Below, piece by piece: positions 1 to 64,000 of a DNA stretch of 64,000 nt. Positions within the stretch are counted from its first letter, which is position 1; the number at the start of each line of letters is the position of its first letter. The notes under the pieces are model-generated. The model was not told the DNA's origin. It saw nothing but the letters and a program-made list of their open reading frames with translations, and made no database searches. Made by a program: the position numbers and the translations under genes. This stretch comes from Dehalococcoidales bacterium. GTDB lineage: Bacteria > Chloroflexota > Dehalococcoidia > Dehalococcoidales > UBA2162. The stretch covers positions 768-64,767 of the forward strand of contig DAOULV010000023.1 in assembly GCA_034416335.1 (NCBI GenBank), read 5' to 3'.

Positions 1-2
1 CC

Positions 3-134
3 CGGGAGATGGGTATACCGGGAGAAATGATAACCGATGACGTTCTTGACCAGGTGAAGAAGAGAGTTGAATGGGGACTAGAGTGCTGGGATGAAGTAAT
101 GAAGGAAGCTATCAATATGGCTCTCAAGAGCTAG
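3..134 (+). CDS. 3' end of a gene that starts left of the window (product unknown)
   Basis: The frame is open from the window edge to TAG 132-134 (...ECWDEVMKEAINMALKS*). There is no start codon in the window, so it is absent from the ORF track. Confidence 0.3.
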   Translation, partial: REMGIPGEMITDDVLDQVKKRVEWGLECWDEVMKEAINMALKS

Positions 135-203
135 GCAAACTCATCCGAGACAATTTCTACAGGGGGTACTATGCCCGAAAACTGAAAGGAAGGAGGTGTG
201 ACT

Positions 204-527
204 ATGCCGGTTAAATGGAGCGCTCTAAAGGTCATCGAAGCGATGGATGCGGTCGAGGAGTATGTCAGCCAGGCTATCGAACCGCTGGAGAAAGCCAGGG
301 TTGCCGCTCGGGAAGCCAGGGATATCCCGAACCTGCCCCAGTATGTCGACCAGTACCTGATACGGATTATCAGTGAGATAGACCGGACTATCGGTGGCAG
401 CCAGTGGGAACCGGAAGGACGGCTAAAGTCAGGGATACAGTCTGTCCGCGAGTCGTTACCCGATGGAGTGGTAGAGGAAGAGAAAAAGAAACTCGAAAAC
501 GGCAATCAGCTAAGCCTGGTTGGGTAG
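204..527 (+). CDS. hypothetical small acidic protein
   Basis: AGGAGG at 190-195 then ATG 204, in the frame of ORF-track 198..527. A hairpin terminator follows. The antisense ORF 131..505 is treated as a shadow. Confidence 0.45.
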   Translation: MPVKWSALKVIEAMDAVEEYVSQAIEPLEKARVAAREARDIPNLPQYVDQYLIRIISEIDRTIGGSQWEPEGRLKSGIQSVRESLPDGVVEEEKKKLENGNQLSLVG

Positions 528-574
528 TGCATCTTAACCTAAGTGTGAGGTATTAGTTTTCAGGTTCGGTATAT

Positions 575-608
575 AAAAAGGGGCCGGTGATTCACCAGCC
601 CCTTTTTT
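575..608. terminator. bidirectional rho-independent terminator between convergent genes
   Basis: Hairpin GGGGCcGGTG-att-CACCaGCCCC (580-602) with an A-run upstream and a T-run downstream. Confidence 0.6.
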
Positions 609-1329
609 ACTCTGTTGTAATACTGTCATTAACACCATATAGACCTTCCGCTATCTCTCTTAAAATAGTCCAGGACCTGTTAGCAAGGAATTGCAGAATA
701 TCCTTCTCTATAAGAAACCAAAAGCCATTTATATTAAGCGGTATTTCCTGTTGCCCTTGGATAATCTTTCCGAAATTATAGGTTTTACCTTCCACTTCAC
801 TTACTAGATTGGTTTTTTTGATTTTATTCTTCAGTTCAGGATCGAAAATACCAACTAACTCGACTAGAGTGTTGATATCCTTAAGGATCAGCTGATTTCG
901 AGTTTCCCTTTCTAATTCGGTAGATGTCGGTAAATCAATAAATACAGGATGGGCTGCGATATTATTGCGAAGATTATTTAATGTCTTGGCTTGTTGGATA
1001 TATGGTTGAAGCGAACTCACGTCACTACATCTGTAAATGACTTGACCGAAAGTGCATCTTTCAATGTCTTTATACTCATGTCCGGTAACCTTCAGGTATT
1101 CATACTTAAAAATCTGGTCAACTGCGCAGGCACAACAAAAAATTGTGCTGCGATAATTTCCGTTTATATAGCTTTCTGAGGCTTCACCGGCATAATCCCA
1201 TTCTCGTTGAGATGCAAAAAGACGTCCATCTGTTTGTATCGGGGTAAGTTCCTGGAGTCTTTGAGCCCGTCTTTCAAGCGTTCTTTTATCAAAATCTTCG
1301 ATTCTTGTAGTAAAACTATCCGGATTCAT
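607..1329 (-). CDS. hypothetical protein with a HEPN-like R-x5-H motif
   Basis: ORF track 240 aa with a strong SD (AGGAGGAGG) before ATG 1329. The motif LRNNIAAHP fits the HEPN R-x4-6-H pattern. No other family was recognised. Confidence 0.5.
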   Translation of the reverse strand: MNPDSFTTRIEDFDKRTLERRAQRLQELTPIQTDGRLFASQREWDYAGEASESYINGNYRSTIFCCACAVDQIFKYEYLKVTGHEYKDIERCTFGQVIYRCSDVSSLQPYIQQAKTLNNLRNNIAAHPVFIDLPTSTELERETRNQLILKDINTLVELVGIFDPELKNKIKKTNLVSEVEGKTYNFGKIIQGQQEIPLNINGFWFLIEKDILQFLANRSWTILREIAEGLYGVNDSITTE

Positions 1330-1417
1330 TCTAACCTCCTCCTGTGTAACTATAAGGAGCTTGGTTGAATTGTCTTGGACCTGAATATAGTATACTCTTA
1401 TATTCTTTAACTAACGA

Positions 1418-1446
1418 TTGACATTTTTAAATCACCAAATTACAAT
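1418..1446 (+). promoter_or_regulatory. sigma70-like promoter of the toxin-antitoxin pair
   Basis: TTGACA (1418-1423), 17-nt spacer, TACAAT (1441-1446). This makes the ORF-track TTG start at 1418 unlikely. Confidence 0.5.
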
Positions 1447-1489
1447 GTGTATACGTACGGAAGTATGCACGTCTGGAAGGAGGTATGGC

Positions 1490-1753
1490 ATGAAACGAAA
1501 GATGACGGTAGTCTTTCACGATGAAGACCTTTATAAACAACTAAAAATCGAGGCGGTTAAAAGAAGCACCGCAGCGAGTGACATTGTGACAGACGCAGTT
1601 CGTGAGTGGTTGGAAAGTCGTGAAGATGCGGAACTTTTACCTGAGATTGAAGCCGCCCGAACCGAATGGAAAGAAAAAGGTGGCCGTCCCTGGTCCGAAG
1701 CTGAAAGAGAATTGGAAGAAACTATCATTCAGGGTGAAGGATTACCGAGGTAA
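1490..1753 (+). CDS. ribbon-helix-helix (CopG-like) antitoxin
   Basis: GGAAGGAGG SD then ATG 1490, in frame with ORF 1418..1753. The N-terminus MKRKMTVVFHDEDLYKQLKIEAVKRSTAASDIVTDAVREWL is RHH-like. It lies directly upstream of the RelE-like gene. Confidence 0.7.
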   Translation: MKRKMTVVFHDEDLYKQLKIEAVKRSTAASDIVTDAVREWLESREDAELLPEIEAARTEWKEKGGRPWSEAERELEETIIQGEGLPR

Positions 1754-1756
1754 AGC

Positions 1757-2026
1757 GTGTTCAGAATAGAGGTTTCGCCGGCCGCTGATCGGGATTTAGA
1801 TAAACTCAAAGGAAGGATACGTAGACAGGACTTTGAGCGTTTACGAACAGCAATTAGAAATCTAGCTGATGAACCTCGTCCCCAGGGTGTGAGAAAAATC
1901 AAAGGCGCTGAGAGGGCTTATCGCATCAGGATTGGTAGTTACAGAGTCGTGTATGAGGTATATAATGATGATAACTTGGTCCTGATTCTTCAGGTATCAC
2001 GAAGGAGTGAAACAACCTATCGATAA
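1757..2026 (+). CDS. RelE/ParE-family type II toxin
   Basis: ORF track 89 aa. RAYRIRIGSYRVVYEVYNDDNLVLILQVSRRSE is the typical RelE/ParE core. It starts 4 nt after the antitoxin stop. Confidence 0.8.
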   Translation: MFRIEVSPAADRDLDKLKGRIRRQDFERLRTAIRNLADEPRPQGVRKIKGAERAYRIRIGSYRVVYEVYNDDNLVLILQVSRRSETTYR

Positions 2027-2038
2027 CAGGTAGAATCA

Positions 2039-5000
2039 ATGAGTGATGAAGCTAAACAATTCAATAGCTACATTAGTTCTCTTCAAAAGGAATTAGCTAC
2101 AGGAAACACAACCGAGCATACTCATAGGCCCGCTTTTAAAACTTTAGTAGAGTCTCTTGATAAGGGAGTAACCGCAACAAACGAACCAGGCAGAATTAAA
2201 TGCGGCGCTCCCGATTTTGTTGTTACGAAAGGAGCCCTCACCATCGGTTATATCGAGGCTAAGGACATCGGTAAAAGTCTGGATGAAGCCGAGAAAACTG
2301 AGCAGTTAACCAGATACCGTGAATCTCTCAATAACCTAATTTTGACCAATTACCTGGAATTCAGATGGTACGTGGATGGTGACCTCCGGCTAGTCGCTAA
2401 TCTGGGAACTCCTGCGAAAGACGGAAAGATAAAACGCAGCAAGACAGGAGCCGAAGACGTCCATGAGCTAATAAGCGGATTTCTAGTAAACAAGGCAGAG
2501 GCTATCGGCACGCCGAAAGACCTAGCCATCCGGATGGCACACCTGGCACATATGATACGCAACCTGATTATCAATGCCTTTGAGAATGAGGAGGAGACCG
2601 GCGGTTTACATACTCAACTAGAGGCTTTCCGGGATAACTTAATTCCTGACCTATCTGTAGAGTATTTTGCGGATATGTATGCCCAGACCATAGCCTATGG
2701 GTTGTTCGCAGCCCGTTGTACATCCAACAATGGTACGTCTTTCACTCGACTTGATGCCGCTCAGAACCTACCGAAGACAAATCCTTTCCTGAGAAAGCTA
2801 TTTCAATACATAGCCGGCTACGACCTTGATGACCGCATTGCCTGGCTGGTGGATGACCTGGCACAGGTGCTGGCACAAGCGGATATGGAAGCCGTGCTCA
2901 AGGGCTTCGGCAAGCACACAGGTAAAGAAGACCCGGTAGTGCATTTCTACGAAACTTTCCTGAAAGAGTACGACCCTAAGATACGGGAAATGCGTGGCGT
3001 CTACTACACGCCGGAACCGGTAGTATCTTATATCGTGCGTTCCATCGATCATCTGTTGAAAACAAGGTTCAATAAACCGCAGGGGTTGGCTGATGAAAAG
3101 ACGCTGATTCTTGATCCCGCGGTGGGTACTGCCACATTCCTCTATACGGTGATTAACGAAATCTATCAGGCTAACACTGCAAAAGGACAGCAAGGTCTGT
3201 GGAATAATTACGTGGCGGAAAAACTCCTGCCGCGTATCTTCGGATTCGAACTGCTAATGGCACCTTATGCCGTAGCGCATCTGAAGCTGGGGCTTCTACT
3301 TCAAGATACAGGCTACGAGTTTAAGAGCGACCAGCGGCTTGGTGTTTACCTGACGAATACACTGGACGAAGCGATAAAACACTCCGAAGCACTCTTCGCA
3401 CAATGGATAAGCGAAGAAGCCAACGCTGCAGCCAGGATAAAGAAAGATGAACCTATTATGGTTGTGCTAGGTAATCCTCCCTATTCAAAACAGTCAGCAA
3501 ATAAAGGGAAATGGATTACAGAACTAATTAATGGTGTTATTGATAAAGATGGACATGAAATGAGTAAAGGATATAAAACTGTTGATGGTAAACCTATTAA
3601 AGAGAAGAATCCAAAATGGCTTCACGATGACTATGTGAAATTTATACGTTTTGGTCAATGGCGTATTGAACTTACAGGCCAAGGAATCCTCGGACTAATA
3701 ACCAATCATGGTTATCTAGATAACCCGACATTCCGTGGTATGCGGCAATCGCTAATAGAGACGTTTACTGATGTGTATATCCTGAACTTGCATGGTAATA
3801 CAAGGAAAAGAGAGGTTACTCCAGATGGCAGCAAGGATGAGAATGTTTTTGATATTCAACAAGGAGTAGCTATAACGTTATTCATTAAAGAAAGAGATGA
3901 AACTAAATCAGCAAAAGTTCATTATATGGATTTCTGGGGAATACGTGAAAAAAAGTACGCTGCTTTATATGAAGCTAGTATCGATACTCTCGAATGGAAG
4001 GAAATAGAACCGCACAGCCCTTATTATTTATTCTTGCCGACACATGAAACAGAGCTAGAGGAATATAACACTGGATGGAAACTTAATGAGATATTCCCTG
4101 CAAATAACGCGGGTTTTTATACATCGAGAGATAATTTAGTTATAGATTACGATAAAGAAGCACTACAAAATAGAATAATGAATTTTCTTGAAAATACTCT
4201 CAGTGATGATGAAATCCGAGAACGATATCAGGTAGTGGAAAAAGATGATTGGAAAATAAATACTACTCGTAAAATTATCCGCAAGGAAAAACATATTTCT
4301 AAGTTTTTTAAAAGGTGTCTTTACCGTCCTTTTGATACAAGGAATATATACTATCATAAAGCCCTGATACAAAGGCCACGATTTGAAATAATGAATCACA
4401 TGATTAGTGGTAATAACATTGGACTTATTTCTGCAAGAAGTAACAAAACATCCGAAATGACTCAGTTTTTTTGTTCATCTAATATAACTGAACTAAAGTG
4501 TGGTGAATATTCCATAGGATCTTACTTGTTCCCGCTTTACCTCTATCCAGTCGAAGGTGAGATGCAGTTTGATGGCGGCAAGCGACGTTCTAACCTTAAT
4601 CCAGAGTTTATAAAGGACGCGTCTGATAAGCTGAGACTAGAGTTTATCGAGGACGGAAGAGGAGACCTGGAGGAAACATTCGGACCGGAGGATATATTCA
4701 ACTATGCCTATGCCGTCTTCCACTCACCAACATACCGGACACGCTACGCCGAATTCCTCAAGATAGACTTCCCTCGCCTACCGCTAACCTCGGATAAGCA
4801 GCTTTTCAAGGCATTAGCAGAGAAAGGCGCCGAACTAGTGTCACTCCATCTCATGGAGTCACCCGCGTTGAATAATCTTATTACCAGTTATCCTGTAGCC
4901 GGTCCCAACGAAATGAAAAAGGTAACCTATGATGACAATAGCCAGCGTGTCTACATCAACAAAACGCAGTACTTTAAGGGTGTTCCGCCTGAAGTCTGGG

Positions 5001-5173
5001 CATTTCATGTAGGCGGGTACCAGGTATGCCAGAAATGGCTAAAAGACCGCAAAGGCAGAACACTCACCTACGATGAATTAACTCATTACCAGAAAATAGT
5101 CGTAGCGCTCAACGAAACTATTCGGTTGATGGCAGAGATAGACAAGTTGATACTGGAGTGGCCGTTAATGTAG
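2039..5173 (+). CDS. type IIG/ISP-like N6-adenine DNA methyltransferase with an N-terminal PD-(D/E)xK-like motif (no helicase)
   Basis: ORF track 1044 aa. Motif I is LDPAVGTATF and motif IV is NPPY (nt 3473-3484). The N-terminus has APD (2210-2215)...IEAK (2255-2263). The C-terminal YAYAVFHSPTYRTRYAEFLKIDFPRLP resembles the type ISP/IIG C-terminal domain. Confidence 0.8.
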   Translation: MSDEAKQFNSYISSLQKELATGNTTEHTHRPAFKTLVESLDKGVTATNEPGRIKCGAPDFVVTKGALTIGYIEAKDIGKSLDEAEKTEQLTRYRESLNNLILTNYLEFRWYVDGDLRLVANLGTPAKDGKIKRSKTGAEDVHELISGFLVNKAEAIGTPKDLAIRMAHLAHMIRNLIINAFENEEETGGLHTQLEAFRDNLIPDLSVEYFADMYAQTIAYGLFAARCTSNNGTSFTRLDAAQNLPKTNPFLRKLFQYIAGYDLDDRIAWLVDDLAQVLAQADMEAVLKGFGKHTGKEDPVVHFYETFLKEYDPKIREMRGVYYTPEPVVSYIVRSIDHLLKTRFNKPQGLADEKTLILDPAVGTATFLYTVINEIYQANTAKGQQGLWNNYVAEKLLPRIFGFELLMAPYAVAHLKLGLLLQDTGYEFKSDQRLGVYLTNTLDEAIKHSEALFAQWISEEANAAARIKKDEPIMVVLGNPPYSKQSANKGKWITELINGVIDKDGHEMSKGYKTVDGKPIKEKNPKWLHDDYVKFIRFGQWRIELTGQGILGLITNHGYLDNPTFRGMRQSLIETFTDVYILNLHGNTRKREVTPDGSKDENVFDIQQGVAITLFIKERDETKSAKVHYMDFWGIREKKYAALYEASIDTLEWKEIEPHSPYYLFLPTHETELEEYNTGWKLNEIFPANNAGFYTSRDNLVIDYDKEALQNRIMNFLENTLSDDEIRERYQVVEKDDWKINTTRKIIRKEKHISKFFKRCLYRPFDTRNIYYHKALIQRPRFEIMNHMISGNNIGLISARSNKTSEMTQFFCSSNITELKCGEYSIGSYLFPLYLYPVEGEMQFDGGKRRSNLNPEFIKDASDKLRLEFIEDGRGDLEETFGPEDIFNYAYAVFHSPTYRTRYAEFLKIDFPRLPLTSDKQLFKALAEKGAELVSLHLMESPALNNLITSYPVAGPNEMKKVTYDDNSQRVYINKTQYFKGVPPEVWAFHVGGYQVCQKWLKDRKGRTLTYDELTHYQKIVVALNETIRLMAEIDKLILEWPLM

Positions 5174-5322
5174 GTATAAATAGGAAATCAATGATTTTTA
5201 TATTACGAAGTTACCTATCAAAGCGGATTTCGGATAATGTCTTTGTTTTAGTATAAAACCTGTTAATTCTCCAAGCTATAGCTTGATTACTAGTTAAGGT
5301 CTAGCATAGTAATCTAAAAACC

Positions 5323-5351
5323 TTGACGTTTGTTGAACATAACATTATAAT
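5323..5351 (+). promoter_or_regulatory. sigma70-like promoter of the six-gene operon
   Basis: TTGACG (5323-5328), 17-nt spacer, TATAAT (5346-5351), in the 213-nt gap after the MTase. Confidence 0.55.
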
Positions 5352-5386
5352 CGAATACTTCACATATGTGGGGGGAGGTAAATAAT

Positions 5387-6286
5387 ATGCCAAACTACAT
5401 TAGAGATTTGTTTCTATATGTACCTGAGCCAGTATTAAGAAATTTATGCAAAGAGCATGGAATAAAGACTTCGGGATTAAAAAAACTGCAACTTGCCGAG
5501 CAGTTAGTAAAAGGGATTGAAACCCAAGAGTATGAGTCTATACTAGATCAACATCGTTATGCCGGAAGGGGAAGCGTGGTTTGGTTTAGACCTACTCGAA
5601 ATGGAGATACTTTCACAATATCCGATACAGAATTGCGAAACCATATACGTAACTATTGTAATGGTGATCCTTTTGAGAACGACCTTACACCAGAGCTTGA
5701 CCGGCATCCGAAAATAATAAGCTCTAGATTCCTCCATAATGATAAAATAATTATTTTAATGGCTCATATTGAGTTGTGGCCTCGAATTGTTGGCTTTGAA
5801 GTACAGGAAACGGAAGAGACGGTATTTTCTAGATTAATCATTCGACAAGGGTCTTTGTTTTTCGAGGCACGCGCTAGTCAATATAAAGCCGTTCTTATGG
5901 CAGAAGATATTGCGGCAGCACTGGATTGTACAGATATAGGTCAGATAACTCTCGGAGATGATGGTATGAATACTCTAATAGATCGACTGGGTGCATCGAC
6001 TATTGCAGCAAAACATAAACATAATTCAGGCGATTATGATACCACCGAAGTAGTTGTTAATCCTCAAATCGGAGATCTGAGAGACTCTTCACAATATTCC
6101 AATGAACTAAGCGGTCTAGAAGGACGTAGGAAACGAGTTTCTTTTGATTGCACTTTCGGTTCTGAGGTGGTAGCCGTAAGAGCGGAGCTTTATCCAAGAA
6201 CTGGGAATATAGTTTTTCGGTCATATGTAGATGAGAGGGTGTTAGATTATGTATTTGAAACAGTTAGACAAATTAAGGGATTATAA
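5387..6286 (+). CDS. hypothetical protein with an N-terminal SAP-like motif
   Basis: GGAGG 5374-5378 plus ATG 5387 is preferred over ATG 5366. LRNLCKEHGIKTSGLKKLQLAEQLV resembles a SAP DNA-binding motif. The rest is unassigned. Confidence 0.5.
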   Translation: MPNYIRDLFLYVPEPVLRNLCKEHGIKTSGLKKLQLAEQLVKGIETQEYESILDQHRYAGRGSVVWFRPTRNGDTFTISDTELRNHIRNYCNGDPFENDLTPELDRHPKIISSRFLHNDKIIILMAHIELWPRIVGFEVQETEETVFSRLIIRQGSLFFEARASQYKAVLMAEDIAAALDCTDIGQITLGDDGMNTLIDRLGASTIAAKHKHNSGDYDTTEVVVNPQIGDLRDSSQYSNELSGLEGRRKRVSFDCTFGSEVVAVRAELYPRTGNIVFRSYVDERVLDYVFETVRQIKGL

Positions 6287-6638
6287 CATTGCACAAGAGA
6301 CCATAGCTAAGCTAGATGAATATCTAAATAGCATCGCTGAAGAAGGAACAAAACGTTTCAGCCCCAATCACATGGCCGAACGGACTGGGCTTGACATTCA
6401 AATTTCTCAAACGATACTTCTCCGAACAGCTCAAATAGGAACAATTCAAACTTACTATGAAATAGAATGTCCTGAAGGTGATAGTGATTTTTTTGTTACG
6501 AGAATAGAAGATGTTGATTGGAATACTGAATGTGTATGTAGAGTGTGTGGCACAGAATATATACCAAATCCTTCTAATATTTGGGTGACGTTTAGTATTT
6601 TAGACCCTCCTTCCCCAAAAGCATTATGCCGCCTGTAA
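6249..6638 (+). CDS. hypothetical wHTH-like / Zn-ribbon-like protein
   Basis: ORF track 129 aa with a GAGGGTG SD before ATG 6249 and a 38-nt overlap with the upstream gene. It has an HTH-like SPNHMAERTGLDIQISQTILLRTAQ and a Cys cluster ECPEG...CVCRVCG. Confidence 0.45.
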   Translation: MYLKQLDKLRDYNIAQETIAKLDEYLNSIAEEGTKRFSPNHMAERTGLDIQISQTILLRTAQIGTIQTYYEIECPEGDSDFFVTRIEDVDWNTECVCRVCGTEYIPNPSNIWVTFSILDPPSPKALCRL

Positions 6639-7240
6639 GTGGTACTCACAAATCAGGTGGCAGCCTACAAGAACTAACTAAAAGACCAGAGTGGATAGAT
6701 TTCATCCCATCTCAGTTGGTGGCACTTGATAGAGATAAATACTCAGAATTACTAGGACGAGTTGAAGAATCACTCCTTTCAGGAACCAATAAAGAAAAAG
6801 GAGATAGTCTAGAAGAACTCGCTGATTTTCTATTAAGCTCAATCAAAGCATTTATTGTCGGGCAAAAAACCAACACATCAACCGGAGAGCTGGATAGATT
6901 CTTGAAAATAAGTAAGATTCCCGGGACATTTTTATGCGACTGGTCATTGTATATTCCCGTAGAATGTAAAAATTGGAATGATCCTGTGGGTGGGGATATT
7001 ATTGACCATCTTTATGCCAAAGCAAGGAATATGGATGCAAATCGAGGAATTTTATTTTCTCGTGAAGGTGTTACAGGCAATATGAGTCATGATGGTTGGA
7101 GACAAATCGTAAACTTATTTCAAAATTCCCGTTATATAACCATTGTTGTGGACATTGATGACCTAAGAAGTATCAACGCTGGAACTTGTCCATTGCATAT
7201 AATAGAGCAATGCCAGGAAAAAGTAATATTAAGCGCATGA
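6626..7240 (+). CDS. Mrr-like restriction endonuclease-domain protein
   Basis: ORF track 204 aa. GDSLEELADFLL...ELDRFL...YIPVECKNW...GILFSREGVT follows the Mrr_cat PD-(D/E)xK layout (D...ExK). It overlaps the upstream gene by 13 nt. Confidence 0.6.
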   Translation: MPPVSGTHKSGGSLQELTKRPEWIDFIPSQLVALDRDKYSELLGRVEESLLSGTNKEKGDSLEELADFLLSSIKAFIVGQKTNTSTGELDRFLKISKIPGTFLCDWSLYIPVECKNWNDPVGGDIIDHLYAKARNMDANRGILFSREGVTGNMSHDGWRQIVNLFQNSRYITIVVDIDDLRSINAGTCPLHIIEQCQEKVILSA

Positions 7241-7283
7241 ATAAGTACTATTTCAAACCTTTCAATTCGGTAATGAGTTATAG

Positions 7284-8192
7284 ATGATGAACGAACTTAA
7301 CAGCTCACATTTAAATATAATCGACACCATTAAGCTCAGGGGAAGAGAATTTACAGATGATGAGTTGAGCACTATTCGTGAAAGTGTGATAAATAACTTT
7401 GACAAAGGTCGTACTTATATATCAAGAGATATTTGTAATACCCTCAATTGGAAACAACCAAATGGTTGGCTAAAAGATAGAGCATGCCGTGACGTGTTAC
7501 TTGAATTAGAAAAAAGAGAAATAATCAAACTTCCACCTCCTTTGGTAGTTAAGAACAACAAAAAATCTAACAAAGGCAATAGTATAAGTTATTTGAAAAA
7601 TTTTGATCTGAATACACCTATATCCGAATTCCCAAATTCTATTGAACTAGAATTTGCAAAAGGTAATATTCAAGAGAAAGTCTGGAATGAACTGGTCAAT
7701 CAATATCATTATTTGGGACATAGCACTACTGTTGGTAGGTGCATTAAGTATCTGATTAGATCTAACGACAGGTTACTAGGGGCACTCTCATTTTCATCTC
7801 CGGCATGGGAACTGGAGACTAGGAATAATATCCTTAACTCAATAGGTATTGAAAATCCAAGAGATTACACAATAAATAATTCTAGATTTCTCATTTTACC
7901 TATAGTGCAAGTAAATAATCTTGCATCACATGTGTTAGCTATAGCAGCAAAAAAGATTGTTAACGATTGGAAGGACTATTATTCCATAATTCCTCTGATT
8001 GCTGAAACTTTCGTTCAACCATCTCGATTCGATGGCACCTGCTATAAGGCAGCCAACTGGATAGAAATTGGTACAACAAAAGGTTATGCTAAAAGAGGAA
8101 GATTTTATCGAAACAGTCAGGAACCCAAGAAGATATTTTTGTATGGTTTAGATAAAAGAATACGAACAAAGTTGCTACAATTAGAGAAATAG
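7284..8192 (+). CDS. DUF4338-domain protein (DruA-like)
   Basis: ORF track 302 aa. QYHYLGHSTTVGRCIKYLIRSNDRLLGALSFSSPAW and ETFVQPSRFDGTCYKAANWIEIGTTKGY match my memory of the DUF4338 signature. Confidence 0.65.
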   Translation: MMNELNSSHLNIIDTIKLRGREFTDDELSTIRESVINNFDKGRTYISRDICNTLNWKQPNGWLKDRACRDVLLELEKREIIKLPPPLVVKNNKKSNKGNSISYLKNFDLNTPISEFPNSIELEFAKGNIQEKVWNELVNQYHYLGHSTTVGRCIKYLIRSNDRLLGALSFSSPAWELETRNNILNSIGIENPRDYTINNSRFLILPIVQVNNLASHVLAIAAKKIVNDWKDYYSIIPLIAETFVQPSRFDGTCYKAANWIEIGTTKGYAKRGRFYRNSQEPKKIFLYGLDKRIRTKLLQLEK

Positions 8193-8200
8193 GCATTATA

Positions 8201-9256
8201 ATGAATGCACGAGATACCTTAAAGAATGCGCGAGAATTTATTCGTAAACAAGGCGGGCAAATTGCACCGCTCCCTATAACTGAAGAGGAATTGGATCCTT
8301 CAGCTCAAGATGATCAGTCACTTGAAACTTTTTCCTTAGAACCTACAAATTGCCAGAATGTTGAGTATTCATATCCAGATGACTGTGGAAACAGCGAATT
8401 CTCCTTTTTTGAAGATGGTAAACAGAGAACTCTACATATAGGATTTATAGAAACCGAATATGGAGATCATACTGCTATAATTCCGGTACATTTTGTAGTT
8501 GTTGCCGCAGTAATCTTACAACGGCAAGAGCGTGAATTAAGCCTTTGGGATCAGCCAGTGATCCGAAGTGGAATATTGGTCGAAAAGTCACTTGTTCCGA
8601 ATACACATGCTCTTAATGAATTTGAAAATCTCGGATTAGAAATAATCGATACAGAAGGTCTTGGAGGAGACTACTACGTATTGAGGAATAAAGCTTTACA
8701 AAAAGCAAAATCTATGAGATTAGAAGTCGAGGATGAATTAATACGTCGATGGCGTACAAGCGATGATGCCCAAAACGGCTTTTTAATAGTAGATGGGACG
8801 TTGATGAATTTTCGCGACGAGGAGAATGTTAGGCATTGTATTGGTGTCAGTAAATCATTCGGTACTAGATATTTCACCACAAGTGAGCACAATCGTATAT
8901 TACAAATGCAAGAATTTCAAAGATCTTGGACATTTCGTTTCCACCATCCTGGAGATGCACTAAATTTGGGAGTACGTGACCGAGTAAGTTGGTACCTAAG
9001 ACTTAGAACTAAAACTAACGCCGATCCTGAGTTTGGTCTTATCCGAGTAGAGATAAGTCACTCTTATCATAACCAGGCAACCGATTATGCTAATCGATTC
9101 TCTAAATCATTAATATCAGAAAGGCTACCTACTTCCTATCCGGATAGTCGGTGGGATAAACTTTTATATCCTATTCAAGAGTGTGAGAGTTATTTGTCAA
9201 GTGTAATACCTTCAATTCAAACCATCGCTTCCAGTATGAAAGGAGCGCTGTCATGA
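8201..9256 (+). CDS. NurA-like nuclease
   Basis: ORF track 351 aa. NurA-type motifs are FEDGKQR, RLEVEDE, FLIVDGTL and GVSKSF. It sits directly upstream of, and overlaps, a HerA-like ATPase. Confidence 0.55.
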   Translation: MNARDTLKNAREFIRKQGGQIAPLPITEEELDPSAQDDQSLETFSLEPTNCQNVEYSYPDDCGNSEFSFFEDGKQRTLHIGFIETEYGDHTAIIPVHFVVVAAVILQRQERELSLWDQPVIRSGILVEKSLVPNTHALNEFENLGLEIIDTEGLGGDYYVLRNKALQKAKSMRLEVEDELIRRWRTSDDAQNGFLIVDGTLMNFRDEENVRHCIGVSKSFGTRYFTTSEHNRILQMQEFQRSWTFRFHHPGDALNLGVRDRVSWYLRLRTKTNADPEFGLIRVEISHSYHNQATDYANRFSKSLISERLPTSYPDSRWDKLLYPIQECESYLSSVIPSIQTIASSMKGALS

Positions 9257-11052
9257 CATATCAGTCGGTACCACAGGAAGAATCGCCTGAAATGCAAAAT
9301 GAAGAGTTTAGCCTAAGTAATTTTCTGAATATTAGCTACGGAGTCATTGGTAGAACTGCATCGACGAGATTTGAACCCAACACTTCCGGTAAATTCCACT
9401 TTTGGTTATCGAAACTTGCGCCTAATCTTCCAGCTGATGATGATCATGAAGTTCCTACTCCTAACGAAACTCAAGAAGTTGGTAGAGACCGGGAAGAAGT
9501 GGCGCCAATAGAAATAGGAAATATCGTGGCTGCATATTCAGATGATGAGGTAGATATTACATTTGGTACAGTAACAGAAATGAGATCATATAGCGATGTG
9601 GAGAGTTTCATTTCTGATTATTTAAGTCATGATTTTGGCGATGCCACTATTCAAGTTCCGACTGATATTACTGAAGTAATTGTTGTCACTTGTGCTGTAA
9701 TGCGTAATATATCACTTAAGACCAAGCCCGTGGGGAGATCTCGAGTATATTTCCCGAGTACATTAGGGATTCAATTTTCCTACGGAATCGTTGATGAAAA
9801 TGGTGAAATAACCTTTAGAGGTGCGCCTATACCCTTTGGAGTATTTGAAAACGGTGATGGCACTATTGCTCCAATCAGTGTAGACGAAAATTTCTTACTC
9901 GGACCGGAAGGCGCTCATCTTAATGTTTCTGGTATTTCAGGCTTAGCATCAAAAACTTCAGCAATTGAATTTACGATCAACTCTCTTCTCACTCACACTC
10001 GTAAGAGACTGGCTGTAGTGATGTTCAATGTTAAAAGTCAAGATTTACTTTACATCGATCAGGTGAATCCGAGACTCGCGGAGGAAGAATGGTCACAATG
10101 GGCATATGACATTTTAGGTGTACCTCAAGAACCATTTGCTAATGCAAGTTTCTATGCACCTGCAGATCCTAGAAATGCACCAGATGGGACACAGAGTTCC
10201 AGAAGTCTTGAAGTACAGCCCTTCGAATGGAATTTACCTATGATTTATCAGCAAATTCCAACTCTATTTGACCAGATGGATTGGGATGATAGGATGGAAG
10301 GAGTCTGGTTTACAATACAGGGCGATATAGAAAGTGGCCAAATTTTATCTTACGGGCAAATGGTTAATTCGGTTCAAAATCTTATCAATACAGCAACAAA
10401 TAATCAGCGACAATGGGTAAGAGGCAACCATATTTCTACTTGGCAAAAAATGTTATCACACTTAAGGCGATTTCCACAATCTTATCAAGGATTGATAACA
10501 CCTGCTGGTACGGGTAGGGACATACCATGGAATGAGTTACAGGAAAATAGTGTTTGGATCATCGACATTGAAATGCTCGCTGATCGAGGTCAAAGGCTGG
10601 TATTTGGTCGTTCAGTGTATGCTATTAGCGAGATGTTAGAATCTGATGATAGCAACCTAGACGCAGTTGTAGTATTTGTTGACGAATTAAACAAATTTGC
10701 TCCTTCAGGAAATGTTAGAACTCCACTGAAATCTAGGTTAATTGATATCACAGCAAGAGGACGAAGCATAGGAATGGTTCTTTTCGGTGCGGAACAATTT
10801 GTTTCATCAGTAGACAGAGAAATCGTCGAAAATAGTTCAACGTATCTATTCGGACACACTGAAACAAATGAACTACGTAGCCCTACATTTAGTGCGTTGA
10901 GTGATGAAGTAAAAACAAAATTGACGATGCTTCCTCAAGGACAACTGTTAATTAAATTTGCAAAATTCCCACAGCCAATATTCTTGAAATTCCCATTTCC
11001 CGCATGTTGTCCTGGTGATCAATATAGTTCAGAAGACGTGGGAGATCAGTAG
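9253..11052 (+). CDS. HerA/FtsK-superfamily (DUF87-like) ATPase
   Basis: ORF track 599 aa with an ATGA overlap with the NurA-like gene. It has a HAS-barrel-like N-terminus, a deviant Walker A SGISGLASKTS (nt 9931-9960), a Walker B VVVFVDE (nt 10665-10686) and ARGRSIGMVLFGAEQ. Confidence 0.65.
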   Translation: MTYQSVPQEESPEMQNEEFSLSNFLNISYGVIGRTASTRFEPNTSGKFHFWLSKLAPNLPADDDHEVPTPNETQEVGRDREEVAPIEIGNIVAAYSDDEVDITFGTVTEMRSYSDVESFISDYLSHDFGDATIQVPTDITEVIVVTCAVMRNISLKTKPVGRSRVYFPSTLGIQFSYGIVDENGEITFRGAPIPFGVFENGDGTIAPISVDENFLLGPEGAHLNVSGISGLASKTSAIEFTINSLLTHTRKRLAVVMFNVKSQDLLYIDQVNPRLAEEEWSQWAYDILGVPQEPFANASFYAPADPRNAPDGTQSSRSLEVQPFEWNLPMIYQQIPTLFDQMDWDDRMEGVWFTIQGDIESGQILSYGQMVNSVQNLINTATNNQRQWVRGNHISTWQKMLSHLRRFPQSYQGLITPAGTGRDIPWNELQENSVWIIDIEMLADRGQRLVFGRSVYAISEMLESDDSNLDAVVVFVDELNKFAPSGNVRTPLKSRLIDITARGRSIGMVLFGAEQFVSSVDREIVENSSTYLFGHTETNELRSPTFSALSDEVKTKLTMLPQGQLLIKFAKFPQPIFLKFPFPACCPGDQYSSEDVGDQ

Positions 11053-11147
11053 AGCACAATATTGTCTCTAGCATTGTCATTAATCGCAGTGTTATTTACT
11101 GCTAATGCAGTATATTGTACTGCAAAAATATACAAGTTGATACACGA

Positions 11148-11972
11148 TTAAGGGAGGACCTTCTTCAGATACTCCTGCCAGTATCCTTCATCATCACCTA
11201 CTATCTCATGAAGCCAGCAATACATCATCAATATCTCGAATTCTTGTTTCCTGCCTTTTGTGAAAGCTTTTTTGGGCATTTTCGTATACAGTGAGTTGAT
11301 ATTAAACAGGTTCGTACCTTTCTTGAAATCGTATTCATACTTCATCCAAGGATCTTGTGTCGTTAATTTATGAGTGGATGGCCAGAGGTCCTTATTGTCC
11401 CAAAAATAATTCACCCAATTCTCTGCGAACGTCATAACGTTCACTCGATATTTCATCCATGTCTTATTAATCCAGTCATTGATGTCTTCAGAGAAAAAAG
11501 GTGACTCTGATCTCCAGGCTTGCTGACTCTGTATTCGATGATATTCTTTTATAAACAGGAACAGCATTTCGGTCTGGTCTCTGAGGAAAGGATACTTCTT
11601 AATCAACTTAGAATAACAGTCGTATGATAAGCTTCTGAATTCTTGGTCTGTGTTGAAGAGAAAGAAGAACACATTTTGATCTAGAATGAAACCAATAGCT
11701 CTATTAACATAGCTCCCATGGTCAGTGTTTATCCCAACAAGCCAATCCTGGATTTCTGGATCGTATTCCCGTAGCTGTTTTCGGTACTTTTCTATCTTCT
11801 CATTTTGTAATACGGTTTTATTCTCTGCAACCGTAATATTCAGGTAGTTATTAAAATATTCGAAAACATAGTTAACACATATCCGTAGATTTTCCGTTCG
11901 AGTATCGGCATCAAATTCATCAATCTTATCTTCTTTCTTACGGCGAATAATATAGTCTTCAAGTCTTAACAT
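11148..11972 (-). CDS. hypothetical Trp/Tyr-rich protein
   Basis: ORF track 274 aa with an AAGGAGA SD before ATG 11972. No family was recognised. Confidence 0.5.
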   Translation of the reverse strand: MLRLEDYIIRRKKEDKIDEFDADTRTENLRICVNYVFEYFNNYLNITVAENKTVLQNEKIEKYRKQLREYDPEIQDWLVGINTDHGSYVNRAIGFILDQNVFFFLFNTDQEFRSLSYDCYSKLIKKYPFLRDQTEMLFLFIKEYHRIQSQQAWRSESPFFSEDINDWINKTWMKYRVNVMTFAENWVNYFWDNKDLWPSTHKLTTQDPWMKYEYDFKKGTNLFNINSLYTKMPKKAFTKGRKQEFEILMMYCWLHEIVGDDEGYWQEYLKKVLP

Positions 11973-12150
11973 GTCATCTCCTTGATAATGTTACTTCAAC
12001 AAAATCTTTTCTATTTCCAAGGTAGATGTCAAGACTTACAGAATAGCATCTTTATGGAATAATGGAATAGCAAAAGGCGACGAATCAGCCGGTCATGAAG
12101 AATCGGCAGGCATTGATGATGAAGACAAAAATTGCGGTAAGAATTTCGTA

Positions 12151-12179
12151 TTGACTTCTGTTTTAGCCTCAATTATAAT
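12151..12179 (+). promoter_or_regulatory. near-consensus sigma70-like promoter with no ORF downstream
   Basis: TTGACT (12151-12156), 17-nt spacer, TATAAT (12174-12179). AGGAGG at 12191-12196 is not followed by a start codon. Confidence 0.4.
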
Positions 12180-12242
12180 CCAAAACAGAAAGGAGGCAAG
12201 CGGTCGGTTCAGCAAGCGACTGGTTGCTTTTCTGCCGAGAAG

Positions 12243-12285
12243 CTCTTAATCAGCCGGTTGGAGGTTCGAGTCCTCCGCGGCTCAG
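12243..12285 (+). repeat. tRNA-Lys(CUU) 3'-half fragment, att-like direct repeat copy 1
   Basis: Anticodon loop CTCTTAA, stem TCAGC, variable CGGTT, T-arm GGAGG-TTCGAGT-CCTCC, acceptor GCGGCTC plus A. No matching 5' half (GAGCCGC) lies upstream. It matches 16412-16454 at 42 of 43 positions. Confidence 0.75.
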
Positions 12286-12327
12286 ACTCAATTCCTAGAA
12301 TCGATTTTTGGAATTTTTCATATTCTT

Positions 12328-12480
12328 TCAGTTTCTCAAATCTTCGTATATATCCTTGAAGTTTTCTTTCAATTCATCCGGAGATGTGCCCTGACTTCTA
12401 TAGTCGGGATATTCTTCTAGCCAGCCCACCCACATGCCATTCTCATGGTAGTAAATAAACTCAAGAGTTTCCATTTTCAT
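12328..12480 (-). CDS. small HicB/UPF0150-like protein (about 50 aa)
   Basis: Internal ATG 12480 of ORF 12328..12621. METLEFIYYHENGMWVGWLEEYPDYRSQGTSPDELKENFKDIYEDL resembles the HicB N-terminal fold. No HicA partner was seen. Confidence 0.4.
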   Translation of the reverse strand: MKMETLEFIYYHENGMWVGWLEEYPDYRSQGTSPDELKENFKDIYEDLRN

Positions 12481-12583
12481 CCTACCCGCTTGTAAAATCC
12501 AATCATTTGAAATTATATCAGAATTTCTATAATAAAAAATATGTTCTGTCAAAAGCAAATACAAAGAATGGGGGAAGATTAAT

Positions 12584-12985
12584 CTATTTCTTTCTGTCAG
12601 ACTTTCTAGGTTTTGATTCAAAGAATTTAATCACCTTCTCTCGCAGGTATCGTTCGGCAAATGAATTAACGGTGCCGTCAGGATATATTATTCTGTTGCC
12701 GATAAGAGGTTTCATTTTATTCTCTAATGCCACCTCAGAAAGAGAAGTCCCGAGTTTATCCTTGAGTTCTTTTAAACTGTAAGTAGTATTTTGCCAGAGT
12801 CATTCCCATAATTTATTTACCGATTCACCGGGAGAGCCTTTGATTTTACTGATACGCCTTATATCCAGGCTAGTCCATGCAACGATGATTTTTACCAGCT
12901 CTGGATTGTCATCGAGTAACAGCACAATCTCAGGCTTTTCATTCTGTTTGAACCAGTCCAACTTTTCGGTATATAGATTGTCCAT
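12584..12985 (-). pseudogene. paralogue of the 22150..22521 small protein, interrupted by an in-frame TGA
   Basis: It aligns end to end with the 127-aa ORF (DNLYTEKLDWFKQNEKPEIVL... and ...NRIIYPDGTVNSFAERYLRE). TGA 12800-12802 sits where the paralogue has Trp. ATG 12985 lies 4 nt after the ParB-like stop. Confidence 0.6.
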
Positions 12986-12989
12986 TGAA

Positions 12990-13637
12990 CTATACCCGGT
13001 ACCGAATATATGGGTAATTTTCAAGATAGAAACGTGCTAAGTGCGTGAGTGCATGGCTGCGTGATGGTTCTTCTTTTATTCTAGATATCAAATCCAGGGC
13101 GAGGTTTATTTCTCTGGCTTCAGATTCTTCTACCATAAAAGTAAAGCTGACGGGAATAGTGAACTTACCTCCTTCAGAAGTGTTTGATATGATTTCGTCT
13201 GCCTCAAGGTGTGATAGGCGTTTTAATTCCTCAATCTGTTTATTGTTATCTGGAAGAAGTGCCGTCAGTTCATCAGCTTCGTAGGATTTAAAAAGGTTTT
13301 CTAAAAGTATTGCTCTTCGCTCGGGGACTTCTTTACCAGACAGTCGATTAAGGGTTGCCAGATAAAGTCTTGTCTGAGAATCGTCAAGTTTCCAGACCAG
13401 GCAGTTTATTGTTCGATAACTAAGAGCGCGAAGTACACGTAAACGATTATGCCCATTGATAATCTGAAACTTACCTCTTTCGCTAGGATGCAGACGAACC
13501 GTCAACGGTTCATACCTGCCACTCCGCTCTATATGACGCCTTAGTTTACGGGCTGTTTCCGCATTCATAAAGTTACTGTTTTCTGGATGTTCGACCAATA
13601 ATTCAATAGGGATTTCCTGTATTTTTATATTATCCAT
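12990..13637 (-). CDS. ParB/Srx N-terminal-domain protein (ParB-like nuclease domain)
   Basis: ORF track 12990..13724. ATG 13637 is preferred because it avoids a 77-nt overlap. IPIELLVEHPENSN...YEPLTVR...FQIINGHNRLRVLRAL is the ParB-N pattern. Confidence 0.65.
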   Translation of the reverse strand: MDNIKIQEIPIELLVEHPENSNFMNAETARKLRRHIERSGRYEPLTVRLHPSERGKFQIINGHNRLRVLRALSYRTINCLVWKLDDSQTRLYLATLNRLSGKEVPERRAILLENLFKSYEADELTALLPDNNKQIEELKRLSHLEADEIISNTSEGGKFTIPVSFTFMVEESEAREINLALDLISRIKEEPSRSHALTHLARFYLENYPYIRYRV

Positions 13638-13647
13638 TTTATCTATT

Positions 13648-14595
13648 CTATTCGAATAAGTTTCCCTGAGAAGGAATCTCAGTGGAATTCGACCAGTGTC
13701 CGACAATATTACAGCTTCCGCCAATATCCGGGTTCATGCAGCCACAAACTGAGATCTCTATACCGTATATACCAGCGATTCTCTTTACATTCTCGTATAT
13801 TTCATTCCGCGTAGAGGGAGGTAGAGGGACGATAGAAGAATGAGGAGAAAGAACAGGCATACGCCCGGATAAATAGTGACTCATTATACGTTTGGTTATC
13901 GAACTGTCGTTTATATATTTTTGCAGGTTTCGAGCAATCATCGGACGTAGAAATAGTGTGCTTATTGCCGCTTTTTTTATGCCCGTATTAGCTAAAGTCT
14001 CTAATAGACTATTCATGGATACCTCAGTATCGGTAATTCCTGGTATTATGGGTATTATCCTAGCCTCAACTTGTATACCTGCATTGACCAGAGCTTCTAT
14101 TTGCTTGAGACGTACACTTACAGAAGCAGCATTGGGCTCAAAGATGCGTCTTACCGAATCATCTGCGGTGATTGTGCCTATCTGGACTCTGACGATATGA
14201 GCATGTTCTCGCAAAAGACCTAGAGTTTTCTCCGGTATTTTCCCCTTGGTTAAAAAAGCCACCCCAATATCTTTGGCAAGCAATAGATTTAAAACACGGT
14301 GACTTAGTTCCAGCACGTTCTCTAGAGGTTGAAAAAGGTCACTCGAGGGGCTGAAATACACTGCCTGCGGTAATTTCCTTTTTAATGAGAGTTCTTTTTC
14401 CAATTTTTCCAGGATGTTAACGTATAAAGAAACTTTGTTGTCGCCTGGATATACGGAGTATCCGCGAGCGTAGCAATAGAGACAACTATGAGCACATCCC
14501 AGGGTTAAATTAACTGTCGGAATATTAGACAGGCAGGAGAGACTGGATGGAGTGAGAATTGCAGATTTTCTTTCTGTATATTTCAACACTACCAT
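13648..14595 (-). CDS. radical SAM protein, COG1533 / SplB-like ('DNA repair photolyase') family
   Basis: ORF track 315 aa. The CxxxCxxC cluster GCAHSCLYCYARG lies near the N-terminus. Size and layout are typical of COG1533. Confidence 0.75.
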   Translation of the reverse strand: MVVLKYTERKSAILTPSSLSCLSNIPTVNLTLGCAHSCLYCYARGYSVYPGDNKVSLYVNILEKLEKELSLKRKLPQAVYFSPSSDLFQPLENVLELSHRVLNLLLAKDIGVAFLTKGKIPEKTLGLLREHAHIVRVQIGTITADDSVRRIFEPNAASVSVRLKQIEALVNAGIQVEARIIPIIPGITDTEVSMNSLLETLANTGIKKAAISTLFLRPMIARNLQKYINDSSITKRIMSHYLSGRMPVLSPHSSIVPLPPSTRNEIYENVKRIAGIYGIEISVCGCMNPDIGGSCNIVGHWSNSTEIPSQGNLFE

Positions 14596-16208
14596 ATGTA
14601 TTCACCTTTAAGATTCAGGTAATGCTCTTTAGACTTGTGTGAAAATATGTAAGCAAAGTTACCTCTAAGTTTTAAGGTTTTGGTCATATCACAGACCATA
14701 ATGTCATTAAGCGAAAAAGCAGTCATGTGATCGATGAGTTCACGAGAAGTCAGATCCATATCGATGATAATCGTGTAATCACAAACAGTCATGAGGCAAT
14801 CAATAATACTTCTCCCGTCTGTAGTTACCAGACATTCGGGGTTGAATTTCCGTGCGGGAAGTACGAAATCCTGGTTCTTTATATCTCCACATACTTTAGA
14901 ATCTAACAATGTCATGCTCTTATAGAACCGGGTAAGTGATACAAGAGAGTATATTTTTTCGTTCGTTCTATACTTACTTGAATTCGAAATTGCCAGATTG
15001 TCTACTCCCCCTCCGGTTGGAGACAGACTGTTTTCAGGAAGGACCGATTCGATGTTAGATGTAGGAAATAAATCTTTGAGCATCTCTGTTAACTTTTCAG
15101 AATCTAAATTTACAAAGAAGAAATTACCGCAGGTATCTAGCACTTTCGAGATCAAAGCAATTCTTATCCCGTCGGTTTTAGTTGACGGAAGTACCCGACT
15201 TAACCAATTCCTGTAGTCATCGCCAGTATATTCCAGACTACCAATTTACGCTTGCATATTATCTTGAAGAAAGAATCTGGCAGGATTAGGAGGTTCCAGA
15301 TCAACAGATCGCAGTCGGAATCTCGGTGTGAATCCGAATTGTCCTCCCAATTTCTGGATTTTACGGCAAAGTGTGGCAACAAGGCTGCTGCTTCCAGCTC
15401 CTATATCTAAAAACTCTATAGTAATATCATCATTGAAATATTTGTGCTCGGATTGGATTACAGGTTTAACAATACCCTGAAATATTTGTCTTCCTCGTTC
15501 GGCGGTCCATGGGTCGGTTGCATATTTAATACTATCTACAAATTTATTTAGTAGTTGGAAACTTTTCCCCCGCTTTTCTATAGACACTGCAGGATAGAAG
15601 AAGAGTGACATCGGAGAATCCTTAGATAGTGAATACTGCCTGTAATGAAAAAATAATTCCGGTTTCTTATCTCCATTAACTGTAATCACAGGAAGAAAAC
15701 GGGAGTCGTCTAAAGAGTTAGGAAACTTCAGTTTAGCTAAGAGATAGCAAGGATTCCGCGTTGTACAGATTCCGGCAGCGAGTATCTCAGCGTCGGAATC
15801 TGTTAAGATTATTCCGAAGCATTCGAAACCTAAAACCGCCCTAAGTGCGCTTAACCATGATTGAGTAGCGCAGGTTTCCGAATAATTTGATAGAAAAGTG
15901 TTGAGTAAAGAAAAGTAATGGTAACAGAAATCTTTCATTAATGAGGAACTAAATCCACAGTGAATATAATTTCTCCAAACAAAATGAAGCTTGTAAAGAT
16001 TATCCTCTAATTCCTTGTGTTTAAGTTCATACAATGGCTGCCAGTATGCATTCCAATCCTTTGTTTCTAAAATAAACCTTCCACTATTAAAAACCTTAAC
16101 ACTGGTAAGGATAGTATCTTTCTCCAGGACTGACAAAAGTAGTCCCCTATTACGGACTCTTATAAGATTATTTAGCGGTATCGCTGCTGTTTTCATTTCC
16201 GATTCCAA
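14589..16208 (-). pseudogene. about 539-codon class I SAM-methyltransferase-like gene interrupted by a single in-frame TAA
   Basis: ORFs 15246..16208 and 14589..15155 share one frame and are separated only by TAA 15246-15248, with 30 sense codons bridging them. Motif I IEFLDIGAGSS and RSVDLEP lie just before the stop. The 3' end overlaps the rSAM start (ATGGTAG). Confidence 0.55.
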
Positions 16209-16230
16209 AATATATCATATGTGTATGCAA

Positions 16231-16279
16231 AGAACAAGTGTTCTATTGGCATAATAACACTATATAATTTTTAAGACAA
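16231..16279 (-). promoter_or_regulatory. promoter plus LexA/SOS-box-like operator of the islet operon
   Basis: On the minus strand: TTGTCT (16279-16274), 17 nt, TATTAT (16256-16251), then the palindrome AGAACAAGTGTTCT (16231-16244, GAAC-N4-GTTC) 22 nt upstream of ATG 16208. Confidence 0.45.
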
Positions 16280-16411
16280 TGGTATTTTGACGTGATTATC
16301 GTGTGACGTTGAGTAAAGAAAAGCAGATTCGTTTTTTAACAAACCTGCTTTAACAAGATACGTACGTTCTTTATATCGATAAATATGATTCTTTTTATCC
16401 GGGAAAATCAC

Positions 16412-16454
16412 CTCTTAATCAGACGGTTGGAGGTTCGAGTCCTCCGCGGCTCAG
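16412..16454 (+). repeat. tRNA-Lys(CUU) 3'-half fragment, att-like direct repeat copy 2
   Basis: Same 43-nt sequence as 12243-12285 with one mismatch, in the anticodon stem. No 5' half lies upstream. Confidence 0.75.
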
Positions 16455-16496
16455 CATGAAGCTGGTAAGCCTGGTTGAAAATATAAGGCGACTGGT

Positions 16497-16949
16497 TCAG
16501 GTAACATTCCCTATAAACGGGTTCTCGGCGCGTTTCTCTATTTGTAGACAAATCGATGTTTCGATTCTGATAATCCCGTCTATCTTACCTATCTCACTTT
16601 CCAGCAAGTTGTAAAGTTCTTCGGTCGAACTAACCCACCAGACGGTCCTGACATTAAACAGTCCACTTGTTGCACCTACCCAGGCAGCATTCGGATATTT
16701 ACTCAGCGCCTTCAGGACCGATTTTATTTTTTCGTGAGAAACCTCAAGTGAAATGAACGCCACGACGGGTAACCCGACTTTTTCAAGGTTTGGGACCGCT
16801 CTGATGTGTATTATCCCCTGCTCAAGCAGGTTTTTCATTCTGCGTCTTATCGTGGAAGAGCTGGTGTTTAGTTGCTTGGCTAGTGAGGTACTGTTGACAT
16901 TAGCGTCGTGCATCAGTAGTTCTATTATTTGAGTATCCAGTAAATCCAT
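16497..16949 (-). CDS. Lrp/AsnC-family transcriptional regulator
   Basis: ORF track 16497..16976. ATG 16949 has a GAGAGG SD. There is an HTH (TSLAKQLNTSSSTIRRRMKNLLEQGII) plus a C-terminal RAM-like domain. Confidence 0.8.
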   Translation of the reverse strand: MDLLDTQIIELLMHDANVNSTSLAKQLNTSSSTIRRRMKNLLEQGIIHIRAVPNLEKVGLPVVAFISLEVSHEKIKSVLKALSKYPNAAWVGATSGLFNVRTVWWVSSTEELYNLLESEIGKIDGIIRIETSICLQIEKRAENPFIGNVT

Positions 16950-17132
16950 TGTAATACCTCTCAGGCAATTTAGCACAATATTTACGATTATACAAGCAAT
17001 ATAGTCAAATTACCTGACAATCCATCAATTATAAATCATGCCTGCGCGACATATGGGAACCCGACATCGAAAGCATTATTAGACCGGACCCAATTATATG
17101 TGTATAACCGGGGTCCTGTAGATATGCCGGGA

Positions 17133-18329
17133 CTAATATTTCGTACTCATCAGAACATGATAATGATTCGTTTCCGACAGGCAGCAGACATTCCCGAAGA
17201 CATTTCCCATAAGCCGGTCGTATCGAAGGAACTTACCGGCCACCACAACCAGTCTTCCGTCAGGTTCCAGAATCTCCCGGGCGTGAACGACGAGGGGACC
17301 GGCAATATCGAATCTCTCAAAACCTGTATGAAAAGGCGGGTTGGTCAGGATAATATCATATCGTTTTCCGTTCAAACCGCTGAGGAGGTCGCTTACGATT
17401 ACCTCCGCACCGGTGACATCATTCAAGATGATGTTTTCCCCGACAGACGCTGTCGACGGCAGGTCGACATCCGCAAGGTCGACGTGCCCCGCGCCTTTCC
17501 TGGCAGCGAGGAGACCGATAATTCCATATCCGCAGCCTAAATCAAGAACACTCGAACCCGGAGAGACATCCATTACCTCCAGAAGAAGCCTGGTCCCTTC
17601 ATCGATTTCATCGTATGAAAAGACACCGGGCAGGCTTCGTAAGAGGAAAGTTTCCCCGCAAACTTCGGCTTGGAACTGGCGCCACGTTCCCGGTAAGATA
17701 CCCGGTTCATCCGCCCAGCCGGTATCGCGTGGTATTGGGTCTTCCTTAGCAGCCACGCTTACCCGTCCGCCTCTTTTATAGGCAAGTGTCACGGAGTTCC
17801 CGAACAGCGATTTCATATCCGAAACCGCCGATTTGATTCCTTCCCTATTAGCCCCTGCAAGGTATAAACGACCGCCGTTTTTTAAAGCCGAGAATGATTC
17901 TACCAGCCATCTCCTTGTGAATTCTCTCCCTCGCGGCAATACCATAACGACAATATCGAAAGAATCGGCATATACCGGCAGCACGGAGAGGTCCGGATGA
18001 ATACGCGCATTGGATACGCCGTTTAACCTCAGGGTCCTTTCCGCCATCGCAAGTGCCACGGAGTTCGTATCCACCAGAAGAACGTCGGCGCCGGGAGCGG
18101 CGCGCGCCAGTGTCACACCAAGTGCGCCGTGACCGCAGCCCAGCAGAAGAATCCGTGAACCGGCGGATACTTCAACCGTATCCGCCAGCAAAGCCACAGC
18201 CGGTGTAACGGTATTCCAATATGAAATACCCGGCTTGGAGATAAAACGGACGTTCTGGTTACGCAGGGTTACGGTAAATTCTCTGGTTTCATAGTATTCA
18301 AGATATGAAGGTGCTTTATTCGACATCAC
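17133..18329 (-). CDS. RsmC/RlmG-like rRNA (guanine-N2) methyltransferase with two MTase lobes
   Basis: ORF track 398 aa. Motifs are LLLGCGHGALG, VLDLGCGYGIIGL and ILTNPPFH. Confidence 0.7.
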   Translation of the reverse strand: MMSNKAPSYLEYYETREFTVTLRNQNVRFISKPGISYWNTVTPAVALLADTVEVSAGSRILLLGCGHGALGVTLARAAPGADVLLVDTNSVALAMAERTLRLNGVSNARIHPDLSVLPVYADSFDIVVMVLPRGREFTRRWLVESFSALKNGGRLYLAGANREGIKSAVSDMKSLFGNSVTLAYKRGGRVSVAAKEDPIPRDTGWADEPGILPGTWRQFQAEVCGETFLLRSLPGVFSYDEIDEGTRLLLEVMDVSPGSSVLDLGCGYGIIGLLAARKGAGHVDLADVDLPSTASVGENIILNDVTGAEVIVSDLLSGLNGKRYDIILTNPPFHTGFERFDIAGPLVVHAREILEPDGRLVVVAGKFLRYDRLMGNVFGNVCCLSETNHYHVLMSTKY

Positions 18330-18470
18330 AAGTTTCCGGTACGTGGTGTAATTTCAGGAGGCGTGTCCTGGCTGAGAGTATAAACACTCTATTATTATAG
18401 GGTATATCCGCGAGCCGTCAATCATCCTCCTCGCGCCTGAAAGCAGCATGACCGTGTCTGAATGAAGTAA

Positions 18471-18507
18471 AAATAAGAGAGGCGGCTTTTACGCTACCTC
18501 TCTTTTA
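18471..18507 (-). terminator. hairpin terminator downstream of the HesB-like gene
   Basis: AGAGAGG (18476-18482) pairs with CCTCTCT (18497-18503), flanked by A/T runs on both sides. Confidence 0.4.
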
Positions 18508-18533
18508 TCCTTATCTGAGTCTATTAATAAAGT

Positions 18534-18818
18534 CTAACAGTTACCGTTCCCGCCTCTGAGTACGAAGCCTTCGGCGTCCGATCGTTTTACATAATCTATC
18601 ACCGTCCCCTTTACGTAAGGCTGTATTGGTTCGGTGACAAGTACGTCGATACCGTTAACCTTTACCGGTAGTTCATCCTTATCCGGCTCATCCAGAGCCA
18701 TCCCGATACTGGGACATCCTCATCCGATCCCCTGTATAAACAGCCTGAGGTGTTTCCCGGCGTTCTGATCAAGTATTTCCTGGATTTTATCCCTGGCCAC
18801 ATCAGTTATTTTTACCAT
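18534..18818 (-). CDS. HesB/IscA-like selenoprotein (in-frame UGA = Sec, codon 33)
   Basis: Not in the ORF track. GGAGGG SD, ATG 18818, TGA 18720-18722, TAG 18534-18536. Translation: MVKITDVARDKIQEILDQNAGKHLRLFIQGIG-U-GCPSIGMALDEPDKDELPVKVNGIDVLV...GNGNC. A GUCCC-AGUAUC-GGGAU hairpin lies just after the UGA. Confidence 0.65.
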
Positions 18819-18883
18819 CCTCACAAACTCCCTCCAGTTTATAGGTATATTGTACAGTTGCCGGAATAAGGGTGTATGTGACG

Positions 18884-19636
18884 TTAGTCGCCGCCGCGGA
18901 ATTTCCTGAGAGCCGATTCCGCTCCGTGTTTAAGGAATGCATCCGAATCATCTACGGTGTTAAGTGTAAAACCTTTTTCCTTCGCCCACTGTATGTTATC
19001 CGACAAAGCAAATATACCCGCAGGTTTCCCGGCTTTATCGGCAGCATCAAGGACCGTATCGAATGCCGCCAGGTATTCCGGATTATCCCAGTTCGGAGGG
19101 ATGTTTCCGTAGCTGAGACAGAGATCGTTCGGCCCTATATAGCAGGCATCGATTCCATCGACGGCCAGAATTTCATCGATGTTCTTTACCGCATCTTTCG
19201 TTTCAATCTGGACAATAACCATTATTTCATTATCTGCCGTTTGCATATAATCGGGATCCAGCATTTTCGCTCTTCTCGGGCCGTAGCCCCTCAGCCCGGC
19301 GGGTGGATATCTGCAGGCACGCACTGCGTACTCGGCTTCTTCCCTGTTATTCACCCACGGGACCAGAATACCGTGCGCGCCGATGTCCAGGATACGCTTG
19401 ATAACAACCATATCATTCCACTGGGGACGGACTATCGGAGTGCAGTCAGTGCCGTTCATCGCCTGCATCATCACCGTCATCGTTTCCAGACCGGTAACCG
19501 CATGTTCGCCGTCAATAAGCAGCCAGTCGAAGCCGATACGCGACAGCATCTCCGTTACATCGGGATGGGGCAGGGTAACGAAAGTCCCGATTACCTCATC
19601 ACCTCGCTTGAGTTTTTCCTTAAGTACGTTTTTCAC
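18884..19636 (-). CDS. HpcH/HpaI-family aldolase
   Basis: ORF track 250 aa. LLIDGEHA and the overall pattern are typical of 2-keto-3-deoxy-acid aldolases. Confidence 0.8.
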   Translation of the reverse strand: MKNVLKEKLKRGDEVIGTFVTLPHPDVTEMLSRIGFDWLLIDGEHAVTGLETMTVMMQAMNGTDCTPIVRPQWNDMVVIKRILDIGAHGILVPWVNNREEAEYAVRACRYPPAGLRGYGPRRAKMLDPDYMQTADNEIMVIVQIETKDAVKNIDEILAVDGIDACYIGPNDLCLSYGNIPPNWDNPEYLAAFDTVLDAADKAGKPAGIFALSDNIQWAKEKGFTLNTVDDSDAFLKHGAESALRKFRGGD

Positions 19637-19795
19637 TTAATCGCTCCTGATATCTATTGCTTGAGACAGTATTTTACTTTGAACAAGTTACTCTCATCAG
19701 TATATAGAGAAGCGTCACTCAAATCAAAGAGCATCTTTAATGGTGAGTAGGTTATAATAAATACTATTACATTTAGTGAAAGGGGTTGGTATTTA

Positions 19796-20728
19796 GTGGA
19801 TAAAACTACTCTTGGCAGAACAGGATTGACGGTGACCAAAATGGGTCTGGGCTGCGGTGGTCCGAGCCGCGTCGGAAAAGGAACCGGAAAGGAAGAAGCC
19901 GAATCGATTAAGGTTGTCAGGACGGCCTGCGAAGCCGGAATCAACATAATCGATACCGCTGAAATCTACGGAACGGAGGAAATCGTGGGAAAAGCTGTCA
20001 GCGGTCTGGACCGCTCTTCACTGGTCCTCTGCACCAAGAAGACGCCGACTGAAGGTCTTACCGGGGAACAGGTAAGGGAAAGCCTCGAAAACAGCCTGAG
20101 ACGTCTTGGCACCGATTACGTTGACGTTTATTATCTCCATGGAGTAAGGCTGAACCAGTATGAATATCTTTACAGTGAAATAGTACCTGTCCTCGAAGAA
20201 CTCCGCGGAGAGGGAAAACTGCGCTTTATCGGAATCTCAGAAATGTTTAATGCTGATACCCGTCATGAGATGCTGCAGCGTGCCCTGAAGGATGACGTCT
20301 GGGACGTAATGATGGTAGGGTTCAATATCCTCAACCAGTGTGCCCGTGAATATGTATTCCCGGAAGCGAAGAGGAAGAATATCGGCATCACGATAATGTT
20401 CGCCGTCCGCCTGGCACTGAGCAGACCGGAGCGCCTGAAAGAGGTTATGACTGAACTCATCGAGAAAAAGCAGGTAGACCCTTCGGAGTTCGATGTTAAT
20501 GACCCGCTTGGTTTTCTTGTCCACGAGGGAGGCGCGGTGAGTATTCCGGACGCCGCCTACCGTTTCTGCCATTATGAAGAAGGGCCCGACGTAATACTTT
20601 CAGGAACAGGTAATCCGGCCCATCTGGTGGCAAATTTGGAGTCGTTCAATCGCCCACCGTTCCCCGAAGAAGATGCCGAGAAACTCAGGTATATATTCAG
20701 GAAAGTGGATTCCGTTACCAGCCAGTAG
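19796..20728 (+). CDS. aldo/keto reductase
   Basis: ORF track 310 aa with a GTG start. LGRTGLTVTKMGLGC...IDTAEIYG...YVDVYYLHG. Confidence 0.8.
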   Translation: MDKTTLGRTGLTVTKMGLGCGGPSRVGKGTGKEEAESIKVVRTACEAGINIIDTAEIYGTEEIVGKAVSGLDRSSLVLCTKKTPTEGLTGEQVRESLENSLRRLGTDYVDVYYLHGVRLNQYEYLYSEIVPVLEELRGEGKLRFIGISEMFNADTRHEMLQRALKDDVWDVMMVGFNILNQCAREYVFPEAKRKNIGITIMFAVRLALSRPERLKEVMTELIEKKQVDPSEFDVNDPLGFLVHEGGAVSIPDAAYRFCHYEEGPDVILSGTGNPAHLVANLESFNRPPFPEEDAEKLRYIFRKVDSVTSQ

Positions 20729-20752
20729 CAACATTTTGCAGCAGAGTCAGAT

Positions 20753-22102
20753 ATGAAAACGATACGCGAAGAAGCCAGAGAAATAAAGGTTTTCAGCGAG
20801 ACCGAGGTCGTAGTTGTCGGTGGTGGTCCCGCCGGCATTGCCGCGGCGGTAGCTTCGGCACGGACCGGTGCCAGGACTACTCTCGTCGAGAGATACGGCC
20901 ATCTTGGCGGTATGTCCACCGGCGGCCTGGTTATCCTTATTCCGTTTATGAGCAGCGGGACAAGCGAAAGACAGATAGCCGGAATTTGCCAGGAAATAAT
21001 CGACCGGCTGGACGCCATCGGCGGTGCGGTACACCCCGCTGACGAAGAAGTGGGAGCGACCGACGAAAAAACCCTCCGGTACTGGAGAAGGCGGGGCACC
21101 TTTTCGATGGCACCGGGCGATTCGGTCAGGTACGGCGCCCTGGTAGATCCGGAGAAACTCAAGCGCGTTCTGAATGATATGGTCGAGGAAGCCGGTGTAA
21201 AGCTGCTGCTTCATTCGTGGGGAAGCAGAGCCGTGGTGGAAGATGAAGCTGTAAAAGGCGTTATCTTCGAAAGTAAATCGGGACGGCAGACGGTACTGGC
21301 ACGGGTCACGATAGATACTACTGGCGACGGCGATATTTTCGCTTCCGCCGGAGCGGAATTCGACGGCACTATCGACCGCAGCCTGAGGTCCTCGAACCTT
21401 GCCCTGGTATGGCGTATAGCCAACGTGGACAGCGAGAGATATCTGGACTTCCAGGAGCAGGAACGGGAAAAACACAGCGCATTAATGAAAGAGTTGACCG
21501 CAAAAGGCGGTTTTAATACCTACTGGAGAAGCGCTCACGACGATATTCTGTGGTGCAACAACTGGTTTTCGGACCTGAGTGCTATCGACGTGGAAGACCT
21601 GACGTACGTCGAAATCAGCGCCCGTAAAGCGATGCTGACATCGCACAAATTCCTCAGGGAACGGGTGCCCGGTTTCGAGAACAGCTTTATCATGGACACG
21701 GCTTCACAGACGGGGACGCGCGGGAGCCGCCGGCTTATCGGCGAATACATCGTCTCCTGGGATGACGTAATCTCGGGGACGGTTCATCCTGACTCGATAG
21801 CCCTGCTGCCGCACCTGCATCACAACCCTGAAAAAGGCTATCCTCTGGTAACGATGCCTTATCGGGCGCTGGTGCCGCGGAAAATCGAGAACCTGCTGGC
21901 AGCCGGACGGTGCTTCTCGTCGGATCCCGCAGCCAACAACGTGCTTAACTGGATCCAGCAGTGTATTCCTATGGGACAGGCGGCAGGTACCGCCGCCGCC
22001 CTGGCGGCCAAATCCGGAGTCACTCCCGGGAAGGTAGATGTACCGACCTTACAGGCAAACCTTAAAAAGCAGGGGGTAATTTTACCGGAAGGGATTTATT
22101 AG
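20753..22102 (+). CDS. FAD-dependent oxidoreductase
   Basis: ORF track 449 aa. The dinucleotide-binding motif is VVVVGGGPAGIAAAVASARTGARTTLVE. Confidence 0.75.
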   Translation: MKTIREEAREIKVFSETEVVVVGGGPAGIAAAVASARTGARTTLVERYGHLGGMSTGGLVILIPFMSSGTSERQIAGICQEIIDRLDAIGGAVHPADEEVGATDEKTLRYWRRRGTFSMAPGDSVRYGALVDPEKLKRVLNDMVEEAGVKLLLHSWGSRAVVEDEAVKGVIFESKSGRQTVLARVTIDTTGDGDIFASAGAEFDGTIDRSLRSSNLALVWRIANVDSERYLDFQEQEREKHSALMKELTAKGGFNTYWRSAHDDILWCNNWFSDLSAIDVEDLTYVEISARKAMLTSHKFLRERVPGFENSFIMDTASQTGTRGSRRLIGEYIVSWDDVISGTVHPDSIALLPHLHHNPEKGYPLVTMPYRALVPRKIENLLAAGRCFSSDPAANNVLNWIQQCIPMGQAAGTAAALAAKSGVTPGKVDVPTLQANLKKQGVILPEGIY

Positions 22103-22149
22103 CTTTCTGGATTGTTTGAAAGAAAGCTGATTCTTACTTGCTTTTCCTT

Positions 22150-22521
22150 TCAAACAATCTTACTACCCTGTTCCCGAAGGTATTTTTCGACGAACGAATT
22201 CAATGTGCCGTCAGGATAAATGACCCGGTTACTCATGAGAGGCTTAATCTTACTCTCCAGAGCTGCCACAGAGAGAGAAGTTCCGACTTTCTCCTTAAGG
22301 TCTTTTAAATCATACTCGGTATTTTCCCATAACCATACCCAGGACTCGACCTCTGATTCACCAGGAGTACCTTTGAGTCTCTTTACAGGCTTAGTATCCA
22401 GACTTGTCCAAGCAATCGATATCTTTATCAGGTCTGGCTCATCTTTGAGAAATAAAACGATTTCCGGCTTCTCATTCTGTTTGAACCAGTTCAGTTTCTC
22501 AGTGTATAAATCTTCAGTCAT
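22150..22521 (-). CDS. conserved small protein of unknown function (paralogue of 12584..12985)
   Basis: ORF track 22150..22533. ATG 22521 is chosen by homology. An alternative GTG 22533 abuts the rSAM stop. Confidence 0.55.
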   Translation of the reverse strand: MTEDLYTEKLNWFKQNEKPEIVLFLKDEPDLIKISIAWTSLDTKPVKRLKGTPGESEVESWVWLWENTEYDLKDLKEKVGTSLSVAALESKIKPLMSNRVIYPDGTLNSFVEKYLREQGSKIV

Positions 22522-22533
22522 TTCCTGATACAC

Positions 22534-23757
22534 TTATAATACGCAATTACATAGACCCAGGTTTTTCTCAATTCCCAATTTTGACCATAGCTGATGTTCC
22601 TCCAGACAGAGTGCAACCTCAAGGTCAGGACATATTTTTCGTGCCGCCTGGATAATAGTGGAGTATATCCTTTCTCTCAATTCTGGAGAATATCGGGCTC
22701 TACCATCCCCCGATTTTCTCAAAGTATTGTTAATATGATCCGATATGGAGTTATGCAAGCCTAACTTATGCTCCATAAGTTTACGCGCACCTTGATAAAT
22801 ACATATACCACCAAGAGTAAGTCGCTGAACGGGAATCTCTTTTAGGAGTCGAACCGTAAATGCAGTATATTTTTCTTCCCATCCATCAACAGGAATAACA
22901 GGCATCATAACTACACGGACCGGGTAACCGGCAGAAGCCACACTACGCATGGCTTCAAGGCGTTCCTCTATTCCAGGAACATTCTCTTCGTACATTTCAC
23001 ATACTTCGGGTGGGTTAACACTCCAGGACAGAATCGTGTTCCCATGGTGTTTAGTATCCAATAATCTATTAACGTTGGTACTTTTAGTTAAGAGTATCAA
23101 TCGAGCCTGGGGATGTTCCGCAAAAAAAGGAACCAAGATACTTGAATAAGCCGTCAGGGAATCAAGAGCTAAAGGGTCTTGGAGCTTGCCGATATAAAAT
23201 GGAGTGGGTTTTCCTATATTACAAGCGGTATTGTTTATTGTATTAATCATCTCTGGAAGGTTTACGTATATCTTAACTGTAGGAGAAAATCTGACGCCCT
23301 GAGTCCCAGCGAGGTAACAGTATTTGCAACCGAACGGGCAAAAACCATACGGAGAAAAATGCCAGTAGTTCGGGCAGGTATTCCCTTCTTCCCGGCTAAA
23401 CCGGACGGCGCTCTTAAGTTCTCCGAAAACAAGTGTCTTTTTACCTGCCTGATGTAAAGCAAGAGTTTCTCTCTCATCCAGAATTATCCGGTTATGAGGG
23501 GTGTCAGGACATTTTACTGTTTCAGTTCCTGGATAAAGGCTGCATATGCGTTCTACAAATCTGTGGCGTTCCGGTGTAGAGACGCTTCCCCTGGCCAGAA
23601 AAATCCTAGATATTTCCAGGTGTTCAGGACGAGTCGGCTGATAATCAATCGGTAGACCGATTCTTTGTTGCGTATTATCAAACAAACCAAGTTGTCTAGA
23701 TTTTCCACCCATCCGTTTCCTCATTATTAACTGGTAATATGAATCGCTTTCTTTCAA
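22534..23757 (-). CDS. radical SAM protein, spore-photoproduct-lyase (SPL)-like family
   Basis: ORF track 407 aa. Motifs are FCPFGCKYCYLAG (CxxxCxxC), LILLTKS and ILSWSVNPPEV...AGYPVRVVMMPVIP. Confidence 0.75.
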   Translation of the reverse strand: MKESDSYYQLIMRKRMGGKSRQLGLFDNTQQRIGLPIDYQPTRPEHLEISRIFLARGSVSTPERHRFVERICSLYPGTETVKCPDTPHNRIILDERETLALHQAGKKTLVFGELKSAVRFSREEGNTCPNYWHFSPYGFCPFGCKYCYLAGTQGVRFSPTVKIYVNLPEMINTINNTACNIGKPTPFYIGKLQDPLALDSLTAYSSILVPFFAEHPQARLILLTKSTNVNRLLDTKHHGNTILSWSVNPPEVCEMYEENVPGIEERLEAMRSVASAGYPVRVVMMPVIPVDGWEEKYTAFTVRLLKEIPVQRLTLGGICIYQGARKLMEHKLGLHNSISDHINNTLRKSGDGRARYSPELRERIYSTIIQAARKICPDLEVALCLEEHQLWSKLGIEKNLGLCNCVL

Positions 23758-23838
23758 CGAATTTTATATCCACCACAGGTAACCGCCTTATAGGAACAGT
23801 TTACTCTCACTGAAATTTAATGGTATTACATTTATATA

Positions 23839-23852
23839 CGAACATATGTACT
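23839..23852. promoter_or_regulatory. LexA/SOS-box-like palindrome (imperfect)
   Basis: CGAACATATGTACT has a GAAC-N4-GTAC core with one core mismatch. It lies 82 nt upstream of the rSAM ATG 23757, next to a TATATAAAT -10-like element on the minus strand. Confidence 0.3.
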
Positions 23853-23897
23853 ACTTACTGATTTTATCATCAGAACGCTAGAGGAGCAAGACTATTG

Positions 23898-23906
23898 TGC
23901 TATAAT
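23898..23906 (+). promoter_or_regulatory. extended -10 element upstream of aor
   Basis: TGcTATAAT lies 65 nt upstream of ATG 23971. No good -35 was seen. Confidence 0.35.
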
Positions 23907-23970
23907 AGTGCCGGTTTTATCAGGACTACCACAATGAAGGAATTACATCCAGTGCCGAAAGGAGAGAACA

Positions 23971-25788
23971 ATGCCGAACGGATATATGGGGAAATTGCTA
24001 TTCGTTAACCTTTCTACCGGTGAAATCGACGAAGAAACGCCGGATGAAAGTTTGTATCGCGACTTCATAGGCGGTTACGGAATCGGTGCCAGGGTATTGT
24101 ACAGCCGCCAGAAGGGCGGAGTCGACCCGCTCGGACCCGATAATACGCTGGGATTTATCACCGGTCCCCTCACCGGTACCCGGGCAACCTTTGCCGGAAG
24201 ATACTGCGTGGTAACCAAATCACCGTTAACCGGTGGCTGGGGAGACTCGAATTCCGGCGGGCATTTCGGTCCCAATATCAAATTCGCCGGCTATGATGCC
24301 GTTTTTATAAACGGAATTTCGGAAAAGCCTGTCTACCTGCTGCTGGATGACGGTAAAGTCGAGATAAAGGACGCCGGTCACCTGTGGGGAAAAGATACGT
24401 TCGCTGTCGAAGACACACTAAAGGAAGAGTATGGAAACGACCTGGAGAGTGTCAGCATCGGTCCTTCGGGCGAAAAGCTGTCGCTCATTTCCTGCATTAT
24501 CACCCGCAGAGGAGCCGCCGCGGGACGTTCCGGGGTAGGTGCGGTTATGGGATCGAAGAACCTCAAGGCAGTGGCGGCACGGGGAAAGATGGAGGTCCCG
24601 GTAAGGGACGCCGAACTGCTGAAAAAACTGAGAGACGAACACCTGGCGGCAATGCGGGGCGGTACCGGGACAAATGAGACAATCGAAGGATTTCACAAAT
24701 ACGGCACATCCAGTGTCGCCGCCTTCTTCGCCCATGGCGGTAATTCGCCCGTAAAAAACTGGGGAGGTATCGGTATCAACGAATTGCCCGATGTATCGGG
24801 GCTTACCGGTGACGCGGCAACTGCCAACATAGAAAGGCGAACCGGCTGCTGGGGATGTCCGGTCGCCTGTGAAGGCAGGCTGAAAGAGGGAGAAGGCGAA
24901 TACAGGTACCCCGCCGGAACACGCCGGGTTGAATACGAGACCCAGGCGGCTTTCGGCACGATGTGCCTGAATACCAATACCGAGTCTATTAATATGGCCA
25001 ACCACCTGTGCAACTACTACGGCATCGATACGATTTCCGCCGGCAGTACTATTGCCTTTGCCATGGAGTGCTACGAGAAAGGTATTATTACAAAAGCGGA
25101 CACCGGGGGTATAGAACTCACCTGGGGAAACCACCGGGCAATTATAGAAATGCTGGAGAAAATGGCAAAGAGAGAGGGATTCGGCGACATCCTTGCCGAC
25201 GGTGTTAAAACTGCCGCGGAGAAAATCGGCAAAGGCTCCGAAGAATTCGCCATACACGTCGGCGGACAGGAACCCGGTATGCACGACCCCAAAGTCCCCG
25301 CCGGCCCCGAAAGCACCTCCGGAGCACGTTACCAGATGGACGCTACCCCCGGAAGGCATACCCAGATGAATTTCGGTCCCGCCAGCTTCGGCCATCACCT
25401 GTCTAATGCCAGCGGTTTCTGTATTTTCAGCGACCTCGTAGGAGGAAACGCGGCAGGCTATATTACCGGCTTTATGCGTGCCATAACCGACTGGGACCGC
25501 ACCGAAGAAGAACTGTTAAAGTGCGGTGAGAGAATTGTAAATATGCGTCATGCCTTCAACCTGCGTGAAGGGATAAATCCCCTGCTGGACTATAAGTTAC
25601 CTCCCAGGATGACGGGCAACCCGCCGTTCAAGGACGGTCCGCTTGCCGGCGTAACGGTTGATATCGACGAACAGATAAAAGGGAACCTGAAAGAGCTTGA
25701 CTGGGACCTGAAAACGACCAGACCCAGCCGGGAAAAACTGCTCGAACTGGGCTTAAACGACGTAGCGAATGAACTGTGGCCGGAGTAG
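23971..25788 (+). CDS. aor: aldehyde:ferredoxin oxidoreductase (tungsten/molybdopterin AOR family)
   Basis: ORF track 605 aa. The N-terminus GKLLFVNLSTGEIDEE...YGIGARVLY is typical, and the length fits the AOR family. Confidence 0.85.
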   Translation: MPNGYMGKLLFVNLSTGEIDEETPDESLYRDFIGGYGIGARVLYSRQKGGVDPLGPDNTLGFITGPLTGTRATFAGRYCVVTKSPLTGGWGDSNSGGHFGPNIKFAGYDAVFINGISEKPVYLLLDDGKVEIKDAGHLWGKDTFAVEDTLKEEYGNDLESVSIGPSGEKLSLISCIITRRGAAAGRSGVGAVMGSKNLKAVAARGKMEVPVRDAELLKKLRDEHLAAMRGGTGTNETIEGFHKYGTSSVAAFFAHGGNSPVKNWGGIGINELPDVSGLTGDAATANIERRTGCWGCPVACEGRLKEGEGEYRYPAGTRRVEYETQAAFGTMCLNTNTESINMANHLCNYYGIDTISAGSTIAFAMECYEKGIITKADTGGIELTWGNHRAIIEMLEKMAKREGFGDILADGVKTAAEKIGKGSEEFAIHVGGQEPGMHDPKVPAGPESTSGARYQMDATPGRHTQMNFGPASFGHHLSNASGFCIFSDLVGGNAAGYITGFMRAITDWDRTEEELLKCGERIVNMRHAFNLREGINPLLDYKLPPRMTGNPPFKDGPLAGVTVDIDEQIKGNLKELDWDLKTTRPSREKLLELGLNDVANELWPE

Positions 25789-25827
25789 CTAAATTCTGAG
25801 AAAGCAGATGATATTACCGCATATCAG

Positions 25828-25991
25828 CCCAGTGCCAATAACGCTTGATTTTTCGGAATAGCATACTTTTGTTTCCTCTCCCTTGAGGGGAGAGGATTAA
25901 AGCCACCCTCATCCTGACCTTCCCCCGTCAAGGGGGAAGAGACCAGTTGTAGAACTGGCTTCAGACAGTTATTAATGTTACAACGTACTAG
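25828..25991 (+). mobile_element. MITE-like element, family 1, copy A (middle arm deleted)
   Basis: It shares ...cgcttgatttttcgg...cctctcccttgaggggagagg...ccttcccccgtcaagggggaag...cttcagacagttattaatgttacaacgtactag with copies at 26971, 39172, 51337 and 53777. Confidence 0.65.
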
Positions 25992-26521
25992 TAGTGAATC
26001 AGGGCATTTACCGGGACGTCGAGCTTACTCTGTCCGTTCAGCGGGTCTAACTGAACCAGGAATTGTGCTGCGGTAACCTCCCCGCCGAGTTCCCTGATAA
26101 GTTCTATCGATGCCTTGGCGGTACCTCCGGTAGCAAGAACATCGTCAACCAGGAGGACTTTCTGGCCCGATAATACTGCGTCGTGGTGAAGTTCGATTTC
26201 CACAAGACCGTATTCCAGTTCTGCCTGGGTCTTGAGTGTTTTACGCGGCAGCTTGCCTGCTTTCCTGATGGGCACGAAACCGGCGCCGAGTTCGACTGCA
26301 ATTGCCGGACCGAATAAAAATCCACGGGCTTCAAGGGCGACGACAACTTCGATGTCCTTATTCCGGTAGGGGAGTGTCATCATATCTATCGCATTTTTAA
26401 GCATTTCCGGATGCTGCAGCAGCGGAGTAATATCGCGGAAAATCACTCCCTTTTCAGGATAGTCCGGAATATCTGCAATGTATTTTTTCAGCTCTTCACT
26501 CTTACTGTATTCTTCCGACAT
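25988..26521 (-). CDS. apt: adenine phosphoribosyltransferase
   Basis: ORF track 177 aa. The PRPP motif is VLLVDDVLATGGTA. Confidence 0.85.
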   Translation of the reverse strand: MSEEYSKSEELKKYIADIPDYPEKGVIFRDITPLLQHPEMLKNAIDMMTLPYRNKDIEVVVALEARGFLFGPAIAVELGAGFVPIRKAGKLPRKTLKTQAELEYGLVEIELHHDAVLSGQKVLLVDDVLATGGTAKASIELIRELGGEVTAAQFLVQLDPLNGQSKLDVPVNALIHY

Positions 26522-26663
26522 TTCATTACCTCTATCCGTAGATTGATCATTCCTGGTACAGGATTTCAGGATATATCAAAGCTATTATATATCAGCCCCG
26601 TCAACCGTACAATCGAAACAACTGAATGCACTCCGGGTATTCCCTTCAATCACTTAAAAAGCT

Positions 26664-26970
26664 ACTATTCGGTTTTAGTTATGATTTTCGGTTCACCCCC
26701 CGCCTGCCAAAGTCTTGTACGGCGGGCAGGTCTTTATCCCCCTCAAACAGTAGCCTTATTCAGCAGAAATATTTCGATTGTTTGAGGGGGAAAGAGTTTG
26801 AGAGAGGGGCAAAGTCCCTGGCTATACGTCCCTCCTTCGTCATTGCGAGATTCCGCTTTCTCCCGTTCGTCCTTCGACAAGCTCAGGACGAACCCATCTC
26901 CTGCCTGCCCGCCGAAGCCTTGGCGCAGGCGGGTCATTGCGAGGAGTCCACCGAAGGCGAATGGCAATCT
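26664..26970. repeat. composite REP-like region (family-2 head plus GTCCTGAGCTTGTCGAAGGAC-type and GTCATTGCGAG-type hairpins)
   Basis: The head tactattcggttttagttatgattttcggttcaccccc recurs at 38389, 44220-44259 (reverse complement) and 58923. There is a 12-bp stem ccccctcaaaca/tgtttgaggggg. Confidence 0.55.
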
Positions 26971-27157
26971 CCAGTATCAGGTAATGCATAATTTATCGGA
27001 ATGACACACTTTTTGTTTCCTCTCCTTTGATGGGAGAGGATTAAGGTGAGGGTGATAAGTGGATTTATGCCACCCTCATCCTGACCTTCCCCCATCAAGG
27101 GGGAAGGGACTGGTTATAGGACTAGCTTCAGACAGTTTTTTTGTTACAGTATACCAG
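26971..27157 (+). mobile_element. MITE-like element, family 1, copy B
   Basis: Ends are ccagtatcaggtaat ... gttacagtataccag. The internal hairpins match the other copies. Confidence 0.6.
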
Positions 27158-27261
27158 TATTTATAGAGATTGCTTCGGTTTCCGCCGCAGGCGGATTGAC
27201 GGCGAATCTCGCAATGACAACAAGACCAACCAGATACAAACAGAACTTTTAAAAATAACTA

Positions 27262-27306
27262 TTGACATACCGATTTGAATGACTTAATATATGTATAGTC
27301 ATATAT
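27262..27306 (+). promoter_or_regulatory. promoter with an overlapping inverted-repeat operator (ArsR autoregulation candidate)
   Basis: TTGACA (27262-27267), 17 nt, TAATAT (27285-27290). Inverted repeat ATATATG-N6-CATATAT at 27287-27306. Confidence 0.5.
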
Positions 27307-27331
27307 ACGCATAAACTAATAGAGGTTAGAA

Positions 27332-27682
27332 TTGAAGCAAGAGGATCTTGATTTTTACGAACTTAAAGCTGAAGTATGCAAGACTCTCGCCGACCCTAAA
27401 AGACTGCACATAATAAATGAATTAAGGGGAGGCGAATTGAGTGTGGGCGAGCTTGCTGAAAAATGTGAGTTAAACCAGGCGGTGGTCTCGCGTCACCTTG
27501 CTATATTACGCAACGGCGGAGTAGTTACTTCCCGTCGTGAGGGTACCAATGTGTATTACACGCTGGCAGACCCGAGAATCGGCGACGCCTGTGATGTAAT
27601 GCAGCAGGTAGTCCTGGCTAAAATAGAGAAAAACAGGCAGCTGGCTGAAAGGCTGGCATCAACTGAAGAAACCGGTACATAA
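27332..27682 (+). CDS. ArsR/SmtB-family transcriptional regulator
   Basis: ORF track 116 aa with a TTG start. LADPKRLHIINELRGGELSVGELAEKCELNQAVVSRHLAILRNGGVV. Confidence 0.8.
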   Translation: MKQEDLDFYELKAEVCKTLADPKRLHIINELRGGELSVGELAEKCELNQAVVSRHLAILRNGGVVTSRREGTNVYYTLADPRIGDACDVMQQVVLAKIEKNRQLAERLASTEETGT

Positions 27683-27744
27683 TGCCATTCGCTCTTCAGT
27701 TCTGTCCTGAATAATGAATCGGAATCATCGGAGGTAAACTGATA

Positions 27745-28227
27745 ATGACGGAAGAACAAAAGAAAAAAGCAACTATAATACTGATAAGCGGAGACTTCGA
27801 TAAACTCTTTGCCGCACTCACCATAGCTACCGGAGCCGCCGCTTCGAATATGGCGGTGACTATATTCCACACTTTCTGGGGACTGAGAGCAGTCAAGAAA
27901 AATGTCCGTACCGGAAAAAGCTTGTTCGGTAAAATGGTCGGGCTTATCGAAGGCGGCGACATAACAAAAGCCAATCCCAGCAAGTACGGATTCCTCGGTC
28001 TCGGACGCTGGATGTTTAATAAAATGATGAAAAATAAAAACGTCACCAGCCTGACAGAGCTAAGACAGCTTGCCATTGACCTGGGAGTAAAGATGTATAC
28101 CTGCCAGACAAGTATGGAGGTAATGGAAATACCCAGAGAAACACTCATCGACGAGGTAGCTGATGTCGTCGGGGTCGGATTCATGCTTGAGCAGGCACAA
28201 CAGTCGGAATTCACATTATTTATATAA
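27745..28227 (+). CDS. DsrE/DsrF-like family protein
   Basis: ORF track 160 aa. KKATIILISGDFDKLFAALTIATGAAASNMAVTIFHTFWGLRAV matches the DsrE_2-type pattern as I recall it. Confidence 0.65.
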   Translation: MTEEQKKKATIILISGDFDKLFAALTIATGAAASNMAVTIFHTFWGLRAVKKNVRTGKSLFGKMVGLIEGGDITKANPSKYGFLGLGRWMFNKMMKNKNVTSLTELRQLAIDLGVKMYTCQTSMEVMEIPRETLIDEVADVVGVGFMLEQAQQSEFTLFI

Positions 28228-28238
28228 GGAGAATAATA

Positions 28239-28481
28239 ATGGCGGAAGATATTAAAGTCGATCTTGAACTGGACCTCAAAGGTTTACTCTGCCCGTTACC
28301 CATGGTGAGGATAAGTCAGAACATTACCAACGTACCTGTCGGAGGCGTAATTAAAGCAACGGCAACCGATCCGGGAAGCCTGGCCGATATTCCATCCTGG
28401 GCAAGGACCACGGGGAATGAAATCATGAAGACAGACCGACAGGGCGAAGATATAATCTTTTATGTGAAAAGAGTGAAGTAA
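28239..28481 (+). CDS. tusA: TusA-family sulfurtransferase
   Basis: ORF track 80 aa. The motif DLKGLLCPLPMVR is present. Confidence 0.8.
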   Translation: MAEDIKVDLELDLKGLLCPLPMVRISQNITNVPVGGVIKATATDPGSLADIPSWARTTGNEIMKTDRQGEDIIFYVKRVK

Positions 28482-28483
28482 CG

Positions 28484-29200
28484 TTGAATCCTTATTCATT
28501 TATAGTATCTATTCTGGTTTATATCGCCATATTCGTCCTTGTCGTCGGGCTTATCTACCGGATATATAAATGGATTAAGATTCCCAGAAGTAAATTAAGC
28601 CTGGGACTATACCCCAAGCCAAAAAGCGGAGCAGGAAGGCTGCTCAAGCTTGGAAAAGATACATTCCTGTTTCCCCAGGTATATGAGGTAGACCGCTGGA
28701 TGTGGATATTCGTGGTATGCCTTCACCTGACACTGGTATTCGCTTTCGTCGGCCACCTGAGGTTAATCCAGGAATTCACACCCCTGGTCAACGCCCTCGG
28801 TGATGAAGGCATGAACCAGTTTGCTTTGATTAGCGGAGGTATAGTAGGAATCGTTATGATGCTCTCCGCTTTTTACTTGCTGATGAGAAGATTCAAGTCT
28901 CCTTACAAGGATATCTCAACTCCGGAGGATTACATTCTACTCGTCCTGCTGCTTATCATAATACTGCTGGGTAACCACCTTCGGTTCTTCGGCAGCGTAC
29001 ACGTTGCCGACTACCGGGAATATGTGCAAAGTCTGCTGATGTTCAAACCGTCTTTTAACGCGGAACTGGCTGAATCGGGGACGAAGTGGGTACTCACCAC
29101 CCATATATTATTCGCTTCTATCCTTGCGATTTACTTCCCGTTCAGTAAACTGGTGCACTTCGTAGGTTCATTCGCGGTCAATCTCGTCAGGAGTGATTAA
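28484..29200 (+). CDS. NarI/DsrM/HdrE-like membrane cytochrome b subunit
   Basis: ORF track 238 aa with multiple TM helices containing conserved His. It is paired with an HdrD/DsrK-like protein. Confidence 0.55.
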   Translation: MNPYSFIVSILVYIAIFVLVVGLIYRIYKWIKIPRSKLSLGLYPKPKSGAGRLLKLGKDTFLFPQVYEVDRWMWIFVVCLHLTLVFAFVGHLRLIQEFTPLVNALGDEGMNQFALISGGIVGIVMMLSAFYLLMRRFKSPYKDISTPEDYILLVLLLIIILLGNHLRFFGSVHVADYREYVQSLLMFKPSFNAELAESGTKWVLTTHILFASILAIYFPFSKLVHFVGSFAVNLVRSD

Positions 29201-30495
29201 TGGTGGATATTGATACTGAAAATAAACTGGTAGGCATACTTGAAAAAGGTATAAACCGGCAGCTCCAATATTACCTGGATGTCTGTACCAGATGTTCCAT
29301 ATGCAAAGACGGCTGTCATCAGTACGTAGCTACGAAAGATATCAGGTATCTTCCGGCTTACCGTGCCGAACTGATACGCCGTATTTTCAAGAAATATCTA
29401 ACTGCCGAAGGTAAATTCATTCCCTCCCTCGGTGAAGCGACCGGGATAGACGACCGTCTTCTCGATGACCTGTTTATATCGACTTACGCCTGCACGGGAT
29501 GCCGGCGCTGTATGTATTACTGTCCGTTTTCGATAGACACCACCTGGGTGCTTTCCCTGGCGAAAGCCATACTCATCGCAGCCGGAAAAGCTTCGACGAT
29601 ATTGACGGAACTTGCCGACGCCTCCATTATGAAAGGGGAAAGTATAGACCTCTTTAAAGACATTATTATAGACACCCTGAAAGATACCGAAAAACAATTA
29701 CAGGAAATAGTAAAAGACCCGAATGCCGGAATTCCCATCGATAAAGAAGGGGCCGATATCCTTTATGCGGCGTTGTCCGGTGTACACAGTATATTACCAG
29801 CGGCGGTAATATTTCACCAGGCGAAAGCAGACTGGACTCTTTCGATGTTCGAAGCGGCAAATTACGGCTATTTCCTGGGCGATGCCGGGAAAGCCGTAAA
29901 AATCGCCGACCGTATAGTCGACGAAGCAAAAAGACTAAATGTCAAAGAGGTGGTGATAACCGAGTGCGGGCATGCTTACCGGGTAATGAAGATTCTGTAT
30001 GAATACTGGACAAAAGAGGAGCTTCCCTTCAAGGTTACCAGTATACTGGAAGTTATTTCACGGTACTTAAAAGAAGGGAAGATAAAGGTAGATACCGGGA
30101 AAATTAAGGAAATCATCACCTATCACGATCCCTGCCAGTTCGGAAGGAATGCAGGTTTCTTTGACCTGCCGAGAGAGATCATCGGTAATGTCACCAGCAA
30201 TTTCAGAGAACTTGAGCCTAACCGCGAAAAGAACTGGTGCTGCGGCGGTGGCGGCGGGCTTGTTGCCCAGCCCGACTTTGACGAACTCAGACTGGAAACG
30301 GGCAGAAAGAAAGCAGAACAGATACGGAGCAGTAAAGCGAAAACGGTCATCAGTCCCTGTGAAAACTGCCGGCTGCAGCTGGCTGACCTTAATAAAAAAT
30401 ATGAACTTGATATTACCACAAGTTCGATGATGGACTTTGTTGTTAATGCGATGATATTCGATTCACCGGAACCCGGGGAGGAAAAAGACGATTAA
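29200..30495 (+). CDS. HdrD/DsrK-like Fe-S protein with CCG domains
   Basis: ORF track 431 aa. Motifs are CTRCSICKDGC, CTGCRRCMYYCP and NWCCGGGGG...PCENC. Confidence 0.75.
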   Translation: MVDIDTENKLVGILEKGINRQLQYYLDVCTRCSICKDGCHQYVATKDIRYLPAYRAELIRRIFKKYLTAEGKFIPSLGEATGIDDRLLDDLFISTYACTGCRRCMYYCPFSIDTTWVLSLAKAILIAAGKASTILTELADASIMKGESIDLFKDIIIDTLKDTEKQLQEIVKDPNAGIPIDKEGADILYAALSGVHSILPAAVIFHQAKADWTLSMFEAANYGYFLGDAGKAVKIADRIVDEAKRLNVKEVVITECGHAYRVMKILYEYWTKEELPFKVTSILEVISRYLKEGKIKVDTGKIKEIITYHDPCQFGRNAGFFDLPREIIGNVTSNFRELEPNREKNWCCGGGGGLVAQPDFDELRLETGRKKAEQIRSSKAKTVISPCENCRLQLADLNKKYELDITTSSMMDFVVNAMIFDSPEPGEEKDD

Positions 30496-30519
30496 GCTAA
30501 ACCGATATCCAATGAGGTA

Positions 30520-30744
30520 TCAATGAAGGGATTCACATATCTCTCTCATCCTGGCTAAAGTCCGGTTAATTTCTTTCTCAAGCGTCATAAACTCTGCCCT
30601 GGATTTTTCGGTAATACATCCTACCCCTATTTTACGTATACCTTCGATTGCCGTAGCCTGAAGAACCAGTATTTTATCACTGGCATCCTTGTATTTTTCA
30701 TGAAGCTCCGTAAATTCATTTATTATCGATTCCGATACTCCCAT
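30520..30744 (-). CDS. hypothetical small helical protein
   Basis: Frame of ORF 30520..30801. ATG 30744 is preferred because of a GGGGAGG SD 6 nt upstream. Confidence 0.4.
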   Translation of the reverse strand: MGVSESIINEFTELHEKYKDASDKILVLQATAIEGIRKIGVGCITEKSRAEFMTLEKEINRTLARMREICESLH

Positions 30745-30810
30745 AACAAACCTCCCCGGTTTTCTCAATGCAAGTCTAGCACTTCTCCCCCTCGAATACA
30801 CCTCTCTTCA

Positions 30811-30848
30811 AATAAAAAGGAGGCAGCGGAATGTCCGCTGCCTCCTTT
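30811..30848 (-). terminator. rho-independent terminator of SBP gene 30902..32764
   Basis: An 11-bp stem GGAGGCAGCGG/CCGCTGCCTCC (30819-30845) is followed by a T-run on the minus strand. Confidence 0.7.
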
Positions 30849-30901
30849 AACAGGTCGTTTAGTTACATATTCTGTTTGTGCACCAAAAGGTGCGTAAGCG
30901 T

Positions 30902-32764
30902 CTACCTTCTGCCGGTCATATCCTCTTTGAGATCAAGGTCAAGCCAGGCATAAGGAAGCCAGAACTTAGTCGGGAATTCGCCGTAGTAGTTCTTCACCCA
31001 GGGTTGCCATACGCGATATCCCCACGGAGCCGGCATCTGAATATTGAATGCCTGCCCGAGACAATATACGAATATCTCTTTCGTTACTCTGTCAGCTTCC
31101 GGGTAGTTAACCATTACGTATTCTTCCTGCTTGTTATAAGCAGCTTCGATTATCGGATCCGTTCCCGGAGGATCATTGACATGACTCAGGTTGAAGATAT
31201 TAGGTCCGCGGTAGTAACCAAGACTGTACCTGACGAACAGGGCACCGTCACCACCAGCCCATTGGTTCAGCATAAGATCCTCTGCCTGGTGGCCTACCCA
31301 CATACCGATGAATATGGTAGGTTCAAGGACAACAAGTTCTACGTCGATACCGACATCTGCCCAGTATTCCTTGATAATCGACGCAGCCTGCTCAGAAAGA
31401 GTGTTATTCATCATGTTCATCTTGATCTTGAAGCCATCGGGATATCCGGCTTCAGTAAGAAGCTGCTTCGCTTTTTCCGGATAGTATCCGTAAAGTTCCT
31501 GCGTTTCTGTCGGTAACTCTTCGAGCGGGGTGTGGATTGTCGTATACCACTTGCGTGCAGGGCTGTCTATATATTCAGCTTTTCCGTCATACAGGTCTCT
31601 GACAATCGTCGGATGGTCGATGGCAAGCATCATCGCCTTCCTGACTCTTACGTCGGAATACGGTCCATCAAGATCGACTCTTCCTGAAACCTGATATGGA
31701 GCAGTGATGGTCTGGACGGATTCCAGTTCAGGATTGGACTTTACCAAGGTATCGTAATCCTCGACAGTAAGTGTATCGATCGCAGACCAGTCAGCTTTGC
31801 CGGTTCTGAGAGCGGCAAGCCTCGTCGACAGGTCGGGGATTATCTGGTAGTTAATGCTGTCTATATAAGGAAGCTGGTCTCCCATTCCGGGGCCAAGTGG
31901 ATTTATTTGCCAGTAATTGTCGTTCCTGACATACTTGGCTGCACTGGAAGTAACATAATCCTTCAGTATGTAAGGACCCGTGCCGACGGTGTCATACCAG
32001 TTGTTGCTTTTACCATAGCCGGCATCCAGGAAGTCTTTCGCCCATACGTACTGGGCACCGCCGCCACCCATCAACCACAGGTAGCCGGTACCCGCAGCCA
32101 CCGGTGTCCTGACTGTAATCTGCCATTCGCCTGTCCGTTCTACCGTCATATTTTGAATTAAGGCAGGTTCATTACAATTGGTACAGGTTAACGGCGTATC
32201 TCTCATGTACTCGAGACTGTAGGCAACATCCTCAGCCGTCATTTCACGTCCGTTTACCAGCCTTGAAGCCTCGAATTCGGTATCAAGGGCCCAGTGTATA
32301 CCCTGACGGATATTGAGTACCCAGACACCGACAGCCGGATTCTCCCAGCTCTCGGCAAGGTTTCCACCAAGCCACCTGTAATCGGTTACACCTTGAGAAT
32401 AATCGGTCTCGCCCGTTCCGGCCAGGCCTTTTTCTCTTTGTATACCCAGTATCTGCTCGAGGACATAGCCGTCCTGAGAAGGCCACTGGCAGGCTGCCGA
32501 AGCGACGTTCCAGTTCGTAATATCCGAACCGGTGAGGATTACCAGTTTCCCGCCGTATCTGGGTTTGTCAGGATCAACTGTAACCGAGGGTTTCCCCGGT
32601 TCCTCCCTTGTTTCTTCTCCGCCGCCTACGGTCACTGTTTGTCCCGTGTCCTGAGTGGTTACCGTTCCGCCGGTATCTTCACTCGTTCCACATGAAGGCA
32701 GTACCAGTGTTAGTACCATAAGGCAGCTAACTATCAACCAAACAAGCTTTTTTATCATAAGCAC
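30902..32764 (-). CDS. ABC transporter substrate-binding lipoprotein, family 5 (peptide/nickel type)
   Basis: ORF track 620 aa. There is a signal peptide with a lipobox-like LPSCG. It is a full-length paralogue of 36039..37889. Confidence 0.75.
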   Translation of the reverse strand: MLMIKKLVWLIVSCLMVLTLVLPSCGTSEDTGGTVTTQDTGQTVTVGGGEETREEPGKPSVTVDPDKPRYGGKLVILTGSDITNWNVASAACQWPSQDGYVLEQILGIQREKGLAGTGETDYSQGVTDYRWLGGNLAESWENPAVGVWVLNIRQGIHWALDTEFEASRLVNGREMTAEDVAYSLEYMRDTPLTCTNCNEPALIQNMTVERTGEWQITVRTPVAAGTGYLWLMGGGGAQYVWAKDFLDAGYGKSNNWYDTVGTGPYILKDYVTSSAAKYVRNDNYWQINPLGPGMGDQLPYIDSINYQIIPDLSTRLAALRTGKADWSAIDTLTVEDYDTLVKSNPELESVQTITAPYQVSGRVDLDGPYSDVRVRKAMMLAIDHPTIVRDLYDGKAEYIDSPARKWYTTIHTPLEELPTETQELYGYYPEKAKQLLTEAGYPDGFKIKMNMMNNTLSEQAASIIKEYWADVGIDVELVVLEPTIFIGMWVGHQAEDLMLNQWAGGDGALFVRYSLGYYRGPNIFNLSHVNDPPGTDPIIEAAYNKQEEYVMVNYPEADRVTKEIFVYCLGQAFNIQMPAPWGYRVWQPWVKNYYGEFPTKFWLPYAWLDLDLKEDMTGRR

Positions 32765-33229
32765 CTCCTACTGTTATCCTTTTATATTATTCGAATAAAA
32801 GGTTCTTGCACATCGTTCAGCAGCTCTGACGTAGAATCTGCAGATTCCTGTTTATCTAGGTCAAAATACACCTCCTTGGACCGGCCCTGCCGCTAACCCC
32901 GATTACCCCCAGGGCTCCGGACACGGGAGGGGTGTGGTTATTATTTAAGCTGATATGAGCTGCCAACATTCAGCACCCTGGTTTCCCCCGGCAGGGCCAG
33001 CTTCTCCCCGTCTTTATATTTCTTTGTTAAAACCATAAGGGTACCACAAGCCACCTGTACTATCTGGCAACTAATAGTACCCTCTTTATCATCATAACCA
33101 CCCGTTTCAGGAGAAAATACAAGATGGTAAAGGTTTATTCAGTTATATTGGAGTATATTAGGCTAAAGTGTAATTATTTTTTATGCACTTGTCAATACCT
33201 AAATAATATTGTGTAAAATCTGGTATTTT

Positions 33230-34948
33230 TTATAGTATACCTGCTAAACCCAATGCCAGCCTGATATCAACTACAGCCGGCCTGCCTTTTTTAACTTCCC
33301 CAAGGGCTTCTTTCAGGACCGGGAGAACATCCCCGGGTTCGGTTACTATCTTTCCGTAGCCGCCACAGGACTCGGCAACAAGAGCATAATCCGGAGGAGG
33401 AGATATATCAATTCCGGAAATAAATCCCATTTCCTCGGTCATCTGAGTTTCGGACATTCTTTCCACTAATGTTCTGATAGCACCGTAAGACTGATTGTTA
33501 AAAATAACCGATAGGAAAGGTAATTTATAAACATTCGAAGACCAGAGAGAAGCAACCGGACAACCCCACACAAATCCACCGTCGGTCATTACACTGACAA
33601 CCGTCCTGTCAGGGAGAGCTGCTTTGACTCCCAGAGCTGCCCCCAGCGCCCACATTATGGACCCTCCGGCACAGGCACACAATGTCCCGGGTTTAATCCG
33701 GTCAACCTGCCCGGCGATTGATGACGACTGGCTGATAAGATGGTTTACCAGCACGGTATCCTCGTCCAGGATTTCATTGATACAATATCCCGCCCAGTCG
33801 GCAGAAATCGGTTTCTCGGATGATTTACTTTTAGCCATCACGCGATTGTCTTCACGCTGCTTACTGTATTTTTTTTCAAGAATACCGTAACGTTCGCGAA
33901 GTCTGACTTCCAGCTCCGGTGTCAGTTTATTTCTAACAATTTCCGTCAGGGAAGGTATGGCTTCCCTGGAATCAGCCGTAATAAATACATCGGCACCGCG
34001 ACCCCACAAAGGTCTGCCCTGTGTCAGCGGGTCGATGTCGATATGAAGAATGGTCGCACTTTCTTTCGGGAATATCCCGGCCGGAACATAGGGCAGGTCA
34101 TAGTCCAAAGCTAGGATTACGTCGGCTTCTGCGAAAGGCTCATTTCCTCTGATTCCCCCACCCATTTCTTCCATTCCGGCACATAACGGGTGCGTCGTCG
34201 GAAAATTCATCCGCGTTAACCCGGGGACTACCGGTGTGCAAAGAGTCTCCGCCAGTTCAACCAGTTTATCAACCGATTCATGATGCCTCTCGATAGATCC
34301 TGCGACGATAAGCGGATTTTCCGCTGCCAGAAGAGTATCGGCTATCTTCTCCAGTTGAATACGATCTGCCGGCGGAAGCGGCTCTATATCCCCTTTATAT
34401 GAGTCGGGCTCGCGCCTGTTTATTCTCTGCGCCAGCGTGTCTCTGGGATATGTCAGATATACCGGGCCGCGGGGTTCGGTCAATGAAATATTGATAGCTT
34501 TCTGGAGTACTTCATGGATATCTTCATCGACCTTGATTTCATGGTCCCACTTGACGCTGTTGCGCGTTATCAGACGCTGGTCGTATGGTTCGTCATTCCA
34601 GTTCGTCCTTCCCTGAGCAGGAGCCATCAGCCCCGCCATTAAAACGACCGGGATTCTGCCCCACTGGGCATTATGCATAGCACCGGCTACCTGCTGAGTT
34701 CCGAGTTCACTGTGCACCAGGACTATCTGCGGCTTCCCCGAGACCACATAATGACCGTAGGCTGCCGTTAACGCCACGGATTCGTGCAGACATAAACTCA
34801 GCTTCGGAGCAGGTCTGCCAAGCGCGTAGTATTTCAGTGCAGCCGCGTTAATCGGCGCCAGATCTCCTCCTGGATTAAAGAAAATATTGTCTATGCCGTT
34901 TGCATTACAGATTTCCAGAAACGCTTCAGCTCCAGTATACTGTTCCAT
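33230..34948 (-). CDS. thiamine-diphosphate-dependent enzyme (acetolactate-synthase-like fold)
   Basis: ORF track 572 aa. The TPP motif is TDGGF-x22-NN (VMTDGGFVWG...VIFNNQSYG). Confidence 0.8.
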   Translation of the reverse strand: MEQYTGAEAFLEICNANGIDNIFFNPGGDLAPINAAALKYYALGRPAPKLSLCLHESVALTAAYGHYVVSGKPQIVLVHSELGTQQVAGAMHNAQWGRIPVVLMAGLMAPAQGRTNWNDEPYDQRLITRNSVKWDHEIKVDEDIHEVLQKAINISLTEPRGPVYLTYPRDTLAQRINRREPDSYKGDIEPLPPADRIQLEKIADTLLAAENPLIVAGSIERHHESVDKLVELAETLCTPVVPGLTRMNFPTTHPLCAGMEEMGGGIRGNEPFAEADVILALDYDLPYVPAGIFPKESATILHIDIDPLTQGRPLWGRGADVFITADSREAIPSLTEIVRNKLTPELEVRLRERYGILEKKYSKQREDNRVMAKSKSSEKPISADWAGYCINEILDEDTVLVNHLISQSSSIAGQVDRIKPGTLCACAGGSIMWALGAALGVKAALPDRTVVSVMTDGGFVWGCPVASLWSSNVYKLPFLSVIFNNQSYGAIRTLVERMSETQMTEEMGFISGIDISPPPDYALVAESCGGYGKIVTEPGDVLPVLKEALGEVKKGRPAVVDIRLALGLAGIL

Positions 34949-35010
34949 ATTTCCGTTTCTCCTTCGATTGATGACGGTTACCAGTTGACAGTCTAAACAT
35001 GCGGTGACTG

Positions 35011-35865
35011 TTAAGGAGTCAGACCACCATCGACATTTATCGACTGACCGGTGATATTCCTGGCTTCTTCAGAGGACAAGAAGACTACGGCCCTACCGAT
35101 ATCTTCCGGGGTCTGTTCTCTTCCAAGTGGTACCCGCGAAGCCACGTATTTGTCAAAATACTCACGGTAGGACAGTCCTTCCGCACCCGGCGTAGACTGG
35201 ATACGCCTCGGTGCACTCCTTTCATACAGGGGTGTATAGAGGACTCCCGGGCACACGCAGTTAACATTGATGTTGTAAGGTGCCAGTTGCAAAGCCATCA
35301 GCCTTGAAAATTGAATCACTCCTGCCTTTGCCACTCCGTAACTGGTCATCGGGGAAAGAGCCTCTTCCCTGCCGGACATTCCTCCGCTGGAAAGAGATCC
35401 TCCTCCGGCCATAGGTCTTCCGCCGATGGAAGATATGTTCACAATCTTGCCGCTTTTCTGATTAACAAAGAGCGGTGCCACGATTCTCGTCATCAGCATT
35501 GTCGCTCTCAGATTTAATTTAATGGTGTCATCCCATTCTTTTTCTTCAGAGTAATCTACTCCCGGCTCCTCATAGTAATATTTAGATTCACCGCCGACGT
35601 TATTTACAAGGATATCGATTTTTCCGAAGGTATCCAGAATTTGTTTCAAAGCATAATCCGCCTGGTCTTTTTCAGTTACGTTTGCGATTATCGCCAGTGA
35701 ACGGCGACCCGTATCTTTAACGCCAGCCGATACTTTTTCAGCATTTTCCCTGCTGATATCTATAACCGCAATATCCGCCCCCTCCTCAGCAAGACATTTT
35801 ACGATACCCTCGCCGATACCCGCGCCGCCTCCCGTAACTGCCGCTACTTTACCTTCAAGCTTCAT
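35011..35865 (-). CDS. SDR-family oxidoreductase
   Basis: ORF track 35011..35877. ATG 35865 has a GGAGG SD. Motifs are TGGGAGIGEG and YGVAKAG (YxxxK). Confidence 0.85.
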   Translation of the reverse strand: MKLEGKVAAVTGGGAGIGEGIVKCLAEEGADIAVIDISRENAEKVSAGVKDTGRRSLAIIANVTEKDQADYALKQILDTFGKIDILVNNVGGESKYYYEEPGVDYSEEKEWDDTIKLNLRATMLMTRIVAPLFVNQKSGKIVNISSIGGRPMAGGGSLSSGGMSGREEALSPMTSYGVAKAGVIQFSRLMALQLAPYNINVNCVCPGVLYTPLYERSAPRRIQSTPGAEGLSYREYFDKYVASRVPLGREQTPEDIGRAVVFLSSEEARNITGQSINVDGGLTP

Positions 35866-35972
35866 CTGGTCCTCCAAGAAACGTATTATCCTAAAACATG
35901 ATTCCGAATAAACTCAGAGAATGATAGTTCTTCCTGCACAACATTTCAAGTTCAATAACTGGTTTTCGCAGA

Positions 35973-36006
35973 TAAAAAGGAAGCCGCTTATAAAAGCGGC
36001 TTCCTC
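35973..36006 (-). terminator. rho-independent terminator of SBP gene 36039..37889
   Basis: A 9-bp stem GGAAGCCGC/GCGGCTTCC (35979-36004) is followed by a T-run on the minus strand. Confidence 0.7.
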
Positions 36007-36038
36007 ATATCGGTTTTGTTAACCGTTATTGGAAAGAA

Positions 36039-37889
36039 CTATCTTCGACCGGTCATATCCTCTTTGAGATCAAGGTCAAGCCAGGCCCATCTCAGCCAGA
36101 ACTTGACATCGTTCGCTCCGTAGTAGTTCTTCAGCCATGGCTGCCATACGCGATATCCCCAGGGTGCTGGCATCGGAATATTGAACGCCTGCCCGAGGCA
36201 ATAAACGTAAGCTTCCTTCGTTACTGTGTCAGCTTGCGGATAGTCTACCATGACGTATTCGTTCTGCTTATTATACGCAGCTTCGATTATCGGGTCTGTT
36301 CCCGGAGGATCATTAACGTGGCTCATGTTAAAGATGTTAGGTCCACGGAAGTAACCCATGCTGTACCTGACAAACAGGGCGCCATCGCCACCGGGGAAGG
36401 CAGACAGCACGAGGTCTTCGGACTGGTGTCCTACCCAGAGCCCGATGAATACGGTCGGCTCGAGTATCTGGAGGTCGACATCGATTCCTACTGCTGCCCA
36501 GTATTCCTTGATTATGGCTGATGCCTGTTCCTGGGCTGTACCGTTAGACATTACCATCTTCATCTTGAAGCCTTCGGGATATCCGGCTTCTGTAAGAAGC
36601 TGTTTCGCTTTCTCGGGGTTGTATCCGTAAAGTTCCTGTGTTTCCTCAGGCAAATCTTCAAGCGGCGTGTAGATAGTCGGATACCACTTTCTTGCCGGAC
36701 TGTCTATCAATTCAGCTTTGCCGTCGTAAAGGTCCCTGACGATTGTCGGGTGGTCGATGGCAAGCATCATCGCCTTCCTGACTCTTACGTCAGAATAAGG
36801 TCCGGGCAGGTCAACCCTTCCGGATACCTGCTGCGGTGCAATGATGGTCTGGACGTACTCGATATCAGGATTGGTTCCCTGGATGGTTTCGAAATCCTCG
36901 ATTGTCAGTACATCGATAAAGGACCAGTCAGCTTTCCCCGTCCTGAGTGCGGCAAGTCGGGTCGAGTAGTCGGGAATAATCTGGTAGTTGATACTGTCGA
37001 TGTAAGGGAGTTGGTCTCCCTGGCCGGGTCCGACCGGGTTAACATCCCAGTAGTTATCGTTCTTGATATATTTGGCTGCGCTGGATGTCACGTAGTCATC
37101 CAGCATATAAGGCCCGGTACCGACTACGTCGTACCAGTTGTTGCTGTTTCCGTACTGCTCAAGGAATTCCTTGGGCCATACGTACTGGACGCCGCCGCCA
37201 CCCATTATCCACAGGTAACCGGTGCCCGGAGCTACCGGGGTCCTGACCGTGATCTGCCAGTCTCCCGTCCTCTCAACGGTCGTGTTCGAGATAAGAGACG
37301 GCTCGGAACACATTGATGATGTGAAGGGTGTATCTCTCATGTATTCGATGCTGTAAGCTACGTCTTCAGCCGTCATTTCACGACCGTTAACAAGTTGAGA
37401 CGCATCCTGGTCGGGATGATAACCGAAATGGACGCCCTGTCGGATGTTCAGCACCCAGACGCCTACCGCGGGTGTCTCCCAGCTCTCGGCAAGGTTACCG
37501 CCGAGATACCTGTAATCCGTTACACCGCCGACGAAATTAGTCTCACCGGTACCGCCAGGACCCTTGGAAAAGTCTATGCCAAGGATCTGTTCGATAACAT
37601 AACCGCCCTGTCCTGCGCCACTGCAAGCTTTGGCTCCGGGATTCCAGGTGGTAATATCTGAGTTTGTCAGAATAACAAGTTTACCACCGTATTTCGGCTT
37701 ATTGGGATCAACGGTAACCGAAGGTGTTCCGGGAGCTTCCATCCCTTCTTCTTCGCCGCCCACCGAAACCGTCTGACCTTCATCCTGTGTCGTTACGGTT
37801 CCTCCGGTATCACCGGAGTCACAGGATGCTATAAGGAGCGATATCACTATAAGGCAGCTTACCAATAACCAAACGATTTTTTTTGTCAT
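36039..37889 (-). CDS. ABC transporter substrate-binding lipoprotein, family 5 (paralogue)
   Basis: ORF track 616 aa. Long stretches are identical to 30902..32764 (e.g. RVRKAMMLAIDHPTIVRDLYDGKAE, WLDLDLKEDMTGRR). Confidence 0.75.
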   Translation of the reverse strand: MTKKIVWLLVSCLIVISLLIASCDSGDTGGTVTTQDEGQTVSVGGEEEGMEAPGTPSVTVDPNKPKYGGKLVILTNSDITTWNPGAKACSGAGQGGYVIEQILGIDFSKGPGGTGETNFVGGVTDYRYLGGNLAESWETPAVGVWVLNIRQGVHFGYHPDQDASQLVNGREMTAEDVAYSIEYMRDTPFTSSMCSEPSLISNTTVERTGDWQITVRTPVAPGTGYLWIMGGGGVQYVWPKEFLEQYGNSNNWYDVVGTGPYMLDDYVTSSAAKYIKNDNYWDVNPVGPGQGDQLPYIDSINYQIIPDYSTRLAALRTGKADWSFIDVLTIEDFETIQGTNPDIEYVQTIIAPQQVSGRVDLPGPYSDVRVRKAMMLAIDHPTIVRDLYDGKAELIDSPARKWYPTIYTPLEDLPEETQELYGYNPEKAKQLLTEAGYPEGFKMKMVMSNGTAQEQASAIIKEYWAAVGIDVDLQILEPTVFIGLWVGHQSEDLVLSAFPGGDGALFVRYSMGYFRGPNIFNMSHVNDPPGTDPIIEAAYNKQNEYVMVDYPQADTVTKEAYVYCLGQAFNIPMPAPWGYRVWQPWLKNYYGANDVKFWLRWAWLDLDLKEDMTGRR

Positions 37890-38388
37890 ATAAGCTTCTC
37901 CTCCTCATGTTTTCTTTCACAGTCTATTTGTGAAAGAATTAACAATGCCGCTTAATTAAAAACCGCATTCAGTCTATTCAGTTGTATTAAGTCAATACTC
38001 CACCTCCTGAACTGGATCTGTCCTGAAACCATGATTATCCCACCGGGATCTCTCCGGTCACGGTAAAAGTCCGGATGATAATAAGCTATGTAAGAGCCGA
38101 AATCGGATGGATTCCAGGCCGGCAAACACACGTATTACCAGTATTACTTTGTTAAACGCACAAAAAGGTACCAGAACAAACAATATTTTTCCGCAGCTCC
38201 AGTACCTTTCTAGTCATAGAGGTGATATCAGTTGACTACTGTTTTTCAACAGATTTCTCTCAATACTAAGAAATGTAACCTTTTTACAGTTCAATGTCAA
38301 GCGAGATCATCGATTTTTCATATTTGACGGTTTCAAGTAAGTATTATTATGAATCCATAGTTAGGCAAATCAAGCGATAAAGCTAATG

Positions 38389-38610
38389 GTACTATTCGCG
38401 TTTCTGGTTGTTATTGTACTCACCCCCTGTATCCCCCTCTCACGCAGTACCCTGATTGAGCAGTAATGATTAGTTTGCATGAAAGGGGGAAAGTATTTTT
38501 GAGAGGGGGCTTTGCCCCCTCTCATTTTAACTCCCCTCTCCAGCTAGAAAAGACTAACAACAATTATCAATGGTTCTGGCTGGAGAGGGGTCAGGGGTGA
38601 GGTGAACACC
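38389..38610 (+). repeat. REP/MITE-like element, family 2 copy
   Basis: The head is gtactattcgcgtttctggttgttattgtactcaccccc, followed by hairpins gagagggggc/gccccctctc and cccctctccagc/gctggagagggg. Confidence 0.5.
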
Positions 38611-38678
38611 ACCAACCAAATGCAAACAGAACCAAGCTAATGCCAGAGTAGAACGTTTCTCATGAACTATACATTTAT

Positions 38679-39155
38679 CTAGAATTCATTACCGGATGTT
38701 CTTCCATATGCTTTGCTGTCACTGGCCGTCCAGAAGAATATCGGGCTGTCCACTCTGCGGAATATCAGGGGCAGGTGTTTCATCCCGGCCGGAACGAAAA
38801 TCAGGCAGCTTTTATCGATAACATACTTCTCATCTTCGAGCCAGAACTCAATTTCCCCGCCCAGTTCACGAGGGTCACTGAGAACGGAACCGACAAAACC
38901 TAGAGTCTCCCCAAAATCATGCGTGTGCGCGATCTCTGTCTGGACCCCTCCGTTACCGTGAACAGCGGTAATCCAGTGACAATCAGTATAAAACCCCCCG
39001 GGAAGAATCTTATCATCCAGGTGGAACATATAAACGCCCTCGAAATAATTACCGGCCTTTCTCTGTTCTTCAACGCTTCGGGGTGCTTTTAGCGAAGCCA
39101 GGTAATCTTTATCCGGTTCGGTCAATATATATTTTTCATACTTTTTCTCTGACAT
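38679..39155 (-). CDS. cupin-like protein, paralogue family member 1
   Basis: ORF track 158 aa. KYEKYILTEP start, HTHDFGETLGFVG and VPAGMKHLP (a two-motif cupin pattern). Confidence 0.55.
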   Translation of the reverse strand: MSEKKYEKYILTEPDKDYLASLKAPRSVEEQRKAGNYFEGVYMFHLDDKILPGGFYTDCHWITAVHGNGGVQTEIAHTHDFGETLGFVGSVLSDPRELGGEIEFWLEDEKYVIDKSCLIFVPAGMKHLPLIFRRVDSPIFFWTASDSKAYGRTSGNEF

Positions 39156-39171
39156 TTTCTTCCCTCCGTTA

Positions 39172-39359
39172 CTAATACTATTTTACATTAACAACTATCT
39201 GAAGCTGGTTCTGCAACCAGTCCCTTCCCCCTTGATGGGGGAAGGTTAGGATGAGGGTGACTTAAATCCAATTTTCACCTTCACCTTAATCCTCTCCCAT
39301 CACGGGAGAGGAAACAAAAAGTATGCTATTCCGAAAAATTAAGCATTCCCTGGTACTGG
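39172..39359 (-). mobile_element. MITE-like element, family 1, copy C (inverted)
   Basis: The reverse complement carries the same hairpin series. The ends are degenerate (ctaatac... / ...ctggtactgg). Confidence 0.55.
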
Positions 39360-39361
39360 TA

Positions 39362-39796
39362 TTATTCTGCGGGAACTAATACGGGTTCTTCTCCCATCGG
39401 CCAGAAATGACCGAACAGGAAAGGCCGGTCCATCTTTTTTACATGTATCGGGCAGTGCTGCAGACCTTTAGGGAAGTAGACCATTGCCGACGTGGAAAAT
39501 TCGGTCTTTTCCCAGTCTTCACCGAAAGCCACTTCCACGGTAGCACCGAGGTTCTTCATATCGTGAGGATCGGAAGAAAGGAACATAAGATATTCGTCGG
39601 CATAATGCGAATGGGGCGGTTCGGCGAACATACCGGCCCTGATGACGTAGTACAGTGCAAAATTGGGCCTGGCACCCTCAATTTCTTTCATAAATTCCTG
39701 GTTCCCGGAAAGGAAATCACTGTTCATATTGCCAAAAGACGGCCATGGTTTTTTTACATCACGCAAAATATATTTTTCATATTTATTATCTGTCAT
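39362..39796 (-). CDS. cupin-like protein, paralogue family member 2
   Basis: ORF track 144 aa. NKYEKYILRD start, PHSHYADEYLMFLS and FPKGLQHCP. Confidence 0.5.
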   Translation of the reverse strand: MTDNKYEKYILRDVKKPWPSFGNMNSDFLSGNQEFMKEIEGARPNFALYYVIRAGMFAEPPHSHYADEYLMFLSSDPHDMKNLGATVEVAFGEDWEKTEFSTSAMVYFPKGLQHCPIHVKKMDRPFLFGHFWPMGEEPVLVPAE

Positions 39797-39838
39797 CTTT
39801 TCTTCCTTAAATACAATCTTTGGATATGACGGGTATGA

Positions 39839-40261
39839 TTAACTTCCGGGTTTTTCCGGAGGAGTATATTTGGGCGGAAGGGTCAGGGTCAAAACCCAGG
39901 AAGTCTTTTCCGGATTCCCCGTGATACGGTGACTATAAGGGGTACCTTTGGGAACATATGTCATCGCGGCGGAATTTATTGTATATTTTTCCGGTTCTCC
40001 TCCCATCGTAATTTCTATTTCGGTATTTATTTCATCTATCTTTTCGGGGTCTCCGCCGGCATACATATTAACGCGGTCGGCATCTACGGCTTCCGGTGGC
40101 GCATCGATGAGCGGCAGTGCTTCTACCGGGGTAAGCTGCACGCCGAAGTCATATCCCCGGGCATCCTTTCCGTGAAATTCAAATACCTGGAGGTCTCCGT
40201 ACTGTTTTATTTCCGGAGCAAGTATGTATTTATCGACATCCTTTTTATCCGTCATTTCCAC
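39839..40261 (-). CDS. divergent member of the cupin-like family lacking the His motif
   Basis: ORF track 140 aa. It has DVDKYILAPE and VPKGTPYSH, but no HxHD motif. Confidence 0.45.
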   Translation of the reverse strand: MEMTDKKDVDKYILAPEIKQYGDLQVFEFHGKDARGYDFGVQLTPVEALPLIDAPPEAVDADRVNMYAGGDPEKIDEINTEIEITMGGEPEKYTINSAAMTYVPKGTPYSHRITGNPEKTSWVLTLTLPPKYTPPEKPGS

Positions 40262-40290
40262 TCCTTTCAGTTATAAGGTCTATTAGCTGA

Positions 40291-41259
40291 TTACTGTTTT
40301 CCCCACATCGGGGTGTTCCCTATGGTAAAACACAGCACCGGTCTATTTACGTTTCTGAACTCCAGCGGGCAGTGATTCAGGCCTTTCGGTATGTAGATAA
40401 GCGAACTCTGGTTAATGATATGTTTCTCATCGCCAAGAACGATTGAAACATCACCATCCACTTTCCTGGGGTCATCTTTCCCGCAGAAACCTATTATACC
40501 TATCATCTCGTCGAAATCATGGGCGTGTGGTTCCACCGACATCGTGGTATCCCCGCTCCATATCCAGACAAAGTCCACGTAGAAACCGCCCTGTGAAGCC
40601 TCGTCGTCCAGGGATACTATCTGGTTACTTTTTGCCGTTCTTGACCCGGGCGGCGGGGGAGGCGGCGGATTATTCGGGTCCCAGTGAGGTTTGGGCTCGG
40701 TAATAATGAATCTTCCATATCTTGTCCCGGAGGAATCAGGCTCGGGGCGCGGGAAGAAAGCTTCTTTCGATTGCCCTTCCTCAAGTTCCGTTGATTCCGA
40801 AGTGCGGCCGTACCGGCTTATCGGGGCAAGAGTAAAGAAAAACACCGGCCGGTTTACTTCGCGGAATGTCAACGGGCAGTGCTTCATACCTGCCGCAACG
40901 TGGACGAGACAGCTCTTCGTCAGATAGTGAGTCTCGTCACCGAGTATGATTTCCATCCTGGCATCCAGTTCGCCGGGATTAGCCTGGTCGGTACCGATAA
41001 AGCCGATAACCTCCGTAAAATCGTGATGATGAGGTTCTTCGGTGGTGCCGGACGTGGTTACTCCTTCCCATAACCACAGGCACTCCATATAAAATTCCGC
41101 CCCTTCCACCTTTTCATCATCCATCCATAACAGCCGGAGTCCTTCCACAGTGGACTCTACCGGACTCTTCTCCCTCATTTCTTCTATCTTTGCCATTTCT
41201 TCGGGAGTATATTCCCTCGTTTCCGTGACTATATATTTTGAATACTTCAGTTCACTCAT
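40291..41259 (-). CDS. tandem double cupin-like protein joined by a poly-Pro linker
   Basis: ORF track 322 aa with two repeats. The first has HHHDFTEVIGFIG/AAGMKHCP and the second has HAHDFDEMIGIIG/IPKGLNHCP. The linker is NNPPPPPPPG. Confidence 0.55.
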   Translation of the reverse strand: MSELKYSKYIVTETREYTPEEMAKIEEMREKSPVESTVEGLRLLWMDDEKVEGAEFYMECLWLWEGVTTSGTTEEPHHHDFTEVIGFIGTDQANPGELDARMEIILGDETHYLTKSCLVHVAAGMKHCPLTFREVNRPVFFFTLAPISRYGRTSESTELEEGQSKEAFFPRPEPDSSGTRYGRFIITEPKPHWDPNNPPPPPPPGSRTAKSNQIVSLDDEASQGGFYVDFVWIWSGDTTMSVEPHAHDFDEMIGIIGFCGKDDPRKVDGDVSIVLGDEKHIINQSSLIYIPKGLNHCPLEFRNVNRPVLCFTIGNTPMWGKQ

Positions 41260-41353
41260 CTTAAATTCCTTTCGTTCACATTCTTACATTCCGACAAAGT
41301 ATTTACTCATCCGGATGAAAAATAACGGTGTTTTTCGTAAATTTATTCTGGGA

Positions 41354-41980
41354 TTAATCATCCCAGAGACGGAAGGGAGGATATTCGTCTGTCATAAGGG
41401 CCATATATGCGTACGTCCGGTATGACCAGCGGTTCGTACCGACCACCAGTTTAAATATTTCTTCGGGATATTTACCGGTAAACAGCAGCGCACACCCGGC
41501 GAAGATAGCGAGGATAAATGTCAGACCCACCCGGCTGTGTTCTCCTCCGCCTCCCTGGAGAAGCGAAAGAATTATGCAGTGCGGAATAATCAGCAGCCAC
41601 CATTTCACCAATGCCAACCCTTTGGACAGTTTTTCGGGATATTCAATCTCAAGGTCGGCTGGATAACTGTCATCAGGCTCAAGGCTGAAAGGCGGATACC
41701 TGTCCGTTCCCAGAACCTGATAACTGTAGAAACCCACCCGCCACGACCAGCGTAATACACCCGTGATGAATTTGAACAGGCTCTCCGGATACTTCCCGGT
41801 GAACAGGATTGCAAACAGGGCAATTATCCAGGCGATGACCGCAGCCACCCACAGGAACGCCAGGCAAACATAATGCGGGATACCCAGCAGCCATTTGAGC
41901 AGCCATAGACCGGGGCCGGGTGGTACGGAAAGATCACCCCTTATATTCACAGGATAGGGGTTCTGTTTCTGAGACATCAT
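41354..41980 (-). CDS. DUF4389-like membrane protein (internal duplication)
   Basis: ORF track 208 aa. The repeated pattern is FTGKYPE..F....G..RWS.R...Y......D.YPPF. Confidence 0.6.
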   Translation of the reverse strand: MMSQKQNPYPVNIRGDLSVPPGPGLWLLKWLLGIPHYVCLAFLWVAAVIAWIIALFAILFTGKYPESLFKFITGVLRWSWRVGFYSYQVLGTDRYPPFSLEPDDSYPADLEIEYPEKLSKGLALVKWWLLIIPHCIILSLLQGGGGEHSRVGLTFILAIFAGCALLFTGKYPEEIFKLVVGTNRWSYRTYAYMALMTDEYPPFRLWDD

Positions 41981-42195
41981 AAACCTCCTGGTTTTAGTTA
42001 TTCGTTTTCTAGAAGGATATGAAAAATAAGAAAGAAGTATCTGTAATAAACGATTTCAAACATTGTATCAGGAAATTAATACAATAACACCCGAAGTATA
42101 TAAAAAACTTATTATCTGGTAACATTAATAACTTGAGCGGATTGCTCTCATCCGGTGAATCCTTTTTCTGTATTCAATTGAGGAGGAATAATATT

Positions 42196-42711
42196 ATGCC
42201 AGAATCCAGATATTCAAAATACGTGATTAGAAAGCCGGCTGTCATCGGTCAGGGAGGACACCTGGAGATACCGGACAGATACGACCTAGAAGGCAAGGTG
42301 GATACCGGTCCGCTGGTATGGGTCGGGAAGGAAATCATCCCCGAAGCGATAACGGGACTTGAATCCGGGATTATCTCAGGAGATTTCACCGTAGGTACCG
42401 GTACCGGCGGAGGTCTCGAACCCCACAAACACGACGATTTCGACGAGATGTTCCTGTTTATGGGAACGAACCCCGACGATATCGAAGATCTCGGGGCGGA
42501 CGTGGAGTTCTGGCTAGGCGAAGGAGACGAACTGGAGAAAATCGAGATAAACACTTCAGCCTGCGTCTTCGTCCCGGCAGGTCTGGCCCACTTTCCATTG
42601 ACATGGAAGAACGTAAAACGACCCTGTGTATTCGTAGTGGTTTCCTGCAGTCCTTTCGATCCCAGTACACAACGGCAGGACCCGGTTTCACGCAACGGCA
42701 GACCGCAGTAG
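42196..42711 (+). CDS. cupin-like protein, paralogue family member 5
   Basis: Frame of ORF 42133..42711. ATG 42196 has a GAGGAGG SD. SRYSKYVIRKP start, HKHDDFDEMFLFMG and VPAGLAHFP. Confidence 0.55.
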   Translation: MPESRYSKYVIRKPAVIGQGGHLEIPDRYDLEGKVDTGPLVWVGKEIIPEAITGLESGIISGDFTVGTGTGGGLEPHKHDDFDEMFLFMGTNPDDIEDLGADVEFWLGEGDELEKIEINTSACVFVPAGLAHFPLTWKNVKRPCVFVVVSCSPFDPSTQRQDPVSRNGRPQ

Positions 42712-42739
42712 CTGATACCAGTCCGGAGGATAGATAAAT

Positions 42740-43993
42740 ATGGACGTAACACCCGAGCAAAGATACAGGGAAAAGGGGAAAAGACTGGGCGACGTCGTCC
42801 GGCTGCAGATACCGGACAGAGTGCCGGTGATGCTGGAATTAAGTTATTTCCCGGCCTGGTACACCGGACTGACTTTTGAAGCTGCATACTACGACTATGA
42901 CAGGTGGCTCGAAGCCTGTATCAAGACTACGCTCGACTTCGACCCTGATCTGGTGCACATTACTCCGTTTTTCCCCGGTGAAGCGCTGGAGCTTCTCGAA
43001 CCCAGGCCGCTCAAGTGGCCTGGACACGGAGTGTCGCCCGATGACTCGCACCAGTACCTCGAACTGGAGAGTATGAAAGAGGATGAATACGATGCTCTTA
43101 TGGGCGACATATCCGACTTTATACTGCGGAAGCACCTGCCGCGTGTCTGCGGGGCAATGGAGGCTTTCAGCAAACTCCCCAGGCTTTCTGCACAGGGTTT
43201 CAGCTACCGGGGGGCGCTTGCCCTGGCGGAAGCGCTGGCAGACCCCGAAGTTACCGATGCAATCGGGAAGCTCAGGGAAGTCGGTCGGATTATGCTGAAA
43301 TGGCGTTCAAGGATGGACTCGTTCGGGAAAGAAATCGATAAACTAGGTTACCCCAGATTCAGTCCGGGCACGGCACAGGCGCCCTTCGATTCTGTTTCAG
43401 ACTTCCTGAGAGGAATGCAGGGTACCATGCTAGATATATTCCGCCAGCCCGACAAACTGCTCCGGGCCTGCGATAAAATCCTTGAAGACAGGATAAACAG
43501 GGGTATTCCCGCAGTAGAAGGCAGCGATGAATGTCCTCACCTGCTGTTTATGGGTATGCACCGGGGCTCGGACGGCTTTATGTCCGTACGGCAGTTCGAA
43601 AAGTTCTACTGGCCTACGCTTAAGAAGATCATTCTTGCCGTTATAGACGCCGGACTGACGCCGCTTATCTTCTGTGAGGGCGACTGGACGACCAGGATAC
43701 ATTATTTACTGGAGTTGCCGGCAGGTAAAAGCGTCGCCCGTCTCGACCTGACCGATATATATAAAGCCAAGGAGATTCTTAAAGGCCATACGGCAATAAT
43801 GGGGAACGTCCCTGCTTCCATATTGCAAACCGGTACACCGGACGATGTGAAAAACCGCTGCAGGAAACTGATAGATGTGATAGGTAAAGACGGCGGATAT
43901 ATCCTGACAGCGGGGAGTTCCATAGACAAGGCAAGACCGGAAAACATCAGGGCAATGGTGGATTTCACGAAAGAGTACGGGGTATACGGGTAG
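42740..43993 (+). CDS. uroporphyrinogen-decarboxylase (URO-D)/MtaA-like family protein
   Basis: ORF track 417 aa. FCEGDWTTRIHYL and the C-terminal KDGGYILTAGSSIDKARPENIRAMVDFTKEYG match the URO-D/methyltransferase family pattern as I recall it. Confidence 0.6.
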   Translation: MDVTPEQRYREKGKRLGDVVRLQIPDRVPVMLELSYFPAWYTGLTFEAAYYDYDRWLEACIKTTLDFDPDLVHITPFFPGEALELLEPRPLKWPGHGVSPDDSHQYLELESMKEDEYDALMGDISDFILRKHLPRVCGAMEAFSKLPRLSAQGFSYRGALALAEALADPEVTDAIGKLREVGRIMLKWRSRMDSFGKEIDKLGYPRFSPGTAQAPFDSVSDFLRGMQGTMLDIFRQPDKLLRACDKILEDRINRGIPAVEGSDECPHLLFMGMHRGSDGFMSVRQFEKFYWPTLKKIILAVIDAGLTPLIFCEGDWTTRIHYLLELPAGKSVARLDLTDIYKAKEILKGHTAIMGNVPASILQTGTPDDVKNRCRKLIDVIGKDGGYILTAGSSIDKARPENIRAMVDFTKEYGVYG

Positions 43994-44111
43994 ACCGAAT
44001 TTTCACTTAATCTGCTTGGGTAAAGACGCATATCGTTCTACGCTCATATGGTCGTTTATATACATCTCACCGCTGTCCCCTTTCCGGCTATAACCATCGA
44101 CGTTGTCCAGA

Positions 44112-44259
44112 AAAGGGGAGTTAATAAGAGAGAGGGGCTCCGCCCCTCTCTCAAACTCTTTCCCCCTCAAACTATCGAAATTTTTCTGCTGAATACGGTA
44201 ACTGTTTGAGGGGGATAAAGGGGGTGTACCGAATATTACAATCAGTACTGAATAGTACC
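44112..44259 (-). repeat. REP/MITE-like element, family 2 copy (inverted)
   Basis: The reverse complement begins ggtactattcagtactgattgtaatattcggtacaccccc. It shares tatccccctcaaacag...ctgtttgagggggaaagagtttgagagaggggc with 26740-26810. Confidence 0.5.
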
Positions 44260-44328
44260 ACGTATTTATCAAGTTGACGGATTATTCCGCCTTTAGTAAA
44301 GTTAGCTAGAAATATGGGGAGGTAATAT

Positions 44329-45582
44329 ATGGCAGAAAAATCACCGGAAGAACTGTACAGGGAAAGAGACCAGAGGCTTGCCGATGCAATAGAACTGAAA
44401 GTGCCGGACCGTGTGCCGATAGATATGTCATTCGGTTATTTCCCGGCAAGGTACACAAATCAGCCTTTTTCAATAGTCTATTACGAACCGCAGAAGTGGC
44501 TGGAGGCGGTCAAGAAGACGGTTGTGGACTTCCAGCCCGACTCTCTGTTCTATATACAGGGACTTCAACCCGGTAAAGCCCTCGAGAAACTCGACCCGAA
44601 GACACAGAGATGGCCGGGGCACGGCGTTCCCGAAAATACCGGTAATCAGGCAATTGAGGGCGAGTTTATGAAGGCGGACGAGTACGACCTGGTTATGAAA
44701 GACTCAACTAATTTCACACTTAGATACTTGATGCCGAGGACTGTCGGTTCAATGGAAGCCTGGGCGAATTTCCCGGACCTTTCCGATGCAGGCAGGGGGC
44801 AGATGGGTGCAATGATGATCGCGGAAGCATTAGCCAGGCCAGACATGGCTGCTTCCATAGCTACACTCCAGGAAGTCGGTCGCGAAATTGCCGAATGGAG
44901 AAAAACCTTACCTGACTTAAACGCCGCGGTGGAAGAACTCGGTTTCCCGGTAGGCGGGATGGGCGCCGGTGGGTCACCCTACGATCAGGTCATGAACGGT
45001 TTCAGAGGAATGCCGGGGACGATGATGGATATTTACCGCCAGCCGGACAAGCTTCATGAACTTATCGATTATTTCCTGGAAAGAAGTCTGAAACGAATCG
45101 AAGCGATGCCATACCGTGAACACCACAAGAGGAGTTTCATGGCTACGCACAGGGGTTCGGATGGATTCATGTCGAAAAAGCAATTCGAGGAATTCTACTG
45201 GCCAGGATTAAAGAAGATTTACCTTGCTGCCATCGATAAGGGAATCATCCCATGTATTTTCTTCGAGGGCGACTGGACAACCCGCCTCGAGTATCTTCTC
45301 GAGTTGCCGAAAGGCAAGATAATGGCGCACTTTGATTCCACGGATATTTTCCGAGCAAAAGACATCCTTAAAGGTCATATGTGCATCAGGGGTAATTTCC
45401 CCGGCTCACTGCTTACGGCCGGTACTCCCGACGAAGTGAAGGAACACGTCAAGAAGCTGATCGATTACGTAGGTAAGGACGGCGGTTACGTCATGTGCCC
45501 CAGGGTTGTTCCTGATTTTGCCAAACCGGAAAACCTGCACGCCATGATTGACTATACCAAGGAATACGGCGTCTACAACTAG
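44329..45582 (+). CDS. URO-D/MtaA-like family protein (paralogue)
   Basis: ORF track 417 aa. It is collinear with 42740..43993 (FFEGDWTTRLEYL, KDGGYVM...PENLHAMIDYTKEYG). Confidence 0.6.
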   Translation: MAEKSPEELYRERDQRLADAIELKVPDRVPIDMSFGYFPARYTNQPFSIVYYEPQKWLEAVKKTVVDFQPDSLFYIQGLQPGKALEKLDPKTQRWPGHGVPENTGNQAIEGEFMKADEYDLVMKDSTNFTLRYLMPRTVGSMEAWANFPDLSDAGRGQMGAMMIAEALARPDMAASIATLQEVGREIAEWRKTLPDLNAAVEELGFPVGGMGAGGSPYDQVMNGFRGMPGTMMDIYRQPDKLHELIDYFLERSLKRIEAMPYREHHKRSFMATHRGSDGFMSKKQFEEFYWPGLKKIYLAAIDKGIIPCIFFEGDWTTRLEYLLELPKGKIMAHFDSTDIFRAKDILKGHMCIRGNFPGSLLTAGTPDEVKEHVKKLIDYVGKDGGYVMCPRVVPDFAKPENLHAMIDYTKEYGVYN

Positions 45583-45676
45583 TTTGCTGTCTTATAGGTT
45601 CCTTGAAAAATTAGTCGGTTCCGGAGCCTCCGTTCATGGTTCGATAAACTCACCATGAGCGATCAGGACTCCAGGT

Positions 45677-45826
45677 ACCGCTTGTCCTGAGCCTATCGAA
45701 GTATGAGTCTTAAACACCGTTCATCCTGAGATTGTCGAAGTATGAACCTTAAACACCGTTCATCCTGAGCTTGTCGAAGGATGAGCCTTAGACACCGTTC
45801 GTCCTGAGCCTGTCGAAGGATGAGCC
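45677..45826 (+). repeat. 39-bp tandem repeat, 3 full units plus one 33-bp partial, each a TCATCC...GGATGA-type hairpin
   Basis: Full units are at 45677-45715, 45716-45754 and 45755-45793, with a partial unit at 45794-45826. There are no unique spacers between units. Confidence 0.7.
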
Positions 45827-45956
45827 TATTATTTAAGAGGTTTCGGGGACGCGAATCGAGAACCGAATAATCAGCCGGTCTACCATTCCGGCCCCGGTTT
45901 TCACCGGGATCGGTATGGTTTTTAGTACAGGTAACAGATGATAAAGGAGCTGTGTG

Positions 45957-46829
45957 ATGACATTAAAAATTGGATTTGTCGGGGTAGGAGACATCGGAAA
46001 CGTGATGGCAAGAAGCATACTGAAAGCTGGTATACCACTCGCGGTGTATGACCTGAATAAAGAAGCCGTCGACAGGGTTGTGGCTGAAGGAGCTTCAGCG
46101 GCAAATTCCTGCCGGGAACTGATGGAAACGAGCGACGCCGTAATCAGCATGGTACGCGATATCCCCCAGACGGAAGAAGTAGTTTTCGGTAAAGAAGGGC
46201 TGTGGGAAGGGACAAAGGAAGGAAGTATTATCATCCTTTCCAGTACAATCGGGCCGTATTACCCCTGTGAACTCTACGAAAAAGGCAAGGAAAAGGGCGT
46301 CAGAGTAATCGACATAGGCGTTACCAAGAATATCCCTACCAATGAGATAGGTCAGTTCACCCTGATGGTAAGCGGTGATGACGACGTTATAGATAAATGC
46401 TGGCCTGTTTTCGAAGCTATGGGGAGAAAAGTATTCAAAGCAGGAAAAATAGGAAACGGCCAAGCTTACAAACTTGTCAATAATATGGTTGCCTTCAATA
46501 TGGGGACAGTAATCCACGAGTGCCTGAATGTCGGTCTTAAAGCAGGTCTCGACATGAAGATGATGCTGGATGTAATGCAGGAAGGCACCGGTGGAAGCTG
46601 GATGGCGAACAGTATGAGAAATATGCTTGAATCCGGCAGGAGAAGGATGCCTCCCCCACCCCCTCCATCCGGTGATTCCCCACCGCCTAAATTCATTAAT
46701 AAAGACCAGGTACTGGCAATCGAGATGGCTGAAAAACTGGAAGCCGAAATACCTGTGGCAAAACTGATGGAGGAACTCGACGAGTCTAAAGTGTATGAAA
46801 CCTATACAAAATATATGAGGGGAGAATAG
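45957..46829 (+). CDS. NAD(P)-dependent 3-hydroxyisobutyrate/6-phosphogluconate-dehydrogenase-like oxidoreductase
   Basis: ORF track 45954..46829. AGGAG SD then ATG 45957. IGFVGVGDIGNVMARSILKAG is a Rossmann motif. Confidence 0.7.
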   Translation: MTLKIGFVGVGDIGNVMARSILKAGIPLAVYDLNKEAVDRVVAEGASAANSCRELMETSDAVISMVRDIPQTEEVVFGKEGLWEGTKEGSIIILSSTIGPYYPCELYEKGKEKGVRVIDIGVTKNIPTNEIGQFTLMVSGDDDVIDKCWPVFEAMGRKVFKAGKIGNGQAYKLVNNMVAFNMGTVIHECLNVGLKAGLDMKMMLDVMQEGTGGSWMANSMRNMLESGRRRMPPPPPPSGDSPPPKFINKDQVLAIEMAEKLEAEIPVAKLMEELDESKVYETYTKYMRGE

Positions 46830-47037
46830 TAATATCTAAGAAACCTCTGAAAAGTCCCCTCACCCTAACCCTCTCCCCTCAAGGGAGAGGAATGTCCCGA
46901 TCGATATTAAGCGGTGTTAATCAAAGGTTCCCTAAACACTGAAACCTGATTTGTAAATAAGCATTAATACTAAAATAAAAGGTTATAATCAGGTAATGAA
47001 TTATTTCGATATCTGGATTTATACTACACCGATTGTC

Positions 47038-47076
47038 ATTATTGCATCGTCCGCCTGCGGCGGACGATGCAATAAT
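47038..47076. repeat. perfect 18-bp inverted repeat (REP-like palindrome)
   Basis: ATTATTGCATCGTCCGCC-tgc-GGCGGACGATGCAATAAT. There is no U-run on either strand. Confidence 0.6.
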
Positions 47077-47107
47077 TATAAGATTACCACAAAGTGACAG
47101 TACCGGT

Positions 47108-47515
47108 TTATTCCGGCGAGGCGTAATTCGCCGTACGGTTGAATACGCGATTAATCAACTCGATAGTTCCCCATACCTTGCGCCTGACTCCGCCGCCTTC
47201 GCTGCCTATCCACTCGTAGAATTTCTCTTTAGGGATATTTCTTGCTTCTTCAATAGTGAGACCCCGCGTCAGTTCGCACAGGGCTTCGATAACCACGTTC
47301 GCCGTCGGGTCACAGCTGCATAAATATCTTATATCATCGATAACGTCGTCTTTAACCTTAACGTATACGTTGATATAATCGCTTTCTCCCTTACCGCAGA
47401 TATGTATACCTTCGGCTTTCGAATCTATAAAGAAGGTGGGGTTTTCGAAAGAGCCGGCATTCTTAAAGCCTTCTTTCATCAATTCTTTATATTTTTCGGC
47501 AACTATTTCGTCCAT
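47108..47515 (-). CDS. IscU/NifU-N-like Fe-S scaffold protein (divergent)
   Basis: ORF track 135 aa. The Cys positions (ICGKG, YLCSCDP) and ...GLTIEEARNI follow the IscU layout. It is adjacent to a cysteine desulfurase. Confidence 0.5.
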   Translation of the reverse strand: MDEIVAEKYKELMKEGFKNAGSFENPTFFIDSKAEGIHICGKGESDYINVYVKVKDDVIDDIRYLCSCDPTANVVIEALCELTRGLTIEEARNIPKEKFYEWIGSEGGGVRRKVWGTIELINRVFNRTANYASPE

Positions 47516-47548
47516 TACACGTCCTGCTCCGCGTTATTATGCTTAATT

Positions 47549-48892
47549 TTAAATATAGAAACGTTCTCTGAATACCTCTTCGAGCGTGTCAAGAAATATA
47601 TCACATTCCGCAATAGTATTATAAAAGTAAAAGGACGCTCTGTACATCATTCTCTGTTCACCCGGTAGCTGGGGACCCGACCATCCCTGACCGAATTCCT
47701 TATTCAGGAAAGAATGCACGCAAAACTGCCCGTCCCTGATCATTACATTACTTTTTTCACTTAATTCCTCGGCTATCCCGTTTGCATTTGGCCTTTTAAT
47801 TTCGAAAGAGAGTATTCCGCTTCTTTTCCCGGGATCTCTCGGCCCGAGTATGTGAAACCAGCCGAGGTCTCCGTAACGCTCCAGCAGCTTCTCCGACAGG
47901 TAGGTATTAAGGTTCTTTTCCTGTGCCCTGATATTTCCCATACCGACGTTCAGCAGGTACTTCACCGCCGCACCTGCTGCAATCTGGCCGGGATAATCCT
48001 GCAAACCCACTTCGAACCTTTCGGGTGGCATAAGAAGGTTGTATTCCTCGTAGGTGGTATCGATGATAGTATCTCCGCCGAGCATGGTGGGTAATACGAC
48101 GTCTTCGGTCTCATTTTCTTCCAGTGTTTCTTTACCCAGATATTCGGCTTTTCCGTAGAGAACGCCGACTCCCCTGGGACCACACATCTTGTGCAGGGAA
48201 AAAACCAGGAAATCCACGTCCAGTTCTTTAACATCGACAGCCTGGTGGGGGATGGTCTGAGCTCCGTCGAGCAGCACCCTGGCGCCGTACCGGTGGGCAA
48301 GACTGACAATCTCTTTCGCCGGTAAGGTATAGCCCGTAAGATTCGAGGTATATCCCATACTTACCAGTCTAACGCGGTTGTTTTTCAGCCTGTCTTCGAA
48401 CACATCGAGGTCTATCTCTCCGTCTTCAGTAGAGTCTATCGGTATCGTCTCGATAATTCCCTTTTTGCGTAAACGGAGCCAGGGTATCAGGTTCGAGTTG
48501 TGTTCTTTATCCGTATGAAGGACCACATCCCCCGGTTTGAACTGGGTACCGAGGGCAACGATATTTACGCCGTGACTGGAGTTCAGAGTAAAAATGATTT
48601 CTTTATGGGAATCGGCATTGATAAAATCCTTGATGATATGCCGTGAACCCTTCATTCCCCGGTCAGGGTTACCGTCGATGCGGTCGGTTACTTCTCTGGC
48701 AAACCAGTGCCTGCTCCTACCTTCTCCGCAAGCCGGAAAATCGTTGTAATATTCATTGAAAGCATCTATGACCTGTTTGGGGACAAGCGTGTTACAGGCA
48801 TTATCGAAATATATCGGCGGCGCACCGTTTTGAAGATTTTTTAAGGACGGGAAATCTTTCCTTACCCATTCGAGTGGATTCTCGCTGGTCAA
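47549..48892 (-). CDS. class V aminotransferase-fold cysteine desulfurase (SufS/CsdA-like)
   Basis: ORF track 447 aa. The PLP lysine motif is FSLHKMCGPRGVGVLYG. Confidence 0.8.
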   Translation of the reverse strand: MTSENPLEWVRKDFPSLKNLQNGAPPIYFDNACNTLVPKQVIDAFNEYYNDFPACGEGRSRHWFAREVTDRIDGNPDRGMKGSRHIIKDFINADSHKEIIFTLNSSHGVNIVALGTQFKPGDVVLHTDKEHNSNLIPWLRLRKKGIIETIPIDSTEDGEIDLDVFEDRLKNNRVRLVSMGYTSNLTGYTLPAKEIVSLAHRYGARVLLDGAQTIPHQAVDVKELDVDFLVFSLHKMCGPRGVGVLYGKAEYLGKETLEENETEDVVLPTMLGGDTIIDTTYEEYNLLMPPERFEVGLQDYPGQIAAGAAVKYLLNVGMGNIRAQEKNLNTYLSEKLLERYGDLGWFHILGPRDPGKRSGILSFEIKRPNANGIAEELSEKSNVMIRDGQFCVHSFLNKEFGQGWSGPQLPGEQRMMYRASFYFYNTIAECDIFLDTLEEVFRERFYI

Positions 48893-49099
48893 TTATGTCT
48901 CCTTCCTTCAAGTATTATACTTAAAGGATTTACAGACGTCCAATAATTAATATAATAATTATTATAATACTCAACTATCCGGAGTACCGGCAGAAGATTG
49001 TGCAGTATAATACAATTATTCGAACGATTTTCAGAGAATTGACAAACATTTCAGATATCCCTGACAATTATCCTTACTATAAAACACAGGAGTTGCAAA

Positions 49100-50860
49100 A
49101 TGGCAGAAAAGGACAGAATTTATAAGTGTCTCAACCCGGTGGGAATGCAGTTGCCCATCAAAACGTTCCCCCTTGCACCCCGTCTGGATACGCTGGATGG
49201 TAAAGAGATATATCTCAGCATCACCGGCGAACCCGATATTACTATCCCCCTGGAGAAAAAACTTAAGAGCGACTACCCGAACGTCGACTGGAAGATAAAG
49301 AAGACCTACGGCATAGTACCGGTCGAGATATCGGAAGAAGAGATGAAAACAGCCGACGGTCTGATACAGGCGATATGCTGGTGAAGCGGAGCTGTATGGA
49401 GGCAGTTGCCTTATCTGGCCAAACTGGAAAAAGCGGGTATTCCTACCGTAGTAGTAGACCTCGAAGACCAGGAACAGATGGTCAAACAGGAAGCCCTGGT
49501 AAGTGGTGTTCCTAAAATCCGCTACCTGCACGCTTCCCGTACGCTGCCCGGTCCCGAGGACGTGGACAACTGGATAGAGCCGATGTTACAGGAATTACTC
49601 CGCCCTTTGAACGACGAGGAAAAAGAAAGCGGGATGTATACCATTCCCCAGCAGAGAATAATATTCGAAGGCACCCTCGAGGAAGCCCAGGACTTCTACC
49701 AGCAGACCGAGTGGATTCCTCTCCCCGTTGAAGCTCCGATAGCCAAATACACCGACGGCTTCCCGATTGTAGTCCCCACCGAAGAAAAGGTGAAGTGGAT
49801 GCTTACCGGCACCAGCCACGAACCGGATGAAATAATTACCCACCAGGCCGACAGGCTGGCAACGCAGGGAGAAGCGACCAGCGAAGGCAGATTGGAGATA
49901 AGAAAAGGGGACGTAGTCAGGTTCCAGCCTCTGAAAAGGACGGCGACGGTCGAACAGGTAGCAGTAAATGCCGTGATGGCTGGATGTCGACCCGAACACC
50001 TTCCCATCGTACTGGCTATAGCTCAGTCGGGAACCCCTATCAGCACGACCAACTTTCCCAGCCAGGCGGTGTGTGTCTCCGGTCCCATCGTCAAAGAAAT
50101 AGGTATGAACACCGGCTGCGGTATGTTCGGACCGGGCAGCATCGCCAACTCACCCATCGGACGAGCCTACCAGCTGATGGCTATCAACCTCGGCGGAGCA
50201 GTACCCGGGGTCAACCGGATGGGCTGCCTGGGAAGTCCGCTCAACAACGGCGGCGTAGCCTATGCCGAGAATGCCGGCGGCCTGCCAACGGAATGGAAAG
50301 GACTCAACGAGGAGTACGGTTTCAGGAAAGATGAAAACATCGTGATGGTCCAGATGATTACCGGCGGTATACTCGGTTCCCAGTTCTCGCCGGGCGGCTA
50401 CCGGGCTCTTCAGAAGAGCGGTCACGGCGGAATCGCCAGGAAGTTCGACGTCAAGGGTACCCCGGGTCCGCACAACTGGCTCGACTACCTGGTACCGGAA
50501 CTTTACGCCGGGCGTGAAGGTGCCTGGGCGATAGTAATGGTCCCCGAAATGGCACAGCACCTGGTGGACCTCGGATTCAAGTCCAAGGACGATGTATACA
50601 AGTATCTCTGGGAGAAAGGATTCGAACCTCTGAAAAAATACAGGGGGCGGTCGTGGCCCGATTTCAGGAGAAACGGCTGGACGGGCATTGAGAAGACTTC
50701 CGGGAAACCCTGGAAGGAACTTCCCGACGACTACATGGTACCGGCTGCCGGTGACGACCCCAATCAGTTTTGCATTGTAATAGGTGGCGGACAGGAAGAA
50801 GCCTGTGTCCAGCTAGCCGGTGACCGCGGTAACGCCTTCAGCATTGATGCCTGGAAGTAG
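49100..50860 (+). CDS. about 586-aa selenoprotein candidate: GrdB/PrdB/UGSC-like N-terminal domain plus a large uncharacterised C-terminal domain (UGA 49382-49384 = Sec)
   Basis: ORFs 49100..49384 and 49406..50860 are in one frame, and the only interruption is the TGA. The paralogue has a TGA at the same aligned site (AICW-U-SGAVWRQLPY vs GVCW-U-HNAVRRQLPY). The bridge codons differ synonymously (gct/gcc Ala, gta/gtc Val). Hairpin GAGGC-AGUU-GCCUU lies at 49399-49412. Confidence 0.7.
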
Positions 50861-50967
50861 CCCTCACGCCAACGATAGAATAACCGGTATCCCACTTTTG
50901 TAAAGCGGGATTAAGGGGGATTTCTAAATCCCTCTCAATCTCTCCCGTATCAAGCACGGACAGGACT

Positions 50968-51177
50968 ATGGATGAACTTAAACTGCTCGAACTTATCAAC
51001 AAAGCTTACCGTGAACTGGAGCGGAGTCGTGAAGCGAACGCCAGCAGTTCGCTGATTAGAGTACTCGAAGAGGAAATCAAGGAGCTTGAGAATATTTTCG
51101 CTACCGGTGACGCGGAACGCCTCGAAAAGAGGGCTTTCCTCGACCAGTGCGCCGAAAAATTCGACAAACAATACTAG
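50968..51177 (+). CDS. small helical protein (paralogue of 53526..53714)
   Basis: ORF track 69 aa. It aligns with the 62-aa ORF (LL..I......E......A.S.....LE.E...L......E......AF.D.C). Confidence 0.5.
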   Translation: MDELKLLELINKAYRELERSREANASSSLIRVLEEEIKELENIFATGDAERLEKRAFLDQCAEKFDKQY

Positions 51178-51336
51178 TATCCTGTCTTACAAGTTCGCTG
51201 AATACGTTATTGGTTCTGCCGGACTCGTTCATGGTTCGATAAACTCACCATGAACGGAATAGAATAGCATAGTACCGCTCGTCCTGAGCTTGTCGAAGGA
51301 CGAGCAGATTATTCAAGGTATTTCCGAGACGCGATA

Positions 51337-51499
51337 CTGGTACGTTGTAACACAAAAATAGTCTGAAGCTGGTTCTATAACCAGTCCCTTCCCCCTTGAT
51401 GGGGGAAGGTTAGGATGAGGGTGATTTTAATCCTCTTCCTCAAGGAAGAGTAAACAATAAGCATGTTATTCCGAAAAACTAAGCGTTACCTGGTACCAG
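51337..51499 (-). mobile_element. MITE-like element, family 1, copy D (inverted)
   Basis: The ends are ctggtacgttgtaac and gttacctggtaccag, which match at 12 of 15 positions as inverted repeats. The internal hairpins match the other copies. Confidence 0.65.
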
Positions 51500-51612
51500 A
51501 CAAAAAAATGACCGACACAGGCTGAAATTCCACCTGATAGCGGATATATCGCTAACTTGAAAATACCAACCGCTTTGTTTAATATATTCCTATCAAAAAA
51601 AGGAGAGTTCAT

Positions 51613-53367
51613 ATGGCAGGAAAAATCTATAAATGCCTGAATCCGACAGGTGTCCAGATGCCAGCTCAGCAATTCCCACTTGCCGAGCGCATCGATACTA
51701 TTAACGGAAAAACTATTCACCTGAATATCTGCGGCGAGCCTGATATAACCATACGCCTTGAACGGAAACTCGTTGCGGAATATCCCCAGGTAAACTGGCT
51801 GATCAAGAAGACAAACGGCATCGATCCGGTCAGGATGAGTGAAGAAGAAATGAAGACGGTGGACGCCGCTATCCTCGGGGTATGCTGGTGACATAACGCC
51901 GTCAGAAGGCAGTTGCCTTATCTGATCCAGCTTGAAAAAGCCGGTATCCCCACCGTGTTAATCGATTTCTTCGACCAGGATGGATTCGTCGAGAGTGAAG
52001 CCCAGGTACTCGGCGTCCCCAAACTTCGCTACATGCATGCCCACCGAATCATGCGCGGGACAGAGGACGTAGAGAGATTCATCGACGAGATGTTCGACGG
52101 AATTACCCGCCCCCTGACTGATGAAGAGAGACAGGAAGGAATGTGGAGGCCTGAAGGAACAAGAATACTGTTCGAGGGAACCCTTGAAGATGCTGAAGAG
52201 TTCTATATGCAGGCAGAAAAAAACGAATGGCAGCTTGGCGCCCCCTATGCCAGATACACCGACGGTTTACCGATCGTGGTACCCACCGAAGAACGGGTGG
52301 AAGCAATGCTTAAAGGCACCAGCCACGCTCCAAATGAAATAATCAACCTCCAGGCAGACCTGCCGGTAAGAGCTGCTCCTGAAGCCATAGGTAACGACCC
52401 GATAATACGAAAAGGCGAACCGGTACGTTACATGCCTACAAGAAGGGTAGCTACAGTCGAACAGGTTGCAGTAAACGCGGTAATGGCCGGCTGCAGGCCC
52501 GAATACTTTCCCGTGGTACTTGCCATAGCCGAAGCTTCCGCCGGGACCGGTGACGGTCGCAACGGACAGGGCTTTATCGTCAGCGGACCTATCGCCGAGG
52601 AAATCGGAATGAATTATGGTTTCGGACTCCTCGGTCCCGGTAACCCGGCCAACATAACCATCGGTCGCTCCTCCAAACTGATGTGGCGTAACCTGGGCGG
52701 TGCTTTACCGGGTATTACCGTAACCAGCAACTGGGGAGATAACCCTGCGGTTAATACCGGCTTCTGCATTGCTGAGTACGCCGGCGGACTTCCAAAGGAA
52801 TGGAAAGGTCTCAACGAAGAACTCGGATACAAGAAGGAAGAGAGTGTAATCATGGTCACCCATCCGGGTTCATTCGGTATAGGACAGCACTTTATGCCCG
52901 GTGTCTACCGAGCCCTCCAGAAGGACGGGCACGGCGCGATGGCGAGGTATCTGGGTGTCAAGGGTGTTCCCGGCCCTCATAACTGGCTTGATTACCTGTG
53001 TGTAGGGCTGTGGGCGGACCGCGAAGGCGGCATTACTCTGTTGATGATACCAGAAATGGCACAGCACCTGGTGGATATCGGATTCAAGTCCAAGGAGTCT
53101 GTTGCCGAATACATCTGGAAGAAGAGCTTCGAGCCGGTCAAAGAATACCGGATGCGCGGCGCACCCGATTTCGCTACCAACGGCTGGAGATCTATCGAAC
53201 CTACCTCGGGTAAACCCTGGCTGGAACTGGATGACGACTATATGGTACCGGCCGGTGGTTTTTCTCCAAAAGCAAACCAGATTCTTGTCTGCGGCGGTGA
53301 CGAAGAGACCTGCCATCGCTTCGGCGGCGGACAGGGTCAGCCGTACCTCATCGACAACTGGCGGTAA
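51613..53367 (+). CDS. about 584-aa selenoprotein candidate, paralogue of 49100..50860 (UGA 51889-51891 = Sec)
   Basis: ORFs 51613..51891 and 51913..53367 are in one frame, separated only by the TGA. Hairpin CAG-AAGGC-AGUU-GCCUU-au-CUG at 51903-51924 starts 11 nt after the UGA. Confidence 0.7.
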
Positions 53368-53525
53368 TCGTATTCAAAATCAGACAATATAAAAGAGAGT
53401 CTCGGATGATCCGGGACTCTCTTCTTTTCAAGAAGCAAAACAACTGAAGAAATATGGATAATTTGTCCAGTATAGGATATGATATATCCTGTATAATAGA
53501 TCAAGAGTATAACAAGGAGTAAAAG

Positions 53526-53714
53526 ATGAACGAAGTAGAACTGCTTCAAAAAATCCACCGCAAGCAAATCGAGATCGAAGAGGGTAAATCTGCCAACGCA
53601 GGCAGTGACACCATCGCCACGCTCGAAAATGAATTGATGAAATTAGTCGATATTATGACGGCTTATGAAAAATCCGAGGATAAGCAGGCGTTCATGGACA
53701 ACTGCAGGGGATAG
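53526..53714 (+). CDS. small helical protein (paralogue of 50968..51177)
   Basis: ORF track 62 aa with an AAGGAG SD. It is followed by a strong terminator. Confidence 0.5.
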   Translation: MNEVELLQKIHRKQIEIEEGKSANAGSDTIATLENELMKLVDIMTAYEKSEDKQAFMDNCRG

Positions 53715-53730
53715 ACCACCCAAAACTGAT

Positions 53731-53766
53731 AAAAAAGGGGATGGTATTTAACCATCCCCTTTTTAT
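53731..53766 (+). terminator. rho-independent terminator
   Basis: A 9-bp stem GGGGATGGT/ACCATCCCC (53737-53759) is followed by a T-run at 53760-53764. Confidence 0.75.
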
Positions 53767-53776
53767 GCATTTTAAA

Positions 53777-53962
53777 CTAGTACCATGTAGCGCTTAATTT
53801 TTCGGAACAACGTGCTTTTTGTTTCCTCTCCCTTGAGGGGAGAGGATTAAGGTGAGGGTGAAAATCGGATTTGTATCACCCTCATCCTGACCTTCCCCCT
53901 TAAGGGGAATGGACTGGTTGTAGAACTAACTTCAGACAGTTATTAATGTTACAGCGTACTAG
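53777..53962 (+). mobile_element. MITE-like element, family 1, copy E (full length)
   Basis: The ends are ctagtaccatgtagc and gttacagcgtactag. There are three nested hairpins (cctctccc/gggagagg, ggtgagggtga/tcaccctcatcc, ccttccccc/ggggaatgg). Confidence 0.65.
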
Positions 53963-56900
53963 TTCTCTTTACACCACTTATATGCGTTCTGGAACATTTT
54001 CAACCAGGGTGAAGCCGGCAGGACATAGTCGCCGACTTCCTTCTTCCAGTCGCCTGTTTTCCATTCTTCGGGTACATAAGGCCACTGCCAGAGTAGAAAA
54101 GTACGCTCGGGGTGGGGCATTATCGCCAGGTGCCGGCCGTCTTTAGAGCAGAAAGACGCTATCCCGGCTGGCGAGCCGTTCGGATTGAACCGGTATTTTT
54201 CAGTCGGTATGCCATCATCATCCACGTAAGCAACCGGCGTCAGGTTCTGTTCCCTGGCGGCTGCCAGAATATCCGGGTCAGGACAATACAGCTTTCCGCC
54301 GCCATGGGCGGTCCAGATACCGAGTATGGAGCCTTCCATGCCCTTCAGCATCATCGCCGGACTTTCGGATATTCTCACCATTCCCCAGTGGGATTCGAAC
54401 CTCTCGGAGTTATTCGTAATGAACCTCGGCTGGCTGGTTTCGGGAATCCCCTCCCAGGGGACGATACCGAGGAAAGCCATCAACTGGCAGCCGTTACATA
54501 TGCCGAGAGAAAAAGTATCTTGTCGTTTGAAGAAATCTTCAAACTCCTTTTTCAACCTCGGGTTGAATTTAATAATTCCCGCCCAGCCTTTTGCCGGGTC
54601 GAGTACATCGGCGTAAGAGAATCCCCCGACGAAAACGATCCCCCTGAACTTTTCCAGGGTTATTCGCTCTTCGAGGATGTCTGTCATCGTGACGTCCCAG
54701 GTCTCGAATCCCGCCCAGTAGAAGGCGGAAGTCATTTCACGGTCGCCATTGCTGCCCTCGTCGCGGATGATAGCCACTTTCGGCCGGCTGTCGCCGCGCA
54801 GGCTTCCCGGAGTTACCGGTTCGGGTTCGAACGTCAGGGTATAATTAACCCCTGTCCTTTCGCGATAGGTTGTCTGTTCCTTTGCCATTCCGACATTCAT
54901 CTGTTCCTGTTCCAGCCTGTCGCTGGTGGACTCCCACCACGAAAGGAGTGTAATTGTATCTATATCCAGTACAATTTCCTCTCCCCGGTTAATTTTCACT
55001 CTCTTTTCACGGGAAGTTTCGCCTAGTACCGAATATGACAGGCCATGCTCCTCCAGGATAATCTTTATCCTGTTTTCATTATCCGGCAGGTACTCCAGCA
55101 CCAGACCGAGTTCTTCCGAAAACAGCCGGGCTACAATGTCATCTTCACCGGGAATATCAATGGTAAATCCGCAGTTACCGGCGATGGCCATTTCGACCAG
55201 GGTCGTAATCAGCCCGCCGTCACTCCGGTCGTGACAGGCAAGTATCAGGTCTTCATCGAGGATTTTCTGGACTACCCTGAACATACTAACAAGAAGCTGG
55301 TAGTCATCAACATCGGGAGACTCATCACCGATTTGACCGAAAGCCTGGCCTAATGCGGAACCGCCGAGCCTGTTCCTTCCTTCCGACGGATCGATGAATA
55401 CCAGCCTGCTTTCTCCGGGTCTTTTAATATCGGGGGTAAGTTTTCGCGTAATATCCGGCATGGTTGCGTAGCCGGAAACTACCACTTCCCCCGGAGCTTT
55501 CACATTTTCGTTATCCACCCTGGCTGCCATCGACAGGCTGTCTTTTCCGCCGTCCACGGCAATCCCGAGCTGCGTAATCAGTTCAGCCAGCGCCCTGGCT
55601 GCGTCATAAATCCTGGCTCCTTCGCCGGGAAGTTTCGCCGCCCACATCCAGTTCACCGAACACTTGATATGGCTCAGTTCGCTTATCCTTGCCGAGACCA
55701 TGTTAGTCAGCATTTCACCGACCGCCATCCTCGCCCCGGCTTTTTCATCGATAAGCATTTTTATCGGCTGTTCGCCGATAGCCATTGCCCCGCCGGTTAT
55801 ACCGAAATGGCTCTGAGCGATTACCGCCACGTCGGAAACGGGAAGCTGGAGAGGTCCGCAGCACTGCTGCTGGGCAATCAGTCCGGTAACACTCCTGTCG
55901 ACCTTGCGAACGAGGTAGCCCTTGGAACCCACCGACGGCAGTTTGAAAACGAGTTCCAGCGCTTTTTCGACCGCCAGTCCTTCCGGCAGGTTAAGCGGTT
56001 CCAGTTTTCGCGGTACTCTTTCGAGATTATATGATTTCGGCGGCATCTCGCCCAGGATTTTATCGAGCGGTAAATCGACTGGCGTCGAGTCATCTTCCTC
56101 GTCGTATACAATAACCCGTCCGTCACCGGTGATTTCACCGAGTATTTCACAGTTCACTTTTTCTCTTTCACAGATAGCCCGGAATTCGTCGATTCTTTCC
56201 TCATGTATCAGGAATGCCGAACGTTCCTGGTATTCGGCACACCAGATATCGGCTACCGTCATAGACGGGTCGCCGAGGCTGAAACGCCGTATGTATATTT
56301 TCCCGCCGGCCGGATCTATGATTTCCGCCAGCACGTTAGCCGGACCGCCGGCGCCCTGGTCATGGACTACGAGTAAGGGATTATCTCCCTCTTTCTCAGC
56401 GCAGGCCCTGATAACGCGGTTTAGTTTATTTTCCATTTCGGCATTACCGCGCTGTACTGCATTGAAATCCAGCTCGGCGATATTCTCTCCCTGTATCATA
56501 CTGGAGGCGGATCCTCCGCCCATTCCTATCCGGTAGGCGGGCCCTCCCACCTGGACGACAAGTATTCCGTTTTCCGGTTCCCGGGGTTCGACGTTCGTGT
56601 CGTCTATCTGGCCTATACCTCCGGTGAACATAATCGGCTTGAGCCAGGCCCGTCTTTCCTTATCGGGTAAAACCTGTTCGAACGTCCTGACGAATCCCTG
56701 TATCAACGGTTCGCCGAACTTGTTCCCGTAATCGGAAGCACCGTTACTGGCTTCAATCAAAATATTGAGGGGTGACGCCAGTTCGTAAGGATAGGTGAGT
56801 CCTTCCGGTTCTCCCGGTATCTCGAAATCCGGGATATTGAGTGATGCCGTACAGTAAGCAGCAGTTCCGGCAACCACAAAGCTGCCTTTACCGGTGGCAT

Positions 56901-57825
56901 GTCCATCGCGTATCCTGCCGCCCGTACCGGTAGTAGCGCCTTCAAAAGGCTGAATACCGCTCGGGTAGTTGTGGGTTTCGGCGGTAAAAAGAATGTGATA
57001 ATAGCATTCTTTTGAGATAAAGTGAGAACTCTTTCCCGGATTCGCCGGCAGAATCGTCCAGATTTTATAACCCCTGATCGCACTCGAATCGTCGCTGAAG
57101 GCGATGACGCTGTTGGACGGGTTTTTCTGTATCGTCGACCGGATTATCTGGAGAAGGGTATCAGGTATTTCCTTACCGTCGACTGTCATTCTGCCCTTGA
57201 AAAACCAGTGACGCGAGTGCTCGCTGTTATTGTTCCCGAGCATAAACAGTTCGGCGTTCGTAGGATTACGCTTCAGCTCGTTAACAAACAGGCTGGTGTA
57301 GAAATTTACATCCCAGTCATCCATACCGAGTCCGTTCTCACGGTTGAACACACGCAGAGCATCCACACCTTTTTCAATAACCGGAATCGTGAAAACTTTT
57401 TCAGGAACAGCCCCGGTAACGAATGATTTCAACGGTTCCGGGTACGGAGTCTCCGTCATACGGTCGTGGTTTTCGACAGTAAACTGATCTCTATCAGTAC
57501 CATCGGGGAGAAGGTATCGTCTTGAACGCTCGATGCGGGTTATCTTATCCAGACCGCAGGCGCTGCAGACAGCAACGGCATTCGTCGAATAGGCTGTATC
57601 GAAACTAAGCCTCGGACCGATTTCTACGACATTCGCTCCGGGGACTAAAAAAGGCTGCTTGCTGAAACTCTCGACTTCGAATGTTTCAGCAAGCAGCCAT
57701 TTGAGTATTTCAAGTTCTTCTGCGGTAAGCGGGGCTGATGTTTGTACGTTAAAACAGTACTCGAAATCCGGCTTAACTTTACGATAGAAATGCCGTACTT
57801 CCGGTATGCTTCTAACGTCCGTCAT
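53959..57825 (-). CDS. purL: phosphoribosylformylglycinamidine synthase, single-chain large form
   Basis: ORF track 1288 aa. It has AIR-synthase-like repeats plus a C-terminal glutamine amidotransferase (GICNGCQ). Confidence 0.9.
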   Translation of the reverse strand: MTDVRSIPEVRHFYRKVKPDFEYCFNVQTSAPLTAEELEILKWLLAETFEVESFSKQPFLVPGANVVEIGPRLSFDTAYSTNAVAVCSACGLDKITRIERSRRYLLPDGTDRDQFTVENHDRMTETPYPEPLKSFVTGAVPEKVFTIPVIEKGVDALRVFNRENGLGMDDWDVNFYTSLFVNELKRNPTNAELFMLGNNNSEHSRHWFFKGRMTVDGKEIPDTLLQIIRSTIQKNPSNSVIAFSDDSSAIRGYKIWTILPANPGKSSHFISKECYYHILFTAETHNYPSGIQPFEGATTGTGGRIRDGHATGKGSFVVAGTAAYCTASLNIPDFEIPGEPEGLTYPYELASPLNILIEASNGASDYGNKFGEPLIQGFVRTFEQVLPDKERRAWLKPIMFTGGIGQIDDTNVEPREPENGILVVQVGGPAYRIGMGGGSASSMIQGENIAELDFNAVQRGNAEMENKLNRVIRACAEKEGDNPLLVVHDQGAGGPANVLAEIIDPAGGKIYIRRFSLGDPSMTVADIWCAEYQERSAFLIHEERIDEFRAICEREKVNCEILGEITGDGRVIVYDEEDDSTPVDLPLDKILGEMPPKSYNLERVPRKLEPLNLPEGLAVEKALELVFKLPSVGSKGYLVRKVDRSVTGLIAQQQCCGPLQLPVSDVAVIAQSHFGITGGAMAIGEQPIKMLIDEKAGARMAVGEMLTNMVSARISELSHIKCSVNWMWAAKLPGEGARIYDAARALAELITQLGIAVDGGKDSLSMAARVDNENVKAPGEVVVSGYATMPDITRKLTPDIKRPGESRLVFIDPSEGRNRLGGSALGQAFGQIGDESPDVDDYQLLVSMFRVVQKILDEDLILACHDRSDGGLITTLVEMAIAGNCGFTIDIPGEDDIVARLFSEELGLVLEYLPDNENRIKIILEEHGLSYSVLGETSREKRVKINRGEEIVLDIDTITLLSWWESTSDRLEQEQMNVGMAKEQTTYRERTGVNYTLTFEPEPVTPGSLRGDSRPKVAIIRDEGSNGDREMTSAFYWAGFETWDVTMTDILEERITLEKFRGIVFVGGFSYADVLDPAKGWAGIIKFNPRLKKEFEDFFKRQDTFSLGICNGCQLMAFLGIVPWEGIPETSQPRFITNNSERFESHWGMVRISESPAMMLKGMEGSILGIWTAHGGGKLYCPDPDILAAAREQNLTPVAYVDDDGIPTEKYRFNPNGSPAGIASFCSKDGRHLAIMPHPERTFLLWQWPYVPEEWKTGDWKKEVGDYVLPASPWLKMFQNAYKWCKEN

Positions 57826-57952
57826 CTCGCCCTGTCAATCAGCATGCTTATTCGTCTTCGCTTGTCAATCGGTATTACGTACAGGTATGGTAAAGTGGCT
57901 ACACCTGATTATACCTCCGTACTTACCGTCCAATCAATACCCGGAGGGGTTA

Positions 57953-58834
57953 TTATTCGTCCAGTCTGTAACCGTATTCCGGCATCTTTTTCCCGTCCAG
58001 GAAAACATCCTTACCGTCCACTCCAACCCGGCCTTCGGCTATCAAACGCACAGCCACAGGATATATTTTCCAGTCACCCTCCACCTTTAGAATATCCTGC
58101 AGGTGAGAGCAGATATTACGCATTATTTCCTGAAGTTCTTCATCAGCCTTTTCTTTAAATTCTTCATATGTCCTGATACGGCTTGCACCGGCGAAAGCCA
58201 GTATTCGGTGGAGCCCCTCAAGCAGTTCCCGCGGTTCTTTCGAATCCAGTTCGACAAGAGTGTTCGCTATCTTCAAAGGTGCGGACTGCACCAGCACTGG
58301 ACCATTATCTTCGTTTTTATCCACGAAAAACAGTGTCGACCTTATCGCATCGTCACCGGCGAGAATCGCCATAGCCGAAGGAATCCAGTGCAGTCCCGCG
58401 TAGCCTCTGGTAGTATCTCCCGGGTGAACATTCAATATACGAGGATAATACCTGTCAACCATCCAGTCGGAATTCAACTGATCAAAACCTGCCAGGCATA
58501 TCAGATCAGGCTGCCTGCCGATTTCACCTTCAATCAGCCGGCATAAATCTGTCTCATATTCAATTCTTTCGGGAGCATTTCTGGGTACTTTACCCGGCCC
58601 GTACCTCTTCCTGACTTCCCTTAGATATGGTATATGACTCAATTCAAGGACTTTATGACCGTTTTTCCCGGCGATTTCTACCCCGCCGCAATCCGGCCGG
58701 TTGGTGAATACGATGTAATTGTGCTCAGGATTACCGGCAACAATCTCCCTGTAATTGGTACCGGAACCTGAAACAAAACAGACGATTGTCATTCTCTTCC
58801 CGGATTTCTCAGGGTCATAAACCGGTTCTCTCAT
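57953..58834 (-). CDS. PurN-like formyltransferase-family protein with a C-terminal extension
   Basis: Frame of ORF 57953..58882. ATG 58834 has an AAGGTGAGG SD. Motifs are VSGSGTNY and ILNVHPGD. Confidence 0.6.
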   Translation of the reverse strand: MREPVYDPEKSGKRMTIVCFVSGSGTNYREIVAGNPEHNYIVFTNRPDCGGVEIAGKNGHKVLELSHIPYLREVRKRYGPGKVPRNAPERIEYETDLCRLIEGEIGRQPDLICLAGFDQLNSDWMVDRYYPRILNVHPGDTTRGYAGLHWIPSAMAILAGDDAIRSTLFFVDKNEDNGPVLVQSAPLKIANTLVELDSKEPRELLEGLHRILAFAGASRIRTYEEFKEKADEELQEIMRNICSHLQDILKVEGDWKIYPVAVRLIAEGRVGVDGKDVFLDGKKMPEYGYRLDE

Positions 58835-58922
58835 AATATCCTCACCTTTACCAGTTTTCCGATTTGAGTTTATCCGGCTCAAGCCGGAGTGTCAATGCAG
58901 ATAGTCTCATAATTAATATTTG

Positions 58923-59053
58923 ATACTATTCGGTTCTGGTTGTGATTTTAGGTTCACCCCCCTTCTGGCCAGGATAGTCTTCCGGTCACCATCAATGGTT
59001 CTGACCGGAAAGGGGGCAGGCCTGCCCGCCTACTCCAAGGCTTCGGCGGGCAG
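58923..59053 (+). repeat. REP/MITE-like element, family 2 copy
   Basis: The head is atactattcggttctggttgtgattttaggttcacccccc, followed by hairpin ctgcccgcc/ggcgggcag. Confidence 0.5.
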
Positions 59054-59331
59054 TAAGGTATATATAAACAATCAGGTGTAAACAAAATCTAACTTCAAGA
59101 ATTTGAAAATTTTCTTTAATTTGTGTATTGTAAATCCTTTTTCACTATGTTAAGCTTTCGTGAAAAAAGTGTCCTGTTATCCATCTCGGTCTTGTTTTAC
59201 TCGTAGTTCCCCAACTTGATTATGGATTCAAGGTTAATCTAAAAAGAACTGTTAATCCGAGTAACGGAGGTGCAAGATGAGATGAGGTTACTATCATAAA
59301 TTAGTTAATATTTTTTGATAGGAGGACACAC

Positions 59332-60591
59332 GTGAGTAAGAAACTCTCGACAGTCATTATCTCCTCGGTTCTGATCCTGATCATAACGGCTCTCCCTTTC
59401 CTTGCTTCCTGCGGCGGGAGTGCTCCCGAAAAAGATAAAATCGTAATCGGAGCAGCAAGACCCATTTCGGGACCATTAGCTCAAATAGGTGATTACGCAA
59501 TGGGACCGATTATGGATATGTGGTCAGATGAAATTAATGCAAAGGGCGGGTTGAACGTAGCCGGTAAAATGATGCCGGTAGAACTAAAGATTTATGATGA
59601 CACCAGCGACCTTGGTACTTCTACAAGGCTGATTGAAAAGCTGATACTTGAAGATAAGGTCGACTTCCTCTTCCCGAACTGTTCAACAGCATTTCTTTAC
59701 GCTTCCGCACCTCTGGCAAACAAGTATAAATACGTATATCTCGGTGCTGAGGGCGGATGTACCACGCTGACCGATATGCTTCCGGAGTTACCCTATGTGT
59801 TCGGTGTATTGAACTACTCGGACTACTACCAGATACCCACGTTAGCGGACGTCCTGGTCAATAAAGGAGTGAAGACGGCGGCTATTATCTACATCAATGA
59901 CCTCCACGGCGTGGAATACTATCACACATCTCTCAGTGAATTCCTGAAAGCCGGTATCGACATTGTGATGGCTGAAGCCGTGCCGCCTTATTCAGAGGAT
60001 GTCGAGCTGGTACTGAAAGCGGCAAGAGATTCCGGTGCCGACGTGCTTTGCGCCTACGTTTATCCCCCCACGACTATGGCTGTAGTCGGACAGTCCATGG
60101 CCATCGGATACAGTCCGAAAGCAATGGTCCTCGGACCGGGTGTTAACTTCGAATTCTTTAAGGGAATATTCGGTGAACAGGTACTTGAAGGCCTTATCGG
60201 TTTCGGTGCTTATAACTCCAAGTCTTCACCGGAGATAGCAGACTTTATCGATAATTTCATCGACCGCTACGGTCTTGAAACGATGGACTGGTGGGGAGGC
60301 GCTTTCTATTACGCAGCCCTGCAATGTTTCGGCCAGGCAATAGAAAAAGCAGGAAGCCTGGACAATACCAAGGTGCGCGATGTAATGGCGTCGGAGCATT
60401 TCCAGACCATCCTCGGAGATACCTGGTTCGATATGACAGCCGATGGTGAAGGCGGCGGCCTATTAGCCAAGGATTGTCATCCCGGACAGGTCGGCCAGTG
60501 GCAGAGCGGAACCTACGAAGTCATCGGCCCGGCGGATAAGACCACCTCGGACAGGGTAATCTATCCGAAACCGCAATGGCCGGCACCATAA
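59332..60591 (+). CDS. branched-chain-amino-acid-type ABC substrate-binding lipoprotein
   Basis: ORF track 419 aa with a GTG start after TAGGAGG. It has a signal peptide plus lipobox LASCG and is followed by livHMGF-like genes. Confidence 0.75.
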   Translation: MSKKLSTVIISSVLILIITALPFLASCGGSAPEKDKIVIGAARPISGPLAQIGDYAMGPIMDMWSDEINAKGGLNVAGKMMPVELKIYDDTSDLGTSTRLIEKLILEDKVDFLFPNCSTAFLYASAPLANKYKYVYLGAEGGCTTLTDMLPELPYVFGVLNYSDYYQIPTLADVLVNKGVKTAAIIYINDLHGVEYYHTSLSEFLKAGIDIVMAEAVPPYSEDVELVLKAARDSGADVLCAYVYPPTTMAVVGQSMAIGYSPKAMVLGPGVNFEFFKGIFGEQVLEGLIGFGAYNSKSSPEIADFIDNFIDRYGLETMDWWGGAFYYAALQCFGQAIEKAGSLDNTKVRDVMASEHFQTILGDTWFDMTADGEGGGLLAKDCHPGQVGQWQSGTYEVIGPADKTTSDRVIYPKPQWPAP

Positions 60592-60725
60592 CGCAAAAAT
60601 ATAAGACCTGATATACCGAAACGACAGCGAGCAGGCTGTCCCGGGTGAATACCAGGACTGCAGTGAATGAACAACGGCTGCAGACATCTTCATGTGTTGC
60701 CGGGACAGCCTGTGAGAGACAATTT

Positions 60726-61598
60726 ATGGAACTAGTAACCGTTCTGGATATCGTTATCGGCGGCCTGTTGATGGGCGGTATATATGCCCTGATTGCGATG
60801 GGGTTAAGCCTGCAATACGGGGTGGCGCGTGTATTGAATATATCTCACGGCGAATTCATTATGATCGGAGCGTTCGCCACCTGGCTACTCTACACCTCAC
60901 TCGGCATTAATCCGCTGATTGCCCTCGTGATTGTCGGCCCGGTCGTATTTGTAATCGGGTACCTCCTGCACATCACGCTGTTCAGAAGTCTTCTTAAATC
61001 GTCGGTATCAACCGCGGTTTTTGAAGGTAATTCACTGCTGGCCACTTTCGGTCTCCTGTATATAATCCAGAACATAGCCATAATCATCTGGAGCACATCC
61101 TCGAAAGGATTTACTTTCCTGGCAACCCCGGTAAACTTCGGGGGGGCAATCTTCTCCATGAACCGTCTGGTTACTCTCGGATTCGCAATAGGTATCGGAC
61201 TGGCGTTTTATCTTTTCCTGGCCCGTACCCGGATGGGTAAAGCTATCCGGGCGGCAGCCCAGGACCCTTCGGCTGCCGAACTGATGGGGGTAGATATAAA
61301 CAAAGTATTGGCCCTGTGCTTCGGTTTCGGGGCATTGATGGCCGGTCTCGCCGGCGTACTCTACAGCATGAGTTTTTCAATCCAGACGACAATGGGGCTG
61401 GGATTCACCGTTATCGCTATTATTGTGGTTGTCCTCGGAGGACTCGGCAGCATCCCGGGGAGTTTTATCGGGGGGTTTATCCTCGGCATTCTCGGGCAGA
61501 TAGTAACGCACTTCGAGCCCAGTTTATCGCTGGCAGCCTATTATCTCATATTCATTCTTCTTCTGCTGTTAAGACCAAAAGGCATATTCGGGAAATAG
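60726..61598 (+). CDS. livH: branched-chain amino acid ABC permease (LivH-like)
   Basis: Frame of ORF 60645..61598. ATG 60726 is preferred. It is a polytopic membrane protein. Confidence 0.75.
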   Translation: MELVTVLDIVIGGLLMGGIYALIAMGLSLQYGVARVLNISHGEFIMIGAFATWLLYTSLGINPLIALVIVGPVVFVIGYLLHITLFRSLLKSSVSTAVFEGNSLLATFGLLYIIQNIAIIIWSTSSKGFTFLATPVNFGGAIFSMNRLVTLGFAIGIGLAFYLFLARTRMGKAIRAAAQDPSAAELMGVDINKVLALCFGFGALMAGLAGVLYSMSFSIQTTMGLGFTVIAIIVVVLGGLGSIPGSFIGGFILGILGQIVTHFEPSLSLAAYYLIFILLLLLRPKGIFGK

Positions 61599-61602
61599 AT
61601 AC

Positions 61603-62553
61603 ATGAAATTTACAGAAATTACGTCCAATAAGTGGTTTGCACCGGGAATCATCGGTATCATCCTGGTACTGCTGGCTACTCTCCCGGTATATGCCGCCGG
61701 CTATACTCCCATACTGTTTACAACATTCTTGATGTACATCATCCTTTCGGTAAGCTGGGCGCTATTTTCAGGGCCTACCGGTTATATGTCGCTGGCGACA
61801 GCCGCTTTCTTCGGGGTCGGCATATACACTGCGGCATTACTGGGCGATATATTACCCCTGCCGCTTTTTATCATCGCCGGAGGTCTGGCGAGTGCGGTTG
61901 TAGCACTTCTGGTAGGAGCTTTGACCCTTAGATTACGGGGTATATACTTTGCTATTTTTACCTTCGGTCTTGTTATGCTCATTGCACAGCTGCTCATGTT
62001 CTTTGAACTGCATGTGACGGGAACACGCGGACGTTTTGTAATCGTTATAGACTACAACACGATATACTATGTGATGCTGATTATTTTCATACTGCTGATG
62101 TTTACGATGTACCTTATCCGCCGCTCCAGGTGGGGACTTGCTCTTCAGAGTATTGGCGAAAATGAAGAGGCCGCATCGCACATCGGCATCAATGTTACGA
62201 TGGTTAAGGTACTGTTCTTCGCCCTCAGTGCCTTCTTCATCGGTACAGCCGGTGCCACCATCGCAACGAGGTGGACGTATATAGACCCTATTATCGCTTT
62301 CGATCCGGATATGTCCTTCCTGCCGGTACTTATGGCAATTTTCGGCGGAATGGCTAAATACTACGGCCCCGTGATAGGCGCTGTAATATTTGCTTATCTT
62401 CAGGAAATTCTCATTACCAGGTTTACCGAATTATATATGCTTATATTCGGTATAATACTGGTCGTCTCCATACTGTACCTGCCGAACGGAATCGTCGGTC
62501 TGGTCCAGAAACTCTGGAAAAGACTGGAGGTTAAACTCTATGCCGATACTTGA
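61603..62553 (+). CDS. livM: branched-chain amino acid ABC permease (LivM-like)
   Basis: ORF track 316 aa. It is a polytopic membrane protein. Confidence 0.75.
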   Translation: MKFTEITSNKWFAPGIIGIILVLLATLPVYAAGYTPILFTTFLMYIILSVSWALFSGPTGYMSLATAAFFGVGIYTAALLGDILPLPLFIIAGGLASAVVALLVGALTLRLRGIYFAIFTFGLVMLIAQLLMFFELHVTGTRGRFVIVIDYNTIYYVMLIIFILLMFTMYLIRRSRWGLALQSIGENEEAASHIGINVTMVKVLFFALSAFFIGTAGATIATRWTYIDPIIAFDPDMSFLPVLMAIFGGMAKYYGPVIGAVIFAYLQEILITRFTELYMLIFGIILVVSILYLPNGIVGLVQKLWKRLEVKLYADT

Positions 62554-63259
62554 AGGTAAAAGGGTAACCAGGTCTTTCGGCGGTCTTGTGGCCGTATCGG
62601 ATGTGAATTTCGACGTTGAACGCGGGGAAATAGTCGGTCTTATCGGGCCGAACGGTGCCGGAAAGACCACCCTTTTCAACCTGATATCGGCGGCACTACG
62701 CACCCAACAGGGCGTCATTACATTCAAAGGTACAAAAATTACCGGTATGAAGCCGTACCAGATATGCAAGCTTGGTATCGCCAGGACATTTCAAAGCGTT
62801 AAAATCTTCCCCAACATCTCGGTAATGGGAAACATCATGCTCGGGGCACTATTCGGTAAAAATACAAGTATATCATCGGATGAAGCAGCAGCCGAAGCAG
62901 AAGAACTGATGGAATTTGTCGGACTATCGCATATCAGGGATGCGCAGGCACAGGATTTAACGCTGGCCAACCAGAAACGCATTGAAGTAGCCAGGGCGCT
63001 GGCGACAAATCCTGAGTTACTTCTGCTGGACGAACTGATGGCCGGACTAAATCATACCGAGGTCACGGAAGCCATGAATCTGGTAACGAGAATACGAGAC
63101 AGAGGAATTACAATACTGATGATAGAGCACGTCATGAAAGCGATAATGAGTATCTGCAACCGTATTATCGTCCTTCATCACGGAGAGACTATCGCCGAAG
63201 GTACACCGGAAGAGGTTTCCACGAGTAAGCGAGTAATCGAGGTGTACCTTGGAGAATAA
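62540..63259 (+). CDS. livG: ABC ATP-binding protein (LivG-like)
   Basis: ORF track 239 aa. Walker A is GPNGAGKTT and Walker B is LLLLDE. Confidence 0.8.
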   Translation: MPILEGKRVTRSFGGLVAVSDVNFDVERGEIVGLIGPNGAGKTTLFNLISAALRTQQGVITFKGTKITGMKPYQICKLGIARTFQSVKIFPNISVMGNIMLGALFGKNTSISSDEAAAEAEELMEFVGLSHIRDAQAQDLTLANQKRIEVARALATNPELLLLDELMAGLNHTEVTEAMNLVTRIRDRGITILMIEHVMKAIMSICNRIIVLHHGETIAEGTPEEVSTSKRVIEVYLGE

Positions 63260-63263
63260 ACAT

Positions 63264-63968
63264 ATGCTGGAGATAAGAAACCTCAACACCTGTTATGGAA
63301 TAACTCAGGCATTATGGGACGTCTGCCTGAGTGTCGATGAATCCGAGATTGTCGCCCTGGTCGGTTCGAACGGTGCCGGAAAAACCACTCTGTTGAACAC
63401 TATATCCGGTCTGTTACAGCCCGTCTCGGGAACTATCCATTTTCTGGGAAAGAGAATTGACGGTCTGTCACCTCACTCTATTGTTGAAGCAGGTATCTCG
63501 CACGTGCCGGAAGGCGGCAGGATATTCACAGAAATGACCGTTATTGAAAACCTGGAGATGGGGGCATATCCTCTTCATGCATGGAAACAGAGAAAAGAAA
63601 CTAAACAAGAGGTCTACCGAATATTCCCCGTTTTGAAAGAAAGGGAAAAGCAGATGGCCAGAACTCTTAGCGGCGGTGAACACCAGATGCTGGCTATGGG
63701 ACGGGGACTTATGTCCAGACCCAGGCTATGTATTCTCGATGAACCGTCATACGGACTGGCGCCGAAATACGTGGAAGAAGTTTTCAGAATAATCAAATCT
63801 CTAAACGAACAGGGGATTACGATATTTCTGATTGAACAGAACGTAAAGCATTCACTGGAGATAGCCGATAAAGCCTATGTAATGGAGAACGGCCGGATAG
63901 CCCTCGAAGGTGACTGCCAGGAACTGCTGGAAACCGATCACGTGAGAAAGTCATACCTTGGATTATAA
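63264..63968 (+). CDS. livF: ABC ATP-binding protein (LivF-like)
   Basis: Frame of ORF 63249..63968. ATG 63264 follows the livG stop. Motifs are GSNGAGKTT, LSGGEHQ and ILDEP. Confidence 0.8.
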   Translation: MLEIRNLNTCYGITQALWDVCLSVDESEIVALVGSNGAGKTTLLNTISGLLQPVSGTIHFLGKRIDGLSPHSIVEAGISHVPEGGRIFTEMTVIENLEMGAYPLHAWKQRKETKQEVYRIFPVLKEREKQMARTLSGGEHQMLAMGRGLMSRPRLCILDEPSYGLAPKYVEEVFRIIKSLNEQGITIFLIEQNVKHSLEIADKAYVMENGRIALEGDCQELLETDHVRKSYLGL

Positions 63969-64000
63969 TCACTCAAAGTCACATTCCCTGCTAATAATGC

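Follow-up and report, generated by a model that had tools for sequence, protein, structure and literature searches.

Two independently recurring cassettes in a six-gene run of a Dehalococcoidales bacterium, one of them a candidate NurA-HerA-based defence system

Six tightly packed genes on the same strand of a Dehalococcoidales genome raise the question of whether they make up a single defence system, as a preliminary description of this DNA had proposed, or separate modules placed side by side, and of what such modules might do. The locus was analysed in the context of its window, by which we mean the whole 64,000-nucleotide stretch of DNA under study. The features referred to below are as follows, with the evidence for each in brackets.

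5323..5351, + strand: sigma-70-like promoter, TTGACG-17 nt-TATAAT, upstream of cassette A (sequence read, pattern scan)
5387..6286, + strand: g1, 299-aa protein, first gene of cassette A; the ORF could begin at 5366 (homologue alignment)
6249..6638, + strand: g2, 129-aa protein, cassette A (homologues in loci L128, L129 and L130)
6626..7240, + strand: g3, Mrr-type PD-(D/E)xK nuclease, cassette A (Mrr_cat matches of relatives, motif)
7284..8192, + strand: g4, DUF4338 protein, first gene of cassette B (Pfam DruA, AF2 model)
8201..9256, + strand: g5, NurA-fold nuclease, cassette B (AF2 model, Foldseek)
9253..11052, + strand: g6, bacterial-type HerA hexameric translocase ATPase, cassette B (match to PDB 7f6d_B; 4-nt overlap with g5)
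11050..11123, no strand assigned: hairpin-forming intergenic region between g6 and a convergent - strand gene at 11148-11972 (fold -24.3 kcal/mol, z -1.8)

Organization of the six-gene locus

The six + strand ORFs (5366-6286 for g1, the others as listed) overlap by 38 nt (g1/g2) and 13 nt (g2/g3), are then spaced by 43 nt (g3/g4) and 8 nt (g4/g5), and overlap again by 4 nt (g5/g6), exactly reproducing the layout first reported. The promoter claimed at 5323-5351 was present as well, and TTGACG-17-TATAAT was the top-scoring promoter-like site (11/12) between 5100 and 11400, a region in which the number of such sites is not above chance (18 versus 21 +/- 4.3 expected). Pattern scanning agreed with the earlier statement that the genes are not interrupted by a terminator, no + strand terminator-like site being detected inside the six-gene region, and no clear separate promoter was evident in the 43-nt seam between g3 and g4. 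The shared promoter, common strand and absence of an internal terminator-like site in these scans are consistent with a single operon, and 5323-5351 is probably the sole strong promoter serving all six genes in the window. Hairpins, said to occur only after 11052, were indeed found at 11050-11123 and might terminate transcription in one direction or in both; with z = -1.8 they are modest, however, and are followed on the + strand by an A-run, not a U-run.

The AT-rich setting is real, GC content dropping to 0.34-0.42 from ~0.6 to 16.4 kb versus 0.46-0.52 beyond, and the resulting low-GC island also harbors a ParE toxin-antitoxin pair and a complete type IIG restriction-modification enzyme. A tRNA-fragment att site had been placed next to the operon; this was unsupported, ARAGORN and Rfam giving no match in the window.

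Each half of the locus recurs alone

A survey of gene neighbourhoods revealed g4-g5-g6 (cassette B) in strict order at ~40 loci from distant phyla, including loci of Acidobacteriota, of Chloroflexota (Kallotenue) and of many metagenomes. Of the 33 loci with sufficient sequence upstream of g5, 31 carried g4 there, and of the 28 with sufficient sequence downstream, 27 carried g6. Identities of the three proteins to those of the window co-varied across loci (r 0.90-0.97), and neither g1-g3 nor the methyltransferase was found at any of the ~40 loci. Conversely, g1-g2-g3 (cassette A) occurred alone, again with the 38-nt overlap and without any of g4-g6, in three loci (L128, L129 and L130), two of which are near-identical. 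The complete six-gene set was seen nowhere else but in an identical copy of the contig (L001). The preliminary description had made recurrence in other genomes the measure of its single-system proposal, and by that measure the proposal fails; its fallback of '3+3 sub-modules' is, in contrast, borne out by the recurrence of each half alone. The 43-nt gap thus marks where two cassettes, each mobile on its own, adjoin; in the present genome they are probably co-transcribed from the 5323 promoter.

Products of cassette A

Translation of g1 probably starts at 5387, since this position is preceded by GGAGG and agrees with the lengths of the homologues and with the NCBI call of 299 aa. Relatives of g1 were restricted to 5 clusters among 5.8 billion proteins (299-315 aa), the alignment of which yielded the conserved block AAKHKHxSGDxDTTEVVV. 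No PDB match was found, and the 'SAP-like' label previously attached to g1 was not sustained, the N-terminal motif in question remaining below the cut-off (E 0.007). Nor was the wHTH/Zn-ribbon label of g2 retained, only three cysteines of this protein being invariant; its invariant motifs are ECPEGDSDF and CRxC, and it weakly matches the N-terminus of DUF5939. One relative (P0247, 332 aa) is a fusion of g2 and g3, and g2 appears to be a partner of the g3 nuclease.

The Mrr-like label of g3 (204 aa) held through its relatives, which match Pfam Mrr_cat in the aligned region with E-values down to 7e-11 (0.086 for g3 itself), and through the invariant residues D90 and E113-x-K115. Among 677 representative relatives, the domain is mostly C-terminal. 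The g3 protein has the Mrr_cat-type D...ExK core in common with the Mrr-family type IV restriction enzymes but differs from them in being stand-alone, with two further genes (g1 and g2) alongside.

Products of cassette B

The DUF4338 assignment of g4 was confirmed by Pfam DruA (1.5e-28, 100 bits for a cut-off of 27). Its AF2 model (pLDDT 88) comprises a Mom-like GNAT acyltransferase domain preceded by a small helix-turn-helix-like domain at the N-terminus, the best PDB fold match of the C-terminal GNAT domain being Mu Mom (8bv8, 1.6e-6), followed by a slight margin by GNATs (7e-6). Phage Mom-like proteins matched g4 in BFVD, the Mom-like family of PHROG matched at 2e-7, and Pfam Mom (PF25680) scored below its cut-off (3e-4, 20.9 bits versus 27.1); alignment of the g4 profile to the single Mu Mom sequence with hhalign was insignificant (E 0.084). 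The proteins nearest to g4 in modelled structure are phage Mu Mom and further acyltransferases of the GNAT type, and the Mom-like fold predicts DNA modification by g4. Mu Mom is a DNA adenine carbamoylmethyl transferase that uses Gly-tRNA; g4 shares its GNAT core but differs from it in the additional N-terminal domain, in the sub-threshold Pfam Mom score and in being cellular rather than phage-borne. Our literature search retrieved no functional study of DruA.

The NurA label of g5 was confirmed by fold only, the NurA nuclease fold being RNase-H-like. Although no sequence similarity of g5 to known NurA proteins was detectable, its AF2 model (pLDDT 84, pTM 0.82) superposed in Foldseek on the NurA of Deinococcus radiodurans (7f6d_G, E 8e-13, TM 0.6) and on that of Thermotoga maritima (TM1739; 1zup, 1e-11). 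The family of g5 comprises 201 clusters of ~352 aa throughout, in which D72 and D198 are invariant. The identification of g6 as HerA was upheld by its match to PDB 7f6d_B (3e-34) and by intact Walker motifs: the unusual Walker A (GISGLASKTS) and Walker B (VDELNKF) of g6 align with GISGVATKTS and LDELNKY, respectively, such that GISGxAxKTS and DELNK are common to g6 and drHerA (PDB 7F6D/7WRW). Retained in g6 are the Walker A K/T, the Walker B DE and the residue aligned to D220 of drHerA, the residue roles being taken from published work on HerA (PMC9960219). As in bacterial NurA-HerA, the two genes adjoin, with NurA first and overlapping stop and start codons, and g5 and g6 would, judging by their homologues and by the 4 nt shared between the genes, form a physical complex with ATP-dependent nuclease activity. 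Cassette B differs from these bacterial pairs in its preceding DUF4338 gene (31/33 loci sampled) and in being mobile and located in variable regions.

Comparison with named defence systems

No significant match for g1-g5 was found in PADLOC 2.0 (2023) or NCBIfam (June 2026), and g6 gave weak matches only in PADLOC (mad8, 3e-7; HerA, 2e-3 [E 0.0018]). The earlier statement that the gene set fits no named system holds for both collections, and no paper describing either cassette was found. Pfam and PADLOC likewise upheld the exclusion of the systems rejected there. DruB, DruC, DruD and DruE (DUF1998 helicase), which would point to Druantia, were absent from the eight proteins encoded at 2039-11972, and no DruB-E was found in the related cassette B loci. 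While g4 shares its Pfam DruA/DUF4338 membership with Druantia type I, it matches no PADLOC model, including those of Druantia, at E <= 0.01; the name 'DruA' given by NCBI to g4 homologues is most likely an over-annotation for the g4 clade. Neither PglZ/BrxC (BREX) nor DrmA/DrmB/DrmC (DISARM) was found by PADLOC or Pfam in 2039-11972, and no SIR2 or DUF4297 match was obtained with either resource. SIR2-HerA and DUF4297-HerA (Gao_Her) resemble cassette B in combining a HerA-family hexameric ATPase with an adjoining effector enzyme in defence-island contexts; in cassette B, in contrast, the effector is a NurA-fold nuclease and a DUF4338 gene is an obligatory third component. MADS (mad1-mad8) was rejected as well, its matches being limited to mad8 (3e-7, at the C-terminus of g6) and mad2 (1e-8, in the type IIG enzyme); NCBIfam MADS2 reached 19.5 bits where its cut-off is 720, and the remaining MADS families gave no match.

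Genomic context of cassette B and alternative explanations

The flanks of cassette B were surveyed at a small number of loci (~15, without a background control). Its neighbours include the type IIG restriction-modification enzyme and ParE in the window, a type I restriction-modification system and GmrSD (L002), an integrase (L004), ArdC, ParA and a large helicase in an ICE-like region (L126), and PemK and PDDEXK_5 (L127); across 117 flanking ORFs, matches were to HamB, to type I, II and III methyltransferases and to PDC candidates. The cassette is often pseudogenised: NurA is truncated in L002, HerA is split in L127 and L107, and an IS3 element is inserted upstream in L102, a decay typical of accessory genes. 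Context and decay fit a mobile system directed against invaders.

Bacterial NurA-HerA is known as a DNA-end-resection and repair machine (PMC9960219), and the match of g5 and g6 to the D. radiodurans complex makes it conceivable that cassette B is a repair or recombination module, in which broken ends would be resected by NurA-HerA ahead of homologous recombination while the DUF4338 acyltransferase regulates them or marks chromatin proteins. Some loci with no obvious defence neighbours (L003, L125) also speak for such a role. We nonetheless regard it as unlikely, given the proximity of restriction-modification systems, toxin-antitoxin pairs, an integrase and ICE genes, the frequent decay, and a distribution that is patchy across phyla yet 55-87% identical. 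Furthermore, the NurA-HerA pair that does reside among housekeeping genes (L124) is distant (27% and 40% identical) and devoid of DUF4338, which makes cassette B a distinct, mobile offshoot.

Less likely again is a cassette serving mobile elements, with the Mom-like enzyme modifying element DNA against host restriction and NurA-HerA processing transfer DNA or excluding competitors. Mu Mom is indeed an anti-restriction DNA modifier (bioRxiv 10.1101/2023.03.24.534169), one cassette B locus falls in the ICE-like region, and more distant DUF4338 paralogues travel on transposons, IS66-type ones among them, with at least 25 copies in one genome, so that the domain may benefit the mobile element and not its host. 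These IS-borne paralogues, however, are only 34-47% identical and never accompany NurA-HerA, most cassette B loci are chromosomal, and the cassette was not found in IMG/VR or in phage and plasmid records.

Least probable of all is one integrated defence system in which g1-g3 would sense the invader and contribute a first nuclease, while g4-g6 would contribute modification together with a processive nuclease. The single strong promoter, the tight spacing, the lack of an internal terminator-like site and the seam with no clear promoter favour it, but they are outweighed by the separate recurrence of the two halves, whose lack of co-occurrence weakens it, and by the 200-390 nt upstream intergenic region that cassette B possesses in other genomes. 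With the cassettes only 43 nt apart and no separate promoter evident, the two may still cooperate in this window.

Proposed mechanism and meaning

The best explanation overall, and in our judgement a probable one, is that cassettes A and B are separate evolutionary and functional units within a ~16 kb low-GC defence island made up of independent modules side by side, cassette B being a horizontally mobile three-gene candidate system. The order of the genes, their recurrence and surroundings, and the folds and motifs of their products are observations; complex formation, DNA modification by g4 and a role in defence are inferred. Cassette B is best read as a widespread, previously undescribed NurA-HerA-based candidate. 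Its g6 product (HerA) would act as a hexameric, ATP-driven translocase of double-stranded DNA, on which a dimer of g5 (NurA) would cleave the DNA as it passes through the ring, in the manner of the D. radiodurans complex of known structure. The DNA-binding, Mom-like GNAT g4 would be the discriminating component, either placing an acyl-type mark on host DNA and thereby sparing it, or sensing or licensing the nuclease. Phage or plasmid DNA that invades in linear form is the likely target. Cassette A is probably a rare Mrr-type restriction module consisting of the g3 nuclease, its small Cys-motif partner g2 and the 299-aa g1.

A more specific version of the defence reading, speculative and rather doubtful at present, likens cassette B to restriction-modification: a Mom-type acyl or aminoacyl hypermodification written by the DNA-binding DUF4338 enzyme would serve as the mark instead of a methyl group, and NurA-HerA would processively destroy unmarked DNA. 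If true, the DruA/DUF4338 domain of Druantia would thereby receive its first function, and the presence of the same domain on transposons would be explained.

Should cassette B prove to be a defence system, the immune effectors that work with HerA-family motors would gain NurA as a member, anti-phage defence would acquire a link to a repair machine of archaea and Deinococcus that acts on DNA, and a compact three-gene setting would become available for working out the role of the DUF4338/DruA domain. The locus also shows that unrelated systems of a defence island can come to lie as closely packed as the genes of an operon.

Two three-gene cassettes meet at a 43-nt seam

The region comprises six open reading frames, whose coordinates, overlaps and gaps agree exactly with those claimed in the preliminary description:

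g1: 5366-6286, + strand (likely start 5387)
g2: 6249-6638, + strand
g3: 6626-7240, + strand
g4: 7284-8192, + strand
g5: 8201-9256, + strand
g6: 9253-11052, + strand

Neighbouring genes overlap by 38 nt (g1-g2) and 13 nt (g2-g3), stand 43 nt (g3-g4) and 8 nt (g4-g5) apart, and overlap again by 4 nt (g5-g6). Translation of g1 most likely begins at 5387 rather than at 5366, since a GGAGG precedes the former and 299 aa is the length of the protein in every homologue and in the NCBI gene call. The promoter proposed at 5323-5351 is present as TTGACG-17 nt-TATAAT and, with 11/12 matching, is the top promoter-like site of 5100-11400, a stretch in which such sites are not above chance (18 vs 21 +/- 4.3). 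A pattern scan found no + strand terminator-like site within the six-gene region, as had been claimed, and the hairpins described 3' of 11052 are present in the 100 nt past the g6 stop, with modest stability (z -1.8) and followed by an A-run.

The preliminary description had treated these genes as a single system, a reading that did not hold, because each trio recurs without the other. Scanning of metagenomes with the g5 family yielded 38 loci, and the counts given here cover all non-redundant loci. g4 lies upstream of g5 in 31 of the 33 loci having at least 900 nt of upstream DNA, the two others being L102, where an IS3-type transposase gene stands upstream, and L124, which holds a distant pair; g6 lies downstream of g5 in 27/28 loci with enough downstream DNA. 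The identities of g4, g5 and g6 to the window co-vary across loci (r 0.90-0.97). None of these loci carries g1, g2, g3 or the type IIG enzyme found upstream of g1. In an Acidobacteriota MAG and in Kallotenue papyrolyticum, g4 homologues are followed by genes of ~352 aa and ~570 aa (59-61% to g5 and 65-66% to g6, respectively), and g1-g3 are absent. The closest relative, a JGI metagenome contig, keeps the g4-g5-g6 trio (g5 86% and g6 87% identical), preceded by genes for a DEDDh exonuclease and a DUF2779 nuclease. Conversely, homologues of g1 followed by those of g2 and g3, with the 38-nt overlap kept, occur in a Chloroflexota MAG and in two JGI contigs, where convergent genes come after the g3 homologue and g4-g6 are missing. 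The division into 3+3 sub-modules that had also been envisaged is thus the one borne out by the synteny survey: the "six-gene operon" is two independently mobile three-gene cassettes, cassette A (g1-g2-g3) and cassette B (g4-g5-g6), and the 43-nt gap is their seam. Elsewhere, cassette B has its own upstream region of 200-390 nt; in the window, its transcription is probably supplied by read-through from the promoter of cassette A.

A scan of genome collections with g4 returned no cassette B loci, only a more distant, IS-associated DUF4338 clade, and megablast against E. coli genomes gave no match. Searches of phage, plasmid and IMG/VR collections with g5 did not reveal cassette B; their only yield was a distant NurA from Marinitoga camini virus 1.

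Cassette B encodes a Mom-like protein, a NurA-fold protein and a HerA ATPase

The DUF4338 label of g4 was confirmed by Pfam (DruA, 1.5e-28); Mom scored 3e-4, below cut-off, and the PHROG match was "Mom-like" (2e-7). An AlphaFold2 model built from 55 homologues (pLDDT 88) consists of a small N-terminal beta-hairpin and three-helix domain followed by a C-terminal alpha/beta domain, the closest solved structure to which is phage Mu Mom (8bv8, E 1.6e-6), with many GNAT acetyltransferases ranking close behind. Phage Mom-like proteins in BFVD also match g4. In its NLAS motif, A214 and S215 are invariant. DUF4338 was likewise assigned to a GNAT domain by the Aravind group (PMC10853773), and Mom draws on Gly-tRNA when it modifies DNA adenine (bioRxiv 10.1101/2023.03.24.534169).

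The sequence of g5, even as a profile, matched nothing in Pfam, PADLOC, NCBIfam or the PDB, so its NurA assignment rests on the predicted fold, which bears out the original label. The model (pLDDT 84, pTM 0.82) matched the NurA of the D. radiodurans HerA-NurA complex (7f6d_G; E 8e-13, TM 0.6) and T. maritima NurA (1zup; 1e-11), and no other structure significantly. The family numbers ~200 protein clusters. That g6 is a HerA-type translocase ATPase is upheld by its match to D. radiodurans HerA (3e-34), with which it has in common an unusual Walker A motif (GISGLASKTS vs GISGVATKTS) and the Walker B motif (VDELNKF vs LDELNKY); residue roles were taken from PMC9960219.

Cassette A resembles a Mrr-type restriction module

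The g3 family has 677 representatives (E <= 0.001), in most of which the shared domain is C-terminal, behind varied N-terminal domains (RelA_SpoT, receiver, PIN, DUF5939). The Mrr-like call for g3 is supported by relatives that match Pfam Mrr_cat over the region aligned to g3 and by the invariant residues D90 and E113-x-K115; PHROGs returned only families of unknown function, and sequence and profile searches of the PDB gave no match for g3 or g1. Invariant in g2 are the motifs ECPEGDSDF and CRxC, with three invariant Cys in all. A metagenomic protein of 332 aa, P0247, is a natural fusion of g2 with the g3 domain, which shows that the Mrr-type nuclease works jointly with its small Cys-motif partner. 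For g1, the SAP match was sub-threshold; only five clusters were found in a collection of 5.8 billion proteins, and none in phage, plasmid or IMG/VR collections. Cassette A looks like a Mrr-type restriction module whose partner is split here and fused elsewhere, plus g1 as a third protein.

Cassette B lies in a probable defence setting and decays frequently

The AT-rich setting described for the region was confirmed, GC being 0.34-0.42 over ~0.6-16.4 kb vs 0.46-0.52 beyond. The tRNA-fragment att site proposed there has no support, since neither ARAGORN nor Rfam detected a tRNA gene or RNA family anywhere in the window. The claimed neighbours, a type IIG-like methyltransferase with a toxin-antitoxin pair, proved to be an RHH/ParE pair and a complete type IIG restriction-modification enzyme, directly upstream (1418-5173) and independent of both cassettes. 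Genes flanking the cassettes are:

1418-1753: RHH-like antitoxin gene
1757-2026: ParE toxin gene
2039-5173: complete type IIG/ISP-like restriction-modification enzyme gene (PADLOC full-length, E = 0)
11148-11972, - strand: 274-aa orphan gene convergent with g6, matching nothing in Pfam, PADLOC, NCBIfam or PHROGs
12990-16208, - strand: four co-oriented genes (ParB_N-domain, radical-SAM (SPL-like), two without matches), still within the low-GC island, which may be another conflict-type module

At other loci, cassette B adjoins a type I RM system and GmrSD (L002), XisH/XisI (L003), an integrase gene (L004), ArdC, ParA and a large helicase (L126), or PDDEXK_5 and PemK (L127). PADLOC searches of 117 flanking ORFs from ~15 loci returned type I, II and III methyltransferases, the HamB helicase, DEDDh and PDC candidates; this gene content, surveyed without a background control, is suggestive of a defence setting. 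Decay is frequent, NurA being truncated in L002 and HerA split in L127 and L107.

In L002 (6702-11523), just the first 64 codons of NurA remain after the g4 homologue (65% identical), and genes for a Ser/Thr-kinase-ORC/Cdc6-like ATPase (844 aa) and a 360-aa protein come next. The arrangement suggests that the effector behind the DUF4338 gene has been swapped, beside the type I RM system and GmrSD. Genes for the DEDDh protein, an RNase_T/ExoX-like exonuclease, and for DUF2779, a Cas4-like PD-ExK protein, recur beside the closest cassette B relatives (L085 713-3003; L086 93-2383; L002 6000-6587/13033-14511) and may form a further accessory nuclease module. In one subclade, a fourth gene, co-oriented with the trio, is conserved immediately 3' of the HerA gene; its products are 49-73% identical to one another, match nothing in Pfam or PADLOC, and have no equivalent in the window:

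L095: 5449-6045
L104: 9631-10362
L123: 8781-9419
L110: 6586-7650 (= L111: 12851-13915)

DUF4338 genes are also carried by transposons

In an Acidobacteriota MAG (CBDFLV01; L066 8266-10907), a 2,642-bp IS66-family element is bounded by 19-bp terminal inverted repeats that match perfectly (GTAAATATTCGGTAAACCC). Aboard are a gene for an IS66 DDE transposase and a DUF4338 passenger gene, with a 4-nt overlap between the stop of the first and the start of the second. The element is also found in L054, L058, L061 and L063-L084, and one genome has 25 or more copies that are nearly identical. The carriage of DUF4338 by a transposon seems not to have been described before. Elsewhere, multi-copy repeats of 2.7-3.1 kb hold DUF4338 genes 34-47% identical to g4. 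Sites of such repeats or genes are:

L027/L031: Desulfatiglandales (DUF772-type transposase gene aboard)
L038/L040/L041/L043: Desulfobacterales
L018/L036: NaphS2
L132: Thiodictyon plasmid pTs485 (DUF4338 gene within a nest of IS91 and IS4 elements, which also has an integrase gene splitting a DUF2235 gene)

Relation to known systems and proposed function

The claim that the genes match no named system held for g1-g5, none of which had a significant match in PADLOC 2.0 (2023) or NCBIfam 20.0 (June 2026); g6 gave only weak mad8 and HerA matches in PADLOC. NCBI names cassette B g4 homologues "DruA", probably an over-annotation; DruB-E are missing here and no PADLOC model matched g4, and type I Druantia was rejected, as it had been initially. 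MADS was considered on account of mad8 and mad2 matches and rejected as these were weak (NCBIfam MADS2, 19.5 bits vs a cut-off of 720); literature searches on MADS returned unrelated papers only. The earlier exclusions of SIR2-HerA and DUF4297-HerA, the effector of either being missing, and of BREX and DISARM, which gave no matches, also stood. Literature searches that paired DUF4338/DruA with NurA or HerA, or looked for a defence role of NurA-HerA, turned up no account of the trio.

On the model of its homologue in the D. radiodurans complex of solved structure, g6 would be a hexameric dsDNA translocase on which a g5 dimer would sit, cutting threaded DNA from free ends. g4 would act as discriminator, a role made likely by its putative DNA-binding and Mom-like acyltransferase domains and its near-constant presence as third partner; it might write a protective mark on host DNA or, alternatively, sense or license the nuclease.

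A role in core DNA repair is the other reading of a NurA-HerA pair. The distant pair of L124 (9971-12872; 27% and 40% identical), which has no DUF4338 gene and sits among genes for ribosomal protein L25, ribD and ABC permeases, is probably a housekeeping form, a repair-type ancestor or relative of cassette B. For cassette B itself, we favour an anti-invader role, given its patchy cross-phylum spread at 55-87% identity, its variable-region contexts and its frequent decay. Cassette B is a HerA-motor-plus-effector defence candidate, joining a repair-type NurA-HerA pair to a Druantia-type domain. Of the undescribed defence system initially put forward, the six-gene form falls away, and a candidate defence function is plausible for the three-gene cassette, and for a second, rarer one beside it.

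Follow-up and report, generated by a model that had tools for sequence, protein, structure and literature searches.

Comparative analysis of three overlapping forward-strand genes (ORF1, ORF2 and ORF3) at positions 5387–7240 of the window, i.e., the whole 64,000-nt stretch of DNA analyzed here, points to an autonomous, methyltransferase-independent nuclease module, most likely devoted to anti-phage defense or exclusion, in which a split Mrr-type enzyme (ORF2 plus ORF3) is combined with an obligate subunit (ORF1). We assign this reading a probability of about 50%; a module of this kind would most likely be an undescribed one, and its carriers are most likely genomic islands and temperate phages. 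In the proposed mechanism, ORF2 and ORF3 would constitute one Mrr-like endonuclease, split into two polypeptides at the window locus, and ORF1, combining a DNA-binding fold of the RdgC/CENP-N/RexA class with a helix-loop-helix, would be the obligate third subunit of the complex. Probably as a dimer, ORF1 would bind DNA or a phage DNA-protein intermediate, and this binding would gate or position the ORF2–ORF3 nuclease, which would then cut invading DNA and perhaps that of the host. We infer the formation of a complex by the three proteins, DNA binding by ORF1 as well as by ORF2, the gating role of ORF1, and the defense function and trigger of the cassette.

The layout of the locus (Table 1) agrees with the preliminary description, which had reported three coupled genes: the reading frames and their overlaps (38 nt for ORF1/ORF2 and 13 nt for ORF2/ORF3) are as described, and translational coupling, as read off from these overlaps, is probable. 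Every motif string quoted there was also found (LRNLCKEHGIKTSGLKKLQLAEQLV in ORF1, ECPEG...CVCRVCG in ORF2 and ELDRFL...VECKNW in ORF3). The trio consists of real genes and not of chance ORFs, since homologues with 45–63% identity are present in unrelated contigs, in which the gene order and even the 38-nt ORF1/ORF2 overlap are kept. The start of ORF1 is preceded by a Shine-Dalgarno sequence read directly from the DNA, and an alternative ATG at 5366 finds no support from homologue N-termini. Intergenic gaps of 213 nt and 43 nt separate the trio from the upstream gene for a 1044-aa methyltransferase and from the next gene, respectively. The larger gap harbors a sigma-70-like site (11 of 12 matches, in the top two over 10 kb), which we regard as a candidate promoter only, because the total number of sites in the scan is no more than expected by chance; it suggests transcription of the trio independent of the methyltransferase gene. 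No hydrophobic segment was found in any of the three proteins (maximal 19-residue Kyte-Doolittle mean of 1.44), and their predicted pI values are all acidic (4.6–5.6), a property that we counted against the preferred reading.

Table 1. Features of the three-gene cassette and its 5' region (positions in the window).
Feature	Position	Strand	Description
Promoter candidate TTGACG-17 nt-TATAAT	5323..5351	+	Sigma-70-like; in the 213 nt that separate ORF1 from the type IIG gene
Shine-Dalgarno GGAGG	5374-5378	+	8 nt before the ORF1 ATG
ORF1	5387-6286	+	299 aa plus stop; founds a small uncharacterized family; RdgC/CENP-N (RexA-class) fold predicted
SAP/HeH-like motif LRNLCKEHGIKTSGLKKLQLAEQLV	5435..5509	+	ORF1 residues 17-41
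Block AKHKHNSGDYDTTEVVV	6008..6058	+	ORF1 residues 208-224; best-conserved block of the family
ORF2	6249-6638	+	129 aa; winged helix-turn-helix, then a Cys cluster resembling a zinc ribbon
Cys cluster (C74, C95, C97, C100)	6468..6548	+	ORF2 residues 74-100
ORF3	6626-7240	+	204 aa; divergent Mrr_cat-type PD-(D/E)xK nuclease (predicted activity) with an N-terminal helical extension
ORF3 E63	6812..6814	+	Helix glutamate of the KEKGDSLEEL motif; invariant in two alignments
ORF3 D90 (GELDR)	6893..6895	+	Candidate catalytic aspartate; invariant; aligns with the E. coli Mrr GID aspartate
ORF3 E113-C-K115	6962..6970	+	Putative catalytic ExK motif; invariant; aligns with E. coli Mrr QAK

As judged by gene order, co-divergence and gene fusions, the trio is one conserved unit, a rare and self-contained cassette. 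The synteny on which the preliminary description had made its reading depend is indeed kept, the same gene order recurring at six other independent loci (L001, L002-4, L007/8, L059, L024 and L006). At the sequence level, ORF1, ORF2 and ORF3 co-diverge, the three proteins changing in step, with identities to the window ORF1/ORF2/ORF3 of 62/48/63% at L001, 50/45/52% at L002, 36/31/37% at L059 and 20/28/35% at L007. Fusions join ORF2 to ORF3 (P0004, P0012, L059, L036 and L048) and ORF1 to ORF2 (P0047); the only triple fusion (P0105) has a degenerate ExK motif (LCR). None of the trio passes a curated cut-off of Pfam or NCBIfam, with only sub-threshold SAP and Mrr_cat matches, PADLOC-DB v2 yielded no significant match for the window trio or for its phage and distant versions, and literature searches revealed no described system of this composition. 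The view that the two accessory proteins lack precedent is thus upheld by comparisons with Pfam, NCBIfam, PADLOC and PDB sequences.

The component most readily assigned is ORF3, which, as judged from its residues, fold and Pfam-passing relatives, is a divergent nuclease of the Mrr_cat-type PD-(D/E)xK class, its activity being a predicted one. The D...ExK core proposed earlier is confirmed, the residues quoted being the invariant ones, with alignment and fold in agreement: E63, D90, E113 and K115 are invariant in close and distant members alike, with the triple fusion P0105 as the sole exception. A model of the ORF2–ORF3 fusion P0004 (pLDDT 77) gives the nuclease domain a restriction-endonuclease-like alpha/beta fold, which in a Foldseek search matched AspBHI (E = 6e-4), MspJI, EcoT38I, the RPB5 N-terminal domain and AF1548. 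The score of ORF3 itself on Pfam Mrr_cat (PF04471; 13.4 bits, E = 0.086) is below the 21-bit gathering threshold. The ORF3 profile matches ten relatives (L012-L017, L020, L028, L030 and L040) at 1e-18 to 1e-41, and these score 19.2–38.9 bits on Mrr_cat, nine of them above the cut-off (the lowest at 24.4 bits) and L017 below it; gp14 of phage Henu2 reaches 22.6 bits. Alignment of ORF3 with E. coli Mrr by hhalign (E = 8.5e-4) places the catalytic D...(Q/E)xK residues of both proteins in register. PDB sequence searches with ORF3 and with its profile gave nothing meaningful, and tblastn of ORF3 against phages gave no match; among phage protein families, ORF3 matches PHROG 6350, which is unannotated. 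Its closest relatives outside the cassette are C-terminal domains of cyanobacterial HsdM-nuclease fusions (L012, L013 and L024), with 33–36% identity and profile E-values of 1e-36 to 1e-42; both fusion domains scanned (L012 and L013) pass Pfam Mrr_cat. In these proteins, the nuclease is joined to an N6-adenine methyltransferase, with no ORF1 or ORF2 within the same polypeptide.

The earlier assignment of ORF2 as a helix-turn-helix protein with a Cys cluster also holds; more precisely, its two parts are a winged helix and a degenerate zinc ribbon. C74, C97 and C100 are invariant in the alignment of close homologues, and C95 is not conserved; the distant members P0012 and L006 have a CxxC...CxxC arrangement, and the Staphylococcus phage copy is without Cys. 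Given a winged helix plus zinc ribbon in ORF2 and an Mrr_cat nuclease in ORF3, the two proteins together resemble a split Mrr, in which ORF2 would be the DNA-binding or adaptor half. E. coli Mrr is a type IV methyl-directed restriction enzyme composed of a winged-helix Mrr_N part and Mrr_cat. It shares with ORF2 plus ORF3 the succession of a winged-helix DNA-binding part and an Mrr_cat-type PD-(D/E)xK nuclease, the fused homologues (312–376 aa) have its size and domain order, and neither Mrr nor the trio needs a cognate methyltransferase. However, Mrr is one protein and the enzyme of the trio is split over two genes, the ORF2 winged helix has a zinc ribbon and no Mrr_N match, and ORF1, the obligate third protein, has no counterpart in Mrr.

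This likeness is what favors, as an unlikely alternative, a type IV modification-dependent enzyme, in which ORF2 would read a modified base, ORF3 would cut, and ORF1 would be an accessory clamp or scaffold. The pairing of a winged helix with Mrr_cat, on separate proteins in the window and on one polypeptide in homologues, parallels the architecture of E. coli Mrr, and most loci are without a cognate methyltransferase, as a type IV enzyme predicts. Moreover, the top PDB fold matches of the nuclease domain, AspBHI and MspJI, are modification-dependent endonucleases. The likeness to these enzymes is, however, that of a generic nuclease domain only: they are single polypeptides with an N-terminal SRA-like reader, and none of the known modified-base readers (Mrr_N, SRA, YTH or others) was detected in the trio. 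The window copy adjoins an active-looking m6A enzyme, and m6A at the sites of that enzyme therefore cannot be the target. A type IV reading also leaves unexplained an obligate 300-aa partner that is conserved and even fused.

That partner, ORF1, is predicted to adopt a fold of the class of RdgC and CENP-N, to which lambda RexA also belongs. The best AlphaFold2 model (pLDDT 82, pTM 0.79) is the sole confident one of five and was built from a 5-sequence alignment. Foldseek of this model against PDB gave CENP-N (6.5e-6) and RdgC (3.9e-4, TM 0.44), and against BFVD it gave phage models labeled "Recombination-associated protein" and "Exonuclease" (TM 0.41–0.46); the Foldseek probability is 1.0 for CENP-N, RdgC and the phage RdgC-like models, yet all TM values are below 0.5. 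RdgC and CENP-N/CENP-L (Chl4/Iml3) are thus the best structural matches of ORF1, over ~300 residues and at a similar size (~300 aa), but with TM values of only 0.44–0.46 and no sequence similarity. ORF1 further differs from RdgC and CENP-N by an extra N-terminal four-helix region with the SAP-like motif, and, unlike RdgC, it is always encoded beside a nuclease. RexA is absent from the top 50 PDB fold matches of the model, hhalign probabilities of ORF1 with lambda RexA and E. coli RdgC are both < 1% (no sequence similarity), none of 67 ORF1-family members matches Pfam RexA or RdgC, and a PDB sequence search with the family profile gave nothing meaningful.

The SAP motif of ORF1 (Pfam PF02037) scores 16.4 bits (E = 0.007), under the 23.9-bit gathering threshold, and the match to SAP_new25 (E = 0.011) is likewise below cut-off; weak SAP or Rho_N matches are seen in only 4 of 67 family members. 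Model helices 14–23 and 33–43 form a helix-loop-helix compatible with a SAP-like motif. The AKHKHNSGDYDTTEVVV block sits in a low-confidence region of the model (pLDDT below 50 at 211–245). We rejected an interpretation of AKHKH as an HKD/PLD-type motif, as the HxK spacing does not fit and the histidines are not conserved across the wider family.

According to PMC11077077, RexA, RdgC and IML3/CHL4 share a fold class whose members bind DNA non-specifically. A further possibility, a doubtful one, is that the cassette works as a Rex-like exclusion system, in which ORF1 would be a sensor of RexA/RdgC fold, recognizing phage DNA or replication-recombination intermediates and switching on a split Mrr-type nuclease instead of RexB. 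With lambda RexA/RexB and the actinophage Rex-like systems (PMC11077077) the cassette shares its occurrence (in distant copies) among the accessory genes of temperate phages, as well as a proposed logic in which a sensor that binds DNA is linked to an effector. On the other hand, ORF1 has no sequence similarity to lambda RexA; RexB is a membrane protein and the trio has no RexB-like partner, its partners being a winged-helix protein and a nuclease; and the phage copies of the cassette are located by lysis and integrase genes, not in the immunity region. For a RexA-like protein, dimerization and DNA binding without sequence specificity are measured by SEC-MALS and EMSA, as in PMC11077077.

The preliminary description had also offered the trio as a possible restriction partner of the upstream methyltransferase; the 1044-aa enzyme would then protect host DNA, with unmethylated DNA left for the trio to cut. 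This proposal is not borne out and appears very improbable. In its favor, the trio adjoins the methyltransferase gene on the same strand, a divergent trio is found near HsdM genes at L024, and HsdM-type methyltransferases of cyanobacteria are fused to ORF3-like domains. The upstream protein, however, is an end-to-end match to PADLOC REase_MTase_IIG (positions 3–1075 of 1096, E = 0) with its own PD...ExK motif near the N-terminus (GAPDFVV...IEAKD); a separate nuclease is therefore not needed. In addition, no DNA methyltransferase was found near the trio at five of the six other loci (L001, L002-4, L006, L007 and L059) or near the phage copies of the cassette, the GC content of the methyltransferase gene (0.43) differs from that of the trio (0.386), and the promoter-like site is located between them. 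The cassette is independent of a neighboring methyltransferase, obligatory co-occurrence of the two not being observed; in the window, the trio shares an island with a complete type IIG enzyme but is carried there independently of it. Some looser connection to methylation is possible because N6-adenine methyltransferase genes adjoin two of seven ORF1-family loci (the window and L024), in addition to the cyanobacterial fusions.

In line with a defense role, the window copy lies in a low-GC island (0.38–0.43 vs. 0.49) together with ParE/RHH, DruA-like and HerA genes and the type IIG enzyme, and the neighborhood of L007 contains OLD/GajA-like and Mrr_cat genes. L059 and L002-4, on the other hand, are set among metabolic or transport genes outside defense islands, which counts against a defense reading. 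Searches for direct or inverted repeats flanking the trio as marks of an insertion revealed only short matches at chance level, and no tRNA gene was found within the window. Distant cassettes occur in Staphylococcus phage Henu2 and in Clostridium tetani phages, between endolysin and integrase or attR, and the first gene of this phage-type cassette corresponds to the unannotated PHROG 17559. In hhalign comparisons of the ORF1 family with the first genes of other cassettes, the phage/Firmicutes version gave a probability < 1%, and the Bacillaceae/Clostridia version (395–453 aa) matched only weakly, in a co-linear manner at the N-terminus (E = 0.006, probability 6%); because neither match is convincing, we treat both as positional analogues of ORF1. 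Scanned with the ORF1 alignment, neither representative genomes nor viral contigs gave a match, and metagenomes gave one locus (L059); a tblastn search of plasmids with ORF1 gave no match.

Two further readings, both improbable in our estimate, bear on this context. The trio could be an addiction module of the toxin-antitoxin type, in which ORF1, ORF2 or both keep a toxic ORF3 under control and the cassette thereby stabilizes its island or prophage. Overlapping genes on mobile or island DNA and in prophages are in line with this, and a nuclease without a protective methyltransferase must be restrained somehow; yet the stable fusions (P0105, P0047, P0004 and P0012) speak against a labile antitoxin, ORF1 is large and, in the model, structured, unlike typical antitoxins, and the window island already has a classical ParE pair. 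Alternatively, the trio could act in DNA repair, recombination or mobile-element maintenance, with an RdgC-like modulator and a structure-specific nuclease but no role in immunity. The predicted RdgC-class fold of ORF1, the several loci outside defense islands and the common use of PD-(D/E)xK nucleases in repair would fit. Against it stand a very sparse and patchy distribution of the ORF1 family (94 representatives among 1.84 billion, across distant lineages and phages), the accessory position of the phage copies by an integrase or att site and the low-GC island of the window copy, and a housekeeping repair role is therefore poorly suited to the trio.

Overall, in addition to correcting a tempting reading, as a nuclease encoded beside a methyltransferase is not automatically its restriction partner, this analysis draws attention to an unusual combination of parts. 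If the autonomous nuclease module is one of defense, its effector would be ordinary (Mrr-type), and its obligate partner would come from the RdgC/RexA/CENP-N fold class, which has been tied to phage exclusion only recently and whose trigger is still unsettled after decades of work on lambda Rex. Natural one- and two-gene fusions, as well as the copies in temperate phages of Staphylococcus aureus and Clostridium tetani, provide experimental handles. Should the Rex-like reading be true, a RexA-class sensor family would be common to Chloroflexota, cyanobacteria, prophages of Firmicutes and probably archaea, and the cassette would offer a tractable soluble system for establishing what Rex-type sensors recognize.

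The three genes downstream of the 1044-aa type IIG gene lie on the same strand. They overlap, as the preliminary description had it, the overlaps being 38 nt (ORF1/ORF2) and 13 nt (ORF2/ORF3), and all motifs quoted there were found in the window sequence. The ORF1 start at 5387 agrees with the N-termini of homologues, with which an alternative ATG at 5366 disagrees. In the AT-rich gap of 213 nt between the type IIG gene and ORF1 lies a sigma-70-like site that ranks among the best two within 10 kb; as such sites are overall no more numerous than expected by chance, it is only a promoter candidate.

The three genes are conserved and inherited together as a unit. Searches of 5.8 billion proteins with a word index returned only five relatives of ORF1 and five of ORF3, and the contigs encoding them bear the same cassette (see Table), as the proposed synteny check had asked. 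Identity to the window proteins (ORF1/ORF2/ORF3) drops in step, from 62/48/63% through 50/45/52% and 36/31/37% to 20/28/35%. An exhaustive profile search of 1.84 billion proteins yielded an ORF1 family of 94 representatives, mostly of 290-330 aa; in every locus with gene context (seven loci), the ORF1-family gene is directly followed by ORF2 and ORF3. The converse fails, the ORF3-type domain being also a C-terminal domain of other proteins. ORF2 and ORF3 are fused in the second gene of two loci (L007 and L059) and in the homologous protein P0004 (332 aa), and HMM-verified ORF1-family representatives fuse ORF1 with ORF2 (P0047) or all three parts (P0105). That all three proteins belong to one complex is the most likely reading of these fusions, of the overlaps and of the co-divergence. 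P0105 (615 aa) is the sole protein of the representative library joining all three parts; its nuclease may be inactive or work differently, because LCR replaces the ExK motif.

Table. Features of the window and of related loci (window positions unless another locus is named)
Locus	Feature	Coordinates	Strand	Remarks
Window	240-aa protein, Rx5H motif (RNNIAAH)	607-1329	-	weak PADLOC CARF_HEPN match, E = 0.005
Window	RHH-type antitoxin and ParE toxin	1418-2026	+	RH3_dom, sub-threshold; ParE, Pfam 1.1e-16; just upstream of type IIG gene
Window	Type IIG gene	2039-5173	+	REase_MTase_IIG, E = 0; Pfam N6_Mtase + Type_ISP_C
Window	Sigma-70-like promoter candidate	5323-5351		TTGACG, 17 nt, TATAAT; within 213-nt gap
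Window	GGAGG	5374-5378		ahead of ORF1 start codon
Window	ORF1	5387-6286	+	299 aa
Window	ORF2	6249-6638	+	129 aa
Window	ORF3	6626-7240	+	204 aa
Window	Three closely spaced genes	7284-11052	+	directly after trio
Window	ParB_N-like protein (244 aa) and radical SAM, spore-photoproduct-lyase-like protein (315 aa)	12990-14595	-	overlapping pair
Window	Two proteins without Pfam match	14589-16208		after the preceding pair
Window	Two 484-aa ORFs of equal length	49406-50860, 51913-53367	+	2.5 kb apart
L001, Chloroflexota MAG	Cassette			299/131/199 aa
L002-4, metagenomes	Cassette			299/130/205 aa
L007/8, marine sediment	Cassette			304 + 324 aa
L059, metagenome	Cassette			301 + 312 aa
L024, Mojavia pulchra (cyanobacterium)	Cassette, divergent			246/102/224 aa
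L006, metagenome	Cassette, distant			375/124/232 aa
L011, Henu2	gp12-14, distant cassette	3573-5582
L010, Clostridium phage phiCT9441A	Genes 75-77, distant cassette	3544-5711
L012	HsdM-nuclease fusion	6540-8525
L013	HsdM-nuclease fusion	7086-8519
L024	HsdM-nuclease fusion	6447-8471

ORF3 is a predicted divergent Mrr_cat nuclease, and the D...ExK motif proposed for it is upheld by alignment: in the hhalign alignment with E. coli Mrr (E = 8.5e-4) this core falls in register with D...QxK, and E63 (in KEKGDSLEEL), D90 (in GELDR) and E113-C-K115 stay invariant across the range from window to phage copies. Of the proteins that the ORF3 profile matches at 1e-18 to 1e-41, ten were scanned with Pfam Mrr_cat: they score 19.2-38.9 bits, and nine exceed the 21-bit threshold, as does the Staphylococcus phage copy. 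A model of the P0004 fusion (pLDDT 77) matches the nuclease domains of AspBHI, MspJI and EcoT38I, as well as the Mrr-like domain of RPB5 and AF1548. Its N-terminal part matches winged-helix regulators and its low-confidence linker coincides with the ORF2/ORF3 gene boundary; ORF2 and ORF3 therefore reproduce the domain order of E. coli Mrr, divided in the window over two genes. ORF2 itself is predicted to be a winged helix with a zinc-ribbon-like insert. The HTH assigned to it earlier is thus borne out by the fold match, and its Cys cluster only in part: close homologues retain only C74, C97 and C100, CxxC...CxxC occurs in more distant ones, and the Staphylococcus phage copy lacks cysteines.

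ORF1 represents a new family with a predicted RdgC/CENP-N-class fold, taken from one confident model of five. The best AlphaFold2 model reached pLDDT 82 and pTM 0.79, the remaining four only 51-59, from an input alignment of five sequences. Foldseek matched this model to CENP-N (6.5e-6) and E. coli RdgC (3.9e-4, TM 0.44, ~315 columns) and, in BFVD, to phage proteins named "Recombination-associated protein" and "Exonuclease" (TM 0.41-0.46). By sequence, none of the 67 aligned members had a Pfam family match above noise, and the family profile had no match among PDB sequences. According to the lambda RexA structure paper (PMC11077077), RexA, RdgC and Iml3/Chl4 (CENP-L/N) have this scaffold in common, and RexA, like its actinophage homologues, forms dimers with non-specific DNA binding. 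RexA itself is absent from the top 50 fold matches of the ORF1 model, and hhalign found no sequence link of ORF1 to RexA or RdgC. The most conserved block of the family, AKHKHxSGDYDTTEVVV, lies in a low-confidence region of the model. As to the SAP-like motif noted earlier, the N-terminal helix-loop-helix fits SAP/HeH, yet its Pfam score is sub-threshold (SAP, E = 0.007).

The proposal that the trio is the restriction arm of the upstream methyltransferase fails, because that protein appears from its sequence to be a complete type IIG R-M enzyme with its own nuclease motif (an N-terminal PD...ExK, GAPDFVV...IEAKD; the PADLOC match runs end to end), because the trio occurs elsewhere without a methyltransferase, and because GC differs (0.43 for the methyltransferase gene vs. 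0.386 for the trio). No DNA methyltransferase was found near the trio in five other loci (L001, L002-4, L006, L007, L059) or in the phage copies. The type IIG protein also has weak matches to MADS MAD2 models. In L024 the divergent trio adjoins HsdM genes, and three loci (L012, L013, L024) have HsdM fused to an ORF3-like domain, so that this nuclease domain can serve methylation-linked enzymes in other architectures. Such cyanobacterial HsdM-type N6-adenine methyltransferases have a C-terminal nuclease domain with 33-36% identity to ORF3; in L024 a near-duplicate HsdM lacking the nuclease comes after the fusion, and the trio after another 2 kb.

Genomic context points to a possible defence role. 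The window is part of a Dehalococcoidia-like Chloroflexota contig. The trio lies in a low-GC island (window 1-17 kb; 0.34-0.47, mostly 0.38-0.43, vs. an average of 0.49 for 17001-64000) together with the RHH-ParE pair, the type IIG enzyme, a DruA/DUF4338-like gene, a 351-aa gene and a HerA ATPase. Housekeeping genes begin at the GC step at ~17 kb (e.g., an rRNA methyltransferase-like gene at 17133-18329), and the 64-kb window showed neither a tRNA nor an integrase. The 240-aa protein may be a HEPN-type RNase. Of the three genes directly after the trio, which may constitute a separate, unclassified defence system, the first encodes a 302-aa DruA/DUF4338, Mom-like protein (Pfam 1.5e-28), the second the 351-aa protein, for which no search gave a match, and the third the HerA ATPase (599 aa; PDB 7f6d, 3e-34; weak PADLOC mad8 match); the second and third genes share a 4-nt overlap, and the 351-aa protein could be a candidate NurA-like partner. 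Plasmid-borne homologues of the window's DUF4338 protein (Thiodictyon pTs485, L064 6980-7858; NZ_CP020371.1, 261768-262331) have integrase and IS91/IS4 genes as neighbours within a disrupted DUF2235 gene, and one is filed as "ISAs1 family transposase", which hints that this lineage moves with insertion sequences. Outside the island, the first 484-aa ORF falls into a 90%-identity cluster of 25 members from Dehalococcoidia and Chloroflexota MAGs, all annotated as hypothetical.

Elsewhere, L007 has OLD/GajA-like and Mrr_cat genes close by. A distant cassette (first gene 336-378 aa, winged-helix gene ~122 aa, nuclease gene 227-268 aa) is present in seven Firmicutes genomes and in temperate phages, lying between endolysin and integrase in Staphylococcus phage Henu2 and between endolysin and attR in Clostridium tetani phages, a stretch that is a classical accessory-gene position. 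Phage records number seven for S. aureus and nine for Clostridium (7/9 of C. tetani type with the full cassette), all three genes being annotated as hypothetical. A third version, from Bacillaceae and Clostridia, has a first gene of 395-453 aa; the first genes of both versions are positional analogues of ORF1 only, not demonstrated homologues. Counting against a defence role, the trio lies amid metabolic or transport genes in L059 and L002-4.

Overall, we give a probability of about 0.5 to an autonomous nuclease module in which ORF1 gates or targets ORF2-ORF3. ORF2-ORF3 would act as a split Mrr-type endonuclease, ORF1 as a DNA-binding RdgC/RexA-class subunit, and the trigger could be either DNA modification or a phage DNA-protein intermediate. 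The former could apply if the trio were type IV-like, as also suggested in the preliminary description; gating by ORF1 is favoured because a simple type IV enzyme should need no obligate, sometimes fused, 300-aa partner. A Rex-like version of ORF1 gating, with ORF1 sensing the phage intermediate, seems rather unlikely.

The accessory proteins were earlier thought to be without precedent, and Pfam, NCBIfam and PADLOC indeed do not recognise them. Pfam gives the trio only sub-threshold matches (ORF1 to SAP, as above, and ORF3 to Mrr_cat, E = 0.086) and NCBIfam none; the sole PADLOC match is at chance level (ORF3 to PDC-S02, E = 0.04), and in PHROGs ORF3 matches the unannotated phrog_6350 (4.7e-10). 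No PADLOC model, and no description found in the literature, covers a system of this three-part composition. The effector is an ordinary, Mrr-type one; what is new is the ORF1 partner family and the three-part organisation.

Follow-up and report, generated by a model that had tools for sequence, protein, structure and literature searches.

A horizontally mobile three-gene operon joins a DruA-family, Mom-like GNAT protein to a NurA-HerA pair and is a candidate anti-phage system

The window, a stretch of 64,000 nucleotides from a Dehalococcoidales bacterium, carries a cassette of three co-directional genes (g1, g2 and g3). These genes form a self-contained, horizontally mobile operon. The features are the following.

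7284..8192, + strand: g1, first gene of the cassette, a 302-aa DruA-family (DUF4338) protein (Pfam DruA PF14236 match)
7329..7538, + strand: N-terminal domain of g1, aa 16-85 (secondary structure from the AF2 model, invariant alignment columns)
7611..8153, + strand: predicted catalytic domain of g1, GNAT fold, Mom-like, aa ~110-290 (Foldseek, hhalign)
8201..9256, + strand: g2, a 351-aa NurA-fold nuclease (AF2 model and Foldseek)
9253..11052, + strand: g3, a 599-aa bacterial-type HerA ATPase (phmmer vs PDB)
9928-9960, + strand: Walker A of g3, SGISGLASKTS, aa 226-236
10666-10695, + strand: Walker B of g3, VVVFVDELNK, aa 472-481
aa 502-505 of g3, + strand: RGRS motif

The spacing between g1 and g2 is 8 nt, and the g2-g3 junction is a 4-nt ATGA start/stop overlap. 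The neighbouring ORFs are close, at 43 nt on the upstream side and 95 nt on the downstream side. All the motifs quoted by the original prediction are present in the translations. In g1 they are QYHYLGHSTTVGRCIKYLI (aa 140-158) and ETFVQPSRFDGTCYKAANWIEIGTTKGY (aa 241-268). In g2 they are FEDGKQR (70-76), RLEVEDE (173-179), FLIVDGTL (194-201) and GVSKSF (215-220), and in g3, SGISGLASKTS (226-236), VVVFVDE (472-478) and ARGRSIGMVLFGAEQ (501-515). The ORFs are real and not the product of chance, because g1 has a strong Pfam score, g2 has more than 200 homologue clusters (identity 55-86%), g3 matches HerA, and the gene order recurs in dozens of unrelated contigs.

An association found only in this genome would have refuted the original prediction. 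The triad is instead conserved across Chloroflexota, Acidobacteriota, Proteobacteria and Cyanobacteria. The contigs are labelled as Gammaproteobacteria, Chloroflexota, Anaerolineaceae, Leptolyngbya, Acidobacteriota and delta proteobacterium, and the isolate Kallotenue papyrolyticum also has the cassette. g1 is upstream of the NurA gene in 38 of the 40 informative loci, and HerA is downstream of NurA in every informative locus (39/39). Among 49 loci, only the three cassette genes are common, with unrelated flanks. Most of the 19 full cassettes have junctions that overlap or lie within a few bases. Likewise, the pairwise protein identities co-vary (r = 0.94 for g2-g3, 0.89 for g1-g3 and 0.86 for g1-g2). 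The distribution is patchy, and identity reaches 55-69% between distant phyla, so the cassette has spread by horizontal transfer. Some copies are decayed or broken by insertion sequences. Two loci conserve NurA-HerA without g1: L008, with an unrelated 255-aa ORF upstream, and L024, with an IS3 element. Searches of 2.9 million viral contigs and of 72,556 plasmids did not detect the cassette.

The neighbourhood agrees with the predicted defence-island context, on anecdotal evidence without statistics. In the window, a type IIG RM and a ParE toxin-antitoxin pair are located upstream, in a low-GC island. Several other loci present PsyrT, type IV REase-like or HamB-like neighbours, or integrases, which adjoin the cassette in L051 and L008.

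The identification of g2 as NurA is backed by its fold and not by a sequence profile. Sequence searches of Pfam, PADLOC, NCBIfam and PDB gave no match. The AF2 model of g2 (pLDDT 82, pTM 0.81) was compared with PDB by Foldseek, and it matches D. radiodurans NurA (7f6d_G, E 1.4e-12), TM1739 (1zup_A, E 2.8e-10) and chain 8wfd_G of the TdpAB-DNA complex (E 2.6e-4). The only PDB match of the family profile is again a NurA chain (7f6d_H, E 0.086). The invariant residues are D72 (FFEDGxQRT), E177, D198 (VDGTLMN), S217-K218, H248 and E284.

The identification of g3 as HerA stands on phmmer against PDB (D. radiodurans HerA 7f6d_B, E 3.1e-34), and both proteins have the Walker A, Walker B and RGRSxG motifs. 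The Walker A had been described as deviant. D. radiodurans HerA has the same motif (N[VI]SGISG[LV]A[ST]KTS), and therefore it is typical of bacterial HerA. The PADLOC matches of g3 are weak (mad8 3e-7; HerA 2e-3), and no sequence similarity to the 8wfd chains was detected (E up to 10). D. radiodurans NurA-HerA (7f6d) and TM1739 (1zup) are thus the best structural and sequence matches of g2 and g3, and the D. radiodurans genes show the same adjacent arrangement. However, g2 and D. radiodurans NurA have only ~16% identity, and the Pfam NurA model misses g2. Moreover, a GNAT gene precedes the pair here, in an island setting and with horizontal movement.

As predicted, g1 is a DUF4338/DruA protein. 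Its match to Pfam DruA PF14236 (E 1.5e-28, 100.3 bits, cutoff 27) covers aa 75-274 and leaves most of the N-terminal domain (aa 16-85) outside. The AF2 model (pLDDT 83) shows this small domain followed by a GNAT fold. The N-terminal domain consists of a beta-hairpin and three helices. It contains a near-invariant W-x-Q-P-N-G-W-L-K-D-R-A-C-R-D motif and is followed by a Lys-rich linker (aa 86-100). Cassettes of types A, B and C keep it, as do the relatives linked to transposases. We infer, without binding data, that it probably binds nucleic acid.

The GNAT domain conserves H142-Y143, R201, S215, E241, Y254 and N258-W259. Against PDB, Foldseek finds GNATs at ~1e-4. Ordinary acetyltransferases are the top matches, and phage Mu Mom (8bv8) is at rank 4 (best TMq 0.38). 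Phage Mom is also among the BFVD matches. Likewise, g1 matches PHROG 1384, 'Mom-like DNA modification protein' (E 2.3e-7), and Pfam Mom (E 3e-4; 20.9 bits, below the threshold of 27.1). The hhalign comparison with Mu Mom is weak (E 0.02-0.05). It pairs H142-Y143 with Mom H58/Y59, S215 with S124, and Y254 with Y159 (paper's numbering). H58, S124 and Y159 are functionally important in Mom, which modifies dsDNA adenine using Gly-tRNA (PMC13219725). In 58 diverse relatives of g1, H142, R201 and S215 are invariant and Y254 nearly so. Q245 aligns with the essential Mom D149; at this site the cassette clade varies between Q, E and D, whereas the wider family has D. The alignment does not resolve the equivalent of Mom R111. 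Read from the sequence, the Q/RxxGxG/A CoA loop is missing, as in Mom.

From the Pfam Mom and PHROG matches, the fold match to 8bv8 and the conserved residues, we conclude that g1 is specifically Mom-like and not a generic GNAT. Besides the GNAT fold, it has in common with Mu Mom the H-Y, S (Mom S124) and Y-x-A-[AS]-N-[WF]-x-x-[IV]-G motifs. It differs by its score below the Pfam threshold, by the Q at the D149 position and by the lack of the HTH-like insertion of Mom (residues ~175-209), with the N-terminal domain instead. Furthermore, Mu Mom is a phage counter-defence enzyme (a tRNA-dependent dsDNA adenine aminoacyltransferase), whereas g1 is chromosomal and nuclease-linked. The cassette has no experimental support, and DNA modification has yet to be demonstrated for any DUF4338 protein.

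DUF4338 had been considered as known only from Druantia. This does not hold, since the family comprises more than 9,000 clusters at 50% identity, and many of these have a transposase link. The full-length g1 architecture is found fused to, or directly after, DDE transposases of at least five families, and the wider family is mostly attached to such enzymes. Stand-alone relatives are mostly on contigs of 1-5 kb, as repeats are. Other relatives are fused to phage endonuclease-like proteins. Most close relatives outside the cassettes sit in insertion sequences and not in defence systems, an observation against a modification-restriction role. In a second setting, g1 is joined to a canonical NurA/DUF87-HerA pair, and in a third, to an STK-AAA (kinase-AAA) and CARF-like pair. 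The g1 proteins of both pairings are nested among those of type A in a NJ tree. DUF4338 relatives are also fused to DndF (PMC10853773), and the Aravind group takes this domain as a protein-directed co-effector. The partners that we checked are largely DNA-acting enzymes. So, g1 is a portable module.

The prediction of a Druantia-type component needs a refinement. g1 and the DruA of Druantia type I fall in one Pfam family, which takes its name from DruA. However, the cassette is not a Druantia system, because DruB, DruC, DruD and DruE are not present and the PADLOC Druantia models, including those of DruA, match none of the three genes. The partner is NurA-HerA instead of the DruE helicase, and the N-terminal domain of g1 is a further difference. 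Although Druantia type I has DruA and no methyltransferase, E. coli with this system gains a PacBio 'm6A' signal at CAGCTGNC, and a phage evades the system through modification of its own adenines (bioRxiv 10.1101/2024.04.14.589459). By inference, this signal fits DruA-family proteins as adenine-N6 modifiers.

TdpABC, absent from the earlier reading, is the closest functional precedent for a modifier-linked NurA/HerA-type pair. It is reportedly a phosphorothioate-dependent R-M-like system of thermophiles (An et al., Nat Chem Biol 2025; PDB 8wfd), and we take its TdpA to be HerA-like. Two papers list it as a PT-based R-M system whose mark is made by tdpC alone (PMC12914056; PMC13223576). Both systems link one modification gene to a two-protein ATPase-nuclease complex, and the match of g2 to 8wfd_G is a second likeness. 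We propose a third, a self mark that would hold back a motor complex able to degrade DNA. Since the modifier of the cassette is a Mom-like GNAT and not TdpC, the mark cannot be a Tdp-route phosphorothioate. In addition, D. radiodurans NurA is a far better match for g2, and g3 has no sequence match among the 8wfd chains.

We tentatively consider the cassette a modification-restriction-type anti-phage/anti-plasmid system analogous to TdpABC (probability of about 0.4). By homology with the D. radiodurans complex, g2 and g3 would be the restriction module, a HerA hexameric motor carrying a NurA nuclease dimer. This inferred effector would load on free double-stranded DNA ends, thread the DNA by ATP and degrade it; therefore, injected phage DNA or linear foreign DNA would be its natural substrate. 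The marking module, g1, might place a Mom-type base mark on resident DNA. This action on DNA is inferred from its GNAT domain, which has part of the active-site constellation of Mom, an adenine-N6 dsDNA acylator. The putative mark would protect the host by stopping or excluding NurA-HerA, with the logic by which TdpC phosphorothioate marks restrain TdpAB. Any phage phenotype is likewise an inference. Further findings do not favour marking. The N-terminal domain is nearly invariant, whereas the specificity domains of R-M modifiers vary. Also, L008 and L024 argue against strict protection, since the loss of a strictly protective modifier should not be tolerated.

The same proteins might work as a sensor and an effector of the abortive-infection type, although we consider this unlikely. 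NurA-HerA would sense or process invading DNA, and the GNAT would act without a DNA mark. It could be a co-effector or toxin acylating protein or aminoacyl-tRNA (TacT/AtaT-type), or it could switch NurA-HerA by acylation. The usual targets of GNATs are proteins, small molecules or tRNA, and ordinary acetyltransferases head the fold matches of g1. Nevertheless, its sequence affinity, in two independent libraries, is to Mom, a DNA modifier, with the catalytic Ser, His-Tyr and Tyr conserved. The co-effector reading of the DndF-fused domain, which may target proteins, and the STK-AAA and CARF-like pairing, typical of signalling-type defence, suit a sensor with an effector, as do the two loci without g1. 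Most family partners are DNA-acting (transposases, endonuclease-like proteins, NurA-HerA), and the adenine signal dependent on Druantia type I is hard to square with a protein target. Sir2-HerA and DUF4297-HerA (Gao 'Her') are defence cassettes where the HerA hexamer controls and activates a partner effector. The present cassette differs from them: it has no Sir2 or DUF4297, its effector would be NurA, it includes a third gene, and g3 is only a marginal match to the PADLOC HerA models.

We hold a role in mobile-element biology as rather improbable. In this case, g1 would be a mobile-DNA accessory, and NurA-HerA would process or pump DNA for transfer, integration or maintenance of the element. 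DNA transfer in other mobile systems relies on HerA/FtsK ATPases. The DDE transposases joined to the g1 architecture, the repeat-like contigs of stand-alone relatives, the integrases in L051 and L008 and the movement between phyla could all be understood in this way. However, the 49 loci have no conserved transposase, relaxase or integrase beside the cassette. The short distances to the neighbouring ORFs leave little room for element ends in the window, and the cassette is absent from the viral contigs and plasmids searched. It behaves as island cargo, like defence genes.

Housekeeping DNA end-resection or repair, in which g1 serves only for control, as an attached acyltransferase or as a transcriptional regulator (wHTH-like N-terminus), would suit the D. 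radiodurans affinity of g2 and g3, the repair role reported for Deinococcus and archaeal NurA-HerA (described as an end-resection complex, PMC12977600) and the first position of g1 and its small helical N-terminal domain, two traits that many operon regulators have, but it is very improbable given the patchy, horizontally transferred distribution, the low-GC island with RM and toxin-antitoxin neighbours, the decayed or interrupted copies and the full set of invariant catalytic-type residues in g1, needless for a pure regulator.

The claim that the pairing was undescribed is consistent with PADLOC 2.0, which lacks the cassette and any model for g1 or g2. In the searchable literature, no paper mentions NurA together with Druantia, nor does any connect DUF4338 with NurA-HerA pairs. 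The cassette is apparently an undescribed candidate anti-phage system.

Three co-directional ORFs make up the cassette: g1, a DruA-family (DUF4338) protein; g2, a predicted NurA-fold nuclease; and g3, a bacterial-type HerA ATPase. Their positions agree exactly with the original prediction, and all the motifs that it quoted were found at the expected places. The genes g1 and g2 are spaced by 8 nt, and g2 and g3 share a 4-nt overlap (ATGA). The cassette and its surroundings are arranged as follows:

1418-2026, RHH antitoxin-like ORF and ParE toxin, upstream of the cassette
within 1418-5173, directly after ParE, 1044-aa type IIG restriction-modification enzyme (PADLOC, 1056 bits)
5366-7240, three overlapping ORFs of 306, 129 and 204 aa, immediately upstream of g1
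7284-8192, g1, 302 aa, co-directional with g2 and g3
8201-9256, g2, 351 aa, co-directional with g1 and g3
9253-11052, g3, 599 aa, co-directional with g1 and g2
11148-11972, - strand, 274-aa ORF, convergent with g3
12990-16208, - strand, ParB_N-domain protein, radical SAM enzyme and two ORFs, downstream of the cassette

The cassette lies in a stretch of low GC content (0.36-0.40 at about 4-16 kb, against about 0.5 elsewhere in the window). The type IIG enzyme upstream presents a C-terminal specificity domain of the type ISP kind. The three ORFs at 5366-7240 have no counterpart beside the cassette in any other locus, and they were rejected as system members for this lack of conservation. They may be co-transcribed with the cassette in this window, because the best sigma-70-like site of the region (11/12) lies before them, at 5323-5351. 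The number of sites in the promoter and terminator scan was no higher than in shuffled sequence. The 204-aa ORF shows a D...E-x-K-like motif (IPVECKNW) and matches PHROG 6350, of unknown function.

On the other side, the 274-aa ORF is without a match in Pfam, PADLOC, NCBIfam or PHROGs, and other copies of the cassette do not have it as a neighbour. The cluster at 12990-16208, also within the low-GC island, is possibly a further conflict module. Its radical SAM enzyme has a weak spore-photoproduct-lyase-like match, and its two ORFs are without any family match. The window gave no matches in the Rfam and tRNA scans.

A single-sequence g2 scan of genome contigs found nothing, its patterns being too specific. 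The alignment-based g2 scans succeeded, with 7 genome loci and 42 metagenome loci. In tblastn searches with all the window proteins, only g1, g2 and g3 recur, and their order is constant. Where a locus extends at least 300 nt upstream of NurA, g1 is present there in 38 of 40 cases; where it extends at least 300 nt downstream, HerA follows in every case (39/39). So, the predicted association of DUF4338 with NurA and HerA does recur across genomes. The gene junctions of the cassette are overlapping or almost touching. Between loci, the three proteins show correlated pairwise identities (r = 0.86-0.94), and the correlation is strongest for NurA and HerA (r = 0.94).

The hosts are labelled as Gammaproteobacteria, Chloroflexota, Anaerolineaceae, Leptolyngbya, Acidobacteriota, a delta proteobacterium and Chloroflexia. 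The identity of 55-69% between phyla, together with unrelated flanks and the low-GC setting, points to horizontal transfer of the cassette. In the cultured Kallotenue papyrolyticum, at locus L051 on JAGA01000002, it adjoins an integrase. One locus (L007) has PsyrT and a type IV REase-like protein as neighbours, and another (L046) has a HamB-like helicase and a type III REase-like protein. Neither the cassette nor the g2 gene was found in the plasmid collection or in viral contigs, where g1 gave distant matches only.

Two loci lack g1. The first is L008 (9072-12827), whose NurA and HerA diverge more than any other pair (51% and 57% identity). An unrelated 255-aa ORF replaces g1 there, and relaxase-like, HTH and integrase genes accompany the pair on an integrative element. 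The second, L024 (324-1405), has an IS3 element immediately upstream of NurA, where g1 would be.

L024 counts among the decayed copies, and signs of decay were observed in two further loci: the NurA gene of L042 (362-2089) is split by a 1.6-kb insertion, and the HerA of L006 (11001-12788) is broken into two ORFs. In one cassette subgroup, a conserved ORF of about 337 aa, without a Pfam match, directly follows HerA and could be the fourth gene there. It is located at:

L017, 5035-6045
L026, 9346-10362
L032, 6553-7650
L046, 8406-9419

The g3 protein is clearly related to the HerA of D. radiodurans (7f6d_B, E 3.1e-34), in an alignment that begins at aa 194. Both have the same Walker A (SGISGxAxKTS), Walker B (VxVxxDELNK) and RGRSxG motifs. 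The Walker A had been called deviant; since D. radiodurans HerA has the same motifs, it is instead the bacterial HerA form. The Pfam DUF87/HerA models found no match in g3.

By sequence, g2 has no match in Pfam, PADLOC, NCBIfam, PHROGs or PDB, and the test against Pfam NurA (PF09376) gave nothing at E <= 0.01. The g2 family profile had a single PDB match, the NurA 7f6d_H (E 0.086). The evidence for its identity comes from the AlphaFold model (pLDDT 82, pTM 0.81), with these Foldseek matches:

7f6d_G, NurA of the D. radiodurans HerA-NurA complex, E 1.4e-12, TM 0.56/0.58
1zup_A, Thermotoga NurA-like TM1739, E 2.8e-10, TM 0.54/0.63
8wfd_G, chain of the TdpAB-DNA complex, E 2.6e-4

The next unrelated match had an E of 0.02, and nothing else was convincing. 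On this model, g2 is predicted to have the NurA (RNase H-like) fold. The amino acids D72 (FFEDG), E177 and D198 (VDGTL) are invariant in 30 homologues. They sit in D-G-type motifs and are candidate acidic metal-binding residues, considered here without superposition on a solved active site. At aa 27-38 (window 8279-8314), g2 also presents an invariant acidic motif, SEEE[LI]NPxxQDD, in a loop that is unstructured in the AlphaFold model (pLDDT below 50). This stretch has the look of a short docking motif, and its partner might be HerA or the Lys-rich linker of g1.

The assignment of g1 to the Pfam family DruA/DUF4338 (PF14236) is firm (100.3 bits, E 1.5e-28, above the gathering cutoff of 27 bits), with aa 75-274 aligned to profile positions 2-226 of 297. 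Sequence searches of g1 against the PDB, as with g2, gave nothing useful. Its AlphaFold (AF2) model, built on 36 homologues (pLDDT 83), has three parts: an N-terminal domain at aa 16-85 (a hairpin and three helices), a Lys-rich linker and a C-terminal GNAT fold. Against the PDB, the model gave 20 matches at E <= 1e-3, and all 20 were GNAT-fold enzymes (probability 1.00). DUF4338 had already been classed as GNAT by the Aravind group (PMC10853773). Among these matches, Mom of phage Mu (8bv8) had the best query-normalised TM-score. Matches in BFVD include a Mom from a phage, along with several phage proteins whose annotation is endonuclease-like or homing endonuclease.

By sequence, the likeness of g1 to Mom varies with the method. 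The match to PHROG 1384 (phrog_1384), "Mom-like DNA modification protein", is clear (E 2.3e-7). Pfam Mom (PF25680) gave 20.9 bits (E 3.2e-4), under its cutoff of 27.1, and the hhalign comparison with Mu Mom was weak (E 0.02 over 114 columns). The Q/R-x-x-G-x-G/A loop that binds the acyl-CoA pyrophosphate after strand beta4 is absent in g1, as read from its sequence. At this position g1 has V-N-N-L-A-S-H-V (aa 209-216) and Mom has R-N-S-E-S-R, likewise without the motif.

In 58 diverse g1 relatives (30-60% identity), H142, R201, S215 and E241 never vary, and Y254 hardly ever does. The activity of Mom needs H58/Y59, R111, S124, D149, R151 and Y159 (PMC13219725). A narrow g1 profile aligned only about 30 residues with Mom, and a broader alignment was then used. 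The profile alignment pairs these residues (Mom in the numbering of the paper):

g1 H142-Y143, Mom H58-Y59
g1 S215, Mom S124
g1 Y254, Mom Y159

Mom D149 aligns with Q245 in g1 and with D in the wider family consensus. The counterparts of R111 and R151 would be R201 and R248 by spacing alone, as the alignment leaves them unfixed.

The cassette shares the Pfam family of DruA with Druantia, and it is not a member of that system. Type I, which combines DruA with DruB, DruC, DruD and the DruE helicase, was rejected: the partner genes are missing, and NurA and HerA occupy the downstream positions in 39 of 39 loci. No Druantia model matched in the PADLOC scan of g1-g3 and six neighbours. MADS was also rejected. 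Its detection model needs mad6, mad7 and mad8 together, and the only match was a weak one of mad8 (E 3e-7) to the C-terminal ATPase part of g3. For a Sir2 or DUF4297 effector, there was no Pfam or PADLOC match in the cassette or its neighbours.

The comparison with TdpABC is closer. There, judging by the PDB title and two citing papers, one modifier gene restrains a two-protein ATPase-nuclease complex. The g2 protein shares the NurA fold with the 8wfd_G chain, which is a similarity of fold only. TdpABC has TdpC, a phosphorothioate-forming modifier, whereas the only conserved third gene of the cassette is the GNAT g1. In the literature, TdpABC is filed as a PT-based R-M system (PMC12914056; PMC13223576).

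By fold and sequence, g2 and g3 are a NurA-HerA pair outside any described defence system that contains NurA-HerA. Neither g1 nor g2 has a model in PADLOC 2.0. In the searchable literature, NurA and Druantia were not found together, which is not proof of absence, and DUF4338 and HerA appear together only in the context of DndF fusions. The suggestion that the cassette is undescribed is consistent with PADLOC 2.0 and the literature searched, without being proven. It is probably best placed among the R-M-like or HerA-based defence systems, as an apparently undescribed variant.

Two other gene pairs are preceded by a protein that shares 51-55% identity and the N-terminal domain with g1:

Type B, L056, 8001-11967 (also L057, L060 and L061), with a g1-type GNAT 54% identical, beside a PIN/MazE pair
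Type C, L058, 8001-12741 (also L059), with a g1-type GNAT 53% identical

The second gene of type B encodes a 382-aa protein that carries the canonical motifs of NurA (CGVDGS, FLDGSL; Pfam NurA E 1.4e-3), and the third a DUF87-type HerA barely similar to g3 in sequence. The second gene of type C encodes an 857-aa fusion of a Ser/Thr kinase and an ORC/Cdc6-like AAA+ protein (PADLOC CARF6 STK_AAA, E 8e-30), and the third a 368-aa CARF-like protein (PADLOC CARF6 models). The GNATs of both types nest among the cassette-type g1s when placed in a simple NJ tree.

The family with the g1 architecture is large (873 clusters of 50% identity at E <= 1e-30 and 9,398 at E <= 1e-3). Proteins of at least 500 aa are about a fifth of the best 150 g1-related representatives. 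In nine of ten long relatives scanned, the partner fused to the full-length module (N-terminal domain and GNAT) was identified. It is a DDE transposase in all nine, and at least five unrelated families are represented (Tn5/IS4-like, DDE_Tnp_1, IS66, IS630-like and ISAs1). The transposase-linked relatives and loci are:

Proteins P0279, P0283, P0290, P0292, P0294, P0297, P0341, P0351 and P0365
L065, 3283-5858
L066, 3253-5861
L054, 4971-6305

Stand-alone relatives, of about 285 aa, are mostly on contigs of 1-5 kb, as repeats are. In two genomes, such a relative comes directly after an IS66 transposase, the two genes sharing 4 nt. The same theme recurs on a Thiodictyon plasmid. No convincing inverted repeats were found around a stand-alone DUF4338 gene in Thiodictyon. 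As far as could be found, a Mom-like GNAT as an insertion-sequence accessory is apparently undescribed.

The preferred reading is a marking-restriction mechanism. From homology, the HerA ring would thread DNA from an end and pass it to NurA for degradation. The g1 protein would mark DNA, and the mark would restrain NurA-HerA as the TdpABC modifier restrains its complex. The marking role of g1 is favoured because of its specific affinity to Mom, the absence, as in Mom, of the CoA-binding glycine loop, the largely DNA-acting partners of the family, and the adenine signal of Druantia type I without a methyltransferase. Mom acylates adenine N6 in dsDNA using Gly-tRNA (PMC13219725). Druantia type I, which has DruA and no methyltransferase, nevertheless gives rise to a new PacBio "m6A" signal at CAGCTGNC, and one phage evades the system through adenines that it modifies itself (bioRxiv 10.1101/2024.04.14.589459). 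That DruA causes this signal is our inference.

Several observations count against this reading. The similarity to Mom is weak, and the Q at the position of Mom D149 is a concern. The N-terminal domain of g1 is almost invariant, in contrast with the variable specificity domains of R-M modifiers. Two loci lack g1, and the family is dominated by IS-linked members. Three rivals are less favoured. In the first, a sensor/effector system, protein or tRNA would be the target of the GNAT. The second is a mobile-element function. The third, which we consider least likely, is a regulated form of the repair machine that a NurA/HerA-type pair is classically regarded as.

We give the full marking-restriction mechanism, in which g1 would mark the cell's own DNA (an inferred modification) and NurA-HerA would destroy unmarked DNA, a tentative probability of about 0.4. 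It is probable, as a weaker claim, that the three genes are a mobile cassette for conflict or defence. A wider idea seems to us rather unlikely: that the DruA family is a large overlooked class of Mom-like enzymes putting an acyl- or aminoacyl-derived mark on adenine of cellular DNA, with the cassette as an R-M system whose "methylase" is the GNAT and whose "restriction enzyme" is NurA-HerA. If true, the adenine signal of Druantia type I, so far without an explanation, would be accounted for by this marking module. Moreover, its capture by at least five transposase families would suggest that DNA base acylation and transposition are connected in a way not known before.

The cassette is spread over many phyla, yet current detection tools do not pick it up, since PADLOC lacks models for two of the three genes. 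If it protects against phages, it would be a compact three-gene addition to the defence catalogue. It would also be the second case, after TdpABC, of a NurA/HerA-type pair as the destructive arm of a self/non-self system. For the unknown biochemistry of DruA, the cassette is a much simpler test bed than the five-gene Druantia, with one enzyme and one nuclease complex that can be reconstituted. It makes a concrete prediction, a g1-dependent N6-adenine adduct that blocks NurA-HerA. The presence of the same module on many insertion sequences extends the reach of the family well beyond defence, and the upside would be real if Mom-type marking is confirmed.
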